In this document: positions 1-64,000 of the stretch, piece after piece
Position numbering within the stretch: position 1 is the first letter of the stretch
Layout of the letters: the number at the start of each line of letters is the position of its first letter
Assembly (NCBI GenBank): GCA_963727485.1
Contig: CAVSGM010000011.1
Coordinates: 224,001 to 288,000 of the forward strand
DNA length: 64,000 nt
Reading direction: 5' to 3'
Source of the DNA: an uncultured delta proteobacterium
GTDB lineage: Bacteria > Myxococcota > Myxococcia > SLRQ01
The notes under the pieces: model-generated
Database searches by the model: none
Told to the model about the DNA's origin: nothing
Seen by the model: the letters and a program-made list of their open reading frames with translations, nothing else
Made by a program: the position numbers and the translations under genes

Positions 1-154
1 CCGTCGCGCCAAAGGTCTGCCCGGGCTCCAGCGTCTCAAGAAACTCCTCGCAGAGCTCCGCTACCGTCTTGTCGTAGATCCGACCCCGGTTCTGGGCGGG
101 CGCGTCCCGCTCGGAGGTCGCGGGAGGAAGGCCCCTCGTGTGATCAACGGTCAT
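1..154 (-). CDS. 5' part of a gene running off the window edge (MTVDHTRG...IYDKTVAELCEEFLETLEPGQTFG); hypothetical
   Basis: Hand translation: ATG at 154 overlaps the end of the upstream gene (stop 144-146) and the frame stays open to position 1. Too short to assign a function. Confidence 0.4.
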   Translation of the reverse strand, partial: MTVDHTRGLPPATSERDAPAQNRGRIYDKTVAELCEEFLETLEPGQTFGAT

Positions 155-1048
155 CGGCGGCTCCGGGATGGTCCGCGGCAAGCTCATCGAAGTACCGGAA
201 GAGAGAGAGGGTGACGCTCAAGACAAAGTGAGCATCGTACCGGCTCACCTCATGCCGAATGCCGTGCGCTGCGGTATGCGTACGAGGCTAGCAATTCCCC
301 TCATGACGTTCTCGAGGGCCTCTCGGCGCTGCTTGTCCAGGACTGTCGTCTTGGGACCAACTCGTTCGGGAGTGCTTGGTAGTGCTCCGGAGTCAGTTCC
401 TGGTGTCAGAGGTCTCATCCGGGAGTACAATCGCTCGAACGGCGATTTCCACCGCGCGACTGCAGTCGGTCACACATGCGCGGAAGTTGCCTGTCGTCCG
501 AACTGTGTCTCGGCATCTCGGAGGCTGCCATGGCCTCCGCGAGTTTCGGGTTCCGCCGGCGTGCGAAGGCAACTCGAAGACCTCGTAGTCGCCCTCGCCG
601 GCCGCCTTGAGGAGGCCAAGCCAATGATCGCGGGGCACGCGGTACTCAATACTCTCTGGTCACTCGCTGTGCGGTCGACAACGTGGCGGATTCGAAGCCG
701 GCCCTTTCCTCCTCGCAAGGCGGTCAGGCATCGAGGGAGACTGTCAGTGGAAGGGAATGGACGTATCGCGCCATCCCGTGCGACTCCAAGCGCCTGAGCC
801 ACTTCCTAGTGACCGGGGGCCATGTTGAATGCGGTACTCACGGCCGGATGGGCCATCGGTCCACAATGGGTGCCTCGCCCTCTACATGAAGGCGGTGGTG
901 CCCTATATCGCCCCAGTAGTGGTAGCCCATGAGCTGGATGGGTGCCGTCCCTGCTGTTCACCACCGGCTTTGACGGGGAAGCGAAGGGCCAGCGTTCCGT
1001 ATTCGTCTAGCCGGACATTTCCGGCGGCTTCAAGTCGAGATAGACCAT
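144..1048 (-). CDS. Frameshifted gene with C-terminal HEPN-like/AbiJ-type domain
   Basis: Stitching minus frames gives ...GNFRACVTDCSRAVEIAVRAIVLPDETSDT / ...REALENVMRGIASLV / HGIRHEVSRYDAHFVLSVTLSLFRYFDELAADHPGAADDR* (stop 144-146). ATG at 1048 lies just after the methyltransferase stop. Confidence 0.4.
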
Positions 1049-1052
1049 TGGC

Positions 1053-4000
1053 TTACGCGGCCGAGTTAGAGGTGGCTGGGTGGGCAGCTCGCGGGTCGCC
1101 GGGGGGAGGCTCCAGCGGCGATTGGTAGGGCGGACCAGGCTCGGCAGCGTCAGCTAGCGCGTCGTAGCGGTCCAGTATGGCTTCCTTGGTGACGTAGGAG
1201 CCGTGGGCCTTCTCGTCCCTTTGCCGGACGACCCAGAAGCTATCCAGGACGTGCTCGAGGTCGTCCCGGCCGAGGCCGTAGAGGTGGAAGAAGGCGGCGT
1301 CGAGCTCGGCACGGAGGATCGAGCGGCGGTCTGCGTCCCAGCGGAACGGTGGCTCGTCCCGCCGGGTCGCGTGCGAACGACGCGAGGTCCCAAGCGGTGT
1401 AGCGCCAGTTCGAGGACACGCGGGATGAGCCAGTCGAGACAGAACGAGGTCGCTTGGACCCCACGGGCAGGGCCGGCAGAGCGCGCTGGCGTGAGACAGG
1501 GGAAGCTGGCGCAGCACGTAGTAGGTCAAGTGAGGTTCCGCCGATCTTCTGGCGGGCGACGAAGTCGAACGCGAAGGCTGAGAGGATGCCCGACGCGGCA
1601 AGCACGAACGCCGGGACTGGCGAGAGCAACAGCGGCAGCTTGTGCCCAACGGCGGTGCGCGGGAACGATGGCGGAGATGACGGTCCGGGCGTCGCTGGTC
1701 CTGCAGATGTCCCGCCAGCCCAGGAGCCAGCCTCGGTCCCAGCGGCCCTCGAGCCGGGAAGCGACCTCGGACTCGGCGACCCAGTAGCGGGGGAGCACGA
1801 CGAGGTTCGGGTCGGCGTGCTGGGCGTCGTCGAACTCGGGGAGCTTGCCCTGGTTCGCCTGCGCCTGGGTCTGGCCCTCGTAGGTGCCGAAGCGGTGGTC
1901 GAACTGGTGGATCATCTTGGCTTCGTAGAGGGGCAGCCAGCGCTCGCCGTCACGCTCGAAGACGTTGCCCTCCAGCCTGGCGCCAGCGGCCTCCAGGTCT
2001 TCCCGGCTCCGAAAGAGGCCCGAGTCGTTGGCCATATCGAGCATTCGCAGGAAGGAGACCTGCCAGGGGTTGCCCTCAGGGTCGCCCTCCCGGACCAGCA
2101 CCGGGACCCGGCGGTAGATGGCCTTGGTGATCTCGGCGTCGGCGCCGGCGGAACACCGGGAGGGTCCGGGTGTTCGGGTTCATCAGCGCGATGTCCTCGG
2201 GGGACAGGCGGTAGCGCTTCGCCGGGTTGGCGAGGTCCCGGACCTGCCGGGCGTAGCCGACGAACTCGCCAAGGGGGGCAGGGCGCTCCGCCCCGGCGAG
2301 GGTGACCAGGCAGAAACGGACTGCGTGGTGCACCGCGGGAAGATGAACTCCTCGTTCTCGAAGTGGTACAGCGACGCCAGCGACCGGCTCTCCACGACGT
2401 CCTGGAGGAAGAACTTCGTCGTGTCGTCCGTGGCGATCCCGGACGGGCACGATGAAGCCCGGCTCGCCCGGTGGCGGAGACATAGCGACCGGTTGAGCTC
2501 GGCGAAGACGCTGTACGTGTTCACATCTCCCCGCCCGCAAAGCGGGTACCGTGCCGCTGTCCCGGACCAACGTGACTTCGCCTTCCGCCTGGCGCGGGCC
2601 TCCTGCCAGGCCCGCCACAGCGGCCGGGTCATCGGTCTCCGGAAGGCAGGCAATCAGCCTCTTTCGGGCCGCCGCAGTTCTTGGCGCCGCGATATCCGGG
2701 CTCGCGCCGCGAAGAACTCCTTCTCCTGGAGCTTCATACGCTCCCAAGGAGGATTCCCCAGCACCACGTCGAACCCGCCCGGGCCAGCCCGTTACTGTAT
2801 TCGGCTTCGCCCGACCTCTGCGCGCTGAACACGTCCGGGAACGCCAGGTGCCAATGCAGGAACCGGTATTGCTTGGCCAGCCGCCGCGATCTCGGCGCGT
2901 GTCGCCTGGGAGGCCGTGGACGGGTCCTGGGCCATCGCCTGCACACTCCGCGTGCGTCGGCGCACCGGCGCGCCTTTCTCCGGCCTTGCCGGCCACACGA
3001 AGGCGGCTGCACCAGGCGTCGGCAGCCAGGTGCGCCTGCGGTATCCGCCGGATCGGCCACGAGTTGCCGTAGAGCGCCTCCTTCGCGTGGACCGCATCGA
3101 GCGTCGCGTCGTCCCAGGTTTCAAGCCGCGCCAGCTGTCGGGAAGCCGGGAACCTGCTGGTCCTGCTCGCTCAAGGCCCGCTGGAAGGACATGCTTGCCT
3201 CTTCCGTTCCTGGCTGTTGCGTTCTTGAGTAGCTGGACGAAGTCGGGTCGTCGCCGTCGATCGGCTCCGCAGGCGCCGTCCGGGATCCGCCTTCCGCGAG
3301 CAGCTTCGGCGTGGCCCCGAGCAGGCTGTTGCCCGGCTGGATGTGGTGGTCCAGGAACGACAGCGGCTTGCCCGGCTCCAGCGCCTCCATCCACAGGCGA
3401 CACCTTGCACAGCTCCACGGCCAGCGGGTTCAGGTCGACGCCGTAAGATGCAGCGCCCGACCACGTCCCGCAGCGCCTCTGCGCAGCGCCTCCGGGCTCG
3501 CCTCCTCGTCTCCCGTCCGGACCGACGCCAGGCCGGGTGCGATCCGCCGCGCGGCCGCCACCAGGAAGTGCCCCGAGCCCGCGGCCGGGTCGCACACCTT
3601 CAGGTCCAGCAGCGCTTGCTCCGGGTCTTTCGCCTTCGCTGCCCGTCGAGTACCGGCTCCAGCGCCGAGTCCAGCAGCGCCTCCACCAGCGGCGTCGGCG
3701 TGTAGTAGCTCCCCGTCGTCTTCCGTTCGTGGCCGGCGGCCGTCGTCGAGCTCGAAGGCCCGGCCTCCCGGTTCATCTGGGGATGCAGCTCCAGCAGGCT
3801 CTCGTAGACGCTCCCCAGCTCCTCCGCGCCCAGCGTCCGCCAGTTCACCGGCATCAGCTGCTGGTCCCGCGTCCGTATGTACGCAGAGGCGCCCGGAGCG
3901 CGTTCAGCAGATCCTCGTTGTGCAGCTCCGCGTCCACCTACCCAGGCGCAGCGCGTCCCTGCTCCACAGGAAGCTGCCCAGCGCCGGCAGCCCCAGCTCC

Positions 4001-5087
4001 GGGCAGCCCCGGCGAGCTTCCCCATCACCAGCCGGAGGCCGCGCCACAGGTCCGACGTGCCGCCGTGCCCCGTGCGTCGGCCCGACAGCTCCCGCAGCCG
4101 GTCGGTCGCGTAGTACTGCGTGTAGCGATCGCCGCGCCTCTCGGCGCCGCCTGCGGATCCAGCAGCACCTCCCGGTCCTCCGCCACGAACAGGAAGATCA
4201 GTCGGTACACCAGCCGCAGGAGCTCCCGGTAGTAGCTCCTGCGTGTCGAGCGCCCCACTCGCCAGCGACTGCTGCAGCTTCCCGTTCGCCGCCGTGCTGC
4301 AGGAAGCCCGCGCCCAGCGCCTCGATCGCGCTGCTCCACGCCCGACCGCAGCCGGTCCAGCGCCCGGATCCCTTCTTCCCGCGACCGTTGGAACCACGTG
4401 CTCCAGCCAGCACGACTCGGGTCCTCCGCTTCCACCCGGCTCTGGTGGCACACCAGCCACAGCAGCCGGAAGTCGCGAGAACAGCTCCCCCGTCGAAGAT
4501 CGCTTCCAGGTCGAACTCCACGTACGCCTGGCGCGACAGGCTGTGGTGTCCCGCAGCACCCGCAGCACCCGGCCGTTCGACACGAATGCCCCACAGGTGC
4601 GCCTCCGACCGGTTCAGGAACTCCTGCACCAGGCTGTGCGGCGCCGCCGCCGCCGCCCCGCCACCCCCGCCGCGCGTCGGTCGATGCTCACGCCGGCACC
4701 CACCAGGTGGATCGGCGTCCGCGCCCACAGGTGCGAGATCGCAAACGTCTTCCCCTCGATCTCCGCCGCTGCCGTACGCTGCAGCCGTCCGTAGCCCAGT
4801 TCCTCGAACAGCGGCAGCAGCCACCGGTCCCGCGTCACCCTGATCGCCGGATCCCCCTCCGGCAGCCGACCCAGCTCCTCGCGCAGGGCCGCCCAAGCCC
4901 CCAGCAGTCGGGTCCACGCCCGGTTCGCCACCTCGCCGACCCGCTCCTGGGGCAGCAGGTGGTAGTCCGCCGCCGACATCCCCGGGAGCTTCGGGTCCCC
5001 CGCGGCGACCCGCTGGAGGAAGCTCTCCGGGAACAGGCCCCCCTCGATGTGCAGGGCGCCGAAGCCGTCCATCGCCCGCCGCCTCAT
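1053..5087 (-). CDS. N6-adenine DNA methyltransferase, Eco57I/type IIG-like (DrmMI-like); multiple frameshifts
   Basis: Motifs across frames: [11 protein letters not shown], motif [12 protein letters not shown] (~3565-3597), [14 protein letters not shown], motif [24 protein letters not shown] (~2715-2780), C-terminal [16 protein letters not shown] and [19 protein letters not shown] overlap with the SNF2 gene stop. Confidence 0.85.
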
Positions 5088-7909
5088 GCCGCACCTCCCG
5101 TCACCGGGAAGAAGAGGTAGGTGCCCAGGACATCCGGTGGCAGGTGGGCCTCGACCTTGGTGGCTCGAACCCGCATGTCCGCCGCTTTGCGGACCCGCCG
5201 GTGGGCCTCGAGGAGCGCCTCGGCCCGGGCCTTGGCGAACTCCGCCAGCGCCGGGTCCAGGCTCGGGAGCTGGCCGACGAGCTCCTCGATCTTGCGCTTG
5301 CCCATGTCGGCCGGAAGGTTCTCGTCGGCCGTGGCCCCGAGGAGCGCCTCGGCCTCGTCGTCGTCGAGCCACTCGGGCGCATCCGGCGTCCCCCGGAACG
5401 CCCGCACCGCCACGTCCTCGGCCAGCAGCGGCCGGGCGACCCCCTGGCGGTCCTCGACCACCAGGTGGAACCGCATCCGCACCAACAGCGCCGTGCACCG
5501 CCCGGAGACCGCCCTGGTCCGGATCACCGCCGCGCGCCGCGCCGGTCCCTCCGACGCGCTGTCCAGCGCCGCCTCCAGCACCCGCTCTGCCAACGCCGCC
5601 ACGAAGGGGTGGGTGCGGGTGAGGACCTCCGTGCCCGGGGTGGGCGCCGCCGAGTCGAAGCTCAGCTTGAGCCGCCACTTGCCTTCCGGCGCCAGGGTCT
5701 CCCGGAGAGCCTTGGGAAGCTCCTCCAGGTCCACTCGGACCGGCTTGCCGTCGGCGAGCCCCGCGCCCCAGCCGCGCAGACTGTCCATGGTGAAGGCCCT
5801 CACGTCCGCCGCGCCACCGACCGCCTGGCGCGCCGCCGCCACCTCGGTGGCGACCTCCTTCACGTCGATGGCGTGCTGGGCGAAGAGCGTGCGGTTCTTC
5901 TTCTCCCGCTCCGCCGCCGCCTCCCAGACTACCCCGACCTCCTGCTCCTTCTGCTCGACGATGGGCAGGGAGTACTGCCGGCTATCCTTGGCGACCCCGC
6001 CCTTGAGGAGGCCGTCGATGACCGCCTCGAGCACCGCCCCGGTGTCGAGAGGCACCGGCACGCTCACCCCGAGGACCTTCATGATCGTCTCGTGGCGCTT
6101 GAGGAGCACCCGCTGAACGATGCCGTCGACCGGGTTGTCCTCACCGACGAAGGTGAGCACCCGGACCTTCTTCTTCTCCTGTCCGTACCGGTCGACCCGG
6201 CCCTCGCGTTGCTCATGCCGGGTGGGGTTCCAGGCCAGGTCGTAGTGCATCACCGCGTCGAAGGCCGACTGGAGGTTCACGCCCTCCGAGAGACAGTCCG
6301 TGGCCACCAGGATCCGCTTCTCGTGCTCTGCGAGCTCGGCGACCTGCGCCTCCCGGGCCTCGTTCGCGAGCTGCCCCGTGACCCCCCGCACCTCCACCTT
6401 GCCCTTGAAGTGCTTCCGCAGTGCCTCCACCAGGTAGTCCACCGTGGGAATGAACCGGCAGAAGACGATGGGCGAGTACTTCTTCCCCACCAGGGTGTCG
6501 AGCTGCTTGATGGCCGCCTGGAGCTTGTGGTCCTCCTTGCCGGCGAGGGCCTCGGCGTCCTTGGCGAGCTTGAGGAGCCGGCGCCGCTCGGGGGTGTCCG
6601 TCTCGTCGATCTGGCTGCCGGGCGCCACGTCGATGCCCTCGGCCGTCTCGTCGTCCTGGTCCATGACCGTTCGCCGGCCCAGGTCGTCCGCCTCCTCGGG
6701 GGTGGTGGTGTCTGCCGGCGCCGCCCGGTTGCGCAGGGTTGCCGCGGCCGCCGCTGGGCTCGAGGACAGGGACCGCAGGAGCGCCAGGGCCGACCACCAC
6801 CGGACCCGCTGGTGCACCTCGCCGCCCTCCGTGTCCGAGACCGTCTCCCGGGCCCACTTGAGCACCTTCTCGAAGAACGCCCGGTACTTCGGCGACCAGC
6901 GGTAGGTGGCGTCGGCGCGCTCCCGGGTCGGGAACGGTGTCTCCGTGTCCAGGTAGGCCTTCACGTCGCCGCGCCGGCGTTGGACCAGGTGCCGCGCGAG
7001 CTGGCTGCGCGCGCGCCGGTTGCCCTCGCCCGAGAGATCCTCGGGGAGGTCGGCGAAGGTCGGGTCCAGGAGCGAGAGCAGGGAGCGGAAGGCCGCCTGC
7101 TTCCCGCTGTGGGGGGTGGCGGTGACCAGGATCAGGTGTCGCGTCGGGTCCTTGGCCAGGTCCTGGAGCAGCTTGTGGCGCATCTGCCCCGAGCGCCCGG
7201 CTCCGATGTCGGTGCAGGTGTGGGCCTCGTCGACGATGACCAGCTCCGGCGCCGCGCGCACGAACTCCGCCCGCCGCCGCTCGCTCTTGGCATAGTCGAT
7301 GGAGGCGACCACGTGGGGGTAGTGGTCCAGGAGGGACTCGTTGGGCCCGAGGCCCGCCGATCGCTCCAGCCGCGCCACTGTGCCCGGCAGCACCACCTCC
7401 GCGGGGATGTGGAAGAGGTCCACCATCGCCCGCTGCCACTGGTCGGCGAGGTGCGGCGGGCAGAGCACCGCGATGCGCCGGATCTCCGCCCGGTCCAGCA
7501 GCTCCCGGGCGATGAGCAGCGCCTCGATGGTCTTGCCCACACCCACGTCGTCGGCGAGGAGCAGGCGCACCGGGTCGAGGCGGAGCGCCATGAGCAAGGG
7601 CACCAGCTGGTACGGCCGCGGCTCCACCCGGATCTGGCCCAGCGACCGGAAGGGCCCCGCGCTGGAGCGGAACCCCAGGCGTACCGCGTCGCGCAGGAGC
7701 CGCGCCGCCCGGTCGTTGCCCAGGTCCCGCGAGGGGTCCGGCGGCAGGAACTTCGCCGCCTGCACGTCCTCGAGCTCGAGGAGGAAGCCGGCCACCTCGT
7801 CCTCGCTTCCGGTGAGCGGCCTGGCGACCAGGACGTCGTCGGTAGACTCCGGCAGCACCACCCACTCGCGTCCCCGAGCGGTAACGAGCGATCCCACGGC
7901 GAAGCTCAT
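5084..7909 (-). CDS. SNF2-family helicase/ATPase (DrmD-like)
   Basis: Intact 941-aa ORF: LLADDVGVGKT, DEAH, TATPHSG, LSEGVNLQ, WNPTRHEQREGRVDRYGQ. Confidence 0.92.
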   Translation of the reverse strand: MSFAVGSLVTARGREWVVLPESTDDVLVARPLTGSEDEVAGFLLELEDVQAAKFLPPDPSRDLGNDRAARLLRDAVRLGFRSSAGPFRSLGQIRVEPRPYQLVPLLMALRLDPVRLLLADDVGVGKTIEALLIARELLDRAEIRRIAVLCPPHLADQWQRAMVDLFHIPAEVVLPGTVARLERSAGLGPNESLLDHYPHVVASIDYAKSERRRAEFVRAAPELVIVDEAHTCTDIGAGRSGQMRHKLLQDLAKDPTRHLILVTATPHSGKQAAFRSLLSLLDPTFADLPEDLSGEGNRRARSQLARHLVQRRRGDVKAYLDTETPFPTRERADATYRWSPKYRAFFEKVLKWARETVSDTEGGEVHQRVRWWSALALLRSLSSSPAAAAATLRNRAAPADTTTPEEADDLGRRTVMDQDDETAEGIDVAPGSQIDETDTPERRRLLKLAKDAEALAGKEDHKLQAAIKQLDTLVGKKYSPIVFCRFIPTVDYLVEALRKHFKGKVEVRGVTGQLANEAREAQVAELAEHEKRILVATDCLSEGVNLQSAFDAVMHYDLAWNPTRHEQREGRVDRYGQEKKKVRVLTFVGEDNPVDGIVQRVLLKRHETIMKVLGVSVPVPLDTGAVLEAVIDGLLKGGVAKDSRQYSLPIVEQKEQEVGVVWEAAAEREKKNRTLFAQHAIDVKEVATEVAAARQAVGGAADVRAFTMDSLRGWGAGLADGKPVRVDLEELPKALRETLAPEGKWRLKLSFDSAAPTPGTEVLTRTHPFVAALAERVLEAALDSASEGPARRAAVIRTRAVSGRCTALLVRMRFHLVVEDRQGVARPLLAEDVAVRAFRGTPDAPEWLDDDEAEALLGATADENLPADMGKRKIEELVGQLPSLDPALAEFAKARAEALLEAHRRVRKAADMRVRATKVEAHLPPDVLGTYLFFPVTGGAA

Positions 7910-9973
7910 GCGGCGGCCTCCGGCTCGACGAGGTGTGCCAGCGGTTCCAGGAACGCGCTGGGCTTCTTGGCCCAGGTGACGACCAGCTCGTCACGGGCGC
8001 GGGTCATGGCGACGTAGAGGAGCTGGCGCTCCCGGTCGGTAGCGGCGGCGCGGTCGATCGGGTCCTTCTCGCTCTTCACCGCCGCCGGCAGCGGCAGGTA
8101 CTTGCGGGCGCAGCTCGCCACCAGGACCGCCTTGAACTCGAGGCCCTTGGCACCGTGCATGGTGCCGAACCCGATGCCCTCGCCATCCTCGGCGCCGGCG
8201 GCGAGGCGGCGGCAAGGCAGCCCGGCCGCTTCCGCCGCCTCCCGGAGCGCCGTGGCCCGGCTCCCGGTCCGGGCGAAGACGGCGATCGCCTCCGGCTTCA
8301 GGCCCCCGTCGATCCAGGCGCGGAGCTGGTCCACCACCCCGTCGGCCTCGTCGGCCTCGCCCTCGAAGCTCCGGAGGGTCGGCTCCGGTCCCTTGAGGAG
8401 GCTGCGCGTTCCCTGGCGTGACTCGGTGCCGGCGTCGAGGTCGTCTACCTCGTCGCCGAGAACCCGGTCCGCCGCCCGCCGGATCTCTTCGGTCGTCCGG
8501 TAGTTGAGGCGCAGGACGTGCGAGCGGCCGCGGACGTCGAGGCCCAGGGCCGTGAGGCTGAACCCGCCGGGGTAGATGCGCTGACCCGCATCTCCGAGGA
8601 GCATCAGCCGGTCGCCGTGGTCGCCCACCAGGCTGGCCAGAAAGGCCAGGTCCGGTGCCTTGAGGTCCTGGATTTCGTCGACCACCACCGCGTCGTAGGG
8701 AACCTTGACCCGGCCTGCCTTCACCGCGTCCTCGGCGAGGCGGCAGAAGGTCGGCCAGTCCGCCTGGCTGCGGGAGGCGAGCTCCCCGCGAATGGCCTCG
8801 AAGGCGGGCCACAGGGCCTTGCGCTCGCGCGCCGAGAGGGGTGTCCCGCGCCCGGTCCGGCGCGCCGACCGGTACGCCTTCCAGCTCTGGATGCCCTGGG
8901 CGTGGATCACGTGCTCCCACTCCGCCCCGACGAAGTCGGGATCCTCCGGGAGCTCTGCCCGCTGCAGCACCGACTTCACCAGGGCGCGCAGCTCCGTGTC
9001 CTTGACCGTTTCGAGCGTCTTCCCGTCGGCCTGCGCCAGGTCCCGGGCCTGCTTGTGCACCGTGCTCACCGTGATCCGGGCGCGGACCTCGGGAACGCAC
9101 AGCAGGTCGAGGCTGCGCTCGAGGTTGCGGGCCAGGGTGGTGGTGAAGGTCGTGAAGAGCACCTGGTGTCCCTGCTGGGCCAGCCGGCGTGCCCGGTGGA
9201 GCCCGACCACCGTCTTCCCCGTGCCGGCGGCTCCTGTGACCTTGACCGGACCCTTGTAGGTCCCCTCGACGAGCGCCCGCTGGGAGGGGTGGAGGAACGC
9301 CATCCACTGCTCCAGGGGCGCCTCGAGAATCGCCTGGAGCTCGTCCTCGCGCTCCACCACGAAGAACCGCCGCCGGAGGTCCGGGCTGTCCTGCACCAGC
9401 CGGTTCGGGGCCACCGGGGCAGGGGGTGTGGGCAGCTCGCCCGCCGCCAGCGACAGCAGCCGCTCCTGCACGTCCTCCGGGAGATTGCCGATGACCTCGA
9501 AGAGCTTGTCCTCGGAGCGCACCTCGCGCACCACCGGGAGCCAGTTCTCGGGAACGCCGAGGCTCAAGAGGTACTTGTCGGCGCGGCTCTGGAAGAGCGG
9601 CGGCGCCTCGGTCTTCTCGATGATCCGCTGGATCTCCTTGATCGTCTCGACGCGCTCGACCACCTGGAGCTGCCCGGTCACCGGGTGGAAGCCCACCTCG
9701 CGCCGCTCTGCCCAGCGATAGGCGGCGTCGTGGTGGTCCGCGTGGAGGATCGCCCAGGTGTCCCCGTTCTTGTGGAGGATGGCTCGGATGTCCTGGTTGA
9801 TCCGAGCGCTCCACAGGTCCTTCGACCTGGTGTCGGTCGATCCGCTCCAGGCTCAGGCTCGGGTGCTTGGGGTTCTCCCGAAAGTGCTCGAGGAAGTCGA
9901 CTGCCAGGCCCTTCTCGCCAACCGTGAGGCCGGCCAGGGATGAGAAGAAGTCCTTGTCGATGATCAGCTCCAT
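7906..9973 (-). CDS. UvrD/Rep SF1A helicase with N-terminal RelE/ParE-like domain; one frameshift near 9837
   Basis: Start MELIIDKDFFSSL at 9973 (TGATG overlap). Helicase motifs FLHPSQ, GAAGTGKT, VVDEIQD, GDAGQRIY, LNYRTT, TMHGAKGLEF, LYVAMTRAR. Confidence 0.88.
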
Positions 9974-12900
9974 CAGCTTTCCCCCTCCAGCAGTTCGAGA
10001 ACGCGCGCGGCTGCGTCGGCCGCGGTCGGGTCCAGGAGCAGGCAGCGGTCGCCCCCGGCGCGACAGGCCTGCGCCACGACGTCGGCCTCCGGGGCCCCGG
10101 CGGAGACCAGCGCCACTCGAGCCCCGTCTCGGCCGGCCCAGGCGTGCACTTGGCCGGCTACGCGGTCCCCGGCCATGACGTCCCCCCCGGGCTCCATGGT
10201 GACCCCGTGCTCTTCGGAGAGCTGGCGGACCAGCGAGTGCCAGGGGTCGTCGAAGAGGTCGAGCGGTAGCTCGGTTGGAGCCTCGACCTCGGCCGCCGTC
10301 TCCGGGGCGGCGCTGCTCGGGGTCGGGGACGGAGGGTTCCCGAACGTGGAGGCGTACTGGGCGAAGGTCTCGGCCCAGGTCTCGGGCTCCTCGAATCGGA
10401 TAGCGAACCATCCCTGGTCCTCAAGCTCATTCACCACCCCCGGTCGGTCATGGGGCAATCCGGCGATGAGCACCGCCGTGCCATTCGGGTACTCGAAGTC
10501 GATGGGGGTGCCTGCCTTGGTCTTGGCGTTCGCCTGCAGCGGCAGGTGCAGCCCCTGGGTGTTCACCTGGTCGAGCCACTGCCTTGCCGTCTCGCAGGTG
10601 GCCTCCTCCTGCATCCGGCTGATTTGGGTGCGGATCGGCTCCGGCTCCGGGTCGGCGTCGACGGAGCCGTTGGACCAGGCGAGCAAGAGGTCGCGCACCA
10701 GGTGCCGGTCGAGCATCCGGTGCTCACGCTGGTTGTAGTAGGAGAGCAGGCAGTCGTAGCACGCCGCCTCGCAGTCCTCCTGGGCGCCCGGGGCCCGGTG
10801 CTCGTCCGCACCGGTCTCCTTGTCGAAGTGGGTCACCTCGAGGGCGCGGGCGGCAACGGCAGCCAGCGTCTTGGGGCCCTCGACAAGCTCCTTGAGCACC
10901 CCGGCGCCGCCCTCGGCCGCCTCGTAGAAGAGGATGGCCCGGCGGTCGTGCTCGTCGGGGAGCGGCTCGGCGGCGAGCTCCGCGTCCTCGAGCTGGAAGT
11001 GCAGGAGGATGGCTGCCTTCAGCGCGGCTTGCAGGGAGGCCAGGGTGGCGTCGTCCTCGATCCCTTCGGGCTGCAGAACGAGGCAGTTGCGGCGGTCCTC
11101 CACGAAGGGCAGGACCCGCTTGGTCTTGGGGCCCACGGCATCCGCGTTGGCGTCGTCGGCGTCGGACTGGCTCCGGGCCCAGAAGCCCCGCTCGACGTCG
11201 AGGATGAAGCCCTCGGCAGCGTCCGCTCGCTGGCGCCGCCAGCCCATGTTCATGCGCCAGAGGGTCGCCGCGTGTCCGTAGGTGAGCCCGGCCCGGAGGT
11301 CTCCGTCTGCATCCCGAAGGCGACCCTTCCGGGCGGAGATCCGACCCTGCCGCTCGGCGAACCGGACGGCGGTCCGCAGCTCGTAGCCCAGCCGCTGGCG
11401 CTCCTCCTCGTCGGAGTTGATGCGGTCGCGGCGCCGGGTGGCGACGTTCTGCATCCGGAAGAGGTTGTCTCGGGGAGCCGGCAGGGAGGCGTCGCAGAGC
11501 TCACAGAGGTCGGGTGGCGGTGCCGCCCTCTACCGCGGTGGAAGTAGCCGCACGCGTCGCACCGCACGGCGCTCCGGTGATGGCGTCATTGCGTCGCGTG
11601 CGACCGGCAGGATGACCTTGTTGATCACGTACCGAGAGCCCTCGTGGTAGATGATGGCTGCGCGGCCCGAACTCGGAGATCGCCAGGAACCGCGGCCGGC
11701 TGAAGGAACTCGTCCCGCCCTTGCCGCCCCGCCGCCCGGGAGGAACGCCGAGAGTGGCAGGCGGGGGAAGTTGTAGCCCGGGAGGAAGCCCTCGCTGGCG
11801 AAGTAGCGGTAGCTGTAGAAGTCGGAGTGCCGCCGCCTCGCCCGCCTCGATGAGCAGCTCGAGCTGGGCCTCGGCCTCGGCCCGAAGGCGGCGGGCCTGG
11901 CTGCGGTCGCTGGGGCTCCGCGTGGGGTCGGTAGCGATGGCCTGCTGCCGATTCGGACTGGGCGAGGGCGGAGCTGTAGAGGTCCCGCCACCGGCGCACG
12001 CTTGGTCGAAGGCCTTGCGGGACCTCGTCGAGGACCTCGCTTGATCCACCCGCCGGCATCGGCGTCGATGTGGTCGTGGACGACTGCCCCCAGGCATTCG
12101 ATGGCGCGGTTCAGCGCCCTCGCTCGAGCCGCGGCATCCTCGAGCTTGGCGCGCACGTGGGCGCGGATGGGCAGCTTCTCGGACTGAAGGTCCAGGACGG
12201 TCTCCAGGCTCTTGCCCAGGTTGAGGCTCGCCTCCCGAATCCACAGCGCGTGGATGTGGGCCCGGACCAGGTCCTCGTTCCCCAGGTCGAGGCGCGGCGG
12301 CTTCACCGCCCCGGCGACCATCTGGTCGGGCCGCTTGAAGAAGTACTGGTCGTGCGGGCTCCCGGCCGAGCAGTAGGTGACCACGAGGGCCGGATTGCCG
12401 CCGCGGCCTGCCCGGCCGCTGCGCTGGGCGTAGTTCGCCGGGGTCGGCGGTACGTTGCGCAGGCCCACCACGTTGAGCTGCCGGATGTCGACCCCGAGCT
12501 CCATCGTCGGCGAGCAGAAGAGGATCGGGAGGTCGCCCTCGCGGAAGCGCTCCTCGCGCTCGGTGCGCAGGGTGTCGATGACCTGGGCGGTGTGCTCCCG
12601 GGCCTCGAGGCCGTTCAGGTCGGGCGCCTTCTCCTGGTAGAAGTGGACGAAGAAGTCGTTGGTGGACAGGCCCCCCTCGGGTGCACGCGGCACTCGGACC
12701 TTGTCGTGGAAGGCCTGCCTGCCCTCCCCGGCATGCCAGACGAAGGCCGACGACTTGAGCTGGTAGCCCTCTGGCTGGTCCTGCTTGGGTGGATCGATCC
12801 GCCGAACGAGACCGCCCCGGCGAAGCACCTCGAGGAGCCCGCGGATGATGGCCTCGCTGTCCGTGAGGCTCAGCGGGCCTGCGGTGGGGAAGGTGTCGGG

Positions 12901-15475
12901 GCGCTTGAGGTAGAGGCCAAGTCCACCTCGCGGCGACAGCCACACCCAGCGGTCCGGGTGCCCCGGCAGGGGCCTGCGGGACCCGACAACCGCCACACAG
13001 GCCTCCTGGAGCGGCTCGTCCGGGTCGAGGGCCCAGGGCTCTTCGAGGTGCGCGCGAGACTGCGGCTTGATCCGGTCCTGGGCGGCGGCCTCTAGGTAGG
13101 GCGTGTCGATGCAGAGCTCGCGCCGGAGGTGGTCGAGGAGCACCTTTGCGGCGTTGCCGCGGGCCTCCGGGGCGGCGCCAGCGAGCGCTGGATGCTGTTC
13201 GGCCCACGCCGGTTCGTGGGCGCAGAGCTCGGCGAGGCTGGGGTAGTCGATCGTCAGCAGCCCGCTCTGCTCGAGGTTTGGCGAGGTCACCCGCCACCCT
13301 CGCTGCAAGTCCCGGTAGAGGTAGATGCCGAGCACCTCGCGCAGCGCCCGGTACACATCGTCTCGGGCCGAGGGGAAGAGGTCCTTCTCCTTGGCGTAGC
13401 TCTCGAAGGGCAGGTCCAGGGCGACGCGTACGGCCTCGGGGAGCGTCTCCTGGTCGAGCCCAGCCTCGCCGGCGTCCCGAGCCGCCCGGTAGAGCGCCGA
13501 CCGAAGCAGCCCGATCTCGACGAAGTCGTTGAAGTGGCCCGCCTGGAGCGACGCGTCCTGGCGGTTGTCTGTGAAGGATAGGAGCTTCTTGGCGTCGGGC
13601 GGCAGCTCGGGGTCCTGGCGAAGCCGGCGGACCAGCTGAGAGGGCCGTCACGGTCGTGGCCGTGCTCCGACCCTCGGAGCCCAGGGTGGCCAGCTTGCCG
13701 TAGTCGGAGGACTGGGCGCCGCTGTAGGCGACGCCACAGGCCAGGCAGAAGCGGAAGGGCGCCCGGAACCAAGTGCATGAGCAGGCCGTCGGGCCCTTCG
13801 GTGCCGTCGGGACGGACCCGTACCGGATCCGGGAGGTACTTCCGCTGGTTCTTGCGGACCCGCTCGCGGCCCTGGCCGTCGACCTCCAGCCAGCTCTCCG
13901 GAAGGCGGTCTCGTTGGGCCGCCGGATCCTCGGGCCAGGGGTCCTTCGTGCTCAAGCGAAGGAAGCCTGCGTCGGCGTCGTCGTCACTGTCGAAGAGCCG
14001 GTCGGTCACCCCGCGCTTCTCGTAGCGGTGACCGCCTGCCTCGGGGATCCGTCGCACGACGTAGTAGGCCTCGCCGCACTCCCGGCAGAAGGCCAGCGGC
14101 AGCAGGGCGTGGCGCCGCTCAGTGCCGGGAGCCCACTCCTGGGCCTGGAGGGTGATGTGCCGCGTGTCCTCGGGCTCGAGGGTGGAGTACACCGCCTCGC
14201 CTTTGGAGAGGAATTGGTGAAGACGGAAGGGAAACGCCAAGCGCTCCTGGCCATCGTCGTCCTGGTAGCGCGTGAGCAGGGCGGTGGTCAGGGCGGCGCT
14301 GCAGGTCTCCGGCTCGAGGCCGGTCGCCTCCGCCAGGAGCGCCACGGCGTTGCCGTCCCCGCGGGAGAACGGCACCGGGAGTGAGCGCACCAAGCGCCCG
14401 CCGTCCGGGTCGAGACGGAGGCCGAGGGTCGACTCGATCCAGGCGGCGAGTGGGTCGTGGGAGAAGGCCTGGGGATCCTGGAGGCAGCTCACCGCCGGCG
14501 GCGACCCGGGCACGCAGCGCCGCTCGGTCGCCCTCTGCCTTCTCCAAGGACGTGACGCGTCGCAGGGTCTCTCCGATGATGCGCTCGGGCTTCACCTCGG
14601 CTCCGAAGAGCCGGCTGGCAACCTTGGCCACCTGGGCTTGCTGGTTCTCCCAGCTCCCCTCGCCGGCGAGGGTCGCCGAGGTGCCGACGTGAATCACCTC
14701 CGGCGTGTCGGTCGCCTTGCGCACCCGTCGGACGAGCATCGCCACGTCCGCGCCCTGGCGACCGCGGTAGGTATGAAGCTCGTCGAGGACGAGAAACCGC
14801 AGCTTGCCCACGGCACCCTCGGTCAGCTTGAACTCCCGGGGGCGGGTGAGCACCAGCTCGAGCATCACGTAGTTGGTGAGCAGGATGTCCGGCGGGGAGT
14901 CGAGGATCGCCTGTCGCTGCTCCTCGAGCTCCTGGCCGGTGTACCGCGCGAAGGTGACCGGCGGCTTGCCGTGGAACCCGTTGCAGAGGAACTTCTCCAG
15001 CTCGCCCACCTGGCTGTTGGCCAGGGCATTCATCGGGTAGACGACGATCGCCCGGATGCCCTTGCCGCTTCCCTCGCGCAGGACGTGGTCCACGATGGGG
15101 ACTAGGTACGCCAGGCTCTTCCCTGACCCGGTGCCCGTGGTCAGGACGTAGTTGTCACCGGCCCGTGCTGCGCGGATCCCCTCCACCTGGTGCCGGTGGA
15201 GCCGGAGCGGCCCCTTGTCCAAGCCATCCTCGGGCTTCCGGCGGAAGATCTGCTCGCAGGTGGGGTGGAGCAGGCCCTCTTCGACGAGGGCCTCGGTGGT
15301 CGGGCCCGGCTCGAAGGCGGGGTTGAGCTGGATCGAGTGGTTCCGGCCAGAGACGGCCGGCCTTCAGGTTCGCCTCGACCGTCTTCGCGATCTCCTGGTC
15401 CCGGATCGTGAAGAAGCTTCGGACATAGCTTGCGTAGTCGCCGATGACCTCGTTGCGGAGCTTGAAGACGTCCAT
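9973..15475 (-). CDS. Large DEAD/DEAH-box SF2 helicase with DUF1998 (DrmA+DrmB-like fusion) and C-terminal nuclease-like domains; multiple frameshifts
   Basis: Start MDVFKLRNEVIGDY; TTGTGSGKS, VYPMNALANSQ, DELHTYRG, SPTMELGVDI, QRSGRAGR, Zn-finger CxxC pairs, DUF1998-type CEAACYDCLLSYYNQ. The ORF pieces are colinear. Confidence 0.88.
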
Positions 15476-15789
15476 GGTTCACCTGGAGCGGCCGAGCTTG
15501 CCCGAGAGGTGTGTCAGATCGGGACAAGATCCAGCTGGACCGCCCACTTCACCGCGATCCGGTGCTGGCGGCAAGTGGAAGTTGCTAGGGGTTGGCTCGC
15601 CCTGAAGAGGCGACGACCACCCCGGCGAAGGAGCCGCTACAGGCCGTCGACCAGCCGCTGCGACGCGGATGTTCACAGCACCCGGTGATCAGCGTAGTCT
15701 AGGGGATATTACGATCGTCCCAGGAGGACGAGGCCGTGCAGAGGTACTTGGCGGCAGGGGCGGATTGCCGGAGCACTCATGGAAACTAG

Positions 15790-17025
15790 ATGGCATCGGG
15801 GATGGGCTCGAGCAGTCAACCGTTGCCGGCGCGGAGCCGGCGTAGGGGTCGCGTCGTGAGGAGAGGCGGCGCCAGCGCAACAACCGAGGATCGACTCGAT
15901 AAGCTGCGTGGCAAGAGCAAGCGACAGTCCACGAACGTGCGGGCGTTGGCGCGGTTCGCGGCAAACAGTTCATGCACTCTTGCGCGGGTCGGATTCGCGG
16001 CGCGCGTAGACTTCGACTACTTGCTTGAAGGCACGCGCCTGCAAGCTCCGTTTGGCCAGTCGCCGTTCGCCTTTCGCCGGGGAAACCAATTCGAGGATCG
16101 CCTCCGTGCGGACGGGCACGCGCCGCTCCTTGCGCTGCTACAGGAAGGTCTGAAGTACGATCCTACCGACGCCAAGGTGGTGAACCTGCGTGATGGGCGG
16201 CCGACGCCGAAGAAGCTCGCGGCACGTGCGGAGAGAACGCGCGACCTCGTAGCCAAGATCGTCAAGGGCGGGCGATCCGCCCCGAATCTCTTGGATGGAG
16301 CGGTGCTAGCCAAGAGCATTGGCGGAGGCGTCTCCCACTTTGAAGCCGATGCCGTAGCGGCCCGGTTCAATGGACCGATCCACGTGGGGGAGGTGAAGTC
16401 CTTCCCGACCGTGGACGGGCAGGCAGACCCGGAGAAGGTTGGGGCGGCAATCTCCCAGGCAGCGATCTACATGCTGTTGCTCCGGGAACTCGTCGATTCG
16501 GTGGGAGGAGATCCTGGCCTCGTTTCGCCTGAGGCCTTGCTCATAACACCAAAGAACACAGGCCTGCAGCCGACTCTGACGGTGAAGCTCGTCGGGCGCG
16601 AGATTGAACGAGCGGCCCGCATCTTCGACAACCTCGAGCCGGTTGACGACATCGTCGACGATCTTCCGGCTCGACTTCCCTCCTTTGAGAAGATCAGTCC
16701 CAAGAGCCACGCCTCGGAAGTTGAGCGCATCGATACGGCGCTGCACCTGGTCGACAAGGTTGGCAACGCCTACACTCCGAACTGCTTGGCCTCGTGCGGT
16801 CTCGGGCGCCTCTGCCGGGAGCGCGCCCATCGCTCTGGCGCACCGGAACGCTTTGGGGGGCAGCTTCAGCGGCTCGTGCCCGGGGTGGCCTCAATTGACA
16901 GGGCCGGCGTTCTGGCCGCAGGGGCTCGGCCCAGGCGGCAAGAAAGGGATGCCGCCGAGCGGCTGGTCCAGACGCAGGCCCTGCTGGAGCTGGCCAATCG
17001 CAACGGGAAGAGGAGAGGGCGATGA
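15790..17025 (+). CDS. Putative Cas4/RecB-family PD-(D/E)xK nuclease with predicted Fe-S cluster
   Basis: N-terminal Cys (ANSSC), RRGNQFE, HFEADAV...GEVKSF, RecB-type QAAIY (QxxxY) and C-terminal CLASCGLGRLC. The start could instead be GTG at 15856. Confidence 0.7.
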   Translation: MASGMGSSSQPLPARSRRRGRVVRRGGASATTEDRLDKLRGKSKRQSTNVRALARFAANSSCTLARVGFAARVDFDYLLEGTRLQAPFGQSPFAFRRGNQFEDRLRADGHAPLLALLQEGLKYDPTDAKVVNLRDGRPTPKKLAARAERTRDLVAKIVKGGRSAPNLLDGAVLAKSIGGGVSHFEADAVAARFNGPIHVGEVKSFPTVDGQADPEKVGAAISQAAIYMLLLRELVDSVGGDPGLVSPEALLITPKNTGLQPTLTVKLVGREIERAARIFDNLEPVDDIVDDLPARLPSFEKISPKSHASEVERIDTALHLVDKVGNAYTPNCLASCGLGRLCRERAHRSGAPERFGGQLQRLVPGVASIDRAGVLAAGARPRRQERDAAERLVQTQALLELANRNGKRRGR

Positions 17026-18448
17026 ACTACCTCGACGCTGTGCTCCTTGCCCAGGCTCGCGAGCGGGGTAGAGGTGTGCGGTCGGCCCGGTTCCGCCATC
17101 GGCATATCACGAAGCGGCCAATGGGGCTGGTCCTCTGGCAACTCGGCGCCGAACCGTTCACGGTGGGGGCGGCTGCCTGGGGCTTCTCGAAATCGGATCG
17201 GAACCTGGTGGTTCCTGGGGAACCCCGAAACCGCGATCTCGCCTTCCGCGCCCTGCTCGAGGTCGCCAAGCCCTTCAACGCCTGGTTCATGAAGGATAGG
17301 GCCGACGCCCCCCAAGTCGTCCTTCTCAACCGCGGGAATCTCTCCCTGCTCTCGAGGATAGCGAGGCGGATCGCCTACCTCCCGACTACCGGTGACCGGC
17401 CAGCACCCCAGGAACTGGTCATGTTCGGCCGGCACCTTCGGTTCCTCGTCGATCAGGCCCGCTACCCAGGCCAGCAACTGGTGCTTATCCTCACGGAGCT
17501 CCTGCGCGACCACTGGGTGACGGAACTCTCGGAGCTCGAGACCCAGAACCTAGCCGCGCTCGACGCTGCCATCGCGCCCCCAAAGGGGCTAACTGGGCAT
17601 GAGGCGGCGGTGGCAGCCGAGACCCTGGACGTCGGTCCGGTCCCGACCGGCGACGAGGACGAGCGCCTGGATCCCCTTGTGCGGCGATTCAACGAGCGTC
17701 GGCGGGGCTCCACGGAGGAGAAGCTCGTGGCGCCTCTCCGAGGCCCAATCGAACGGCACTATCGCGGCCTGGTCTACAAGCGCGGCTGGCCGCTGCTGTG
17801 GCGGGCCCTAGAACGGGAGCGCAAGCTCCCTGAAGCGCCCAGTGTGAAGGACCGGTGGAACGCCGACGTGGATGCTTACCAAGGCTATCTGGAGTGGGTG
17901 AACAAGGCCGGAGGTAGGAGGCGCGTGCGGCAGACAGCGGTCCAAGCGGCGCGTACCTTGCGGCGCTGGGAGGAGGCCGAACGACTCCGCCAGGCTCACG
18001 AGGCCCTTGACGACCCACTTCGGATGATACCGGCCTTCCTGAGGGATGATGCCCTGGTCGGGCGCGTGGTGGAGGTCGACCTCGAGCACCGAGAGCGTCC
18101 GAACATCAAGCTCGTACGCAGGCCTCTGGTGACGTTGCATCTTGCCAGCCCGTGCAGGATGCCCCTGGGCAAGCAGCTCTACTGGACGCAGAACGCCAAG
18201 GGTAAGCCCTATACCCTCGTGAGGGTGGGCAAGGGACCTGCAGGCAAGGGCACGGAATCGCGCTCCGCCACGAGGTGGGCTCGGCGGTCGCGAGACCCAA
18301 GAAAGGCACGCAGGCCACATTCTCCGTCTTTCACCTCCACGCAGATCCACCGCTGAAGCTACCGAAGGCCGTGCCCTGGGTGTACGAGGTCGCGGACGGC
18401 CCGGTGGCGTCAATCGAAGTACCGGGCAAGGGCAGGTCTTGGGAATGA
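17022..18448 (+). CDS. Hypothetical protein, middle gene of the nuclease-helicase operon; one frameshift near 18257
   Basis: ATGA overlap with the upstream gene. A frameshift after GKGTE continues ...ALRHEVGSAVARPKKGTQATFSVFHLHADPPLKLPKAVPWVYE...RSWE* and ends in an ATGA overlap with the helicase start at 18445. Confidence 0.75.
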
Positions 18449-19794
18449 AAGAGCCCTTCAACGAGGAGGCAGTGGCCAGTGCCGAGCGCACAGTCAGGGC
18501 CCTCATCAAGGACCTTCTCTCTGGGACCAAGCCCAAGGCCGTGATTGGTGAAGCTCCGGCGGGCGCGGGAAAGTCCTACGCGATTGGCACGGCGCTCCGC
18601 GCGGCGCGCAAGGAGAAGCTCCGTGTGGCCGTAGCCACCCCGACGAACGAGCAGGCCTTCGCCCTGGTGGACTCGCTCGCACGACGCTTCAAGCGCCAGA
18701 CCATCACGTTCGTGCCGGCCGACCACATTTCCCTCCCCGACCAGATCGCGAGGTTGAGGAATGTTCAGTCCTTGACGCCCGACGAGGCCGATGGCGAAGA
18801 GATCCTCGTCGGCACGCTGAACAAGCTGGGCGACGCGTTTGGGCGGGGTTCTCTTGGACCCCTCGACGTCTTGTTGATGGATGAAGCCCTGCAGGCGAAC
18901 TCGACCCAGTACTACCTGGTCGCGGGCCTCGCCGACCGGCACCTCCTGATGGGAGATCGGGGGCAACTTGCGCCCTTCACCACAGCGCCAGAGGGCGACC
19001 GTTGGAGAGGACTGGCCGAGGATCCACTCCTCACGGCCGCCGAGGTCGTCAGCCGCAACCACCCGGAAGCCACGGAGACAAGGAAGCTGCCAATCACCCG
19101 CCGGTTGGACTCACGAGCCGTCGAGGTGGCAAGAGCCTTCTATCCAGATCACCAGTTCGAAGCGGCCGTGCTGGACGGGGTTAGGAGGCTGCGACTGGGA
19201 CGCGTCGCCCGCGCCAGCAAGCTGGACCACATCCTCGCATCTGCGGCCGGCAATGGGTGGGCCCACGTAGAACTGCCTACCGCTGCCGTGACGGTGGCTG
19301 ACCGGGAGACAATCTCGCTTGTCGTCGACCTGGTTCGGCGCCTGTTCGAGCGCAAGCCGAAGGTTAGCTGTGAGGACAGGGACCAGCCGACTTCTCTGCA
19401 ACAGAACGAGGTAGCGGTCGCCGTCAGCCACAACGACCAGAAGAACCTCCTCCGGGTGGCACTTGACGACGCCGGCTTGGAGAAGGTCGTGGTCAACACG
19501 GCGAACAAGTTGCAAGGCCTCACCTTTGAGGTCGTTGTCGCCTGGCATCCACTCGCGGGGCTGCAGGAGGTCGATGAGTTTCATCTGGATCCAGGTCGCC
19601 TTTGCGTCATGCTTACCCGCCATCGCCAAGCCTGTATCGTCGTTGGGCGAGAGGCCGACCGGGATCTGGTTCAGGGTATCCCGCCAGCGAGCCCGTCGTT
19701 CGTCGGGTGGGATGCCAGCCCCACGCTTGACGGCTGGTACGCTCACGAGGCCGTGTTTTCTGCGCTTGCGCCCCACAGGTTCGCAGCAGGATAG
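18445..19794 (+). CDS. Upf1/Dna2-like SF1B helicase (AAA_11/AAA_12-type), stand-alone
   Basis: APAGAGKS, ATPTNEQA, MDEALQ, MGDRGQLAP, VNTANKLQG, RLCVMLTRHR. Confidence 0.85.
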   Translation: MKEPFNEEAVASAERTVRALIKDLLSGTKPKAVIGEAPAGAGKSYAIGTALRAARKEKLRVAVATPTNEQAFALVDSLARRFKRQTITFVPADHISLPDQIARLRNVQSLTPDEADGEEILVGTLNKLGDAFGRGSLGPLDVLLMDEALQANSTQYYLVAGLADRHLLMGDRGQLAPFTTAPEGDRWRGLAEDPLLTAAEVVSRNHPEATETRKLPITRRLDSRAVEVARAFYPDHQFEAAVLDGVRRLRLGRVARASKLDHILASAAGNGWAHVELPTAAVTVADRETISLVVDLVRRLFERKPKVSCEDRDQPTSLQQNEVAVAVSHNDQKNLLRVALDDAGLEKVVVNTANKLQGLTFEVVVAWHPLAGLQEVDEFHLDPGRLCVMLTRHRQACIVVGREADRDLVQGIPPASPSFVGWDASPTLDGWYAHEAVFSALAPHRFAAG

Positions 19795-20009
19795 GTCGCA
19801 CCGGGGAAGCGCCTCTACTCTGGCGCCTGTTCCCGAAGAGACCGTAGACATTGGCCGAGAGGTTGTGTTCGCAACGCTCGGAAACTGAGCCCGCCTGTGC
19901 AGCAAGCGCGTGGCTGGCTTATCAGTCTCCGAGCTTTGCAGACACCCTTGCCCAGCAGGCGGTCAATGCTCCACAGGGGTACAGGGTCGGTGGTGGGGCG
20001 TTCGCCCCA

Positions 20010-20927
20010 TCAGCCGGATCCAGGCGCGTCACCAGCTGCACGCAGGGACGCGGGCGGTGGCGCGTGGAGCTCCATGCGTCGACCGTCGCGCGGGTGGGTG
20101 AACACCAGCCGCTCCGAATGGAGCAGGTAGCCGGGATCGCCGGGCAGCGCGCGGGTGCCTTCGAGCGGTAGGCCGCCCGCGGCGTAGAGCGGATCCCCTG
20201 CGAGGGGGAAGCCTGCGGCGGCGAGGTGGATGCGGATCTGGTGCGGCCTGCCCGTCACGATGTCGACGGCGAAGAGGGTCTCTGCATCGCGGCGCTCGAG
20301 GACGTGGGCGACGCTGCGGGCCGGCTTGCCGGAAGGCGACGCGGCGTGCACGGTGCCGAGCAGCAGGTGGGGCACGCGGCCGATCGGCGTGTCGATCTCG
20401 AGCGTGTCCGCCTCGCACACGCCCGCGGCGAGCGCGCGGTAGCGCTTGTCGACCTCGTGCGCGCGCCACGCGGCCTGGAGCAGGCTCCCCGCGCCCGGGG
20501 TGCGGGCGAAGAGGACGAGGCCCGAGGTCGCGCGGCCGAGGCGGTGCATCGGCGAGGCGCACGGCGCCTGCGCACGCACGAGCGCGAGAAGGGTGTGCTC
20601 GAGGAAGCCGCCGCCCGGCATCGTGGGGAGCCCGCTCGGCTTGGCGACGGCGAGAAGGTCCTCGTCCTCGTAGAGAACGTCGAACGACGTCGGCACCTCC
20701 GGCTCGTCCCACGGCGGGCGGTGCCACACCAGCGACTGGCCCGCGCGGAGAACCGCGTCTGCGGGCGCGTCGCGACCGTCGAGGGTGACCTCGCCGCGGT
20801 CGATGCGCGCGGCCCACTCCTCGCGCGAGGCGCGCCGGTAGGTGCGCGCCAGGTGATCGAGCAGGGTCGTCCCGGCCCCCTGGCGCCCGATGCGCGACTC
20901 GTAGGCGTAGCCCCGATTCAGGGTCAC
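20010..20927 (-). CDS. RluA-family pseudouridine synthase-like protein with S4-like N-terminus (HRLG variant)
   Basis: VLYEDEDLLAVAKPSGLP, HRLGRATSGL, TGRPHQIRIHLA, GDPLY. Confidence 0.88.
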   Translation of the reverse strand: MTLNRGYAYESRIGRQGAGTTLLDHLARTYRRASREEWAARIDRGEVTLDGRDAPADAVLRAGQSLVWHRPPWDEPEVPTSFDVLYEDEDLLAVAKPSGLPTMPGGGFLEHTLLALVRAQAPCASPMHRLGRATSGLVLFARTPGAGSLLQAAWRAHEVDKRYRALAAGVCEADTLEIDTPIGRVPHLLLGTVHAASPSGKPARSVAHVLERRDAETLFAVDIVTGRPHQIRIHLAAAGFPLAGDPLYAAGGLPLEGTRALPGDPGYLLHSERLVFTHPRDGRRMELHAPPPASLRAAGDAPGSG

Positions 20928-21096
20928 GGGATGCGCCTCTTTGCGTCGGTGGCGACGGCGAGCGAGCCCAGTTCTTCGAGCCCGCGCTCCAGCCGCAGCT
21001 CGCGATTCTCGCGGCGCAGGCGCTGTAGCTCCTCGCGCTCGGGGGTGAAGTACCTTCGCTTCCGTCTCGGCATTTGGACTCCCTCACCGGGGCAGG
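20924..21096 (-). mobile_element. IS3-family orfA remnant: 49-aa internally deleted mini-ORF (ATG 21073, stop 20924)
   Basis: MPRRKRRYFTPE|REELQRLRRENRELRLER... joins a typical IS3 OrfA N-terminus to its C-terminal coiled coil. SD-like GGGAG upstream. Confidence 0.6.
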
Positions 21097-21109
21097 CCCG
21101 GCCCGCCGC

Positions 21110-21410
21110 CTACCCCTCCGCAGCCGCCCGGATCCTCGCCACCAGCGCCGCCAGCCCGTTCGCCCGCGTCGGCGAGAGCTGCGCCCGCAGCCCCGTGGCA
21201 TCCAGGAACCCGAGCTCCGCGTCCCGCACCTCCGCCAGCGTCCGCCCATCGAGCACCCGGAGCAAGAGTGCCACGATTCCCCGCACGATGCCCGCGTCAC
21301 CATCGGCCTCGAGCCACACCCGGCCCCCGCGGACCTCGGCCCGCACCCAGGCGCTCGCCTGGCACCCGGGCACCGCATGCGCCTCACAGCGCAGCCCCGG
21401 CGGCGCCGGC
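21110..21410 (-). pseudogene. sufE: SufE/CsdE-family Fe-S assembly protein, N-terminally truncated
   Basis: LRCEAHAVPGCQASAW...ADGDAGIVRGIVALL...LSPTRANGL; the usual N-terminal helices are missing. Confidence 0.7.
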
Positions 21411-21740
21411 CCCGGTCTCCACCGGGTTCGCCGGGTCTCGGCTCCACTCGAACCACCCGCCGTCGTACACCGCCACCCGCGGCCACCCCATCAGCCACGC
21501 GTTGAAGAACGCCTCGCTCCCCCGCCACCCGGTGCCGCAATAGGACGGGTTGTGCGGCCTCGATCCCCGCTGAACGCCCGACACGTGTGGTCGAGGTTCC
21601 GGTAGTTCTCCATGTGGTACGCGTCGCTGCCGCAGTTCCCGGACACCGACCCCGGGATCCGCCCCTTGGACGCGATGGAGTGGTACCCGCTCACCTCGCC
21701 GACGTACTCGGGCCAGCTCCGGACGCTCGCGAGGTGCGCC
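21384..21740 (-). pseudogene. C-terminal fragment of a rhodanese/thiosulfate sulfurtransferase (YnjE-like)
   Basis: SVRSWPEYVGEVSGY...KGRIPG...GSDAYHMENYRNLDHT, then a frame break, then YCGTGWRGSEAFF...YDGGWFEWSRDPANPVETG. Confidence 0.72.
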
Positions 21741-21866
21741 CTCGAAGTCGACGTGTCGCAGGGCCCCAGGGTCACCCTGGCGTGGACCCCCAGGTCGGCG
21801 CTCCGCCAGACCATCGGCGACGGCGACCGGACGATGAACCCCAACACCAGCCTGCCCCGCCCCCGC

Positions 21867-22913
21867 TCACTCGAGCATCTTCACCCACGTCGCCTTGTTG
21901 TCAGCGCACTTGACCGAGGCGCCGTGTAACTCCTGGGCCGTGGTCGCGCCGCAGGTCGCCGCATCGTCGATCTGGTGGCTGGCGACCATCCCGAGGCTCT
22001 GCCAGTCGACCAGGTGATAGGCGCAGATGGTGTCGCCGCCGGAGGGCTGGCCGCTGGCGTCGAACCGGGTCGCCACGTCGAGGCCCCAGAACTGGCTGGG
22101 GTCGCTCGCCCAGGTGCCGGTGCTCCCCGAGGTCCAGGGCGCCGGCTGGCGATGGGCGCCGTCGCAGGTCCCCGAGAGCTGGATGACGCGGGCGACGGGG
22201 AAGAGCTTGCCCATCGCCGCGGCATGGCCGGCGCCCTGGGAGTGCCCCGCGGTGACGACCCGGCTCCAGTCGATCTGGCCCTCGGGCGCGGACGTGGCGC
22301 TGGCGCTCGTCAGGTAGTCCTTCCAGCGGCCCTGGGGATTGCCCGCGGCGAGGGTGCGCAGGGCGAGCACGGCGCGATCGACGATGCCCTCGTCGAGGCG
22401 GATTCCGGACACGCCCGAGGCCGCGCCGGATTGCGCGACGCCCAGGATGATGCTCTCGCGGGTCGGGTAGTAGCAGCCGGCGTTGGTGCGGCACATGCCC
22501 CCGACCGTGGCGGCGCTGTAGTAGCTGATGGCGAGCACGTCGTAGCCGAGCGAAGCGGCGGCGTTGTAGAAGTTCACGCTCGGCGTGGCGATGGGGCCCC
22601 GCGGGTGGCCGCCGCTGCCGTTCATGAACAGGACCAGCCGGTCGCGAGGCGTCACGCCCGAGGCCGCCGTCACCGCGTAGCTGGCCTCGGTCGCGTTCTG
22701 CCCGGTGGCGTCCGCGCCGGTCTCGGCCGGGGTGAGCGCGTAGCAGGCGCTCCCGGCCAGGGGGACCAGCGCGCCCTTGCCGGTGGTGGGGCAGGTGGCG
22801 AGCGTCACCGGAGCCGGGCCGCTCCCCCCATCGCCGGAACCGGGCGCGGGCGCGTGGGAGGAGCCACACGCGGTGACGAGGGCGAGGACGAGGGCAGGCC
22901 GCAGTCGGGACAT
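21867..22913 (-). CDS. Lipoprotein, alpha/beta-hydrolase fold
   Basis: Lipobox LVTAC after ATG 22913; nucleophile elbow GHSQG. Confidence 0.7.
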   Translation of the reverse strand: MSRLRPALVLALVTACGSSHAPAPGSGDGGSGPAPVTLATCPTTGKGALVPLAGSACYALTPAETGADATGQNATEASYAVTAASGVTPRDRLVLFMNGSGGHPRGPIATPSVNFYNAAASLGYDVLAISYYSAATVGGMCRTNAGCYYPTRESIILGVAQSGAASGVSGIRLDEGIVDRAVLALRTLAAGNPQGRWKDYLTSASATSAPEGQIDWSRVVTAGHSQGAGHAAAMGKLFPVARVIQLSGTCDGAHRQPAPWTSGSTGTWASDPSQFWGLDVATRFDASGQPSGGDTICAYHLVDWQSLGMVASHQIDDAATCGATTAQELHGASVKCADNKATWVKMLE

Positions 22914-23006
22914 CTCCCTAATAGACCCAGGGGGACGCGCGCCCGTCAATCACCCACCCGCCCCCCGGATTGCCACCCCGCCGCCGGGCCCGGCCGCCGA
23001 CGCCCC

Positions 23007-23052
23007 AAAAGCGAAGCCGGCCGGCACGCCCAAGGCGTAACCGGCCGGCTTC
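23007..23052 (-). terminator. Intrinsic terminator downstream of tRNA-Gly
   Basis: 12-bp inverted repeat GAAGCCGGCCGG (23013-23024) / CCGGCCGGCTTC (23041-23052), followed by TTTT on the minus strand. Confidence 0.75.
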
Positions 23053-23055
23053 AAG

Positions 23056-23131
23056 TGGAGCGGGAAACCGGATTCGAACCGGCGACCCTCAGCTTGGGAA
23101 GCTGATGCTCTACCAACTGAGCTATTCCCGC
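23056..23131 (-). tRNA. tRNA-Gly (CCC)
   Basis: GCGGGAATAGCTCAGTTGGTAGAGCATCAGCTTCCCAAGCTGAGGGTCGCCGGTTCGAATCCGGTTTCCCGCTCCA: 76 nt, D and T loops present, anticodon CCC, encoded CCA. Confidence 0.97.
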
Positions 23132-23225
23132 ACAGCGCCTCCCTGGCAGCGCCGGGAAGGGCGCCTAATGTGACCTGGGATTGGCCCTTCGTCAAGGGCT
23201 TCGTGCCCGCCTCGGAGGCCCACCC

Positions 23226-23897
23226 ATGATGCCCCGGAAGTCCCCATCTCCAGCCCTCGATCCGGCCTTCGCGGCCAGCCTCCAGGGCCGCTCCCTCGCC
23301 GACCTCGAGGCCCACCCGGGGACGGTCTACGGCGTCTTCGCCGACGGGCGGCTGGGGTACCTCAACCCCGCCTGGTACCGCTTCGCCCGGGAGAACGACG
23401 CGGACCCCGACACCTGGGTCTGGCAGCTCGGCGCGCCGCTCGCGACCGCCATCCCCGAGGTCCTGGTGCCGTTCTACGACGACGCCTTCCGGGCGGTGCG
23501 GGCCGGCGGCGAGCCCTGGTCCCAGGTCTACGAGTGCTCCAGCGCCACCCGGCTGCGGAGGCTGCGCATGCAGGTGCTGCCGCTCGCCGACGGGGCGCTC
23601 CTGGTGGTCCACAGCCCGCTGGTCGACGAGCCCCACGCCCCGGGCCTCGAGGGCGTCGGGCCTCACGACCCGCGGTTCCGCGACCCGCACACGGGCATCG
23701 TCGTCCAGTGCGCCCACTGCCGGTGCGTGCGGCGCGTCGACCTGCCGGAGCACCCGTGGGTCTTCGTCCCCGCGTACGTCGCCGACCCGCCCGAGCAGGT
23801 GAGCCACGGGCTCTGCCCCGCCTGCCTCGCCTACCACTACCCGGAGCCGCCGCCGGCCGGGGGCCTCGACGCCGACCGCGAAAGCCTCGGGGGCTGA
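23226..23897 (+). CDS. PAS-like domain protein with C-terminal Zn-binding motif
   Basis: GYLNPAWYRFA PAS-like segment; CAHC...SHGLCPAC. Confidence 0.65.
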   Translation: MMPRKSPSPALDPAFAASLQGRSLADLEAHPGTVYGVFADGRLGYLNPAWYRFARENDADPDTWVWQLGAPLATAIPEVLVPFYDDAFRAVRAGGEPWSQVYECSSATRLRRLRMQVLPLADGALLVVHSPLVDEPHAPGLEGVGPHDPRFRDPHTGIVVQCAHCRCVRRVDLPEHPWVFVPAYVADPPEQVSHGLCPACLAYHYPEPPPAGGLDADRESLGG

Positions 23898-23931
23898 CGC
23901 CCCCCGCCGGGAAAGTGCTACCCTTCCCCAC

Positions 23932-24786
23932 ATGCTGAATCGGGGGATGAGGCTCGTCGTCGTCGCCGCGACCGTCGCGGCGGCCTTCCCGGCCCACGCG
24001 GCCGTCCACCTCGGCTGGGTCCGCGCCGGCGCCACCGCCGACCCGGCGCACCCGGCGCGCTACTACCCGGGGCACCTCCTCGACGGCGACCGGCACACGG
24101 TCACCTGCGTCGCCGGGGGGCCCGCGGGCGCCGGGGCCCACGCCATCACCATCGGGCTCCGGGGCACCGGCCGGATCACCGCCGTCCTCGTGGACAACGG
24201 CGACCCGCGCACCAGGCGCGACGCCCGGGCCCACAACCGGGTCCACGCCCTCGTGCTCACCGACGCCACCGCCTCGCGCACCCTGACCCTCCCGGACAGC
24301 ACGAAGCCCCAGCTGGTGAAGCTCGGCACGCCCATCCAGGGCGAGAAGGTCACCCTCACCATCAAGTCCGTCTACGGCACCGCGCCGCTCACCTGCCTCG
24401 CGGGGGTGACCTTCGTCAGCGGGCGCCGGCACCTGGTGGCCCGGCACCTGCGCTACGACCGGCAGCGCGCGCCGCTCGAGGGCGTGTGGGCCGCCGGACC
24501 CAAGGGCGCCCCCGAGCGCTTCCTCGCCCTCTACCTCGACGGGCGCTACCGCTTCACCTACGCGCCCAACGACCCCGACGCCAAGGGCGCCCGCCTCGAG
24601 GGGCGCTGGACCCGCCGGGGCCACCGCCTGCGCCTCCAGGTCCACGGGCGCTGGGTGACCCTCCGCCTGGGCCTCACCGGCAGGCAGCCGGCCGCCTCGG
24701 GCCAGGCGCACCGGCACCTCAAGCTCACCGGGCCCCGGCGGCTGCCGAAGCACCTCGCCGGCGACTACCGCGACCACTGGCTCTAG
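23932..24786 (+). CDS. Secreted protein with discoidin/carbohydrate-binding-like N-terminal domain
   Basis: Signal peptide ending in AHA; YYPGHLLDGD motif; GC-biased codon usage. Confidence 0.55.
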   Translation: MLNRGMRLVVVAATVAAAFPAHAAVHLGWVRAGATADPAHPARYYPGHLLDGDRHTVTCVAGGPAGAGAHAITIGLRGTGRITAVLVDNGDPRTRRDARAHNRVHALVLTDATASRTLTLPDSTKPQLVKLGTPIQGEKVTLTIKSVYGTAPLTCLAGVTFVSGRRHLVARHLRYDRQRAPLEGVWAAGPKGAPERFLALYLDGRYRFTYAPNDPDAKGARLEGRWTRRGHRLRLQVHGRWVTLRLGLTGRQPAASGQAHRHLKLTGPRRLPKHLAGDYRDHWL

Positions 24787-24808
24787 GGCCAGCGGGCGGG
24801 CGGAGCGC

Positions 24809-25207
24809 CTAGGCCCGGGCCTTCGCCGCCGGGGCGAAGTCGCGGAAGAACTCGATGAGCTGGCCGAGCAGGGCCTCGCCGTCCTCGGCGTCGAACCCTT
24901 CGCCCTCGTTGCGTTCCTCGAGCCACACGCCGCCGCAGACCTCGCAGAGCGCGTAGCGCCGGTCCTGGGCGCCCGAAGCGTCGACGACCGTCAGGTCCGT
25001 CAGGTCCTCAGGGCACATCCCGGCTGTCTCCCCGAGGTTCTCCCGACCCCCCATGGAGTCGAGCCCCGGCAGGTTGTAGTGGAGCAACGTTCGGGTCAGA
25101 TCCCCCGAGTCGATCCACAGGCTGCCACACTCGGGGCAGCGCCCAAGCATCCCACTGGCTTCGGTCGAGAACTCCTGCATCTCGGCGCTACAACGCGGGC
25201 ACTCCAT
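24809..25207 (-). CDS. Double zinc-ribbon (zf-TFIIB-like) protein
   Basis: GGAGG before ATG 25207; CPRC, CPECGSLWID, CEVCGGVWL. Confidence 0.75.
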   Translation of the reverse strand: MECPRCSAEMQEFSTEASGMLGRCPECGSLWIDSGDLTRTLLHYNLPGLDSMGGRENLGETAGMCPEDLTDLTVVDASGAQDRRYALCEVCGGVWLEERNEGEGFDAEDGEALLGQLIEFFRDFAPAAKARA

Positions 25208-25366
25208 TGATCCTCCATGCGGGCCTCCTTGAACCGGAGGCGGTTTGAACGGGCCCAAGTCTACCCATCGCCATGCACCGCATTCAAGCCGGGCCCGGGT
25301 CAATCTCCCCGATGGCCTCGACGCGGCGCGTCCAACCCCCCTGCGAAACCCCGCCGGGGGACGGCC

Positions 25367-26038
25367 TCATTCCGCCATCGCCACCTGCGTGCGCGCCCGG
25401 GACAGGGCCTCGACCAGCCCCCGCACCCGCTCCGGCGCGCGCTTGAGGCTCACCCGGTTGACCACCAGCCGGGCGCTCACCGCCATCACGTCCTCGATCA
25501 CCGTCAGGCCGTTCTCCTCGATGGTCCGCCCGGTCTCGGTGATGTCCACGATGGCGTCGACCACCCCCAGCACCGGCCCCAGCTCCACCGCCCCGTGGAG
25601 GGTCATGATCTCCCCGGGGCTGCCCACCCGGGCCAGCCAGTCCTCGGTGATCTTCGGGTACTTGGTGGCCACCCGGAGCGGCCGCCCGGGGATCCGCCGG
25701 AACCCGGGCTTCGCCGCCAGCACCATCCGGCAGGCGCCGATGCCCAGATCCAGCGGCTCGTAGAGATCGCGCCGCTCCTCGCGCAGCACGTCGAGGCCGA
25801 CGACGCCGAGGTCCGCCGCCCCCTGCTCCACGTAGGCGGCCACGTCCGCGGCGCGCACCGAGAGGAAGCGCAGCCCCGGCCCGTCGGCGTCGAAGGAGAG
25901 CCTCCGGCTCCGGGCCAGGATCGGCGCCGGGTCCAGGCCGATGGCCTGCGCCAGGAGCGCGCCGGCCTGCACCTGGAGGCGCCCCTTGGGGAGCGCCACC
26001 GTGAGCCGATCGGGCACCGGCCTTGCGGCCCGGCTCAT
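25367..26038 (-). CDS. hisG: ATP phosphoribosyltransferase, short form
   Basis: VALPKGRL, ADLGVVGLDVLRE, VATKYP, LHGAVEL, DIVDITETG-type motif, SARLVVN. Confidence 0.95.
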   Translation of the reverse strand: MSRAARPVPDRLTVALPKGRLQVQAGALLAQAIGLDPAPILARSRRLSFDADGPGLRFLSVRAADVAAYVEQGAADLGVVGLDVLREERRDLYEPLDLGIGACRMVLAAKPGFRRIPGRPLRVATKYPKITEDWLARVGSPGEIMTLHGAVELGPVLGVVDAIVDITETGRTIEENGLTVIEDVMAVSARLVVNRVSLKRAPERVRGLVEALSRARTQVAMAE

Positions 26039-26057
26039 CGCCTGCGCTCCCGGGCGC

Positions 26058-27329
26058 TCACTGGGTGAGCCTCCGGATGTCCGCCCCGAGGCCCCGGAGC
26101 TTCTTCTCCATCCGCTCGTAGCCCCGGTCCAGGTGGTAGACCCGGCTCACCGTGGTGGTCCCGCCCGCGCGCAGCCCGGCGAGCACCAGCCCGGCGCTCG
26201 CCCGCAGGTCGCTCGCCATCACCGGCGCCCCCGAGAGGCGCGACACCCCGTCGACCTGGGCCAGGTGCCCGTCGACGCGGACCTTCGCGCCCATCCGCGC
26301 CAGCTCGCTGACGTGCATGAACCGATTCTCGAAGACCGTCTCCCGGATCGCCGAGCGCCCCTGGGCCACCGCGCAGAGGGCCATGAGCTGGGCCTGCATG
26401 TCCGTGGGCATCCCGGGGTAGGGGAGGGTGTCGAAGTCGAAGGCCACCGGGCGCTTGGGGCCCCGGACCCGGACCTGGGTGCCGTCGGGCGTGACCTGGG
26501 CCCCGGCGGCGCGCAGGGTCTCCCAGAGGGCCTCGAGGTGCGTCGGCACCACCCGGTCGAGGACCACGTCCCCACCGGTGATCGCCGCCGCCACCGCGAA
26601 GGTCCCCGCCTCGATGCGGTCGGGGATCACCGAGTGCGCCGCGGGCTTGAGGTCGCCGGGCGCCACGCCCCGGACCCGGATGGTCTGGGTCCCGGCGCCG
26701 TCGATCCGCGCGCCCATCCCCGTGAGGCAGGCGGCGAGGTCTTCGACCTCCGGCTCCCGGGCGGCGTTCTCCAGCACCGTCTCGCCCCGGGCCAGCACCG
26801 CCGCCATCAGCACGTTCTCGGTGCCCGTGACCGTCTGCACCTCGAAGCGGAACCGCCCGCCGGTGAGCTTGCGCGCCCGGGCCTCGACGTAGCCGCCGGT
26901 GAGCTTGATGTCGGCGCCGAGGGCCGCGAGCCCCTTGAGGTGCTGGTCGATGGGCCTGGCGCCGATGGCGCAGCCCCCCGGGAGCGACACCCGCGCCGAG
27001 CCCCACCGGGCGAGCAGCGGCCCCAGCACCAGCACCGAGGCGCGCATCGTCCGCACCAGGTCGTACTCGGCCACCGGCGCCACGTCCCCGGCGACGTCGA
27101 CGAGGATCCGGTCCCGCGCCCGCCCCGCGCCCCGGGCCGCGTAGGCCCCGATGCGCGAGAGCAGCCGCACCATCGTCCGCACGTCGGCCAGGTCGGGGAC
27201 GTTGCGCAGGGCGTGCTCGCCCTCGGCGAGGAGGGTGGCGGCGAGGATGGGCAGGGCGGCGTTCTTGGCGCCGCCGATGGGCACCGTGCCCTCGAGGCGC
27301 TGTCCGCCCTGGATGCGAAGCCGGTCCAT
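26058..27329 (-). CDS. murA: UDP-N-acetylglucosamine 1-carboxyvinyltransferase
   Basis: [53 protein letters not shown]. The frame is open upstream to 27479. Confidence 0.97.
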
Positions 27330-27384
27330 GGTGATCTTGCGGGGCCCCCTGCGGGCCCGGTGGGCGGGGAAGGTACCCCCGAGG

Positions 27385-27446
27385 GCGGGGTCGAGGCCAG
27401 GGCACGAAGCGGGGTCGAGGCCAGGGCGCGAAGCGGGGTCGAGGCC
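27385..27446. repeat. 24-bp tandem repeat, about 2.6 copies, upstream of murA
   Basis: GCGGGGTCGAGGCCAGGGCACGAA / GCGGGGTCGAGGCCAGGGCGCGAA / GCGGGGTCGAGGCC. Confidence 0.9.
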
Positions 27447-27630
27447 GGCGGGCGACGGGGTCTTCGGGGTGTCGAGCATGGGAGGGCCTGTAGCAGGCCC
27501 CGTTCCAGCACCCGAAACCCCCGGGAATCGCGGCGTCCGCGGCCGGGGCGGTGGTTAGCGCGGGGGGATCGGCGTGTCAACGGGCCCACGCCCGTGTGCC
27601 CACGCCCGCCCGCCGCGCCGCGACCGCCGG

Positions 27631-28554
27631 TCAGCCCCGCCGGCGGGCCACCAGGATGCGCCGGTGCCCGGCCAGGTCCCGGATCCCCGAGACCTCGTCG
27701 TAGGCCCCCGACGCCCGGGCGGCGGCCTCCAGCGCCTCGCCCTGGTCCTCGCCGTGCTCCATCACCAGCAGGCCCCCGGGCGCCAGGTGGGCCGGGGCCT
27801 CGGCGACGACCCGGCGGGGCACCTCGAGGCCGGTCTCGCCGGCGACGAGGGCCATCCGGGGCTCGTGGTCCCGGACCTCGGCCTGGAGCGCCGGCCAGGG
27901 CCCCGGCGGCGACGTAGGGGGGGTTGCCGGTGATGAGGGGGTACACCGCGTCGCCCACCGGCGCGAAGAGGTCCCCGACCCGCTGGTCGTAGCGCTCGGC
28001 GACGCCCAGGGCCTCGGCGTTGGCCACCGCGACCTCGGCGGCCTCGGGCGAGAGGTCCACGGCGACGACCGAGAGGCCGGGCCGCTCGCAGCCCAGGGTC
28101 ACGCCCACGCAGCCGGAGCCCGAGCACAGGTCGAGGACCGTCACCGGGGGGGCACCTGCGGGCGGTGCGCGGCGTCCGCGGGCGGCGCGGCGCCCGCCGC
28201 CGGCAGCGCCTCCAGCGCCCGGTCCACCAACAGCTCGGTCTCGGGCCGGGGGATGAGCACCCGCCGGTCCACCGCGAACGCCCGGCCGTAGAACTCCCGG
28301 CTGCCCAGGAGGTACGCCGTCGGCTCCCCGGCGGCCCGGCGCCCCACCAGGGCCCGGTAGGCCCCGCGCTCGTCCTCGGTCAGGGGCCGGTCGAAGTCCA
28401 CGTAGAGCCGCACCCGGCTGCACCCGAGGACGCTCGCCAGGAGCAGCTCCGCCTCCAGCCGCGGGCTCGGCAGCCCCCGGTCCCGGAAGTGGCCGGCGGT
28501 CCAGTCGAGGACGGCCTTCACCGTCCAGGTCGACGGCGGGGCGGCGTCGCTCAC
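27631..28554 (-). CDS. prmC: Release factor glutamine methyltransferase; two frameshifts (~28190, ~27890)
   Basis: PRLEAELLL, VLIPRPETE, LDLCSGSG, NPPY, HEPRMAL, RDLAGHRR; located directly downstream of prfA. Confidence 0.9.
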
Positions 28555-28576
28555 GCGTCCCCCTCGGCGGCGGCGC

Positions 28577-29662
28577 TCACGCCTCGGGGCCCGTCGCACC
28601 CTCCCGCTCCAGGGCGTCGGCCTGGAAGTGGGTGCGGCAGGCGGTGATCACCTCGTCCAGGTCCCCGGCCATGATGCGGTCGAGGTTGTGGACCGTGAGG
28701 CCGATGCGGTGATCGGTGAGGCGATCCTGGGGGAAGTTGTAGGTGCGGATCTTGTCCGAGCGGTCGCCGGTGCCGACCATGCTCCGGCGCAGCTCCGAGC
28801 GCTCGCTGTCGAGCTCGGACTGCTTGAGGTCGAGGAGCCGCGAGCGCAGGACCGTCATCCCCTTGGCCTTGTTCTTGTGCTGGCTCTTCTCGTCCTGCAT
28901 CGAGACCACCAGGCCCGTGGGCAGGTGGGTGATGCGCACCGCGGAGTCGGTGGTGTTCACGCTCTGGCCGCCGGGGCCCGAGGCGCGGAACACGTCGATG
29001 CGCAGCTCGGTGGGGTCGATCTTCAGCTCGACCTCCTCGGCCTCCGGGAGCACCGCCACCGACGCCGCCGAGGTGTGGATGCGCCCCTGGGCCTCGGTCT
29101 CGGGGACCCGCTGCACCCGGTGGACGCCGCTCTCGAACTTGAAGTGGCTGAACACCTCGTCGCCCTCGATCCGGAGCACCGCCTCCTTGATGCCCCCGCG
29201 CTCGGACTCGGAGCTCGAGAGCATCTCCACCTTCCACCGGTGGCGCTCGGCGTAGCGCACGTACATGCGCATCAGCTCCCCGGCGAAGAGGGCGGCCTCC
29301 TCGCCGCCGGTCCCGGCCCGGACCTCGAGGATGACGTTCTTCTCGTCGTTGGGGTCCTTGGGGAGGAGCAGGATCTTGATCCGCCCCTCGAGGCCCTCGA
29401 CCCGCGCCTCGAGGGCGTCGACCTCGTCCTTGGCCAGGGCCCGCATCTCCGGGTCCGACTCGCTCTCCAGGAGCGCCCGGCTGTCGGCGAGCTCGGCGGT
29501 CGCGGTCTTCCAGGCCCGGTAGGCCTCCACGACCTCCTCGAGGCCGGCGCGCTCCTTGGCGACCTTCTGGTACTCCCCGGGCCGGCCGGCGACGTCCGGG
29601 TCGGCCAGCTTGTCGTTCAGCGCCTCGAAGCGGCGCGCCACATCTTCGAGCTTCTCCCACAT
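28577..29662 (-). CDS. prfA: Peptide chain release factor 1
   Basis: [12 protein letters not shown] (PxT), [16 protein letters not shown]. Confidence 0.97.
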
Positions 29663-29699
29663 GATTTCGGCGGCGGTGTATATCGCAACCTACGGAAAA

Positions 29700-29728
29700 T
29701 TGCTCCACATTCCCCCCGCCGCTACCAT
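29700..29728 (+). promoter_or_regulatory. Putative sigma70-type promoter of the cdd operon
   Basis: TTGCTC-N17-TACCAT in the AT-richer divergent prfA/cdd gap. Confidence 0.5.
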
Positions 29729-29738
29729 GGCAGCCACC

Positions 29739-30188
29739 ATGCCCCGCACCCAGCGCTCCCACCTCACCAAGAACCGCCACCCCGCCGACGACGATGCCCT
29801 CGTGGACGCCGCCCGCGCCATGCTCGACCGGGCCTACGCCCCCTACTCGAAGTTCCGGGTGGGCGCGGCCATCCGCACCCGGGACGGCGCCATCATCACC
29901 GGCTGCAACGTGGAGAACGCCTCCTACGGCCTGTGCATCTGCGCCGAGCGGGTGGCGGTGGGCACCATGGTCGCCGAGGGCCACGACGCCCCCGAGGCCA
30001 TCGTGGTGTTCACCGAGTCCGAGCCCCCGTCGCCCCCCTGCGGGATGTGCCTCCAGACCCTCTCGGAGCACGCCGACGAGATGGACGTGATCCTCGCCAA
30101 CGCCGCCGGCCAGCGCCTCAAGCTCCACCTCAAGGACCTGCTCCCGGTTCGCTTCCGCAAGGACGCCCTGGGCCACACCCCCGCCTGA
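29739..30188 (+). CDS. cdd: Cytidine deaminase (homotetrameric type)
   Basis: AYAPYSKFRVGAA, GCNVENASYGLCICAER, PPCGMCLQ. Confidence 0.93.
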   Translation: MPRTQRSHLTKNRHPADDDALVDAARAMLDRAYAPYSKFRVGAAIRTRDGAIITGCNVENASYGLCICAERVAVGTMVAEGHDAPEAIVVFTESEPPSPPCGMCLQTLSEHADEMDVILANAAGQRLKLHLKDLLPVRFRKDALGHTPA

Positions 30189-30199
30189 CCCGAGGCCCC

Positions 30200-31529
30200 A
30201 TGGACCTGCTCCTCAAGGGCGCCACCGTCGTCACCATGGATCCCGAGCGCCGGATCCTCGAGGGCGACGTGCTCATCAGCGGCGGCGAGATCCGCGCCGT
30301 GGGCGAGGTCGACCCCGCCTCCGGCACCGGCGCCGTGCGCACCCTCGACTGCCGGGGGAAGGTGATCGATCCCCGGCCTGGTCCAGAGCCACATCCACCT
30401 CTGCCAGACCCTGTTCCGGGGCGCCGCCGACGGCTACGAGCTCCTCGACTGGCTCCGGGAGCGCATCTGGCCCTTCGAGGGCGCCCACACCTACGAGAGC
30501 CTCCGGGCCAGCGCCCGCCTCGGCCTCGCCGAGCTCATCCGCGGCGGCACCACCGCCTGCCTCGACATGGGCACCGTCCACCACCAGGACGCCCTCTTCG
30601 AGGCCGCCGCCGAGGCCGGGTTCCGCCTCACCAGCGGCAAGGCGATGATGGACGTCTCCCGGGGGCTGCCCGCGGGGCTCCGGGAGAGCACCGACGAGTC
30701 GCTGGCCGAGTCCGACGCCCTCCTCGAGCGCTGGCACGGCAAGGGCGGCGGCCGGCTGCGCTACGCCTACGCGCCCCGCTTCGTCCTCTCCTGCACCGAG
30801 CCGCTGCTCCAGCAGGTCGCCGAGCGCGCGGCCGACAAGGGCGTGAAGGTCCACACCCACGCCTCCGAGAACCAGAACGAGATCGAGGCCGTCCGCGAGC
30901 GCTGCGGGATGGACAACGTCGCCTACCTCGACCACCTGGGGCTCTCCGGCGACGGGGTGTGCCTGGCCCACTGCATCTGGGTCACCGCCCACGAGCAGCG
31001 CCTCCTCGCCGACACCGGCACCCACGTCCTCCACTGCCCCTCGAGCAACCTCAAGCTCGGCAGCGGCATCGCCAAGATCCCCGAGCTGATGGAGATGGGG
31101 GTGAAGGTGTCGCTGGGGGCCGACGGCGCGCCCTGCAACAACAACCTCGACGCCTTCATGGAGATGCGCCTCGCCGGGCTCATCCACCTCCCGCGGGTGG
31201 GGCCCACCGGGCTCCCGGCCCAGAAGGTCTTCGAGATGGCCACCCTCGGCGGCGCCCGGGCGCTGGGCCTCGAGGCGCACATCGGCTCCATCGAGGTCGG
31301 CAAGCGCGCCGATCTCGCGCTCCTCGATCTCGGCCGGCCCCACACGGTGCCCGGGGGCGACGACCTCTACGCCCGCCTGGTCTACGCCGCCCGGGCGAGC
31401 GACGTGGAGACCGTCCTCATCGACGGCGAGGTGGTCCTCGACCGGGGCGTGCTGACGACCCTGGACGAGGGCGAGGTCTTGGAGGAAGCTGCCGTCCATG
31501 GGCGGGAGATCGTCCGCCGCTTCGGCTAG
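30200..31529 (+). CDS. Amidohydrolase, 5'-deoxyadenosine/MTA-SAH deaminase-like; one frameshift near 30368
   Basis: PGLVQSHIHLCQ (HxH), HTHASE, HCPSSNLKL, LGADGAPCNN. Confidence 0.85.
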
Positions 31530-31548
31530 CTTCCTGAAGAGGTCACCA

Positions 31549-31992
31549 ATGAAGCGCCTTCGGATCGTCGTGCTCACGGGCGTCGCCTGTGGGCTGCTCT
31601 CTTTCGGGTTCGCGGCCCGGGCCAAGGCCCACCGCCATCACCACGGGCGCCACGAGCAGGTCACCGTCCGCCAGGTGGTCTTCCTCACCCCGGGTGACGG
31701 CTTCGACTTCGGCTCGACCTTCGAGTCCCAGGTCGGCGACGACCACTACCAGTACTGGGAGAAGCTCCGGGACCAGGGGAAGATCGAGATGTCCGGGTAC
31801 TTCGAGGGCACCAAGGGCGAGATGATCGTCGGGGCCCCCGGGGTCGGCGCCGCGGAGATGGAACGCCTGGCCAAGGCCGACCCGGCGGTGAAGAACCTCA
31901 TCGCCACCGTCGAGGTCCGGCGCTGGCTGGTCACCCTCGGGCCCAAGCACCACAAGGCCGACCCCGACGGCCTCGACGACCTGGGGCAGTAG
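31549..31992 (+). CDS. Secreted YciI-like protein
   Basis: Signal peptide; H..Y..KLRDQGKIEMSG...DPAV pattern. Confidence 0.6.
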   Translation: MKRLRIVVLTGVACGLLSFGFAARAKAHRHHHGRHEQVTVRQVVFLTPGDGFDFGSTFESQVGDDHYQYWEKLRDQGKIEMSGYFEGTKGEMIVGAPGVGAAEMERLAKADPAVKNLIATVEVRRWLVTLGPKHHKADPDGLDDLGQ

Positions 31993-31998
31993 GCCTCC

Positions 31999-32718
31999 GT
32001 GAAGGTCCCCTTCACCGTCCACGCCTACGACCTCGATCCCACCGGCCGGGCCCGGCCCCGAGCCCTCCTCGACTGGATGCAGGAGGCCGCGGGGATCCAC
32101 GCCGAGGCCCTGGGGGTCTCCATGGACCGGCTGGTCGACGCCGGGCTGGCCTGGGTCCTCACCCGGCTCTGGGTGCGGGTCGACGCCTGGCCCGGGCTCC
32201 ACGAGGCGGTGGAGGTGGAGACCTGGCCCAGCGAGACCGGCCAGGCGATGGTCCGCCGGGACTTCGTGATCCGGGGGCGGGGCGGGGCGCGCATCGCCGC
32301 GGCGGCGAGCCAGTGGGTGGTGATGCGCCTGGAGACGAGGCGCCTGGGGCGCCTCCCCGAGTTCATCCGTGCCGTCCCCGCGCAGGGCGAGCGCATGCTC
32401 GGCGAGACCTTCCCCAAGCCCGAGGCCCCGGCGTCGCCGGTGACCGGGGCGCGGTTTCTCGCCCGGCGCGACGACCTCGACCGGGTGGGCCACGTGAACA
32501 ACGCGGTCCTCGGGGCCTGGGTCGCCGAGAGCGCCCCCGAGGCGGTGACCCGGGGCCGCCGCCTCGAGGAGCTGCGCCTCACCTTCCGCCACGAGTGCGT
32601 CGCCGGCGACGCCGTGCGCGCCGAGATCGAGGACACCGGCACCGAGGTCGTCCGCCACCGGCTGGTGCGCGAGGCGGACGGCGCCGAGCTGGTCCTCGCC
32701 CGGACCCACTGGGTCTAG
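31999..32718 (+). CDS. Acyl-ACP thioesterase (double hotdog fold)
   Basis: MQEAAGIHA, WVLTR, VETW, DLDRVGHVNN. Confidence 0.88.
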   Translation: MKVPFTVHAYDLDPTGRARPRALLDWMQEAAGIHAEALGVSMDRLVDAGLAWVLTRLWVRVDAWPGLHEAVEVETWPSETGQAMVRRDFVIRGRGGARIAAAASQWVVMRLETRRLGRLPEFIRAVPAQGERMLGETFPKPEAPASPVTGARFLARRDDLDRVGHVNNAVLGAWVAESAPEAVTRGRRLEELRLTFRHECVAGDAVRAEIEDTGTEVVRHRLVREADGAELVLARTHWV

Positions 32719-32722
32719 GCGC

Positions 32723-33889
32723 CTACGCCGAGGTCGCCTCGGCGGTGGTCCCGTGGCGCTTGTAGGCCTCGGCGAGGGCCCGGGCCAGGGCCCCGGTGCC
32801 GAAGAGCACCGCGATCACCGCCACCACCGGCCCCAGGAAGGGCACGGTGCCGACGAGGATCAACAGGGCCAGCCCCAGGAGCAGGGACAGGGCCGGGTGG
32901 ACGGCGTGCCGGCCGAAGCGCTCGAGGATCCACCGGCCGAGGCCGGCGCCGGCCAGCACGTAGCCCACCCCCAGGGCCAGGACGTAGGCCCCGAAGAAGA
33001 GGGCGCCGACCCACCACCCGGCGATGAGCCACCCCAGGCCCCCGACCAGCAGGCCCACCGCCGGGACCCCCACGGCGAAGGCGACGCCGATGCCGAGATC
33101 CGCCCAGGGCTTCTCCGAGAGCTTGGTCAGCCCCTTGCGGCTGAACCAGGGGAAGAGGAGCACCAGGAGCAGGCCCAGGGTCAGGGCCCCGAGGAAGCGC
33201 CGGAGGCGCTGGAGGAGCACCCAGGCCGCGGGGGTCGCGCCCCCCTCGGCCGGGGTCGGGGCGGTGCGGACCACCGAGCCGCCGACCGTCGCCCCGGGAT
33301 CGCGCTCCACGCCGTTGGGGCTGGTGAAGCGCACGTCGCCCTTGACCTCCGAGCCGGCGCCCAGGGTGAGCTGCGCCACCCGGCCGGTGACGTTCCGGCC
33401 CACGGTGCCCATGAGGCTCACGTCCCCGGCGCCGAGGCGCAGGTCGCGGCCCACCGCCCCGTCGATGCGCGCCTGGCCGCCGCCCACCAGGACGTCGCCG
33501 GCGACGGTGGTGCCGGCGCGGACCACCAGGGCCCCGCCCCCGAAGAGGAGGTCCCGGCCCACGTTGCCCTGGAGCACCAGGTTGCCCCCGACGACCCGGA
33601 CCGTGCCGCCCACCGGGCCGCTGACGGTGACGTTGCCCCCGGCGACGAAGAGGTCCCGGGCGACCGGCCCGGTCACGTCGACCTGGCCCCCGAAGACCAC
33701 CAGGTCGCCGTCGACGGTGCCGTGGACCTCCGCCTGGCCCCCGAAGACGTAGAGGTCGTCGTGGATGGTCTCCCCGAGGGGGACGACCACCCGTCCGTCG
33801 CCCTTCACCGTGGCGGCGCGTGCCGACTGCGAGACGAGCGCGGCCAGGGCGATGGCCCCGGCCGCGAGGAAGCGTGTGAAGCGATCCAT
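32723..33889 (-). CDS. Membrane protein with beta-helical (bactofilin-like/polymer-forming) repeats
   Basis: Signal peptide, repeated GDLxxxGGxVxxxG units, multi-TM C-terminus. Confidence 0.75.
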   Translation of the reverse strand: MDRFTRFLAAGAIALAALVSQSARAATVKGDGRVVVPLGETIHDDLYVFGGQAEVHGTVDGDLVVFGGQVDVTGPVARDLFVAGGNVTVSGPVGGTVRVVGGNLVLQGNVGRDLLFGGGALVVRAGTTVAGDVLVGGGQARIDGAVGRDLRLGAGDVSLMGTVGRNVTGRVAQLTLGAGSEVKGDVRFTSPNGVERDPGATVGGSVVRTAPTPAEGGATPAAWVLLQRLRRFLGALTLGLLLVLLFPWFSRKGLTKLSEKPWADLGIGVAFAVGVPAVGLLVGGLGWLIAGWWVGALFFGAYVLALGVGYVLAGAGLGRWILERFGRHAVHPALSLLLGLALLILVGTVPFLGPVVAVIAVLFGTGALARALAEAYKRHGTTAEATSA

Positions 33890-33902
33890 GATTCCCCCCA
33901 GT

Positions 33903-34313
33903 TCACGGGCCGAGCCCCACCCAGGTGGACCCGTCCCGGAAGATCTCCCGCTTCCATATAGGGACGTCCGCCTTGAGACGCTCGATGGCGTGGCGACAGC
34001 CCTCGAAGGCCTCGGCCCGGTGGGCGCCGGCGACGGCGATGGCCACCGCCACCTCGCCGATGGCGAGCGTGCCCACCCGGTGGAGGATCGCGACCCGGGT
34101 GCCGGGCCACCGGGCGGTGATCTCGTCGCCAATCTCCCGGAGGACCTTCTCGGCCATGGGCCGGTAGGCCTCGTACTCCAGGCGCACCACGTCCTTGCCG
34201 TGGCTGTGGTCCCGGACCCGGCCGGTGAAGGTGACCACGCCCCCGAGGCCCGGGTCGGCGACCGCGGCGACCACCTCGTCCTCGGCCACCGGCCGCTCGA
34301 CCACCTGGAACAT
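33903..34313 (-). CDS. moaE: Molybdopterin synthase catalytic subunit
   Basis: FTGRVRD, LEYEAY, HRVG, HRAEAF, LKADVPIWKRE. Confidence 0.95.
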   Translation of the reverse strand: MFQVVERPVAEDEVVAAVADPGLGGVVTFTGRVRDHSHGKDVVRLEYEAYRPMAEKVLREIGDEITARWPGTRVAILHRVGTLAIGEVAVAIAVAGAHRAEAFEGCRHAIERLKADVPIWKREIFRDGSTWVGLGP

Positions 34314-34562
34314 TCAGCCTCCGGAGACCGGGGGGATGAGGGCGACCTCGTCCCCGTCGGCGAGGGGGGCGTCGCCTCGGACGAAGGCCTCGTTGACCGC
34401 GAAGCGCAGGTGCCGGCGGAGGCCCCCGAGGGCCGGGTGGCGGGCGACGAGGGCGTCGCCGAGGGCGTGGACCGTGGCCCCGTCGTCGAGGGTGAGGCGC
34501 TCCTCGGAGGCGCCCCCGGCCCGGTCCCGGGCGGCGGCGAAGTAGAGGACCCGGATCTCCAT
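34314..34562 (-). CDS. moaD: Molybdopterin synthase sulfur carrier subunit
   Basis: MEIRVLYFAAAR...DGDEVALIPPVSGG with C-terminal GG. Confidence 0.95.
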   Translation of the reverse strand: MEIRVLYFAAARDRAGGASEERLTLDDGATVHALGDALVARHPALGGLRRHLRFAVNEAFVRGDAPLADGDEVALIPPVSGG

Positions 34563-34634
34563 GCCGGGATGGTTGCACACCCCCGCTCGTTCCTGCAAAG
34601 ATGCCCGTTTCCCTTGGGAAACAAGGACCCGCCC

Positions 34635-36242
34635 ATGCCCCTGCCCAGACGCCTGCCTTTCGCCCTCGGCCTCGTGCTCCTGCTCTCCGCCTGCCCCTCG
34701 GGGTCCAAGGGTGGCGGCGGGGCCGACGCCGGCGGTCCACAGGGCAACGACGGGGGCCAGGTCCAGGGCGACGGCGGCGGGGGCGGCGGGGGCACCGACG
34801 GCGGGGTCACCGACGGCGGCAACGGGAGCTGCACCCCGGGCCTGGGGCAGTGCGGCGCCGGGAAGTACTGCGACGCCACCGGGGCCTGCGTCGCCGGGGG
34901 CCAATGCGACCCGGCCTACGGCAACAGCAACTGCAACTACCCCAGCGACGGCGCCGGCTGCGGCGGGGCCACCACCGAGGACTGCTACTGCGACCCGGGG
35001 GACAAGAGCTGCAAGCCGCGCCTCGCCCTCTGCCAGACGTGCATGAGCGACGCCCAGTGCGGGAGCAACCCCAACTACTTCACCGAGCCGCGGTCCTGCA
35101 CCTCCTTCAACGGCTCCAAGGTCTGCCTCACCCCGGCCGGCCAGCAGGCCTGCCCCCGGGGCTACCAGCCGGACACCACCGGCACCTGGTGCGTGCCCAA
35201 CTCCGGGGCCTGCGGCACCGCCACCGTGTGCAACTCCGACGCGGACTGCCCGGCGGCGACGCCCATCTGCAACAAGAGCTCGGGGACCTGCAAGGACGCC
35301 TGCGTCTTCGACCTGAAGACCGGCGACTCCTCGTGCCCCACCGGCCAGGTCTGCGACGAGGACGGCCACTGCCGGGCCCCCTGCGACCCGACGAACGACC
35401 AGTGCAGCAAGCTCGACCCCAGCTACGTGTGCAAGCAGGACACCGGCGGCGTCTACCGCTGCCGGATCTCCGGCTGCCTCGGCGACTCCGAGTGCCCGGT
35501 GGACCCGACCACCCCCTACGTCGCCTACTGTGATCTGAACGCCCACCAGTGCGTCAGCGACAGCTGCCGCAGCGACGCCGACTGCAAGAGCGGCAACGCC
35601 TGCAACACCACCAACAAGTGCGTGGCCATGACCTGCAAGCAGCGCGGGGGCACGGCGCTGTCCTGCGGCCTCAAGGAGTACTGCTGCGACGACCCCATCC
35701 CCTGCGACGGCTCCGAGACCCCGGCCACCGACGGGCTCCAGGGCTGCGTGATGGCGCCCAACCCGCCCTGGTGCCAGAGCTGCAGCCAGCGACACCGACT
35801 GCACCTTCCAGTCAGCCCCCACAAGGACGACCCCCGCGACAAGAACCTCTGCTTCAGCAGCAAGTGCGCCAACACCTGCGCCACCGCCGACGACTGCCCC
35901 CGGGGCTGGAGCTGCATGCCCATCGAGGCGGGCTGCGACCCGACCCAGCAGAACCAGTGCGGCACCGCCGGCCAGTGCGTCGACGACGGCCAGTTCGGGA
36001 AGGCCTGCACCCAGGCGAGCGACTGCGGGAGCGGGAGCAACGTCAGCTGCAAGCCGAACCCCAGCGACGGCAACAAGATGGAGTGCTACACGGCGATGAA
36101 CGTGTGCAGCTGCGCCGACGCCAGCGGCGCCCCCCAGGACGCCAACTGCCCCTCCGGCGACCGCTGCGCCCAGATCGGCGTCAACAAGTACCGGTGCGTC
36201 CAGAGCAAGGTCTGCATCGACAGCCCGGGCACCTGCAAGTAG
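34635..36242 (+). CDS. Cysteine-rich repeat lipoprotein
   Basis: Lipobox LLSAC, DGG/Gly-rich linker, many CxxDxxC repeats. Confidence 0.85.
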   Translation: MPLPRRLPFALGLVLLLSACPSGSKGGGGADAGGPQGNDGGQVQGDGGGGGGGTDGGVTDGGNGSCTPGLGQCGAGKYCDATGACVAGGQCDPAYGNSNCNYPSDGAGCGGATTEDCYCDPGDKSCKPRLALCQTCMSDAQCGSNPNYFTEPRSCTSFNGSKVCLTPAGQQACPRGYQPDTTGTWCVPNSGACGTATVCNSDADCPAATPICNKSSGTCKDACVFDLKTGDSSCPTGQVCDEDGHCRAPCDPTNDQCSKLDPSYVCKQDTGGVYRCRISGCLGDSECPVDPTTPYVAYCDLNAHQCVSDSCRSDADCKSGNACNTTNKCVAMTCKQRGGTALSCGLKEYCCDDPIPCDGSETPATDGLQGCVMAPNPPWCQSCSQRHRLHLPVSPHKDDPRDKNLCFSSKCANTCATADDCPRGWSCMPIEAGCDPTQQNQCGTAGQCVDDGQFGKACTQASDCGSGSNVSCKPNPSDGNKMECYTAMNVCSCADASGAPQDANCPSGDRCAQIGVNKYRCVQSKVCIDSPGTCK

Positions 36243-36288
36243 GCCCGGTCACTTGCGGTAGGCACCTCGGGGCTTAGCACAAGGCGGC

Positions 36289-38091
36289 ATGACCACGGCC
36301 TCTGGCGCGGCGCCGGGCGAACGGCGGATCCGGGACTACTTCCGGCGCTACCGCGGCGCGTTCGCCGTGGGGTTCGTGTTCCTGGTGCTGACGAACCTCT
36401 TGGCGCTGTCCATCCCCTGGCTCCTCAAGGAGGCCATCGACGCCCTCTCCGGGGCGTCGGCCGGGGGCTACCACGCGGCCATCCGCTTCGCCGCCTTCAT
36501 GGGCGGGGCGGCGGTGGTGATGGCGGCCACGCGCATCACCTCGCGGATCCTGGTGTTCAACGCCGGGCGCCGGGTCGAGTACGACATGCGCTCCGAGCTC
36601 TTCGCCCACCTCTCGACCCTCTCGCCGGGGTTCTTCCAGCGGCGGTCGGTGGGCGACGTGATGAGCCGCGCGGTCAACGACCTGGGGCAGGTGCGGGCGC
36701 TGCTCGGCCCGGGGATCCTCAACCTCATCAACACCGGCGTCGCCTACGTGGTGGGCATCTCGCTGATGGTCGCCATCGACTGGCGCCTCACCCTCGCCGC
36801 GCTCATCCCCTACCCGCTGCTGATCTTCGCCGCCCGGCGCTTCGGGGGGCGCCTGTTCAAGAAGTCGCGGAAGGTGCAGGAGAGCCTCGGCGACCTGTCC
36901 ACCTACATCCAGGAGAACCTCGCCGGGCAGCAGGTGGTCAAGAGCTACGTCCGGGAGGCGTCGGCGGTGGCGGGCTTCGAGCGGGAGAACGACATCCTCC
37001 TCGGGCGGAGCCTCGACCTCGCCTTCACCCGGGGGCTGATGGTCCCGATCTTCGGCCTGGTCGGCGGGGTGGGGACCCTGGCGGTGCTCTGGTACGGCGG
37101 CGCCCAGGTGATCCGCGGGCACATCACCCTGGGGAGCCTCGTCGCCTTCAACGGCTACCTCGCCCACCTCGCCTGGCCCACCATCGCCCTGGGGTGGATG
37201 CTCTCCATGTGGCAGCGGGGGATGTCGGCGATGGCGCGCCTCAACGAGCTCTTCCGCGCCCGCCCCGACATCGAGGACCGGGAGGTCGACGACGTCGGCG
37301 AGCTCGCCGGACACCTCACGCTGAAGCACCTCACCTTCACCTACCCGGGCACCGACCACCCGGCCCTCGCCGACCTCGTCCTCGACGTCCCCGCCGGGAG
37401 CACGCTGGGCATCGTGGGGCTCACCGGGGCCGGCAAGTCGACCCTGGTCGACCTGCTGCCGCGCCTCAAGGTGGTCCCCGAGGGGCAGCTCTTCGTCGAC
37501 GGCCACGACGTGTGCCGGGTGCCCCTGGCCCAGCTCCGGAGCGCCATCGGCTACGCCCCCCAGGACCCGTTCCTCTTCTCGGCGACCATCGCCGACAACA
37601 TCGCCTTCGCCCGCCCCGACGCCTCCCGGGCCGAGATCGAGCGGGCGGCGAAGGTCGCCGCGGTCCATGACGACATCCTCGCCTTTCCCCACGGCTACGA
37701 GACCCTGGTGGGCGAGCGGGGCATCACGCTGTCCGGGGGCCAGCGGCAGCGGGTGGCGCTGGCCCGGGCGCTCCTCAAGGCGCCGAAGATCCTCATCCTC
37801 GACGACAGCCTCTCCTCGGTGGACGCCGACACCGAGGCCCGGATCCTCGAGGCCCTCCCCGAGGTCCTCGGAGGGCGCACCAGCATCGTGGTGAGCCACC
37901 GGATCGCCGCGGTGCAGGGGTCCGACCAGATCATCGTCCTCGACCACGGGCGCATCGTGCAGCGGGGCACCCACGCCGAGCTCACCGGTTCGGACGGGCT
38001 CTACGCGGACCTCTGGCGCCGGCAGCGCCTGGAGGCCGAGCTCGAGGGGACCGACGAGACCCCGGGCTTCCGGGAGGCCGCCGATGGCTAG
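36289..38091 (+). CDS. ABC exporter, fused permease/ATPase, subunit 1
   Basis: TM domain, GLTGAGKS, LSGGQRQR, LDDSLS. Confidence 0.93.
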   Translation: MTTASGAAPGERRIRDYFRRYRGAFAVGFVFLVLTNLLALSIPWLLKEAIDALSGASAGGYHAAIRFAAFMGGAAVVMAATRITSRILVFNAGRRVEYDMRSELFAHLSTLSPGFFQRRSVGDVMSRAVNDLGQVRALLGPGILNLINTGVAYVVGISLMVAIDWRLTLAALIPYPLLIFAARRFGGRLFKKSRKVQESLGDLSTYIQENLAGQQVVKSYVREASAVAGFERENDILLGRSLDLAFTRGLMVPIFGLVGGVGTLAVLWYGGAQVIRGHITLGSLVAFNGYLAHLAWPTIALGWMLSMWQRGMSAMARLNELFRARPDIEDREVDDVGELAGHLTLKHLTFTYPGTDHPALADLVLDVPAGSTLGIVGLTGAGKSTLVDLLPRLKVVPEGQLFVDGHDVCRVPLAQLRSAIGYAPQDPFLFSATIADNIAFARPDASRAEIERAAKVAAVHDDILAFPHGYETLVGERGITLSGGQRQRVALARALLKAPKILILDDSLSSVDADTEARILEALPEVLGGRTSIVVSHRIAAVQGSDQIIVLDHGRIVQRGTHAELTGSDGLYADLWRRQRLEAELEGTDETPGFREAADG

Positions 38092-39985
38092 GGACGGGTC
38101 CACCGACGCGAAGGCCACCGACCCGAAGGCCACCAGCGAGGCCAAGGCCGCCCAGGTGCTCCAGGCCGAGGAGACCCTGGGCCGGGCCTACGACGCGAGG
38201 CTCATCCGCCGGCTCTGGGGCTACGTCCGGGGCTACAAGGGCTTCTTCTTCGGGGCGCTCGCCCTCATCCCCCTGGTGACCGCGGCGCAGCTCGCCCAGC
38301 CCTACCTCCTCAAGATCGCCATCGACCAGCACATCGCCGTCCACAAGCTGGCGGGGCTGACCACCGTGGCGCTGCTCTTCCTGGCGGCGCTGGGGGTGCA
38401 GCTGCTCGCCACCTTCGGGGAGATGTACCTGCTCCAGGCCCTGGGCGTGAAGTCGATGAACGACCTGCGCATCCACGTGTTCCGCCACGTGCAGGCGCTC
38501 CCCCAGCGCTACTTCGACCGGGTGCCGCTGGGCCGGGTGATGACCCGGATGACCAACGACATCGAGAACATCACCGAGATGTTCGCCAGCGGCGTGGTCA
38601 CCATGCTCGCCGACCTGGTGACCCTCACCGGGATCATGGCGGTGATGCTCTGGATCAACTGGCGCCTGGCCCTGGTGTCCCTCTCGGTGGTGCCGGTGCT
38701 CCTGGTGCTGGTCAACGTCTTCCGCCTCAAGAGCCGGGAGGCATTCCGTTCCACCCGCCTGCTCATCGCCCGGATCAACGCCTACCTCCAGGAGCACCTC
38801 TCCGGCATCCCGGTGGTCCAGGCCTTCGTCCGGGAGCGGCACAACTTCGAGGTCTTCGACGCGGTCAACGCCGAGTACCGCGACGCCTACTTCGTCGCCA
38901 TCCGCTACGACGCCATGCTCTACGCGGTGGTGGAGATGATCGGCTCGCTGGCGGTGGCCGGGATCGTCTGGTACGCCGGCGGCCGCATCGTCCAGGGGCT
39001 GATGACCTTCGGGACCCTGGTGGCCTTCATCGAGTACATCGACAAGTTCTTCATCCCCATCCGGGACCTGTCGTCCAAGTACACGGTGATGCAGTCGGCG
39101 ATGGCGAGCGCCGAGCGGGTGTTCACCCTCCTCGACCACCCGGCGGCCCCCGGGGCCCGGGGCGCGGAGGCGGGGGCGGACGCCGGCGCGGCCGCGGCCT
39201 CCGGCGACGCCATCCACTTCGGCGACGCCATCCGCTTCGAGGACGTCCACTTCGCCTACAAGGACGGCGAGCCGGTGCTCCACGGGGTGGACCTCACGGT
39301 GCGCCGGGGGGAGCGGGTGGCCCTGGTGGGCGCCACCGGCTCCGGGAAGAGCACCCTCATCCGGCTGCTCACCCGCCTCTACGAGCTCCCGGGCAATCCC
39401 GCCGCCGGGCGGATCACCGTCGACGGGACGGACCTCCGGGACCTCGATCCCAAGGCCCTGCGCCGGCTCTTCGCGGTGGTCCTCCAGGACCCGTTCCTCT
39501 TCCAGGGGACCATCGCCACCAACGTCACCCTCGACGACCCGACCCTCACCCGGGCCCAGGTCGAGGCGGCGGCGGCGCGGGTGCGCCTCGACCAGGTGGC
39601 CGCCGATCGCCCCGAGGGCCTCGATGCGCCGGTGGGCGAGCGCGGGGGCAACCTCTCCACCGGCGAGCGGCAGCTGGTGGCGTTTGCCCGGGCGCTGGTC
39701 CGGGACCCGCCGGTGCTGGTCCTCGACGAGGCCACCGCCAGCGTCGACTCGGAGACCGAGGCGCTGGTGCAGGAGGCGGTGGAGAAGCTCCTCGAGGGGC
39801 GCACCGCCATCGTCATCGCCCACCGCCTCTCGACCATCGAGCGGGTGGACCGGGTGGTGGTGATGCACCACGGCCGGGTGGTCGAGGAGGGGACCCACGC
39901 CGAGCTGCTGGCCCAGGGCGGGATCTACGCGCGCCTCTACCAGCTCCAGTACGCGGCGGTGGAAGGCGAGCGGCAGGCGGGGTAG
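38084..39985 (+). CDS. ABC exporter, fused permease/ATPase, subunit 2 (heterodimer partner)
   Basis: GATGSGKS, LSTGERQ, LDEATAS, IAHRLST. Confidence 0.93.
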   Translation: MARDGSTDAKATDPKATSEAKAAQVLQAEETLGRAYDARLIRRLWGYVRGYKGFFFGALALIPLVTAAQLAQPYLLKIAIDQHIAVHKLAGLTTVALLFLAALGVQLLATFGEMYLLQALGVKSMNDLRIHVFRHVQALPQRYFDRVPLGRVMTRMTNDIENITEMFASGVVTMLADLVTLTGIMAVMLWINWRLALVSLSVVPVLLVLVNVFRLKSREAFRSTRLLIARINAYLQEHLSGIPVVQAFVRERHNFEVFDAVNAEYRDAYFVAIRYDAMLYAVVEMIGSLAVAGIVWYAGGRIVQGLMTFGTLVAFIEYIDKFFIPIRDLSSKYTVMQSAMASAERVFTLLDHPAAPGARGAEAGADAGAAAASGDAIHFGDAIRFEDVHFAYKDGEPVLHGVDLTVRRGERVALVGATGSGKSTLIRLLTRLYELPGNPAAGRITVDGTDLRDLDPKALRRLFAVVLQDPFLFQGTIATNVTLDDPTLTRAQVEAAAARVRLDQVAADRPEGLDAPVGERGGNLSTGERQLVAFARALVRDPPVLVLDEATASVDSETEALVQEAVEKLLEGRTAIVIAHRLSTIERVDRVVVMHHGRVVEEGTHAELLAQGGIYARLYQLQYAAVEGERQAG

Positions 39986-39994
39986 AAGGCGGGC

Positions 39995-40420
39995 ATGGCG
40001 CTCCCGGTCGGTCCCGCTCCCACCGTCGACGTGGTCATCGAGGTCGACGGCCGCATCGTCCTCGTCCGCCGGAAGCACCCGCCGCTGGGCTGGGCGCTGC
40101 CCGGTGGCTTCGTGGACGTGGGCGAGACCGTCCCCCACGCGGCCGTCCGCGAGGCCCGGGAGGAGACGGGCCTCGAGGTCGAGCTCCAGGCCCTCCTCGG
40201 CGTCTACTCCAATCCGGCCCGGGATCCCCGGCGCCACACCATGAGCGTGGTCTACGTGGGCCGGGCCCAGGGGGCGCCCACCGGGGGCGACGACGCCGCC
40301 GAGGCGCGCCTCTTCGACCCCGACGACCCCGGGGTCGAGCTCTGCTTCGACCACGGGCAGATCCTCGCCGACTACCGCCGCTTCCGGGACACCGGCGACC
40401 GGCCCGAGGTGACCCGATGA
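39995..40420 (+). CDS. NUDIX hydrolase
   Basis: Nudix box PGGFVDVGETVPHAAVREAREETGL. Confidence 0.92.
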   Translation: MALPVGPAPTVDVVIEVDGRIVLVRRKHPPLGWALPGGFVDVGETVPHAAVREAREETGLEVELQALLGVYSNPARDPRRHTMSVVYVGRAQGAPTGGDDAAEARLFDPDDPGVELCFDHGQILADYRRFRDTGDRPEVTR

Positions 40421-40962
40421 CCGAGGCCCTCGCGGCGCACCTCGAGGCGGTGCTCCACCACGCCCTCGGCCGCGGCGAGGCGCCGGCGCCCGTCGCCGGC
40501 GACGACGACGCGCCCGCCGGGGCCTTCGTGGCCCTCACCGTGGACGGGGTCCTGCGCGCGTTCGTGGGCTCGGTGGCACCCCGGGGCCCCTTCGTCGCCA
40601 CCGCCGCCGACGCCGTACGCCGGGCGGTCACCGAGGACCCGCGCTTCGAGCCCCCGGGCCAGGGCGACGCGGTGACCCTCACCGTGTACCGGGTGGGCCC
40701 GGCGCGCCCGGTGGCCGGCCCGGCCGACCTCGAGGCGGGCCGCGACGGGGTGGCGGTCCGCGAGGGCTTCCACCGGGCGGTGCACCTGCCCACGGGCGCC
40801 GATGCCGCCGAACCCGAGGTCCTCCTGGAGAGCGCCTGCATCGCCGCGGGCCTCCACCCCGAGGCCTGGTCGCGCCCGGAGGTCCAGGTGGAGGCCTTCG
40901 AGGTGACCCGGGTGGTGGGGCCGCCCCTCGCCTCCGACAGCGAAGCGACGGCGGGCGGTTGA
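40417..40962 (+). CDS. AMMECR1-like protein (divergent)
   Basis: GAFVAL...LRAFVG, EDPRF, GRDGV, LESACIAAGL...AW, FEV. Confidence 0.65.
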   Translation: MTEALAAHLEAVLHHALGRGEAPAPVAGDDDAPAGAFVALTVDGVLRAFVGSVAPRGPFVATAADAVRRAVTEDPRFEPPGQGDAVTLTVYRVGPARPVAGPADLEAGRDGVAVREGFHRAVHLPTGADAAEPEVLLESACIAAGLHPEAWSRPEVQVEAFEVTRVVGPPLASDSEATAGG

Positions 40963-41013
40963 CGCCCCGGGCCCCGCGGGCGGATGCTCTCGGACCTCGG
41001 GAGGTGTTGGCGC

Positions 41014-41805
41014 ATGGCAGGGACCTCGTCGCGGGGGCGGGGACACAGGCCGGTGGTGGAGAAGCGGGCGCGACCGGCCGCCGCCACGGCCGGGGACCGC
41101 CCCCAGGTCGAGGTCTGGAGCCGCATCCTCGCCCGGCGGATCCAGGGTCGCCTCGGCGAGCCGGTGGTCCTGGCGATCACCGACAACATCCACACCATGG
41201 TGAGCTACGCCCGCCGGGACGGTGAGGTGTCGCTGCGGCTCCACCACATGTTCCTCTCGGCGCCGCCGAAGGTGGTCGACGCCCTCACCGGCTACCTCGA
41301 CGGCGATCCGCGGGCCTCGCGCACCGTGGACGACTTCATCGAGGCCCACCGCTACCTGGTCCGCCGGGTCCCGCCCCGGGTGCGCCAGCGCCGGCTGCGC
41401 ATCGAGCCCCGGGGCCACCGCTACGACCTCCAGCGGATCTTCGACGACCTCAACCGCCGGTACTTCCGCGGCGAGGTGAAGGCCACGGTCACCTGGGCCA
41501 CCGCCCCGCGGATCCGGGGCCCCCGGGGGAGCATCAAGCTGGGGAGCTACTCCGAGGAGACGCGGATCATCCGCATCCACCCGGCCCTCGACCACCCGGT
41601 GGTGCCCCGGTACTTCGCCGAGTACGTGGTGTTCCACGAGATGCTCCACGTGGTCGAGGGCGCCCGCCCCGGGCTTGGCCGCCGCCAGGTCCACACCCCG
41701 GCGTTTCTCCGCCGGGAGCGCGCCTTCTCCCACCTCGCCCGGGCCCAGGCCTGGGAGCGCCGGCACCTCGACTGGCTCCTGGCCTGGCAGCCCCCGCCGA
41801 GGTGA
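41014..41805 (+). CDS. SprT/YgjP-like zinc metalloprotease
   Basis: FDDLNRRYF, IRIHPALD, HEMLH (HExxH), HTPAF; GGAGG upstream of ATG 41014. Confidence 0.8.
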   Translation: MAGTSSRGRGHRPVVEKRARPAAATAGDRPQVEVWSRILARRIQGRLGEPVVLAITDNIHTMVSYARRDGEVSLRLHHMFLSAPPKVVDALTGYLDGDPRASRTVDDFIEAHRYLVRRVPPRVRQRRLRIEPRGHRYDLQRIFDDLNRRYFRGEVKATVTWATAPRIRGPRGSIKLGSYSEETRIIRIHPALDHPVVPRYFAEYVVFHEMLHVVEGARPGLGRRQVHTPAFLRRERAFSHLARAQAWERRHLDWLLAWQPPPR

Positions 41806-41847
41806 CCCCCTTTTCCCCGGCGGTCCCGCTCGGGTAGGATTCGGATC

Positions 41848-42330
41848 ATGCGACGCCTGCCCCTCGCCGTGCCCCTCCTGATCCTCGGTCTCGGTGCCGC
41901 CGGTTGCGGCCAGCCGACGGTGAACGTGGTCCAGCCTTTCGCGGTGGTGAACTGGAGCCCCCAGGACGGAGCCACCTGCATCGCCAGCGACTGGACCCTG
42001 GGGGTGTGCATGTCGCGCGCCGTCGACGCCAAGACCCTGGCCCAGGTGAAGGTCCGGCCCCTGGACGCCTCGGGCACCGCCGGCACCGCGGTGAAGACCA
42101 CCAACGCCGTCTCCAAGAACGACGCCAGCTGCGTGACCCTCACCCCCCCGTCGGCCGGGCTCGCCCCGAACGCCGAGTTCGAGATCGAGCTCGACAAGGG
42201 CTTCGGCTCCAGCGACGGCGCCACCCTGGGCCAGACCCTGACCTCCCGGTTCCACACCACGGCGCCGGGCTGCCCCTCAGCGGCGCGCCCTAGACCGGGA
42301 AGGTCTCCTCCTGGGCGCGCACCGCGGTGA
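41848..42330 (+). CDS. Lipoprotein with Ig-like (Big_5-type) domain
   Basis: Lipobox AAGC; VVNWSPQDGA...LTLTP-like...LAPN...FHT pattern. The 3' end overlaps maeB and is uncertain. Confidence 0.65.
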   Translation: MRRLPLAVPLLILGLGAAGCGQPTVNVVQPFAVVNWSPQDGATCIASDWTLGVCMSRAVDAKTLAQVKVRPLDASGTAGTAVKTTNAVSKNDASCVTLTPPSAGLAPNAEFEIELDKGFGSSDGATLGQTLTSRFHTTAPGCPSAARPRPGRSPPGRAPR

Positions 42331-44563
42331 GCGCGGCCAGGTTCACGATGTCCTCCACCTCGGTGTTCATCTGGAGGATGTTCACGGGCTTGGCCATGCC
42401 CATGAGGATGGGCCCGATGACCTCGGCGCCCCCCAGGCGCCACAGGAGCTTGTAGCCCATGTTGGCGGCGTCGAGGTTGGGGAAGACCAGGACGTTCGCC
42501 GAGCCCTCGAGGGTGGAGAAGGGGTAGGTCGCCTGGCGGATCTCCGGGAGCACCGCCGCGTCCACCTGCATCTCCCCGTCGATCATCAGGTCCGGGCGCC
42601 GCTCGCGCACCAGCTCGGTGGCCCGGCGCATCTTGTCCGGCGAGGGGCCGGGGCTGGTGCCGAAGCTGGAGTAGGCGAGCATGGCGATCCGGGGCTCGAG
42701 GTCGAAGTAGCGGGCGAGCTCGGCGGTGTGGATGGCGATGCCCGCGAGCTCCTCGGCGGTGGGGTCGGGGATCACGGTGGTGTCGGCGAGGAGCTTCACC
42801 TTGCGCTTGAAGACCACGATGTAGCAGCCGCTGGCCCGGTGGACCCCGGGGCGGGTGCGCACCACCTGGAGGAACGGGCGCACCGCGTCGGCGTAGTGCT
42901 TGGCCAGCCCGGCGACCACCCCGTCCACCGAGCCGTCCTCGAGGGCCAGGGCGGCGAACATGGTCCGGGAGCGGAGCATCCGCTCGGCGTCGGCGGCGAG
43001 CATCCCGTGTCGCTGGCGCAGCTTCCACAGGGCCTCGGTGTAGCGCGCCAGGTCCGGGCTCCGGTGGTGGTCGAGGATCTCGATGCCCTCGAGGCCGAGG
43101 CCCGCGGCCTGGGCCTGGGCCTTGAGCTTGTCCGGGTCGCCCACCAGCACCGGCTGGCAGATCCCCTCGTCGAGGAGGATCTCCGCCGCCTGCTGGATCT
43201 TGAGCTGGTCGCCCTCGGGGAAGCAGATGCGCATCCGCTCCCGCCGGGCCTTGCCCACCACGGTGCGCATCACCTCGTGGGGCCGGCTCACCCGGGCCTG
43301 GAGGTCGGCGCGGTACTTCTCCACCTCCACCGAGGTCCGCGCCACCCCGCTGTCCATGGCGGCCTTGGCCACCGCCGGGGCGACCCAGAGGAGCACCCGC
43401 GGGTCGAAGGGCTTGGGGATGATGTAGTCGGGGCCGAACTTGAAGGTCTGGTCGCCGTAGGCCCGGGAGACGCTGTCGGGGACGTCCTCCCGGGCGAGGT
43501 CGGCCAGGGCCCGGGCGGCGGCGAGCTTCATCTCCTCGTTGATGGCGGTGGCGCGGACGTCGAGGGCCCCCCGGAAGATGAAGGGGAAGCCGAGGACGTT
43601 GTTCACCTGGTTGGGCTCGTCGGAGCGGCCGGTGGCGATGATGGCGTCGGGGCGCGCGGCCCGGGCCTCGGCGCTGGAGATCTCCGGGACCGGGTTGGCC
43701 AGGGCGAAGACGATGGGCCGGTCCGCCATGCCCGCGAGCATCTCCCCGGTGACGATGCCGCCCACCGAGAGGCCGAGGAGGAGGTCGGCGCCCTCGAGGG
43801 CCTCCTTCAGGGTGCGCTTGGGGGTGTCGGCGGCGAAGACGGCCTTGTAGGGGTTCATCAGCTTCTCGCGCCCCTGGTAGATCACGCCCTCCTCGTCGAC
43901 CATGAGGACGTTCTCCTGGCGCACCCCGAGCGACACGTAGAACCGGGTGCAGGCGATGCACGCGGCCCCGGCGCCGAGGGCCACCACCTTGAGGTCTTCG
44001 AGCGCCTTGCCGGCGACGTCGGCGGCGTTGAGCAGCGCCGCCCCGGAGATGATCGCGGTCCCGTGCTGGTCGTCGTGGAAGACCGGGATCTGCATCTCCT
44101 CCTTGAGCCGCGCCTCGATCTCGAAGCAGGCGGGGGCGGCGAGGTCCTCGAGGTTGATGCCCCCGAAGGTGGGCTCCAGGGCCTTCACCGTCTCGCAGAA
44201 GCGGTCGACGTCGGTGGCGTCCACCTCGATGTCGAAGACGTCGATGTCGGCGAAGCGCTTGAACAGGACCCCCTTGCCCTCCATCACCGGCTTCGCCGCC
44301 CAGGGGCCGATGTTCCCCAGGCCCAGCACCGCGGTGCCGTTGGAGATCACGCCCACCAGGTTCCCCCGCACGGTGTACTTGAAGGAGAGGTCCGGGTCCT
44401 TGGCGATCTCCAGGCAGGGCTCGGCCACCCCCGGGGTGTAGGCCAGGGAGAGGTCCCGGGAGGTGGTCACCGGCTTGGTGGGGACGACCTCGATTTTCCC
44501 CGGGCGGCCCTCGGAGTGGTAGGCCAGGGCATCCTGGGGACGGATCCGCTTGGAAGCGCTCAT
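42290..44563 (-). CDS. maeB: NADP-dependent malic enzyme with PTA-like domain
   Basis: [46 protein letters not shown]-terminal PTA domain. Confidence 0.96.
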
Positions 44564-44710
44564 GGCGACCCCGGGTATGCGTGTCCCCGACCGGTGTCAA
44601 GGCGGGGCGCGTCGTGCCCGGGGTGCGTTGCACCGCGGCCAGGGCCGCGACTACCATGACCTCTCACCCCGGCGGCTACCGGCGCCACTGCGGGGAGTTG
44701 GGAGGGTTCG

Positions 44711-45592
44711 ATGCGGGTGCGGCAAGCACTCTACCTGGTAGCGATGGCGGCGACGGTGGCGACCACGCTCCCGGCGCGGGCACAGATGGCCGAGCCCAAC
44801 TGGATCTCGGACGTGAAGTGGCGCGCCAGCCTCGGCACCGGGGTGGGCCTGGAGACCGGCGGCGTCCAGCCCAAGGATCCGTTCCTCCTCTACTTCGGGG
44901 GGAACGTCCGCAAGAGCTGGCGCTGGTGGTACGGGCTCACCTTCAAGAGCCGGGTCGACCTCTACACCGGGATCGTCGACTGCCCGATGGTCCCCTACAA
45001 GATCGACGGCGACGCCAGCCTGGCGCTGGGCCCCGCGGTGTTCCGGATGGAGGTCGCCTCGGCGCGCATCCGCAGCGACTTCGGCGGGGTGTGCAACGGC
45101 TACAGCAAGGGCACCGACTTCCGCCTCGACGCCAGCACCCTGCCCACCTTCACCGGCGACGTGGCCGTGGACGGGGGCCGGCACATCCTCACCTACTTCG
45201 CAGCGCCCCTGCAGGTGAGCTTCGGGCACTGGAACCCGGTGATCCAGCCCGGCATCCAAGCGTTCAACTTCCGCCCCTACACCGGTGGCACCTTCCGGTT
45301 CAAGGACCGCTGGATCGTCTCCGACTTCATCCAGCTCTACGGGGGCCTGACCTTCTACAAGGCGTGGTCGAACCGCGACACCGAGGCGGTGTTCAACCTC
45401 GGGGGCATCGTGGGCATCCTCGAGAACGCGGTGCAGTTCGGCCTCGACCTCGCCTACGACTACTGGGTCACCGCCGCGGGGATGACCGAGAACATCACCA
45501 CCTTCACCCTCTCGGCGCGGCTGCGGATCTCAGCGGCCGGCGCCGGGACCTCGGCGCGCGCCGCTAGAACGCCACCTGGAGGGTGGTCTTGA
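44711..45592 (+). CDS. Exported hypothetical protein, probable outer-membrane beta-barrel
   Basis: Signal peptide ending in ARA; alternating aromatic beta strands. Confidence 0.55.
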   Translation: MRVRQALYLVAMAATVATTLPARAQMAEPNWISDVKWRASLGTGVGLETGGVQPKDPFLLYFGGNVRKSWRWWYGLTFKSRVDLYTGIVDCPMVPYKIDGDASLALGPAVFRMEVASARIRSDFGGVCNGYSKGTDFRLDASTLPTFTGDVAVDGGRHILTYFAAPLQVSFGHWNPVIQPGIQAFNFRPYTGGTFRFKDRWIVSDFIQLYGGLTFYKAWSNRDTEAVFNLGGIVGILENAVQFGLDLAYDYWVTAAGMTENITTFTLSARLRISAAGAGTSARAARTPPGGWS

Positions 45593-46334
45593 GGGTGGTA
45601 TCCAGGGGCCTGACGCTCACCGGCGGCCGGCTGTCGTAGGCGACGCTGAAGGCGAGGCCCAGGGAGACGGTGGCGTTGGCCTTGGCGGTCAGCGAGGTCT
45701 CCGAGAGGGCCCGGAGGTCCGCGGGGTCGTCGAGGCGCGGCTGGACGTAGAGGGTCTCGGTGGCGTCGAGGTGCTTCATCACCGCCACCCGCAGGGCCAG
45801 GTAGGTGGAGACGCGCAGATCGGTGGTGACCTTTCCGGCGTCGGGGAGCCCGTCGGAGCGCAGCGCCTCGTGCTCGCCCATGAGCGCCAGCCCCAGGGCC
45901 AGGGCCACCGACTTGCCCCGGAGGACGTCGAAGCGCATCCCGGCGCCGAGGAGCAGGCGCAGCTGGAGCCGCCGGAAGAGGTCGAGCTCGTGCTGGACGA
46001 AGGCCTCGGGGCGCAGGAGGCCCGTCAGGTGGTAGCGGTAGCGCAGGTGCTCCAGGGTGTGGTCGAGGGTGACCCGGCCGCTGGAGATCTCCCGCTCGCC
46101 CTGGGCCAGCCCCAGGATCAGGTGCCGGCCAATCAGCCACTCGCCGGACAGGGCCCCCTGGAGGTCGAGGTACTCGGTGTTGCCGGTGCGCCAGTCCACC
46201 GCGAGCTGCACCGAGCCGTGGAGCCCCGGCTTGCGCTCGCCGGGGAAGCGGGTGAGGACGTTGACGATCTGCGCCGAGGCCGCGGTGGGGGCGGCGGCGC
46301 AGAGGACGAGGCAGAGGAGCGTCAGGCGGCGCAT
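45564..46334 (-). CDS. DUF481-like outer-membrane protein (paralog 1)
   Basis: Signal peptide, QIVN, DWRTGN, C-terminal F. Confidence 0.7.
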   Translation of the reverse strand: MRRLTLLCLVLCAAAPTAASAQIVNVLTRFPGERKPGLHGSVQLAVDWRTGNTEYLDLQGALSGEWLIGRHLILGLAQGEREISSGRVTLDHTLEHLRYRYHLTGLLRPEAFVQHELDLFRRLQLRLLLGAGMRFDVLRGKSVALALGLALMGEHEALRSDGLPDAGKVTTDLRVSTYLALRVAVMKHLDATETLYVQPRLDDPADLRALSETSLTAKANATVSLGLAFSVAYDSRPPVSVRPLDTTLKTTLQVAF

Positions 46335-46390
46335 GGGCGCGGCAGTATAGCCGTGGGTGCCGCGCCGTCACCCTGCGCTGGGGATTCGCC

Positions 46391-47161
46391 TCAGAGGCTC
46401 ACGGACAGGAAGGAGCGCAAGGAGGTGTCGACGGGCTTCACCTGCGGCGGTGGCTGGCCATCGACGTCCACGGTGAAGATCACCCCCAGGTCGAGCCAGT
46501 CGTTCACCTTGCCGAAGAGCGAGGTGTAGGAGACCAGCCGGGCGTCGCCGGGATCGTCCTGGCGGTCCTGGAGGAAGGTGACCTCGCCGAGCTCGAGGTG
46601 GTGGGCCGCGTGGATGCGCAGACCCAGGTAGGTGCTGTAGCGCAGATCGTCGCGAACCAGGCCGGCGCTCGGGAGCCCGTCGTGGAGGAGCCCCGCGTGC
46701 TCCCCCATCAGCCCGAAGCCAAACGAGACCTCGACGTAGTCGCCGACCCGCATGGCGAAGCGCAGGTCCCCACCATAGAGCACCCGCAGCGCCAGGCGCC
46801 GGAAGGGCGCGTACTCGTGCTGGACGAAGAGCTCGGGAGCCAGGAAGTCGTTGACCTGGTAGCGGTAGCGCACCTGCTCCAGGCTGTGCTCCAGGATCAG
46901 CCGGCCGGCGGCGAACTGGTGATCGCCCTCGGCGAGGACGAAGACCGTGTGGCGCTTCTGGTGCCAGCTGCCCCCGAGCATGCCGCCGACCTGGAGGTAG
47001 TCGACGTTCCCGGAGCGCCAGTCCACCGAGAGCTGGAGGTCGCCGTCCACCCCTTTGGGCGGGCGTCCGGGGAGACGGCTGAAGGCGTTGACAATCTGGG
47101 CCGAGGCGGCGGTGGGGGCGGCGAGGCAGAGGGCGATCACCAGGAGCTGGAGGCGGCGCAT
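46391..47161 (-). CDS. DUF481-like outer-membrane protein (paralog 2)
   Basis: Same length (256 aa) and shared blocks (AAPTAASAQIVN, FVQHE, YSTYL/VSTYL) with paralog 1. Confidence 0.7.
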   Translation of the reverse strand: MRRLQLLVIALCLAAPTAASAQIVNAFSRLPGRPPKGVDGDLQLSVDWRSGNVDYLQVGGMLGGSWHQKRHTVFVLAEGDHQFAAGRLILEHSLEQVRYRYQVNDFLAPELFVQHEYAPFRRLALRVLYGGDLRFAMRVGDYVEVSFGFGLMGEHAGLLHDGLPSAGLVRDDLRYSTYLGLRIHAAHHLELGEVTFLQDRQDDPGDARLVSYTSLFGKVNDWLDLGVIFTVDVDGQPPPQVKPVDTSLRSFLSVSL

Positions 47162-47170
47162 GATCGCCGC

Positions 47171-47199
47171 AGCATAGCGGACAATGTCCTAGGTCGGAA
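47171..47199 (-). promoter_or_regulatory. Putative sigma70-type promoter 9 nt upstream of the start codon
   Basis: TTCCGA-N17-TATGCT, 9 nt before ATG 47161. Confidence 0.4.
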
Positions 47200-47216
47200 C
47201 GGTGGGTTTCGCCGGG

Positions 47217-48518
47217 CTACCAGGTCTGCCCGACGGCGCCGAGGTGGGCGCCGCTGCGGGCGTCGAAGACGTCGAGGCGGGGGATGCGCGCCACGTAGAG
47301 CCGGTGGCCGGCGACGGCGAGGTGGGCGAAGTCCAGCTCGTGGCGGTCGGTCCCGGGGAGGCCGCGCTTCCAGCGCAGCCGGCCGGTGGCCGGGTCGAGG
47401 GCGACGAGCCGCGGCGCCCCGGTCTTCATCGGCACCACCGTGTACACCGCGCCGTCCCCCACGGCGGCCAGGGAGAGGGGCTGGTTCGCCTGGGCGGCGA
47501 AGGGGTCGCCGCCGGGGAGGGTCCGGTGCCACACCACCGCCTGGGTAGTGGGATCGAGGCCGTAGGCCACGGGGACGGCGGTCCCCTGCTTGCGGTCGCC
47601 AAGGACCACGATCGCCTGGGGCGTGGGCACCACCCGGCTCACGTCCACCGGCAGGTCCTTGGGCACCAGCGAGAGGTGGGAGCAGCGATCGTCGCCCTGG
47701 TCCCAGGCCGGGGCGGTGGGGCAGGGCTCGGCGCAGGCCGCGGGCCGGGGCGCGTCGGTGGCCTTGAAGGTGTGGAGGTCCACCTGGTGCCCGGCGCCGT
47801 CGGCGGTGAGGGCCCACACCGCCGGGCGATCGGCACGGGGGGCGCAGAGCGCCTTCACCAGATCGGGCAGGAAGAGCGTGTTCAGGACCCGCCCGGTCCC
47901 CAGGTCGTAGACGTGGAGCCGGCCCTTGGCGTCGCTGGCCACCACCCGGCCCGCGGCCGCCGCCAGCTTCACGGGCCGGGAGTCCGAGCCGAGGGGGGCG
48001 GTGGTCCACAGGGTCGAGAGGCCGTCGACCGAGTAGGCCATCAGGACCACCGGGCGCCCGCTGGTGGAGGTGCTCTCCCGGCTGCGGACCACCAGCACCT
48101 GCCGCCCGCCCCGGCTGCGCCCGATCACCGGCACCCCGGCGCTGTCCGCCTGCACGTTGGAGAAGAGGTAGGAGAGGCGCGTGAGGGAGCCGGCGACCCG
48201 GGAGCCGTCGACCCGGGGCGCGGTGAGCACGAACCAGGCCAGGAGGGCCCCGAGGACCGCTACCGCCACGGCGGCGACGGTGCGGCCCCGGCGGCCGCGA
48301 CGCGGGTGGTGGTCGCGGTAGACGTCGCTCGCGGTCCGGGCGTCGTGACGCTCCAGGTTGGTGCGCGGCGGGCCGGCGGGCGGCGGGGCCGGGGTCCTCG
48401 CGGCGCCCTCGATCTCCACGGAGGTCCCGCAGTAGCTGCAGGTGATGGTGGCGGCGCCGGGGCTCGGCTTGAGGCTGGCCCCGCACCTGGGGCACTCGAG
48501 GGCCTGGGCCTCGGGCAT
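47217..48518 (-). CDS. Zn-ribbon + TM + PQQ-like beta-propeller protein (paralog 1)
   Basis: CPRCG...CSYCG, one TM helix, ALDPATGRLRW repeats. Confidence 0.75.
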   Translation of the reverse strand: MPEAQALECPRCGASLKPSPGAATITCSYCGTSVEIEGAARTPAPPPAGPPRTNLERHDARTASDVYRDHHPRRGRRGRTVAAVAVAVLGALLAWFVLTAPRVDGSRVAGSLTRLSYLFSNVQADSAGVPVIGRSRGGRQVLVVRSRESTSTSGRPVVLMAYSVDGLSTLWTTAPLGSDSRPVKLAAAAGRVVASDAKGRLHVYDLGTGRVLNTLFLPDLVKALCAPRADRPAVWALTADGAGHQVDLHTFKATDAPRPAACAEPCPTAPAWDQGDDRCSHLSLVPKDLPVDVSRVVPTPQAIVVLGDRKQGTAVPVAYGLDPTTQAVVWHRTLPGGDPFAAQANQPLSLAAVGDGAVYTVVPMKTGAPRLVALDPATGRLRWKRGLPGTDRHELDFAHLAVAGHRLYVARIPRLDVFDARSGAHLGAVGQTW

Positions 48519-48519
48519 C

Positions 48520-49782
48520 TCAGCGCTCTCCCAGGGTTCCGACCAGCTTGCCGGTCCTGGCGTCGAGGACGTCGAGGGAGACCATGTGGGCGAAGTAGAG
48601 CCGGCCGCCGGCGAAGCTCAGGTCGCCCTCGTCGGCGAAGTTGGTCTTCCGGGGCATGGGCACCGCCCAGCGGGTCCGGCCGGTGGCCTCGTCGAGGGCG
48701 ATGATCCGGGACGGGCCCTCCTTCATGTCCAGCACGAAGTAGACCGCACCGTCGCCGGCGGCGCTGACGCCGATGGTCTGGCCGGTCTTGGCCGAGTAGG
48801 CGTCGCCGTCGGGGAGGGTGCGCTTCCACCGGAGCTTGCCGGTGCCGGTGTCGAAGCCCGCCGCCATGGGGACCTGGGTGCCCTGGGAGCGGTGGCCCAG
48901 GGCCACCTCCGACGCCCGGTCGCGGACGAGGTCGGTGACCCTCAGGCCCTCGACCTTCGGCGCCTCGTCGAGGTGGCGGCACTTGGGGTTCTGCACCGCC
49001 CACACCGGCCGGCCCCCGCAGCCGAGGGCGCAGGCGGCGGGCTTGGGGGCATCGGTGACCGCGTGGGTGTCGACGTCGAAGGCGTGGCCCTTGTGGTCGG
49101 CGGTGAGGATCCACGCCATGGGCTTCGCCGGGTCGGGCACGCAGAGGGCCTTGGCCCGGTCCTCGAGGAACCGGCTCGCCACCGGGTGGCCGGTGGTGAG
49201 GTCGTCGACCAGGACCCGGCCGTGGTCGTCGGTGAGGATCGCCTTGCCCGCGGCGATCCGGGCGTGGATGACCTGGTAGTCGCTCCACAGCCCCAGGGGC
49301 TTGCTCGCCCACAGGGGCTCGAGGCTCCGAGCGTCGAAGGCCTCGGCGACGATGCGGGTCTTGCCCTGGCCCAGGTGCCGGGTGAGGCCGAGGAGGACCG
49401 GGCGGCCGTCGGGGAGCCGGGCGAGCTGGCTGGGCGCGAGGGCGTCCCACTGCACCAGCTCGCCGCCAGAGGCGACGGTGGGGTCGGGGGCGCGGGCGAC
49501 GGCCCGGGCGGTCCCGGGCGCGGGGGCGCTGCTGCTCATCTCCAGGAAGCCGGCGACCCCGGCACCCACCATCGCCACCACCGCCCCGGCGAGGACGATG
49601 ACGATCCGGGCCCGCTGGCCTTGCGCCCGGAGCTGGGACGGGGCCGCCGGGGGGGCCGCGGGCCGGAGGTCGGCGATCCGCGAGGTGGTGCCGCAGTAGA
49701 CGCAGCGGACGGTGTCGGCGTCAGGGCCGGGGTTCAGGCGGGCGCCGCACTCGGGGCACTCGAGGGGAACGACGTCGGGCAT
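48520..49782 (-). CDS. Zn-ribbon + TM + PQQ-like beta-propeller protein (paralog 2)
   Basis: CPECG...CVYCG, one TM helix, ALDEATGRTRW repeats. Confidence 0.75.
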   Translation of the reverse strand: MPDVVPLECPECGARLNPGPDADTVRCVYCGTTSRIADLRPAAPPAAPSQLRAQGQRARIVIVLAGAVVAMVGAGVAGFLEMSSSAPAPGTARAVARAPDPTVASGGELVQWDALAPSQLARLPDGRPVLLGLTRHLGQGKTRIVAEAFDARSLEPLWASKPLGLWSDYQVIHARIAAGKAILTDDHGRVLVDDLTTGHPVASRFLEDRAKALCVPDPAKPMAWILTADHKGHAFDVDTHAVTDAPKPAACALGCGGRPVWAVQNPKCRHLDEAPKVEGLRVTDLVRDRASEVALGHRSQGTQVPMAAGFDTGTGKLRWKRTLPDGDAYSAKTGQTIGVSAAGDGAVYFVLDMKEGPSRIIALDEATGRTRWAVPMPRKTNFADEGDLSFAGGRLYFAHMVSLDVLDARTGKLVGTLGER

Positions 49783-49886
49783 GGGTCAGACCTCCAGGGG
49801 GCCACTCTACCCTGCCGGACGTCGCCGTCGATCCCATGGGCGTGGGACGCCGGGCGGGTCGCCGGGGCCCGCGGACCGGTCCGGGT

Positions 49887-52817
49887 TCAGCGCCGCTTCC
49901 GGACGCGGGCGCCGCTCGAGCGGGCCCGGCCGCCGCCCTTGCCACCCTCGGCCTTGCCCCTGGCCGCCTTGGGAGCGGGCAGCCCCAGGGTCTCCCGGAG
50001 GGCGACGCCGGTGTAGCTCCCCTTGGCCGCGGCCACCTGCTCCGGGGTCCCGGTGGCCACCACCTCGCCGCCGGCGTCGCCCCCGTCGGGGCCGAGGTCG
50101 ACGATCCAGTCGGCGCACTTGATGACGTCGAGGTTGTGCTCGATCACGAGCACCGTGTTCCCCTGGTCGACCAGGCGCTGGAGCACCTCGAGGAGCCGGG
50201 CGATGTCCTGGAAGTGCAGCCCGGTGGTGGGCTCGTCGAGGACGTAGAGGGTGCGGCCGGTGGGGGGCCGCGCCAGGAACCGCGAGAGCTTCACCCGCTG
50301 GGCCTCGCCCCCGGAGAGGGTGGGGGACGCCTGCCCCAGGTGGATGTAGCCGAGGCCCACGTCGTCGAGGGTCTGGAGGATGCGGACGATGTCCGGGTGG
50401 GCGCCGAAGTGCTCCAGGGCCTCGCGGACGCTCATCTCCAGGACGTCGGCGACGTTCTTGCCCTTGTAGCGCACCCGGAGGGTGGCCTCGTTGAAGCGCC
50501 GGCCGCCGCAGACCTCGCAGGGGACGTAGACGTCGGCGAGGAAGTGCATCTCCACCACCCGCACCCCGTCGCCGTTGCAGGCGTCGCAGCGGCCGCCCTT
50601 GACGTTGAAGGAGAAGCGCCCGGGCTGGTAGCCGAACGCCCGGGCCTCGGGGGTCATGGCGAAGACGTTGCGGATGGCGTCGAAGACCTTGGTGTAGGTC
50701 GCCGGGTTGGACCGCGGCGTCCGCCCGATGGGCCGCTGGTCGATGTGGATGATCTTGTCGAGGTGCTCGAGGCCGGCGATGGCCCGGTGCTTGCCCACCG
50801 GTTCCCGGGAGGCGTGGAGCGAGCGCCGGAGCTGGGGGATGAGGATCTGGGTGACCAGGGTCGACTTGCCGGCGCCCGAGACCCCGGTGACCGCCACCAG
50901 GCCCCCCAGGGGCAGGTGGACGTCGATGTCCTTGAGGTTGTGCTCGCGGGCGCCGAGGACCACGAGCTCCTCGGGGCCCACCTGGCGCCGGGTCTCGGGG
51001 ATCTCGATGCGCGCCGCGCCCGAGAGGTACTGGCCGGTGACCGACCGCGCCACCGCCTCGACGTCCTTGGGCGACCCGGTGGCCACCACCTCGCCCCCGA
51101 GGCGCCCGGCCCCGGGCCCGAAGTCGACCAGGTAGTCTGCGGCCTCGATGGTCTCCTGGTCGTGCTCGACCACGATCACCGAGTTGCCGATGTCCCGGAG
51201 GCGCTGGAGGGTGCGCAAGAGCTTGCCGTTGTCCCGGTGGTGCAGGCCGATGGAGGGCTCGTCGAGGACGTAGATGACCCCGGTGAGCTCGGAGCCCAGC
51301 TGGCTGGCCAGGCGGATGCGCTGGGCCTCGCCGCCGGAGAGGCTGGGCCCCAGCCGGTCGAGGGTGAGGTAGCCGAGCCCCACGTCGACCAGGAAGCCCA
51401 GGCGCCCGTTGATCTCCTTGAGGAGCTCGGTGGCGATGACCAGGTCGTTGCCGGTGAGCGGCACCTCCTGGAACCAGCGCTGGGCGTCGGTGATGGTCAT
51501 CTGCGAGACGTCGACGATGGAGCTGTCGTGGATGCGCACCGCCCGGCTCTCGGGGCGCAGCCGCCCGCCGTCGCAGGTGTGGCAGGGCTTGGTGGAGAAG
51601 TACTTCACGTAGTACTTGCGCATGGCCTCGGAGGTGGTCTCCTTGAACCTCCGCATCAGCCGGTTGACCACGCCCTCGTAGCGGGTGCGGTAGCGGCGCC
51701 GCCCCCGGCCCTTCACCCGGGCCTTGCCGTCGGGGCTGCCGTAGAGGAGGAAGTCGCGCTGGGTCTTGGGGAGCTTGTTGAACGGGGTGTCGAGGTCGAT
51801 GTCCTCGCTCTCGCACAGGGCGGTGATGTACTCGAAGCGCCACCCCTCCTCGCGCTGCATCGCCGCCGCCCAGGGCTCCACCGCCCCGTCGCGCAGCGAG
51901 CGGTCGGGGTCGGGGACGATGAGGTCCGGGTCCATCTCGTTGCGGGTGCCCAGGCCGTTGCAGTCCTCGCAGAACCCCAAGGGCGAGTTGAAGGAGAACG
52001 AGTGGGGCCGCAGCTCGGGGAAGCTGATGCCGCAGGTGGTGCAGGCGAGGTGCTCGGAGAGGGTCTTCTGCTGCTTCACCGAGGGGGTGCCGTCCTCGAG
52101 GGCCGGGGCCACCACGATGACGCCTCCGCCGGCCTTGAGCGCGGTCTCCACCGAGTCGGCGAGGCGGTCCCGGGCGCTCTCCTTCGCCGCCAGCCGGTCG
52201 ACCACGATCTCGATGGTGTGCTTCTTCTTCTTGTCGAGGACGATCTCCTCGTCGAGGCGGCGGACGGTGTTGTCGATGCGGACCCGGCTGAAGCCCTGCT
52301 TCTGGATGTCCTGGAGCAGCTCCTTGTGCTCGCCCTTGCGGGCGACGATCACCGGCGCCAGGAGGTAGACCCGGGCGTCCTCGCCGAACTTGAGGATCTC
52401 CTCGACGATCTGCTGGCTGCCCTGCTTGCCCACCTTCTGGCCGCAGCTGTGGCAGTACTGCACCCCGATGTTGGCGTAGAGCACCCGGAGGTAGTCGTAG
52501 ATCTCGGTGATGGTCCCCACCGTGGACCGGGGGTTGTTGGACGCCGCCTTCTGCTCGATGGAGATGGTGGGCGAGAGCCCGCGGATGGTCTCGAAGTGGG
52601 GCTTGTCCATCTGCCCCAGGAACTGCCGGGCGTAGGCGGAGAGGCTCTCCACGTAGCGGCGCTGCCCCTCGGCGTAGAGGGTGTCGAAGGCCAGCGACGA
52701 CTTCCCCGACCCCGAGACGCCGGTGAAGACCACCAGCTGCTTCTTGGGGATGTCGACGTCGACGCCCTTGAGGTTGTGCTCTCGGGCCCCGCGGATGATG
52801 ATGCGCTCTGGCTCCAA
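49887..52817 (-). CDS. uvrA: Excinuclease ABC subunit A
   Basis: GAREHNLK twice, [34 protein letters not shown] twice. Probable TTG start at 52817 after GGGAG. Confidence 0.97.
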
Positions 52818-52892
52818 ATCTCGGCTCCCGGCGTTGTCCCCGGACGGATGGGGCGGGAGCATACATGGGCCCCCTGACGGTTGGGATCAAGG

Positions 52893-53945
52893 ATGCCCCC
52901 CGGTCACCGAAGCGCGCGTGTTCTCGCAGGTCCGGCGCTGGCCTGCCTCGCCGCCGCGGCCCTCTTCGGCGCCGCCACCCCGGCGGCCAAGGTCCTCCTC
53001 CGGGGCCTCGGGCCCCTGTCCCTGGCGGGTCTGCTCTACCTCGGCGCCGCGGTGGCGATGATCCCCTGGCTCGGCCGGGGCGCCGACCTGGGCCTGGTCG
53101 ACCGCCGGCAGGCCGGGCGCCTCGCCGGGGCGGTGATCCTCGGGGGGATCGCCGGGCCGGTGCTCCTCCTCCTGGGCCTGGCGCGCCTCCCGGCGGCCTC
53201 GGCGTCCCTGGGCCTCAACCTCGAGCTCCCGGCGACGGCGCTGATCGCCTGGGCCCTCTTCCACGAGCACCTGGGGCGGCGCACCCTCCTCGGCGGGGGC
53301 CTGGCGCTGGCCGCCGGGGCGCTGCTGACCCTCCCGGGGCACCTGGTCCTGGCCCCGGGCCTGGGGCTGGTGGCGCTGGCCTGCGTCGCCTGGGGCCTGG
53401 ACAACAACCTCACCGCGGTCATCGACGCCCTCACCCCGGCGCAGATCACCGCGGTGAAGGGCTCGGTCGCAGGGGCGGTGAACCTCGCCCTCGGCCTCGC
53501 CCTGGAGCACCCGCGCTTCGAGCCGGGGATCGTCGCCGGGGCCCTGGTCGTGGGGGCGCTGGGCTACGGGGCCTCGCTCACCCTCTACATTGGTGGGGCC
53601 CAGCGCCTCGGGGCCACCCGCTCCCAGATGATCTTCGCCGCCGCGCCCTTCATCGGCACGGTGCTGGCGTGGGTCGGCCTCGGGGAGCCGGTGCGGCCGG
53701 TGGAGCTCGGGGCCGGGGTGCTCATGGCCGCGGGGATCGCGGTGATGCTCACCGGCCGCCACGGCCACGTCCACACCCACGACGCCACGGTCCACACCCA
53801 CGGCCACCGCCACGACGACGGCCACCACGACCACGTGCACCCGGGGCTCCCCGCCTGGGTGTGGCACACCCACGCCCACGCCCACCGGGCCTTGACCCAC
53901 ACCCACGGCCACCTGCCGGACCTCCACCACCGGCACGGGCACTGA
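52893..53945 (+). CDS. DMT/EamA-family transporter with His-rich C-terminal tail
   Basis: About 10 TM helices, WGLDNNLT, tail HGHVHTH...[11 protein letters not shown]. Confidence 0.88.
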
Positions 53946-54040
53946 CCGGCGGAGGGCCCGGCTGCCGCGCCTGGTGGTGGCGGGCCCGCCCGGGGGTCGT
54001 TGTTGAGCCCCGGCGGGCACCTGGGCTACCCTCAGTGCCA

Positions 54041-55804
54041 ATGAAGCGCCTCTCCGGGCTCGCCTTGGTGGCAGCCGCGGGCCTCGCCCTCGCCATGCAC
54101 TGGGCCGTCGGGGCCCACTTCTTCCAGGGCTGGGAGCTCTCCCTGGGGAGCATCACCTTCCCGGCCCCGCGCTACGGCGCCTTCCTCCTCTCGTGGATGA
54201 CCTTCGGGAGCGTCGCCGCGGTCCTCGCCACCCTCGGGCTCGCTCGCCTCGCCGGTCCGAACCTGGCGCGGACCTTCGAGCGGTTCGCCGCCTACCCCGG
54301 GCGGCGCTTCGTGCCCCTGGCGGCCTTCCTCGCCTTCGCCACCGCGATGCTCGCCCGCACCTGGCTCCTCCACGGCGTGCCCCTCACCGACGACGAGGCC
54401 GCCTACCGGTTCATGGCCCAGGTGCTGGCCGGGGGGCACCTGACCGCCCCGTCCCCGCCGATGAAGCTCTTCTTCGACCGGGGGATGATGATCAACGACG
54501 GGCGCTTCCATGCCCTCTACTTCCTCGGCTGGCCCGCGCTCCTGGCGCCGTGGGTGCTGGTCCACGCCGCGGGCCTCGCCAACGCCGTCTACTCGGCGCT
54601 CACGGTCCCTGCGCTCTACCTCCTCGCCCGGCGTGTCGCCGGCCGGGGCTGGGCCAAGGTGACCGTCCTCCTCTTCGGCGTCTCCCCGATGGTCGCCGTC
54701 GGGGCCGCCGCCCTCGGGTCCCACCCCAGCGAGCTGATGCTCCTCGCCTGGCTCGCCTGGCTCGCCTTCCGCAGCGCCGAGGCCGAGGCGCCCCTCTGGG
54801 CCCACGCCGGGGTCGCGGTGGCCTTCGGGGCCGCGGTCTTCGACCGGCCCTTCACCGCGCTGGGCCTGGGGCTGCCCTTCCTGGTGGTCTGGGCCCTGGG
54901 CCTCCGGCGGCTCTCCGGCCGTCGGCGCCTGGCCGCGGCCGCGGTCTTCGCGGTGCCGGCGGTCCTCCTCGCCGGGGCCTTCTTCGCCGTGAACCTGGTG
55001 CAGAACGGCTCGCCCTCTCACCCTGGGGTACTGGCGCTACTACGCCTACGCCCGGGCCAATGGCTTCCGCTTCTCCCTGTGGCAGCACGCCATCCCCGGC
55101 GGTCACCCGGGCTTCCGCTTCGGAGACCTGGTGGGCGGCACCGCCTCCACCGCGGCCGGACTCCTCCGGTTCTCGGTGGCCTTCCTCGGCTGGCCCTGCT
55201 CGCTGGTCTTCGCCTTCTTCGCCGGTCGGACGCGGGAGACGGAGGTGTACTGGGCCTCGGCGGCCACCTTCGTCGCCGCGCTCCTGCTCACCTCCAACGC
55301 CGGCATCGACACCTACGGACCGGTGCACCTCGCGGAGCTCGCCCTGCCGGTGCTGATCCTCAGCGCCGCGGGCCTGGCGCGCCTCGATCGCTGGCTCGCC
55401 GGCCCGAGCCCGGGCCTCACCCTCGCCGCGGTGCTGGGGCTCTCGGGGGCCACGGCCGTGGGCTACCTGCCGGTCCGGCTCTCCGCGGTGTCCGCCATCG
55501 CCAGTCGGATTGCGGCGCCGTTCCAGGCGGTCGCGGGCATCCCCCGGGGTGAGCCGGCGGTGGTGTTCGCGCCGCGGCCCTTCGTGCGCTATTGCCACGG
55601 GCCCCAGGGCTTCGTCTTCTTCATGCCGACCAACGACCCGGGTCTCACCAACCCCGTGATCTGGGCGAACCATTCGGACCCCGGAAGGACCAGGCCCTCA
55701 TGGCCCACTTCCCCGGACGCCAGGGCTGGATCCTCGCCTGGGACCATTGTACGCCGCTGATCGTCTCCCTCGAACGGGCCCGGGCCGCGGCGCCGGACCC
55801 ATGA
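54041..55804 (+). CDS. GT-C (ArnT/PMT-like) integral membrane glycosyltransferase; frameshifts near 55020 and 55685
   Basis: Polytopic protein; PLTDDEAAYRF acidic motif. The stitched 3' end forms an ATGA overlap with the next gene. Confidence 0.7.
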
Positions 55805-56862
55805 CCCCCGTGCCATCCTCGTCGTCGTCCCGGAACCTCGCCATGTCCCGCACCTCGATCCTCGTCACCGGCGGCGCCGGCTACCTCGGCGCCATCCTCG
55901 TGCCCAAGCTCCTCGACGCCGGCCACCGGGTCACCGTCCTCGACGCCCTCTTCTTCGGCGGGAAGCCCCTGGCCGCGGTGGCCGATCGCGAGGGCTTCGA
56001 GCTGGTGGCCGGGGACATCCGGGACACCGCCACCGTCGACGCCGTCCTCGCCCGGGGCTTCGACGGGGTCATCCACCTCGCCGCCATCTCCAACGACCCC
56101 TGCTCCGACCTCGACCCCGAGCTCACCCGGGCGGTCAACCACGACGCCACCGGGCACCTGATGCGCCAGGCCAAGGCCGCCGGGGTGCGCCGCTTCCTCT
56201 ACGCCTCGTCGGCGAGCGTCTACGGGATCAAGGACACCCCCGACGTCACCGAGGACCTGCCGCTGGAGCCCATCACCCTCTACGCCCGGTACAAGGCCGA
56301 GGGGGAGACGGTGCTCAACGGCCTCACCGACGACGGCTTCTGCGGGGTGTCGGTGCGGGCGGCGACGGTGTGCGGGTGGTCTCCGCGCCTGCGCCTGGAC
56401 CTCACCATCAACATCCTCACCCACCACGCCCTGACCAACGGCCGGATCCGGGTCTTCGGGGGCCGCCAGATGCGCCCCAACATCCACATCGAGGACCTCA
56501 CCGACTTCTACGTGAGGCTGCTCGACATCGAGGCCGAGAAGGTCAACGGCCGGGCCTTCAACGTCTCCACCGAGAACGCCACGGTGATGGCCCTGGCCGA
56601 GATGATCCGCGATCGGGTCGACCCGGCCATCGCCATCGACGTGGTGCCCACCGACGACCACCGCAGCTACCACCTCTCCGCCGCCCGGGCCCGGGCCGAG
56701 CTGGGCTTCGCCCCCCGCCACACCCTGGGCGACGCGGTGGACGACCTCAAGCGCGCCTACGCCGAGGGCCGGGTCCCGGACCCCGAGTCGCGGATCTACC
56801 GGAACGTGCAGCTGATGAAGCACGCGCCGGCGGTGTGGCAGAACCTGGGGGGCGCGCGGTGA
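55801..56862 (+). CDS. NAD-dependent epimerase/dehydratase (extended SDR)
   Basis: VTGGAGYLG, HLAAISND, ASSASVYG, YARYK. Start at 55801 or 55843. Confidence 0.92.
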   Translation: MTPVPSSSSSRNLAMSRTSILVTGGAGYLGAILVPKLLDAGHRVTVLDALFFGGKPLAAVADREGFELVAGDIRDTATVDAVLARGFDGVIHLAAISNDPCSDLDPELTRAVNHDATGHLMRQAKAAGVRRFLYASSASVYGIKDTPDVTEDLPLEPITLYARYKAEGETVLNGLTDDGFCGVSVRAATVCGWSPRLRLDLTINILTHHALTNGRIRVFGGRQMRPNIHIEDLTDFYVRLLDIEAEKVNGRAFNVSTENATVMALAEMIRDRVDPAIAIDVVPTDDHRSYHLSAARARAELGFAPRHTLGDAVDDLKRAYAEGRVPDPESRIYRNVQLMKHAPAVWQNLGGAR

Positions 56863-57959
56863 CCGTGATACGGGTGCCCTACGTCGACCTCGCGGCCCAG
56901 AACCGGCCGCTGAAGGCCGAGCTCCTGGAGGCGGTGGGCCGGGTCCTCGACCACGGGTGGCTGGTCAACGGCCCCGAGGTCGCCGACCTGGAGCGGCGCC
57001 TCGCCGAGCGACTCGGGGGCGGGCACGTGGTCGGCGTCGCCTCGGGGACCGCGGCCCTGGTCCTGGCCCTGCGCCTCCACGGCATCGGCCCCGGTGACGA
57101 GGTGGTGGTCCCCAGCCACTCCTTCGTGGCCACGGCCTCGGCGGTGGTCCTCGCCGGGGCGCGCCCGGTCTTCGCCGACGTCGACGAGGAGACCATGGTC
57201 CTCGACGCCGCCGCGGCCGAGCGGGCGATCACCGAGCGCACCCGGGCGGTGCTGCCGGTGCACCTCAACGGCTTCGCCGCCGACCTCGACGCCTTCACCG
57301 CGCTGTGCCGCGACCGGGACCTGGTGCTCCTCGAGGACTGCGCCCAAGCCCTGGGCGCCGCCTGGAAGGGCCGCCCGGTGGGCACCTTCGGCACCGGGTG
57401 CTTCAGCCTCCACCCCCTCAAGCCCCTGGCCGCCGCCGGGGACGCGGGCTTCGTCTGGGTCTCCGAGGCGGCGCAGGCCGAGACCCTGAAGCGTCTGCGC
57501 AACCTCGGCCTCGCCGACCGGGACCACCTGGCGCAGGTCAGCGGCAACGATCGCCTGGACACGGTGCAGGCGGCGATGCTGGGGGTGAAGCTCGGGCACC
57601 TCGACGCCTGGCTCGCCGCCCGCCGGGCCCACGCCGAGGCCTACCGCGCCGCCCTGGAGGGCCTGGTGCGGCTGCCCCCGGCGCGCCCCGAGTGCCAGCC
57701 GAGCCACAGCGTCTTCTGCGTCCGCCACCCCAGGCGCGACGCGCTCCTCGAGGGCCTGCGCGCCCGGGGCATCGACGCCAAGGTCCACTACCCGGTGGCC
57801 ATCCACCAGCAGGCCCCCTTCGCCGGGGACCCGCCGCCGTCGCTCCCGGTCACCGAGCAGGTGGTGCAGGAGATCGTGAGCCTCCCGGTGAGCCCCGAGC
57901 TCGACGTCGCCGGGCGCGAGGCGGTGATCGCGGCGGTGCAGGAGACCCTCGCGGCATGA
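56859..57959 (+). CDS. DegT/DnrJ/EryC1/StrS sugar aminotransferase
   Basis: SGTAAL, GPGDEV, EDCAQA, FSLHPLKPL (PLP lysine); GTGA overlap. Confidence 0.93.
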   Translation: MTVIRVPYVDLAAQNRPLKAELLEAVGRVLDHGWLVNGPEVADLERRLAERLGGGHVVGVASGTAALVLALRLHGIGPGDEVVVPSHSFVATASAVVLAGARPVFADVDEETMVLDAAAAERAITERTRAVLPVHLNGFAADLDAFTALCRDRDLVLLEDCAQALGAAWKGRPVGTFGTGCFSLHPLKPLAAAGDAGFVWVSEAAQAETLKRLRNLGLADRDHLAQVSGNDRLDTVQAAMLGVKLGHLDAWLAARRAHAEAYRAALEGLVRLPPARPECQPSHSVFCVRHPRRDALLEGLRARGIDAKVHYPVAIHQQAPFAGDPPPSLPVTEQVVQEIVSLPVSPELDVAGREAVIAAVQETLAA

Positions 57960-59497
57960 CCGAGGCCTCGGAAAAGATCGTCACCCCCGAGGCCCTGGCC
58001 CGGATCCGCGCGGATCTCGAGGCCCAGGGCCGCACCGTGGTCCAGGCCCACGGCTGCTTCGACATCGTCCACCCCGGGCACATCCGCTACCTGCGCTTCG
58101 CCCGGGACCAGGGCGACGTCCTGGTGGTGAGCGTGAGCGCCGACGACGTGGTGGGCAAGGGCGCCGACCGCCCCTACATCAACGAGGACCTGCGCCTGGA
58201 GAACCTCGCGGTCCTGGAGTTCGTGGACTACGTGGTCCTCGATCACCACGCCTGGGCGGGGCCGATCCTGGAGACGGTCAGGCCCGACGTCTACGTGAAG
58301 GGCAAGGAGTACGAGACCGGCGGCGACCCGCGCTTCCTCCAGGAGAAGGACCTGGTCGAGGGCTACGGGGGCCGGGTGATCTTCGGCTCCGGCGACGTGG
58401 TGTTCTCCTCCACCGCCATCATCGACCGCTTCCGCGAGCAGTTCCGCCTCGACGCCGAGAAGACAAGGTTCTTCTGCCGGCGCCACGGGGTCACCCGCGC
58501 CGCGGTGGACGGCGCCCTCCGGGCCATCGGGGAGGCGCGGATCCTGGTCCTCGGCGATCCCATCCTCGACCGTCACATCCACTCGGAGATGGCCACCGTG
58601 GCCGCCGAGGCGCCGGTGCTCTCGGTGGTGCCGATGCACCAGGACACCTACCTCGGCGGCGGGGCCCTCATCGCCCGGCAGCTCGCCAACCTCGGGGCGA
58701 AGGCGGGCTACCTCACGGTCCTGGGTCGGGACGCCGAGGCCGAGGACTTCGCCGAGGGGCTCGCCGCCGGCGGGGTGACCCTCCACCGCCTCGAGGCCCA
58801 TCACCGGCCGGTGTTCGTGAAGACCCGGTACCTGGTCGACGGGAACAAGGTGTTCAAGGTCGACGAGGGGGCCTACTCGCCCCTGGCCGCGAGCGACGCC
58901 GCCGAGCTGGTCGCGCGCCTCGAGGCGTCGCTTGCGGGCTACGACGCGCTGGTGGTCACCGACTTCGGCTACGGGCTCTTCGGCGCCGAGCTCACCGAGG
59001 CCCTGCCCCGGATCTGCGCCGCCCAGGGCAAGCCCTACTACGTCGACGTGAGCCACAGCCGGCGCACCAACATCCTCAAGTTCCGTGGTCCGCGGCTGGC
59101 GACCCCCACCGAGGACGAGCTGCGCTTCGCCTTCGGCGATCCCGAGAGCGGGCTGTCCAACCTCGCCAGCCGCTACTACCGGGAGTCGGGCGCCGAGCAG
59201 CTGGTGGTGACCCTGGGCAAGCGCGGGGCCCTGCGCTTCGAGCCCGGGGAGGCCGGGGCCCGGCTGCGCACCGACCACCTCCCGGCCTTCGCCACCTACT
59301 CCGTCGACCCCATCGGCGCCGGGGACGTGTTCCTCGCCGGCGCCAGCGCCGCCGACGTCGCCCGGGCGCCCATGCCCGTGGGCATGTACCTGGGCAGCGC
59401 CCTGGCGGCGCTCCACGTGGCCCACCTGGGCAACGACCCGGTGCGGATGATTGACCTCCAGGCGTGGCTCGACGCCCGCCCCGATCTCGCGCCATGA
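57956..59497 (+). CDS. Bifunctional nucleotidyltransferase (N-terminal) / PfkB-type sugar kinase (C-terminal), HldE/RfaE-like
   Basis: HGCFDIVHPGH, KGADRP, YVKGKEY; C-terminal VVTLGKRG and DPIGAGDVF. Confidence 0.88.
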   Translation: MTEASEKIVTPEALARIRADLEAQGRTVVQAHGCFDIVHPGHIRYLRFARDQGDVLVVSVSADDVVGKGADRPYINEDLRLENLAVLEFVDYVVLDHHAWAGPILETVRPDVYVKGKEYETGGDPRFLQEKDLVEGYGGRVIFGSGDVVFSSTAIIDRFREQFRLDAEKTRFFCRRHGVTRAAVDGALRAIGEARILVLGDPILDRHIHSEMATVAAEAPVLSVVPMHQDTYLGGGALIARQLANLGAKAGYLTVLGRDAEAEDFAEGLAAGGVTLHRLEAHHRPVFVKTRYLVDGNKVFKVDEGAYSPLAASDAAELVARLEASLAGYDALVVTDFGYGLFGAELTEALPRICAAQGKPYYVDVSHSRRTNILKFRGPRLATPTEDELRFAFGDPESGLSNLASRYYRESGAEQLVVTLGKRGALRFEPGEAGARLRTDHLPAFATYSVDPIGAGDVFLAGASAADVARAPMPVGMYLGSALAALHVAHLGNDPVRMIDLQAWLDARPDLAP

Positions 59498-60495
59498 GCG
59501 CCCGCGCCCGACGGGTGGCGCTGGGGGTCGTGGGCCTGGGGGTCTCGGCGCTCTTCCTCTGGCTGGCCCTGCGCAAGGTGCCGCTGGCGGCGGCCTGGAA
59601 CCGGATCGCCACGGTGAGCCTGGGGATCCTGGCGCTCTCCCTGGTCACCAAGCTCGTGGGCTTCGGGATGATGACGGGCCGCACCCGGACCCTCCTGAAG
59701 CCGGTGGCGCCGCTGGGCGTCGGGCCGGTGTTCCGCTCGGTGCTCCTGGGTTTTGCCGCCAACAACGTGCTCCCCGCCCGTCTCGGTGACGTGGTGCGCG
59801 TCGACTACCTGGGGCGACGCAGCGGCGCCGGTTTCGGGCCCTGCCTCGCGGTGGTCGCCTTCGAGCGGGTGGTCGACACCTTCTGCCTGGTGCTGCTCCT
59901 CGCCTGCGCCCTCCCGGTGCTCCTCGGCCGGGTGCACCCGGGCGTGGGCCTGGCGCTCCTGGTCGCCGGTGCGCTCCTGGCGATGGCCGCGGCGGTGATC
60001 GTCAGCCACCATCCCGACGCCTTCGTCCGCCTCGGCCGCCGCGTCGCCGGGGTCCTCGGCAGGGCCTTCGCCGACCGGGTGGAGCCGCTCCTCGCCCGCT
60101 TCGCCACCGGTCTGGCCGCGGTCTCCAGCACCCGTTCGGTGCTGGCGGTGATGGCCTTCTCGTTGGGCTACTGGGGCAGCTCCCTGGGGTCGGTGGCCCT
60201 GTGGATCCTGGCGTTCGGCCTGCAGCTTCCCTGGTATGCGCCCCTGGTGGTGCTGCTCTTCATCTCCCTGGGCACCCTGCTTCCGGCGTCGCCGTCGTTC
60301 GTGGGCACCTACGAGTACTTCGCCGCCGCCGGGCTCAAGCTCCTGGGGGTGGGGGCCACCGCGGCGACATCGTTCGCCCTGGTGGGCCACGTGGTGGCGG
60401 TGGTCCCCTTCACCCTCGTGGCGCTGCCGGTGCTGGTGCCCGACCTGATGCGCCGGCGGCGCCGGGAGGCCTCCCTGGGCGAGGCGCCGGGCTAG
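59494..60495 (+). CDS. LPG-synthase-TM / flippase-like membrane protein
   Basis: GFAANNVLPARLGDVVR, ERVVD, PASPSFVGTYE. Confidence 0.85.
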   Translation: MSARARRVALGVVGLGVSALFLWLALRKVPLAAAWNRIATVSLGILALSLVTKLVGFGMMTGRTRTLLKPVAPLGVGPVFRSVLLGFAANNVLPARLGDVVRVDYLGRRSGAGFGPCLAVVAFERVVDTFCLVLLLACALPVLLGRVHPGVGLALLVAGALLAMAAAVIVSHHPDAFVRLGRRVAGVLGRAFADRVEPLLARFATGLAAVSSTRSVLAVMAFSLGYWGSSLGSVALWILAFGLQLPWYAPLVVLLFISLGTLLPASPSFVGTYEYFAAAGLKLLGVGATAATSFALVGHVVAVVPFTLVALPVLVPDLMRRRRREASLGEAPG

Positions 60496-61514
60496 GCGCC
60501 GGGCGCCTCGGCGATGAGCGGCTCCACGTCGATTGGCGGTACATGTGGAGGCCGGCTCGGAGCCCGTCCCGAGCCACGGCGTCCGCCACCGCCTCGCCCC
60601 GCAGGGCCCGGAGCGCCGCCAGGGGCAGGTTCACCCCCGCGTGGGCGTAGAGCCAGGGGCGCCCGGCGAGACGGGGGTTGATTCTCGGTCACCCGCGGGG
60701 CGCCGTCGGCGTCGCCTCGGAGGTCGACGCTGTAGACCCCGTGGGGCCGGTCGTCGATGGCCCGCACCGCACGCTCGGCGACGGCGTCGACCTCGGGCTC
60801 ACGCACGGTGCTGCAGAGCTTCACCTGGCCGGTCACCCCGGTGGGGACCAGGTCGGCGAGGAGGTACGACAGGCGCTCCATGGAGGCGCAGGCCACCCGC
60901 TGACCCTCGACGAAGACCGCCGACCAGTTGAAGTTCCGACCGGGGAGGAGGGTCTGGGCCATCCAGGGCTCCCCGGACGCGCCCCAGGCCGCCAGCCACC
61001 GCCGGGCCTCGGTGGCGTCGGCTGCGGCGAGGCTGCCCTTGCCGCTGGTGCCCACGCAGGGGCGGATCCACAGGGGGCTGCCCAGGGCCTCGAAGATGGC
61101 CTCGAGCTGGGCGGGGTCCCGGAAGGTCCGGGTCGCCGGGAAGGCCCCCGAGCCCGCCCCGGCGGCCTGGGTCCGGGCCTTGTCGAGGAGGAGGTCGAGC
61201 ACCGGGAGCGGCGCCAGCGCCGAGGGCACCGGGAGCGGGCGCCCCACCTGGCTCAACGCCGCCACCTCGAGGTCGAGGCCGACGAAGACGAAGTCCACCC
61301 CGGCCGCGGCCTCGCAGAGGGCGTCGACGTAGGCCCCGGCGTCCGCGCCCGCCGAGGGGAGTGACACCACCTCGTCGCAGAACCGCTCGCCGAGCCGCCG
61401 TCCCCAGGGGCTGGCGTCGGCACCGACGATCCGCAGGGTCGGGTCCTGGCGCAGGCACCGCGCCATGTCGATCCCCGGGCTCCCGCCGCAGCTGCTCACC
61501 AGCACCGTGGTCAT
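60492..61514 (-). CDS. ATP-grasp ligase; probably two compensating frameshifts (~60680, ~60533)
   Basis: DKART, PLWIRP..GTSGKG, QTLLPG, YSVDL. Restoring the frame gives TEINPRLAGRPWLYAHAGVNLP. Confidence 0.78.
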   Translation of the reverse strand: MTTVLVSSCGGSPGIDMARCLRQDPTLRIVGADASPWGRRLGERFCDEVVSLPSAGADAGAYVDALCEAAAGVDFVFVGLDLEVAALSQVGRPLPVPSALAPLPVLDLLLDKARTQAAGAGSGAFPATRTFRDPAQLEAIFEALGSPLWIRPCVGTSGKGSLAAADATEARRWLAAWGASGEPWMAQTLLPGRNFNWSAVFVEGQRVACASMERLSYLLADLVPTGVTGQVKLCSTVREPEVDAVAERAVRAIDDRPHGVYSVDLRGDADGAPRVTENQPPSRRAPLALRPRGGEPAPGGAPGPAGRGGGGRRGSGRAPSRPPHVPPIDVEPLIAEAPGA

Positions 61515-62989
61515 GGGTCCTCCCAGGGCACCAGGCGCCCGTCGCGAAACACGGGGACCACCTGGTGGGTGTCGAGCTGGGCGCAGTAGCGGACGTCCTC
61601 GGCGTAGCCGAGGCGGACCAGGTTGGCCCCCGAAGCCCCCCGGAAGAAGTCAGCCTCGAGACCGCGGGAGGCCCGCGGGACCGGGGCCTGGAGACGGGCG
61701 GTCGGCCCCATCGCCGCCAGGATCTCGCTCGCCGCCAGCTCATCCTCGAGGCACGCCTGGTTGTTGCGGCCGGCCATCAGCAGGGTGACCGGGCAGTCGC
61801 GCGCCTCGGCGAGGGCCAGGGCCCGGCGGCCCACGCTCCCGGCGTTGAGGGTGGTGCCGATGAGGACCAGGGCGTCCTCGCCGGCCGCCTCCAGGAGGCA
61901 CTCGGTGCCGTTGGTGGTGGTCAGCACCAGGGACCTGCCGGCGTAGGCCTCGCCCCGGGCGAGGAGCTCGGTGGGGCTGTTGCCGTGATCCAGCGTGGGG
62001 ATCTTGCGGCCCCCGCGCTCTCCGGCGGTGACGTCCCCGCGACACTCCTCGACCGAGGCCACCGCCCGCACCGAGCGCATCCCCATCTGAAGCGCGGTGA
62101 CGATGGTGGCGCTGGCCCGCAGGGCGTCGATGAGGACCACCACCCCGCCCCGGCCGCGGGCGGCGACGGCGCCGCTGACCCCCAGCTCCAGGAAGACCTT
62201 CACCCCGGGCATCTGGAAGTCCCGGAAGGTGTCCCCCCGGAGCCCGGTGCGCAGGGTCGCCAGGGAGAGGGCGTCGTCCGGGGCGATGTTGCCGAGGTTC
62301 ACCTGGTTGCCCAGGCGGCGGATCAGCCACACCTGCTGCGATTTGCGGGGGGCCTCGAATACCACCGCCGCCCGCCCCACGGCCTCGGTGATTCGGGCCA
62401 CCAGCTCCTCGATGGGCTCACCGGCCTCGTCGAAGATCCCCACGGTGCCCGACTCCCGGGCCTCGAGGATCACCCTCTCGGCCCCGGCGTCGAGCTCGGC
62501 CCGGAGGGCGGACACCCGCTCGGCGAGGCCAAGGCGGGCGTCGGCCTCGTGCTCCTTCTTGCCCACCTCGCTCCACACCGTGAGCCCCCGGGCCCGGGCG
62601 CGGTCGATGAGCCCGAGCTTCTCGTCCTCGGTCATGGGGTGGACGCCGTTGGAGACCTCCACCATGGGGAAGCCCAGCCGGACGGCCTCGTCGAGAAAGG
62701 CGTCGGCCCGGCCCTGGGCCAGGGCCACCTCGAGGAAGGTGCCGCCGGTGCAGGCCCGCACCTGGTGGGCCGCGAGGATGGCGAGCTTCTCCCGGACGAT
62801 CGTCTCGGGCTGGAGCCGTGCCGTCGCCCACCCGAGCTTGACCACGTCGATCCAGGGGTGGCTCACCGAGAGGAGGTCGGCGAGCCGCCCCGGACCCAGG
62901 CCCTTGTCGAGAACGGAGGTGATCCCGGTGAGGCGCGGCTTGGCCGGCAGCTCGGGGACGTCGATCATGGGGAACGCGTGACGACTCAT
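61511..62989 (-). CDS. Phosphosulfolactate synthase (ComA) - 2-phosphosulfolactate phosphatase (ComB) fusion
   Basis: ComA: KPRLTGITSVLDKG, KLGWAT, GGTFLE, EVSNG, SEVGKK, EARESG, FEAP, VNLGNI, LRTGLRGDT. ComB: IDALRASATI, AGERGG, GNSP, LTTTNGT, LED. Confidence 0.9.
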   Translation of the reverse strand: MSRHAFPMIDVPELPAKPRLTGITSVLDKGLGPGRLADLLSVSHPWIDVVKLGWATARLQPETIVREKLAILAAHQVRACTGGTFLEVALAQGRADAFLDEAVRLGFPMVEVSNGVHPMTEDEKLGLIDRARARGLTVWSEVGKKEHEADARLGLAERVSALRAELDAGAERVILEARESGTVGIFDEAGEPIEELVARITEAVGRAAVVFEAPRKSQQVWLIRRLGNQVNLGNIAPDDALSLATLRTGLRGDTFRDFQMPGVKVFLELGVSGAVAARGRGGVVVLIDALRASATIVTALQMGMRSVRAVASVEECRGDVTAGERGGRKIPTLDHGNSPTELLARGEAYAGRSLVLTTTNGTECLLEAAGEDALVLIGTTLNAGSVGRRALALAEARDCPVTLLMAGRNNQACLEDELAASEILAAMGPTARLQAPVPRASRGLEADFFRGASGANLVRLGYAEDVRYCAQLDTHQVVPVFRDGRLVPWEDP

Positions 62990-63228
62990 GGGATCTCGCC
63001 CTTGCGGAGCACGAAGACGTGCGCCATGGCGAGCGGCCAGCGTTCGCCGAGGAGCCGGTGGCCGGCGGTGGCGACGAGCTCGTTGGCGACCTGGAGACCC
63101 CGCCGCCAGTCGGGCTGGCGGCCGGATCGCGAGGGCACCACCGAGGTCAGGTGGAGGCCGGCGACCACCTCCGCCACCTGGGCGTATACCCGGGGGCGGG
63201 TCCCGGCCCCGCTGACCCGGCCGGTCAC
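62986..63228 (-). CDS. Small hypothetical protein (80 aa)
   Basis: Fills the gap exactly, with 4-bp overlaps to both neighbours (GTGA and ATGA). Confidence 0.55.
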   Translation of the reverse strand: MTGRVSGAGTRPRVYAQVAEVVAGLHLTSVVPSRSGRQPDWRRGLQVANELVATAGHRLLGERWPLAMAHVFVLRKGEIP

Positions 63229-63968
63229 TCCTCTCTACCTCGCTCCAGGAGCAGGTTGTTCCGGTAGTGGGCGACCGAGCGGTGACCCACGTAGACGTCC
63301 CGCACCGCCTTGAGGATCGACCTGGGGCGGAAGGCCTTGGAGCTGCCCTGGGTCCGGCCCCGGGCCACGAACCCGACCTCGCCGATGCGGAGCTTCGGGT
63401 CCCGGAGCAGGGCCTTGGCGATGAGCTCGGCGTTGAAGGCGTGCCCCGAGGACACCACCTCGATTCCCCGGAGGCACCGGGCGCGGTAGAGCTTCATCCC
63501 GTTGAGGTAGCGGTAGGGGAAGCCGTAGAGGAAGGCGCTCACGCTGGTGAAGGACTGGGAGGCGATGCGCCGGGGGATGGTGCGGATCACCGGGTTCTTG
63601 AGGTAGCCGAGGATCAGGTCGTAGCCGGCCCGCACCGCGAGGAAGTCCCGGATGGACTCGAAGAGGAACTCGTTGTCACCGGGGAGCACGGTCACCCAGC
63701 TGCTGGGGTCCACGGCCTCGAGGGCCTGGAGCACCGAGCGGCCGACGCCGAGGTTCTCCGGGTTCTGGCGCATCCGCACCCCGGGGTGCCGCTCGCAGAG
63801 CGCGCGCATCCGGTCCGCGGTCCGGTCGGCGGAGCCGTCGTCGACCAGGACCAGCTCCAGGTCCACGTCCAGGGTGGGGGCCACGGCGTGCACGGCGTCG
63901 ACCGTGTCCTCGATGTTCTCCGCCTCGTTCAGACAGGGGATGATCACGGTGAGGAGGTCACGGGGCAT
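63225..63968 (-). CDS. GT2 glycosyltransferase, polyprenol-phosphate (DPM1/ArnC-like) type
   Basis: VIIPCLNE, VDDGSAD, NLGVG, R..GSSK. Confidence 0.88.
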   Translation of the reverse strand: MPRDLLTVIIPCLNEAENIEDTVDAVHAVAPTLDVDLELVLVDDGSADRTADRMRALCERHPGVRMRQNPENLGVGRSVLQALEAVDPSSWVTVLPGDNEFLFESIRDFLAVRAGYDLILGYLKNPVIRTIPRRIASQSFTSVSAFLYGFPYRYLNGMKLYRARCLRGIEVVSSGHAFNAELIAKALLRDPKLRIGEVGFVARGRTQGSSKAFRPRSILKAVRDVYVGHRSVAHYRNNLLLERGREE

Positions 63969-64000
63969 CGGTCGTCACTGCTCTGCAGGCGTGCCCGTCC

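Follow-up and report, generated by a model that had tools for sequence, protein, structure and literature searches.

The closest described relatives of the genes reported here are enzymes in which an iron-staple nuclease of the RecB family is followed, within one chain, by an SF1B helicase. This is the layout of Dna2, a repair enzyme, and of Bad from Geobacillus, a 5'-3' single-stranded DNA motor and endonuclease encoded beside a methyltransferase (PMC7430649). The uncharacterised proteins of the TM0106 family (TIGR03491), of about 1100-1200 residues, hold the same parts in the same order. On the helicase side, the SF1B enzymes Upf1, SMUBP-2 and Sen1, as well as CnuH of the CoCoNuT systems (PMC11090510), combine two RecA domains with a stalk and a beta-barrel.

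The window, a stretch of 64,000 nucleotides from an uncultured delta proteobacterium, carries three adjoining genes, denoted here as A, B and C (the trio), which the original prediction had read as a Dna2/TM0106 machine split into three subunits. A Dna2-like architecture made as three proteins is very probably what these genes encode, judging from predicted folds, a modelled contact between B and C and co-occurrence in other genomes; descent from TM0106, also part of the proposal, is not shown, the kinship not being significant for A and B. The genes and the operon facing them are located as follows.

15856..17025, plus strand: gene A, 389 residues, predicted Cas4/AddB/Dna2-type iron-staple PD-(D/E)xK nuclease
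17022-17025, plus strand: A/B junction, ATGA stop/start overlap read in the sequence
17022..18448, plus strand: gene B, 475 residues after allowing for one one-base, most likely assembly, error near 18257
18445-18448, plus strand: B/C junction, ATGA stop/start overlap read in the sequence with one base added in B
18445..19794, plus strand: gene C, 449 residues, bare two-RecA-domain SF1B (Upf1/Dna2-like) helicase motor
1056..15475, minus strand: divergent ARMADA-like operon (context, outside the trio), with Pfam matches DEAD, Helicase_C, MZB, UvrD and SNF2, and PADLOC matches DruE, GajB and DpdE/DrmD/BrxH

Both ATGA overlaps claimed for the trio were confirmed in the sequence, the second after correction of the frameshift, and they recur among the 38 related loci that were scored: the A-B overlap was found in 31 and the B-C overlap in 28, with a gap of at most 7 bases in 6 more. 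Here and in the relatives, the genes are three separate open reading frames with their own stop codons. The start of A, first placed at the ATG at 15790, had to be moved to the GTG at 15856, given that its homologues measure about 390 residues and the database protein for this locus, of 389 residues, begins there. In the case of B, homologues (mostly of 470-490 residues) match the window in two frames across position ~18257, and a single, almost identical contig of short reads (run X1, depth 3.9) carries an additional base after 18256; with this base added, B becomes a frame of 475 codons ending at 18448. Since X1 may be the source sample, its contig points to a mistake in the assembly and not to a second strain, such a mistake being most likely the origin of the frame break. 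A programmed frameshift or a pseudogene was rejected on the basis of the same frame-restoring contig. The stretch 15300-20200 yielded no promoter-like or terminator-like site. The trio is, as had been noted, less GC-rich than core genes, with a GC content of 64-66% (73% in the genome) and a GC3 of 74-79%, compared to 91-98% in five other genes of the window; low GC3 is not general for the trio in other genomes.

The PD-(D/E)xK-like motifs, the QxxxY motif and the 1+3 cysteine arrangement initially proposed for A were borne out by a 108-row alignment, in which C40, D165, E179, K181, Q201, Y205, C314 and C320 are invariant, and E80 and C310 are conserved in at least 90% of the rows. The catalytic motifs of the RecB family (E80, D165, E179-x-K181 and Q201-x3-Y205) are also kept in the actinomycete copies. 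The 1+3 layout is made of cysteines 40, 310, 314 and 320, with a C-terminal spacing of C-x3-C-x5-C, whereas C-x2-C-x5-C is usual for iron staples. The fold was checked with an AlphaFold model (pLDDT 93.9), for which Foldseek gave Cas4 SSO0001 and EXO5 as best matches, and the anticipated Cas4/RecB fold was indeed predicted. In VIA comparisons, A matched Cas4 7mi4 (Z 9.3, rmsd 4.7, 191 aligned), AddAB (Z 8.1) and Dna2 5ean (Z 5.6, rmsd 4.6, 200 aligned). The top rows of Foldseek and VIA (Cas4, AddAB, RecB, MGME1 and EXO5) belong to one superfamily, although a Z of 9.3 is modest; lambda exonuclease is also among the fold matches. A is thus predicted to be an iron-staple nuclease of the Cas4/AddB/Dna2 type, with a putative 4Fe-4S cluster.

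B had been described as devoid of any recognisable motif. A search of the PDB with its sequence profile gave a best match of only E 1.1, the ESM Atlas returned only unnamed actinomycete clusters (the same being true for gene D), and Foldseek produced nothing at E 0.001 or better in the PDB or in the viral library, Aquarius being included among the weak top matches. The earlier description has nevertheless to be corrected, as the model of a homologue 63% identical to B (P0124, pLDDT 93.5) shows a confident predicted fold. Residues 30-280 match the exonuclease domains of family B polymerases (Z up to 10.1, rmsd 3.6, 181 aligned), and the following region matches Setx (residues 301-447, Z 8.6, rmsd 6.7, 118 aligned) and Sen1 (residues 301-435, Z 8.4), values of 8-10 being modest for structure matches. 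Accordingly modelled, B is predicted to consist of a DnaQ-type (RNase H-superfamily) exonuclease fold, a helical stalk, a beta-barrel (helicase 1B domain) and a C-terminal docking motif, which reads PWTH in the family and PWVY in the window copy (18374-18385). This agrees with the suggestion that B supplies an RNase H-like/beta-barrel middle part. The exonuclease fold is probably inactive: the first D-x-E motif is missing and, in a mapping made by eye and without coordinates, no conserved acidic residue occurs in columns 38-43, which follow the first strand. B may have a remodelled active site, given the conservation of E44, E173, E200 and D281.

The claim that C contains a full set of SF1B motifs and no accessory domains was confirmed by Pfam (AAA_12, E 1e-10; AAA_30, E 3e-8), by profile matches, of which the best among solved proteins are SMUBP-2 (E 5e-12), Dna2 (5e-11) and Upf1 (2e-10), and by the conservation in relatives of the SF1 motifs, with Walker A at K43 and Walker B at D146-E147. 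Proteins B and C are predicted to bind each other. The complex modelled for the pair of a relative (L002) scored 0.72, the best control reaching 0.01 and the score mark being attained by 116 of 157 solved complexes and by 2 of 215 mismatched pairs; at least 85% of the contacts agreed between runs, with a partner pLDDT of at least 86. The predicted interface is formed by residues 302-320 and the PWTH motif on the side of B (95-98% conserved), and by W185, D191, P192 and A196 on that of C (93-100% conserved). The score may come from likeness to solved Upf1/Dna2 structures, B-C being half of a known architecture that has been split. The relative used for the model has PWTH where the window copy has PWVY. 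Taken together, the motifs, the structure matches and the B-C model place across B and C an Upf1-like SF1B motor with stalk and barrel, as in Dna2 and Bad.

With regard to TM0106, the alignment places A, with its four Cys positions, on residues 26-292, residues 318-418 of B on 596-676 and C on 758-1141. In profile comparisons run with 7 and 23 sequences, the match of C was significant (99.8%); those of A and B reached 0.9% and 0.8%, yet they were above 20 of 20 block shuffles. Forcing B into a global alignment gave a score of 2.97, which falls in the range of the shuffles, and the TIGR03491 HMM gave no match for A, B, C or 83 homologues of B, nor in G000. Moreover, TM0106 keeps an invariant D-x-E at the exonuclease motif, whereas B has, by eye, Q-L-G at the end of the matching strand. 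Descent from TM0106 is thus not shown, the matches of A and B being collinear but below 1% probability.

Co-occurrence of the three genes, proposed as a check, was found in other genomes, the order A-B-C being held in 46 of 48 loci. Among the 28 loci found through B, A was always present and C was present in 27, the contig of the last one ending; in G342, C lies 36 kb away from A-B. No A-B-C fusion was found among the best 150 matches of B, nor among the proteins of 960-2740 residues that were searched, the latter being weak evidence. Four long B matches carry parts of A (P0243 and P0348) or of C (P0387 and P0265), with two records for P0348 and a single one for each of the others. As proof of one machine these fusions were treated as weak, since the linkers of P0243 and P0265 resemble frameshift read-through.

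The distribution of the trio is patchy. It was found in 0 of 40 close relatives, and in 1 of 300 other members of its own phylum; in two families it was found in 5 of 81 and 2 of 61 members, both figures comprising the known carrier at the centre of the family. In a tree of C, obtained with the quick version of the tree search, phyla are mixed and the clade of the window is separate from a core actinomycete clade.

The operon facing the trio is divergent, as the original prediction had it, but it is better described as ARMADA than as DISARM on the basis of its gene content, compared with passages of 10.1101/2025.09.15.676423. It contains a YprA/DUF1998 helicase, a UvrD helicase, a BrxHII-like SNF2 helicase and a probable methyltransferase, with several frameshifts. 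The methyltransferase pieces have no Pfam match and were named by eye. McrBC-like genes, in addition to the ARMADA-like ones, share the island with the trio, and inspection of the contig revealed neither a flanking repeat nor a tRNA-end duplication. Of 28 loci, 11 have methyltransferase or type I RM domains at a distance of up to 10 kb, compared to an expected ~3% (a background from five genomes, the loci being non-independent). Any defence gene was found in 18 of the 23 loci with flanks of at least 10 kb and none in the remaining five (L004, L006, L019, L026 and L028), and two of the three Streptomyces plasmids with a trio have Wadjet downstream of it. The proposed anti-phage or anti-plasmid function is thus favoured by neighbourhood enrichment for the window clade, but not for the whole family, whose core actinomycete clade has a fixed context; in the window clade, we infer that a role in defence is reasonably probable. 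The view that the trio matches no named system still holds: no description of it was found in the literature, A and B have no match in Pfam, NCBIfam, PADLOC or PHROGs (B having been scanned in the latter through P0124), and in PADLOC-DB 2.0.0 A and B gave 0 matches at E 0.1 and C only weak generic helicase matches, the best at 2e-5.

The reading that we favour, with a likelihood only somewhat above even, is that the three subunits form one Dna2-like nuclease-helicase, likely destroying foreign DNA with an exposed single-stranded 5' end in the mobile defence-island lineage of the window. C would be an ATP-driven motor, presumably of 5'-to-3' polarity. The stalk helix and the C-terminal motif of B would be its points of attachment to C, which would thereby acquire in trans a beta-barrel that in Upf1-family helicases is part of the motor chain itself; the exonuclease fold of B, probably inactive, would be a nucleic-acid-binding scaffold. 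A, putatively in contact with B, would cleave the strand in front of the motor at a PD-(D/E)xK site stapled by the presumed Fe-S cluster. Substrates could be replication or recombination intermediates of phages or plasmids, or ends produced by neighbouring restriction systems. A broader reading, tentative and not quite reaching even chances, is that of an undescribed heterotrimeric Dna2-like machine, with an Upf1-family motor and an in-trans stalk-barrel, acting in stand-alone or restriction-assisting defence across many phyla and fixed as a near-universal core set in Streptomyces. If so, the Streptomyces trio would represent either core immunity that has gone unnoticed or the missing enzyme of DNA-end processing in that genus.

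The same machine could instead be an enzyme of DNA repair or end processing (resection, flap or stalled-fork), core in Streptomyces-like bacteria and hitch-hiking in integration hotspots elsewhere, an explanation that we regard as unlikely but worth weighing. The actinomycete trios mentioned in the original prediction are real: B is present in 95 of 101 genomes (~94%) of one large-genome actinomycete genus, probably Streptomyces, with one gene order shared by all 11 loci examined, and also in ten records named Herbidospora. The neighbours in the one core locus scanned are two-component, phosphatase and GGDEF/EAL genes, and no defence marker was recognised there; to this extent, homologues do lie in core contexts, as would suit repair. 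In three loci (L032, L034 and L069) the operon has a divergent SbcCD pair as its neighbour, and fragments of such a pair occur in L031; Dna2 itself repairs DNA (PMC7430649). Against this explanation, most of the lineages searched have the trio rarely or not at all, and the C tree separates the window clade from the core one, the former being enriched beside RM and other defence genes.

That the trio serves the mobile element carrying it (in replication, end processing or recombination of plasmids or integrative elements) and not the host appears quite improbable. There are trios on three Streptomyces plasmids, C-like helicases with 28-32% identity on many Rhodococcus and Mycobacterium plasmids, and recombinase or integrase genes near L013, L019 and L070. 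However, B matches just 3 of 72,556 plasmid records, one of them of 11.85 Mb, the Rhodococcus and Mycobacterium plasmid helicases come without a B match, and no integrase was seen in the examined part of the island that carries the trio here. A phage origin was rejected, as B matches 0 of 50,697 phage records.

A defence effector with RNA or RNA-DNA hybrids as its target, a role put forward for other Upf1-like defence helicases, is very unlikely: SMUBP-2 and Upf1 are among the closest solved relatives of C, the barrel of B matches Setx and Sen1 (with Aquarius among the weak Foldseek matches) and CoCoNuT helicases are Upf1-like with predicted RNA targeting (PMC11090510), but the fold matches of A are DNA nucleases (Cas4, AddAB, RecB, EXO5, MGME1 and lambda exonuclease) and the fused enzymes with the same order of parts, Dna2 and Bad, act on ssDNA.

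Should the favoured nuclease-helicase reading be right, the trio would be a defence or DNA-processing machine missed by current catalogues for want of a family model for two of the three genes. With the Dna2 architecture naturally divided, nuclease, adaptor and motor could be purified separately and mixed, so that the coupling of a nuclease ahead of the motor in Dna2-like enzymes could be tested directly. It would also give a testable function to three hypothetical genes in ~94% of the sampled genomes of probable Streptomyces, where one knockout would tell repair from defence.

Compared with known systems, A shares with Cas4, AddB and EXO5 the predicted fold, the 1+3 Cys layout and the PD-(D/E)xK and QxxxY motifs, but it is larger (389 residues) and has the C-x3-C-x5-C spacing; furthermore, the operon has neither the Cas genes of Cas4 nor the AddA partner of AddB. 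B and C together reproduce the parts of the Upf1-type helicases, including CnuH, although a gene of its own, located upstream, encodes the stalk and barrel, and the operon contains no McrBC-type GTPase. Bad resembles the trio in its sporadic occurrence, its extra central domain and its methyltransferase neighbour (PMC7430649). Finally, A and C repeat the succession of nuclease and helicase seen in Dna2 and Bad, but as part of three genes instead of one chain, with a predicted DnaQ-type domain between nuclease and barrel, and with the stalk-barrel in a protein separate from the motor.

Genes A, B and C (15856–19794, plus strand) form a real, intact and conserved operon. All three reading frames lie on the plus strand, and the ATGA overlaps said to join them are both present in the sequence, at 17022–17025 (A/B) and, once a single base is corrected in B, at 18445–18448 (B/C). 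The database protein of gene A at this locus has 389 residues, starting from the GTG at 15856, and its homologs are about 390 residues long. Gene B has 444 codons as assembled, its homologs mostly have 470–490 residues, and from about position 18257 their match to B continues in another frame. One short-read contig (run X1) carries an extra base after 18256, its 237 bases being otherwise identical, and the addition of this base yields a gene of 475 codons that ends at 18448. Inside the adjoining helicase gene, at 15335, run X1, which may be the sample from which the window assembly came, again departs from the assembly by one base, and the differences at both sites indicate that the assembly is prone to indels. 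When related loci were scored, with starts called in this analysis, A and B overlapped in 31 of 38 and B and C in 28 of 38. As noted originally, the operon is poorer in GC than core genes (64–66% versus 73% for the genome; GC3 of 74–79% versus 91–98% in five other window genes).

Gene A showed no match in Pfam, NCBIfam, PADLOC or PHROGs. The PD-(D/E)xK-like motifs, the QxxxY motif and the 1+3 cysteine layout attributed to it are nevertheless borne out by an alignment of 108 homologs, in which D165, E179, K181, Q201, Y205, C40, C314 and C320 are invariant, with E80 and C310 conserved to 90% or more. With its structure model (pLDDT 93.9), Foldseek returned five matches at E 0.001 or better, namely Cas4 SSO0001 (three chains), a putative exonuclease and human EXO5. 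A wider structure search placed a Cas4 first (Z 9.3, rmsd 4.7, 191 aligned residues), followed by a DinG-fusion nuclease, a second Cas4, AddAB, RecB, MGME1 and EXO5, with Dna2 at Z 5.6. Gene A thus belongs to the iron-staple nuclease class, as outlined in PMC7430649, and presumably binds an Fe-S cluster.

Gene C was described as a full SF1 motif set devoid of accessory domains, and this description holds: the motifs are kept across the 44 sequences shown, the best profile matches are SMUBP-2, Dna2 and Upf1, and, at 449 residues, the protein is too short to hold a barrel. Gene B, in turn, has no family match in Pfam, NCBIfam or PADLOC, and none of 83 diverse homologs was matched in NCBIfam. It was modeled through P0124, a full-length homolog 63% identical to it (pLDDT 93.5), whose numbering is used for the model. 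Residues 30–280 resemble exonuclease domains of the DnaQ type (Z up to 10.1, with rmsd 3.6 and 181 aligned), while the following region resembles Setx (301–447; Z 8.6, rmsd 6.7, 118 aligned) and Sen1 (301–435; Z 8.4). In the light of Upf1-family structures and of PMC11090510, residues 301–447 of the model can be read as a stalk plus a 1B barrel. The Z values for both regions are modest, yet each sits where expected; Foldseek gave nothing at E 0.001 or better, with the helicase Aquarius among the top rows. Therefore, the lack of any recognizable motif in B is true of family searches but not of its predicted fold, and the suggestion of a middle part, possibly RNase H-like or with a beta-barrel, is supported to the extent of these predicted domains. 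At the end of the first strand, B has Q-L-G where TM0106 proteins (single-chain RecB-like nuclease-helicases), compared by eye, have an invariant D-x-E, so that the exonuclease-fold domain is probably inactive, although the conserved E44, E173, E200 and D281 would be compatible with a remodeled active site.

The predicted B–C complex, modeled with the pair from one related locus (L002), scored 0.72, whereas the highest of three controls reached 0.01; among solved complexes, 116 of 157 attain the score mark, as do 2 of 215 mismatched pairs, figures only roughly valid with the present alignments. Contact agreement between runs was at least 85%, partner pLDDT was at least 86, and the modeled interface brings the B stalk helix and a PWTH tail (95–98% conserved; PWVY in the window B) against conserved C residues. 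This pass may reflect likeness, the pair being a split form of an already solved architecture.

Co-occurrence of the trio elsewhere was confirmed. In all 28 GTDB loci found through B (a family of 741 clusters at 50% identity), A lies upstream, and C follows in 27, the contig ending in the remaining one; another 20 loci, 3 of them on plasmids and 17 obtained by searching genomes, show A-B-C in 19 cases. In genome G342 (locus L055, G342:C1), A and B are adjacent and the only C match lies 36 kb off on the same strand. Gene fusions are few and weak. In 14 of 48 loci (e.g., L019:8070-8849), A is immediately preceded by an optional fourth gene (260–286 residues, conserved RRDE motif, no Pfam match), which was not found in the window genome or in the 11 core actinomycete loci.

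In the window genome, the trio forms one end of a roughly 26-kb island, which it shares with an McrBC-like pair and the divergent operon. The latter, previously called DISARM-like, is ARMADA-like when its gene content is compared with 10.1101/2025.09.15.676423. The features around the trio are as follows (L139 covers DNA just left of the window):

Features flanking the trio
L139:12821-13411 and 13646-15698 (joint span with two ORFs): lone C-terminal UvrD helicase copy resembling the window UvrD; left island end
L139:15705-20000: McrBC-like pair, EVE-domain ATPase pieces and then a DUF2357/PDDEXK_7 nuclease; just left of the window
1056-15475, minus strand: ARMADA-like operon
23056-23131, minus strand: tRNA-Gly(CCC), some 3.3 kb to the right of the trio

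The ARMADA-like operon, heavily frameshifted in the assembly, follows YprA, SNF2 and methyltransferase in the order of Type I, except that a UvrD helicase stands between YprA and SNF2; a UvrD subunit has been described for Type II. The two low-GC ORFs beside the UvrD copy (383 and 230 residues) have no Pfam or PADLOC match, and no duplicated end of the tRNA was found on the contig.

Neighborhoods were scanned using our own gene calls of at least 200 residues. Members of five Pfam families of methyltransferases or type I RM proteins were found within 10 kb of the trio in 11 of 28 loci, against 2.5–3.1% expected from about 42 clusters of those families in five genomes (36.55 Mb); the binomial p of 2e-10 rests on this five-genome background and on kin loci that are not independent, as does that of 2.5e-6 obtained after related loci were roughly collapsed (7/22). 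Counting RM, McrBC, BrxL, DISARM, Septu, Lamassu, Tiamat, GmrSD and SIR2, the flanks of the trio carry a defence gene in 18 of the 23 loci of at least 10 kb (weakly in L017), and none was seen among flanks of at least 10 kb in L004, L006, L019, L026 and L028. Of the three copies on Streptomyces plasmids, two have Wadjet after the trio, and all three have SbcCD, whole or in fragments, upstream of it.

Several arrangements recur. Divergent SbcCD, the fourth gene, A, B, C and, in two cases, Wadjet form a cassette (L032:1737-18070; L031; L034; L069) that sits on Streptomyces plasmids plus one second chromosomal-assembly copy. In three loci (L012:6894-8477, L014:6410-7999, L016:6970-8556), the trio is divergent from a sigma-54 activator-type gene together with a type I RM operon, and a UvrD-PD-(D/E)xK fusion accompanied by an N6/N4 methyltransferase adjoins it in three others (L009:13144-17420, L011:2991-8782, L070:429-7722), one of these trios being very divergent.

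Two lifestyles emerge from the distribution of B. It was found in none of 40 close relatives, in 1 of 300 other genomes of the phylum of the window genome, in 16 of 401 Actinomycetota, in 5 of 81 genomes of one family and in 2 of 61 of another (the last three counts including the known carrier used as center). In the genus of G099, in contrast, B was detected in 95 of 101 genomes; this genus is probably Streptomyces, since its C proteins cluster with those encoded on named Streptomyces plasmids. The similar actinomycete trios suggested originally do exist, on these plasmids and at all 11 examined loci of the genus, which share one gene order. At the core locus that was scanned from end to end (L059, supplemented by a few genes of L057), the neighbors were of the two-component, phosphatase and GGDEF/EAL types, without any recognized defence gene. 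In a quick tree, the window C falls in a separate, well-supported branch of 25 rows mixing Myxococcota, Planctomycetota, Pseudomonadota and others. Hence, the expectation that homologs would not lie mainly in core contexts holds for the patchy, defence-flanked window clade, for which the gene neighborhoods make a defence role likely, but not for the core actinomycete clade, which may perform repair instead. Stand-alone SF1 helicases of about 430 residues, 28–32% identical to C, occur on many Rhodococcus and Mycobacterium plasmids (e.g., L033:5845-7140), which have no B match.

A search of the main texts of mostly open-access papers and preprints found no description of the trio, in agreement with the view that it matches no named system. 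Of the systems in 10.1101/2025.01.08.631966, Prithvi, Ukko and Geb were compared, and the annotations given for these three do not fit it. According to PMC7430649, Bad, the fused nuclease-helicase of Geobacillus, loads on 5' overhangs and works both as a motor moving 5'-3' on ssDNA and as an endonuclease, and the authors of that paper proposed a restriction-like role from a methyltransferase neighbor. By analogy, C with the barrel of B would thread along a free 5' strand and A would cut the strand ahead of the motor; in defence islands, the likely targets would be replication or recombination intermediates of the invader, or ends left by restriction enzymes. The trio has no constant methyltransferase partner, and self DNA might be spared through recognition of DNA structure.

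The proposal of a Dna2/TM0106 machine split in three is supported by the order and predicted folds of its parts and not by significant similarity of A and B. In an alignment of 23 TM0106 rows, A aligns to residues 26–292, B 318–418 to residues 596–676 and C to residues 758–1141, only the last being significant (99.8%). The scores of A and B (25.3 and 25.2) exceeded those of every one of 20 block shuffles (at most 23.6 and 21.8), but with a probability below 1%; a narrower alignment of A (A1) found its best match in another place, and a forced global alignment of B failed. The trio therefore resembles TM0106, Dna2 and Bad in build, and its middle part may share descent with theirs, but it is a member of none and represents a new form, in three subunits, of the nuclease-helicase architecture seen in Dna2.

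What the first reader, a model, noticed from the sequence alone, without database searches (positions are those of the whole stretch)
54041..63968. Arn-like envelope modification pathway predicted to install a sulfolactyl-amino sugar
Seen: two convergent, tightly overlapped operons meeting at 60492-60495. Plus strand: GT-C transferase, SDR epimerase/dehydratase, DegT aminotransferase, nucleotidyltransferase/kinase, flippase-like protein. Minus strand: GT2, small ORF, ComA-ComB fusion, ATP-grasp ligase. Established: ComA plus ComB convert PEP and sulfite to sulfolactate; ATP-grasp enzymes join carboxylates to amines; the Arn pathway runs keto-sugar formation, transamination, N-acylation, GT2 loading on polyprenyl-P, flipping and GT-C transfer. 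Inference: each Arn step has a counterpart here, with N-formylation replaced by ATP-grasp ligation of sulfolactate, giving a sulfonated anionic sugar on LPS, lipid or protein. No comC/D/E is visible, which argues against coenzyme M synthesis. The minus operon continues beyond the window.
Basis: partly seen in the sequence, partly recalled or inferred. Interest (0 to 1): 0.8.

Follow-up and report, generated by a model that had tools for sequence, protein, structure and literature searches.

The report
Sulfolactate tag for a surface sugar
Two facing gene rows likely build an amino sugar, cap it with the sulfur-bearing acid sulfolactate and move it on a lipid carrier onto the cell surface, a predicted decoration that related bacteria appear to replace with a plain sulfate group.

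Summary
The nine genes are real and match their labels. Corrections: the minus operon ends at 63968, since hisD follows on the other strand; the small ORF is the last 80 aa of a methyltransferase; the GT-C and ATP-grasp genes each carry two offsetting frameshifts.

All nine genes recur together in a Gemmatimonadota genome, and both arms co-occur unlinked in three more genomes. Of 19 well-flanked ComA-ComB loci, 15 hold a ligase plus glycan genes. The ATP-grasp forms its own clade, often on the same contig as ComAB (20 of 38, sister group 0 of 25). New here: the sugar/GT2 module also occurs without ComAB, and all 3 intact such loci have a sulfotransferase beside the GT2.

Best reading (0.58): sulfolactate is amide-linked to an NDP-amino sugar and delivered by GT2, flippase and GT-C. 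It works like Arn but is not Arn. Coenzyme M synthesis is unsupported. Sugar, acceptor, step order and sulfite source are unknown, and nothing is assayed. The scan reached this idea earlier on other DNA.

The parts
54041..55804 (+). GT-C fold membrane glycosyltransferase, acceptor unknown; two offsetting frameshifts (about 55013 and 55680) in this assembly
   Evidence: PMT_2 E 5e-5; DDE motif invariant in 6 of 6 aligned orthologs; model of ortholog L025 (pLDDT 60) matches ALG12/STT3/AglB/ArnT/PglB about equally, E 1e-6 to 1e-4; one public contig lacks a base at 55013
55843..56862 (+). Extended SDR, predicted NDP-sugar oxidase that forms the keto sugar
   Evidence: Epimerase E 7e-39; best PDB hit 6vo6, E 7e-38, recalled as C. 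jejuni Cj1427 GDP-heptose 4-dehydrogenase; YxxxK present
56859..57959 (+). DegT-family sugar aminotransferase
   Evidence: PF01041 E 9e-97; PLP lysine motif SLHPLK; 2oga, WbpE and QdtB rank above ArnB
57956..59497 (+). HldE-like nucleotidyltransferase + PfkB kinase fusion (domain order reversed), predicted to make the NDP-sugar
   Evidence: CTP_transf_like and PfkB; HldE models below cut-off; PDB 4e84, 5x9q
59494..60495 (+). AglD2/YbhN-type flippase-like membrane protein
   Evidence: PF03706 E 4e-43, TIGR00374 above cut-off
60492..61514 (-). ATP-grasp ligase of a ComA-linked clade; two offsetting frameshifts (about 60690 and 60535) put about 50 residues out of frame
   Evidence: NF009402 E 1e-9; ortholog model pLDDT 91, ATP-grasp fold, 2pn1 TM 0.70; clade support 100/99; EINPRLAGRP motif
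61511..62989 (-). ComA-ComB fusion (phosphosulfolactate synthase + phosphatase), intact
   Evidence: M. jannaschii ComA 1qwg E 3e-52; K145, aligned to its Lys137, invariant in 35 of 35
62986..63228 (-). 80-aa C-terminal remnant of a SAM methyltransferase that is whole in relatives
   Evidence: 62% to L006:12493-13344; whole in L006, L009, L025; no other close copy in the genome
63225..63968 (-). GT2 of the polyprenyl-phosphate glycosyltransferase type, no membrane helices; first gene of the minus operon
   Evidence: PF00535; PDB 5mlz Dol-P-Man synthase E 6e-8; hydropathy scan

Best explanation
The ComA-ComB fusion likely makes sulfolactate from PEP and sulfite, the neighbouring ATP-grasp enzyme likely joins it by an amide bond to an amino sugar predicted to come from the kinase/nucleotidyltransferase, SDR and DegT genes, and the GT2, flippase-like and GT-C proteins would carry that sugar on a lipid phosphate to an unknown acceptor outside the inner membrane. 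Shown: gene identities, conserved catalytic motifs, operon structure, recurrence and co-inheritance in other genomes. From established family chemistry: ComA/ComB reactions, ATP-grasp carboxylate activation, DegT transamination, GT2/GT-C relay. Inferred: that sulfolactate is the ATP-grasp's acid and the DegT product its amine. The order is open: phosphosulfolactate may be ligated first and ComB act afterwards, because sister ATP-grasps sit beside HAD phosphatases. The sugar skeleton (heptose-type enzymes, but no gmhA found), the amine position and the acceptor are unknown.
For: (1) All nine genes lie within 11.3 kb in L006, a Gemmatimonadaceae genome, at 35-63% identity in another arrangement. 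(2) G043, G044 and G045 hold ComAB, the clade ATP-grasp and close HldE-like orthologs (52-60%) in separate loci; G045 keeps SDR-DegT-HldE-flippase in the window's order. (3) Of 44 loci with a full fusion, 19 have at least 2.5 kb on both sides; 15 of 19 hold a ligase plus glycan genes: this ATP-grasp clade 4, three other ATP-grasp groups 2+2+5, AMP-ligase with ACP 1, asparagine-synthase-like 1. Unrelated acid-activating systems recur beside one acid-making enzyme. (4) Reverse test: 20 of 38 clade ATP-grasps on contigs of at least 5 kb share an exact contig length with a top-120 ComAB fusion, against 0 of 25 in the sister group; the matches are spread across the ComAB tree. (5) The ATP-grasp also travels with a different keto-sugar/amine pair, Gfo/Idh/MocA + DegT (L005, L038). 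Sister ATP-grasps sit with a deacetylase or amidohydrolase, a HAD and a GT2, which points to a sugar amine as acceptor. (6) Of 9 GT2 orthologs (53-64%), 5 adjoin ComAB, 1 adjoins a transposase-split clade ATP-grasp, and the other 3 have a sulfotransferase within 1.1 kb. A motif and profile scan of all 167 loci (95 stretches of at least 10 kb) found that family otherwise only as one motif hit in L094 and one weak hit in L133. (7) An arginine four residues after the E-x-N-x-R motif is invariant in 57 of 57 clade members and is Thr in 87% of 45 sister proteins, a candidate sulfonate contact. (8) Precedents from passages read: a ComA cassette is proposed to supply the 2-sulfoacetyl amide of misaugamycin B (PMC9136965); an ATP-grasp gene is required for a sulfonated peptidylamido sugar on C. 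difficile flagellin (PMC5207246).
Against: No enzyme or product has been assayed. Coupling is not strict: of three genomes found through the ATP-grasp alone, ComA was found in 1 (G1306, elsewhere) and not in G705 or G1369; these three carry a variant motif and G705's gene is split. 18 of 38 clade proteins had no contig-length match, and that test is indirect and seeded with ComAB-adjacent genes. A 42-row soil branch of the fusion family shows no such match, and 12 of 44 fusion loci sit beside a sulfide dehydrogenase gene, dut or coaBC with no ligase. The 15 loci are not independent (one near-duplicate pair, one family of five). L007, L025 and L046 have the ligase but no DegT within the DNA held. 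This genome shows CysD/CysN-C but no CysH, no NIR_SIR, no gmhA and no ortholog of the HAD that flanks HldE in relatives, so sulfite supply and sugar supply are unexplained. Four frameshifts and a truncated methyltransferase could mean this copy is decaying.
Confidence: 0.58

Rival explanations
1. The pathway is as described in relatives, but this genome's copy is decaying and no longer makes the product.
For: Two frameshifts each in GT-C and ATP-grasp, a methyltransferase cut to 80 aa, and no HAD ortholog. Only 1 of 16 control genes showed a frame switch. G705 shows that such loci do decay.
Against: Each pair of shifts is one base gained and one lost, and the ATP-grasp pair lies in short A runs. 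One public contig lacks the base at 55013, and another spans it with no mismatch and one gap (single low-depth contigs). CysD and CysN of this assembly are also frameshifted. The control method misses offsetting pairs. The other six full-length genes have no stops.
Confidence: 0.14
2. ComAB makes free sulfolactate as a sulfite sink or solute, and the ATP-grasp acylates the amino sugar with another small acid; the adjacency is historical.
For: The fusion sits next to a flavocytochrome c sulfide dehydrogenase gene with no ligase or glycan gene in a soil branch. Clade ATP-grasps exist in genomes where ComA was not found. This genome has an SQR-like gene with DsrC and DsrE-like neighbours.
Against: ComAB lies between GT2 and the ligase with overlapping codons. 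Several unrelated ligases recur beside ComAB in glycan loci. Sulfotransferases take the same position beside the GT2.
Confidence: 0.13
3. Reverse polarity, as in C. jejuni Cj1438: the ATP-grasp activates a sugar carboxylate and adds a sulfonated amine (cysteate or taurine) derived from sulfolactate.
For: Cj1438's ATP-grasp domain amidates glucuronate with a phosphorylated amine, then Cj1435 removes the phosphate (PMC11800379 passages). This is the same ligase + phosphatase logic.
Against: It needs oxidation and transamination of sulfolactate; no Ldh_2/ComC was found, DegT's closest structures act on NDP-keto sugars, and no uronate-forming gene lies in the window or L006.
Confidence: 0.07
4. 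The sulfolactyl sugar is made, but ends as a membrane glycolipid or small molecule and not as a decoration of a surface polymer or protein.
For: AglD2/YbhN-type proteins accompany glycosylated-phospholipid operons such as gpgSDF (PMC12713373 passages). The GT-C differs between loci (window type, DUF2079, YfhO-like).
Against: A GT-C-like gene accompanies the module in most loci with enough DNA, and the GT2 is of the polyprenyl-phosphate type.
Confidence: 0.06
5. The fusion starts coenzyme M synthesis.
For: ComA and ComB are its first two steps in methanogens (PMC9457059 passages).
Against: No Ldh_2/ComC or ComD match in a 93%-complete genome; no Xcb-type gene in the locus; glycan context throughout.
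Confidence: 0.02

Closest known systems
Arn (L-Ara4N) lipid A modification pathway (steps from established knowledge)
   Same: Keto-sugar formation, DegT transamination, N-acylation of the NDP-sugar, GT2 loading on a lipid phosphate, flipping, GT-C transfer.
   Different: No gene reaches an Arn family cut-off. No formyltransferase or deformylase; the acyl group would stay and be anionic, not be removed to leave a cation. Flippase is AglD2/YbhN-type, GT2 has no membrane helices, and the sugar is built in the locus by an HldE-like fusion.
ComA/ComB of methanogen coenzyme M synthesis and XcbB of bacteria (PMC9457059, passages)
   Same: Phosphosulfolactate synthase and phosphatase domains with conserved core residues.
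   Different: Fused in one chain; no ComC/ComD found; placed between a GT2 and a ligase.
misNOPQ cassette of misaugamycin B (PMC9136965, passages)
   Same: A phosphosulfolactate synthase proposed to feed a sulfonated acyl group into an amide.
   Different: There the acyl is 2-sulfoacetyl, activated by acyl-CoA ligase/ACP and put on a peptide; here ComB and an ATP-grasp are present and the acceptor is predicted to be a sugar amine.
C. difficile type B flagellin sulfonated peptidylamido sugar (PMC5207246, passages)
   Same: A sugar aminotransferase gene and an ATP-grasp gene in a locus making a sulfonated N-acyl amino sugar; the ATP-grasp mutant lacks it.
   Different: No ComA/ComB named among its genes in the passages read; cytoplasmic flagellin glycosylation without a GT2/flippase/GT-C relay; peptidyl linker.
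C. jejuni Cj1438/Cj1435 amidation and Cj1427 GDP-heptose 4-dehydrogenase (PMC11800379, PMC10680097, passages)
   Same: ATP-grasp plus phosphatase tailoring of a surface glycan; SDR that releases a 4-keto NDP-sugar.
   Different: Cj1438 activates the sugar's carboxylate and adds an amine; the link of PDB 6vo6 to Cj1427 is recalled, not confirmed by a call.

Membership tests
Arn pathway | ArnA formyltransferase/UDP-GlcA decarboxylase | tested here: not met
   SDR scores 23.7 bits against NF008872 (cut-off 294); no formyltransferase domain in the locus
Arn pathway | ArnB aminotransferase | tested here: not met
   215.5 bits against NF008658 (cut-off 631); 2oga, WbpE and QdtB rank above ArnB
Arn pathway | ArnC membrane GT2 | tested here: not met
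   24.9 bits against NF007986 (cut-off 529); 247 aa with no predicted membrane helix
Arn pathway | ArnD deformylase | tested here: not met
   none among the nine genes; rest of the genome not searched for it
Arn pathway | ArnE/F-type flippase | tested here: not met
   LPG_synthase_TM/TIGR00374 protein instead
Arn pathway | GT-C transferase acting on lipid A | tested here: inconclusive
   GT-C fold met, but ArnT ranks 9th among near-equal matches of a pLDDT-60 model; acceptor not testable
ComA phosphosulfolactate synthase | Family match and conserved active-site lysine | tested here: met
   PF02679 273 bits (cut-off 25); TIGR03849 270 (cut-off 280); K145 aligns to M. jannaschii Lys137 and is invariant in 35 of 35; the lysine's role is recalled
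ComB phosphatase | Family match | tested here: met
   PF04029 145 bits (cut-off 26); below the TIGR00298 equivalog cut-off, 122 against 175
Coenzyme M synthesis (methanogen route) | ComC and ComD in the genome | tested here: not met
   no PF02615 and no TIGR03845 match, controls rang; genome 93% complete
Coenzyme M synthesis (methanogen or Xcb route) | ComE; XcbA/C/D/E in the genome | not tested
   none in the locus; genome not searched
ATP-grasp carboxylate-amine ligases | Fold and nucleotide/metal motifs | tested here: met
   ortholog model pLDDT 91 matches 2pn1, PurK, PylC, L-amino acid ligases; DK, QE and E-x-N-x-R motifs conserved
ATP-grasp carboxylate-amine ligases | Uses sulfolactate and a sugar amine | not testable with these tools
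   context only
ADP-heptose (HldE) pathway | GmhA and GmhB partners | tested here: not met
   no TIGR00441 match and no tblastn hit with SIS or GmhB-like queries in the genome; relatives have a HAD or GlpX phosphatase beside the fusion

The most novel reading that the evidence does not exclude
Uncultured Myxococcota, Gemmatimonadota and Acidobacteriota share a lipid-carried amino sugar, possibly an amino-heptose, whose job is to display a strong sulfur anion. The anion comes from swappable modules: a sulfate ester from a PAPS sulfotransferase, or a sulfatase-proof N-sulfolactyl sulfonate from ComAB and a dedicated ATP-grasp clade. This would give bacterial ComA/ComB a role in glycan synthesis and add a new N-acyl group to bacterial glycans, perhaps on proteins.
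Probability: 0.35. Interest if true: 0.85.

Novelty: new variant of a known kind. Interest (0 to 1): 0.7.

Why it matters
Many bacteria that make no coenzyme M carry comA/comB without a known use. This locus and its relatives point to one: supplying a sulfonated acyl group for surface glycans. A search for six spellings of sulfolactyl/sulfolactamide gave 0 papers, and the listings of seven other searches showed no such glycan; the library lacks most subscription journals. A C-S sulfonate stays charged at any pH and cannot be removed by sulfatases, so it could shield against phage glycanases or cationic agents differently from sulfate or phosphate. The claim is directly testable: the soluble enzymes are small, intact orthologs are in hand, and the sulfotransferase-bearing loci give a natural comparison.

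Tried and rejected
Public runs: no RNA holder listed. Contigs of 7 of the 9 listed DNA runs were laid and showed no indel row at 55680, 60535 or 60690, and no listed piece bridged them, so those three shifts are unresolved. Promoter/terminator scan: nothing above shuffles. Plasmid collection: no match to the ATP-grasp at E 1e-15, so no cultured model was found there. PDB sequence search of the ATP-grasp: 0 hits. A ComB-ATP-grasp fusion (P0121) was set aside as evidence of a natural fusion because it contains out-of-frame stretches; it shows adjacency only. Close relatives: 0 of 4 same-family genomes and 2 of 40 relatives matched ComAB, both with unfused ComA. The clade ATP-grasp (E below 1e-100) is rare: 1 of 401, 2 of 401, 1 of 401 and 4 of 331 sampled genomes, centres included. 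Septacidin (PMC9978623 passages) was considered as a heptosamine model and rejected as a close match: its oxidase is a GMC enzyme. The Cj1427 structure paper was not held, and PMC10680097 does not name 6vo6. The glycan NMR review (PMC9912281, first 300,000 characters searched) has no 'sulfon' hit. The upstream EamA gene (52881-53945) was considered as an ArnE/F stand-in and dropped: two-domain, His-rich tail, and not tested for co-occurrence. The GT2 tree is poorly resolved; the grouping of G521's GT2 with two ComAB-type GT2s has only 88/82 support. No complex prediction was run. No supplementary files were read; those of PMC9136965 (its proposed sulfoacetyl route) may bear on the step order.
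Full report
Observation. The window is G000:C11:224001-288000 of a 5.55-Mb, 73% GC, 93%-complete assembly. Stop/start overlaps couple SDR, DegT, the HldE-like fusion and the flippase-like gene on the plus strand, and GT2, the small ORF, ComA-ComB and the ATP-grasp on the minus strand; the rows overlap by four bases at 60492-60495. Three corrections follow. The minus row begins at 63968, and the next gene starts at window 64101 on the plus strand and reads as hisD. The 80-aa ORF is the C-terminal piece of a methyltransferase that is whole (about 280-295 aa) in L006, L009 and L025. GT-C and ATP-grasp each have one base gained and one lost relative to orthologs. One public contig lacks the base at 55013, and CysD and CysN of this assembly are also shifted, so assembly error is likely. 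The other three sites were not resolved, and only 1 of 16 control genes showed a frame switch.

What the enzymes are. ComA-ComB is an intact 492-aa fusion; the residue aligned to M. jannaschii Lys137 is invariant in 35 of 35 sequences. About a hundred full-length fusions at 54-70% identity head a list of 1230 hits. The ligase ortholog folds with pLDDT 91 and matches ATP-grasp structures. The SDR's best solved relative is 6vo6, which I recall as Cj1427; that enzyme oxidises GDP-heptose to the 4-keto sugar (PMC10680097 passages). The DegT is closer to 2oga, WbpE and QdtB than to ArnB. The fusion at 57956 resembles heptose kinase and nucleotidyltransferase domains, and relatives have a HAD or GlpX phosphatase next to it. 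No gmhA or GmhB-like gene was found in this genome, so the sugar skeleton stays open. The GT2 resembles Dol-P-Man synthase and has no membrane helix. The membrane protein at 54041 has a GT-C fold, but a pLDDT-60 model does not separate ArnT from STT3/AglB or ALG12. PF03706 proteins are predicted, not proven, flippases (PMC5898192 and PMC12713373 passages).

Are the two rows one system? L006 (Gemmatimonadaceae) has all nine genes within 11.3 kb in another order. L025 has GT-C, methyltransferase, GT2, ComAB and ligase. G043, G044 and G045, all found through ComAB, hold the clade ligase and HldE-like orthologs at 52-60% in other loci, and G045 keeps SDR-DegT-HldE-flippase in the window's order.

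Is ComAB tied to acyl transfer onto sugars? Among loci L005-L104, 44 hold a full fusion and 19 have at least 2.5 kb on both sides. Of these, 15 hold a ligase and glycan genes, 1 glycan genes only (its ligase lies elsewhere in G044) and 3 a housekeeping context. The ligases are of several kinds: four ATP-grasp groups, an AMP-ligase with ACP and acyltransferase, and one asparagine-synthase-like gene, the weakest case. Two shorter loci pair an AMP-ligase with an AAC(3)-family transferase. These loci are not independent. In the reverse direction, the window's ligase belongs to a clade with 100/99 support and a clear score gap. Of 38 members on contigs of at least 5 kb, 20 share an exact contig length with one of the 120 listed ComAB proteins, against 0 of 25 for the sister group. 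The test is indirect and its seed came from ComAB-adjacent genes. The sister ligases sit with a WbmS-like deacetylase or amidohydrolase, a HAD and a GT2. That pattern suggests a freed sugar amine, a phosphorylated acid and later dephosphorylation, so ComB may act after ligation. A clade-specific invariant arginine follows the E-x-N-x-R motif.

The swap. Searches with the SDR and the GT2, blind to ComA, gave three loci with the GT2 ortholog plus HldE-like, HAD, SDR and DegT genes but no ComAB or clade ligase: G1280, G521 and G1590. ComA was not found in G1280; the other two genomes were not searched for it. All three have a Sulfotransfer_3 gene within 1.1 kb of the GT2, and two also have a WbqC-like gene. 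The G521 sulfotransferase shows no BLAST match to the other two. A motif and profile scan of all 167 loci found this family elsewhere only as one motif hit in L094 and one weak hit in L133; the profile came from these three proteins and may miss distant ones. So 8 of 9 GT2 orthologs sit beside a gene that can supply a sulfur oxyanion, and the ninth beside a broken clade ligase. This shows that the sulfolactate arm is accessory, and it supports a sulfur-anionic sugar as the product by a route independent of the Arn analogy. It rests on three loci.

Against. Of three genomes found through the ligase alone, ComA was found only in G1306, in another locus; these three carry a variant motif, and G705's gene is split by a Mutator transposase. 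A soil branch of the fusion lies beside a sulfide dehydrogenase gene without ligase, so the fusion has other uses or a dispersed pathway. The genome has CysD/CysN-C but no CysH and no NIR_SIR match; an SQR-like gene with DsrC and DsrE-like neighbours is a possible sulfite source. The lipid A cluster on C9 has its own GT2/PMT_2 pair, which lowers the odds that lipid A is this system's acceptor.

Comparison with known systems. It works like Arn in logic but fails the family tests (no deformylase, different flippase). Coenzyme M synthesis lacks ComC and ComD here, and no SuyB-family lyase was found. Two published cases come close, both read as passages: the ComA cassette proposed for the 2-sulfoacetyl amide of misaugamycin B (PMC9136965) and the ATP-grasp needed for the sulfonated peptidylamido sugar of C. 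difficile flagellin (PMC5207246). No paper describing a sulfolactylated glycan appeared in eight searches (listings only), in a library without most subscription journals. Five earlier notes of this scan reach the same idea on other genomes; I read them after forming my view and they are not independent evidence.

Verdict. A real, conserved, uncharacterised envelope-glycosylation locus. Most likely (0.58) it installs an N-sulfolactyl amino sugar through a lipid-carrier relay. It is a new variant of a known kind; interest 0.70.

Noticed in passing
L031:8311-11467 and L026-L028, L033-L035, L040, L054: A soil branch of the ComA-ComB fusion follows a flavocytochrome c sulfide dehydrogenase gene (with a small CxxCH cytochrome upstream in L031) and faces dut-coaBC, with no ligase or glycan gene; possibly a sulfite sink tied to sulfide oxidation.
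   Followed up: partly
L044, L058, L049, L053, L074, L076, L083: ComAB fusions with other ATP-grasp groups inside NeuB/cytidylyltransferase/DegT loci, suggesting sulfolactyl groups on nonulosonic acids.
   Followed up: partly
L032:5139-11476, L042, L051, L030: ComAB beside AMP-ligase + ACP + acyltransferase, or AMP-ligase + AAC(3)-family transferase: a carrier-based route to the same kind of product.
   Followed up: partly
L138, L140, L142, L143, L144: Sister ATP-grasp cassette in genomes of the class of G045: WbmS-like deacetylase or amidohydrolase, ATP-grasp, HAD phosphatase, GT2; likely swaps an N-acetyl group for another hydroxy-acyl group.
   Followed up: partly
L146:1458-6454, L166:8438-10341, L167:8105-10461: Sulfotransferase (with WbqC-like gene in two) beside the GT2 ortholog where ComAB and the ligase are missing.
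   Followed up: yes
L120:7517-11507 (G022): A same-class relative has methyltransferase, separate ComA and ComB, and a different 449-aa ATP-grasp-like gene in one row.
   Followed up: partly
L131/L132 (G000:C9:177000-197000): Lipid A/LPS core cluster with split HldE, two GT9 heptosyltransferases and a GT2 + PMT_2 pair after lpxB, although no gmhA was found in the assembly.
   Followed up: partly
L159:7843-10026 (G000:C2): SQR-like flavoprotein, DsrC-like and DsrE-like genes directly after a V/A-type ATPase operon.
   Followed up: no
L133 (G000:C3:178371-181400): CysD and CysN-C, both frameshifted in the assembly, at the head of an exopolysaccharide locus with a weak sulfotransferase-like hit; no CysH found.
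   Followed up: partly
window 52881-53945: Two-domain EamA transporter with a His-rich C-terminal tail just upstream of the GT-C gene; possibly metal-related.
   Followed up: no
window 45564-47161: Two tandem 256-aa paralogous predicted outer-membrane proteins, followed at 47217-49782 by two tandem zinc-ribbon/beta-propeller-like proteins (labels from reading the translations).
   Followed up: no
L145:6233-10758 (G1306): Separate ComA and ComB in a row with gamma-glutamyltranspeptidase and a glutathionylspermidine-synthase-like ATP-grasp: another possible ComA use.
   Followed up: no
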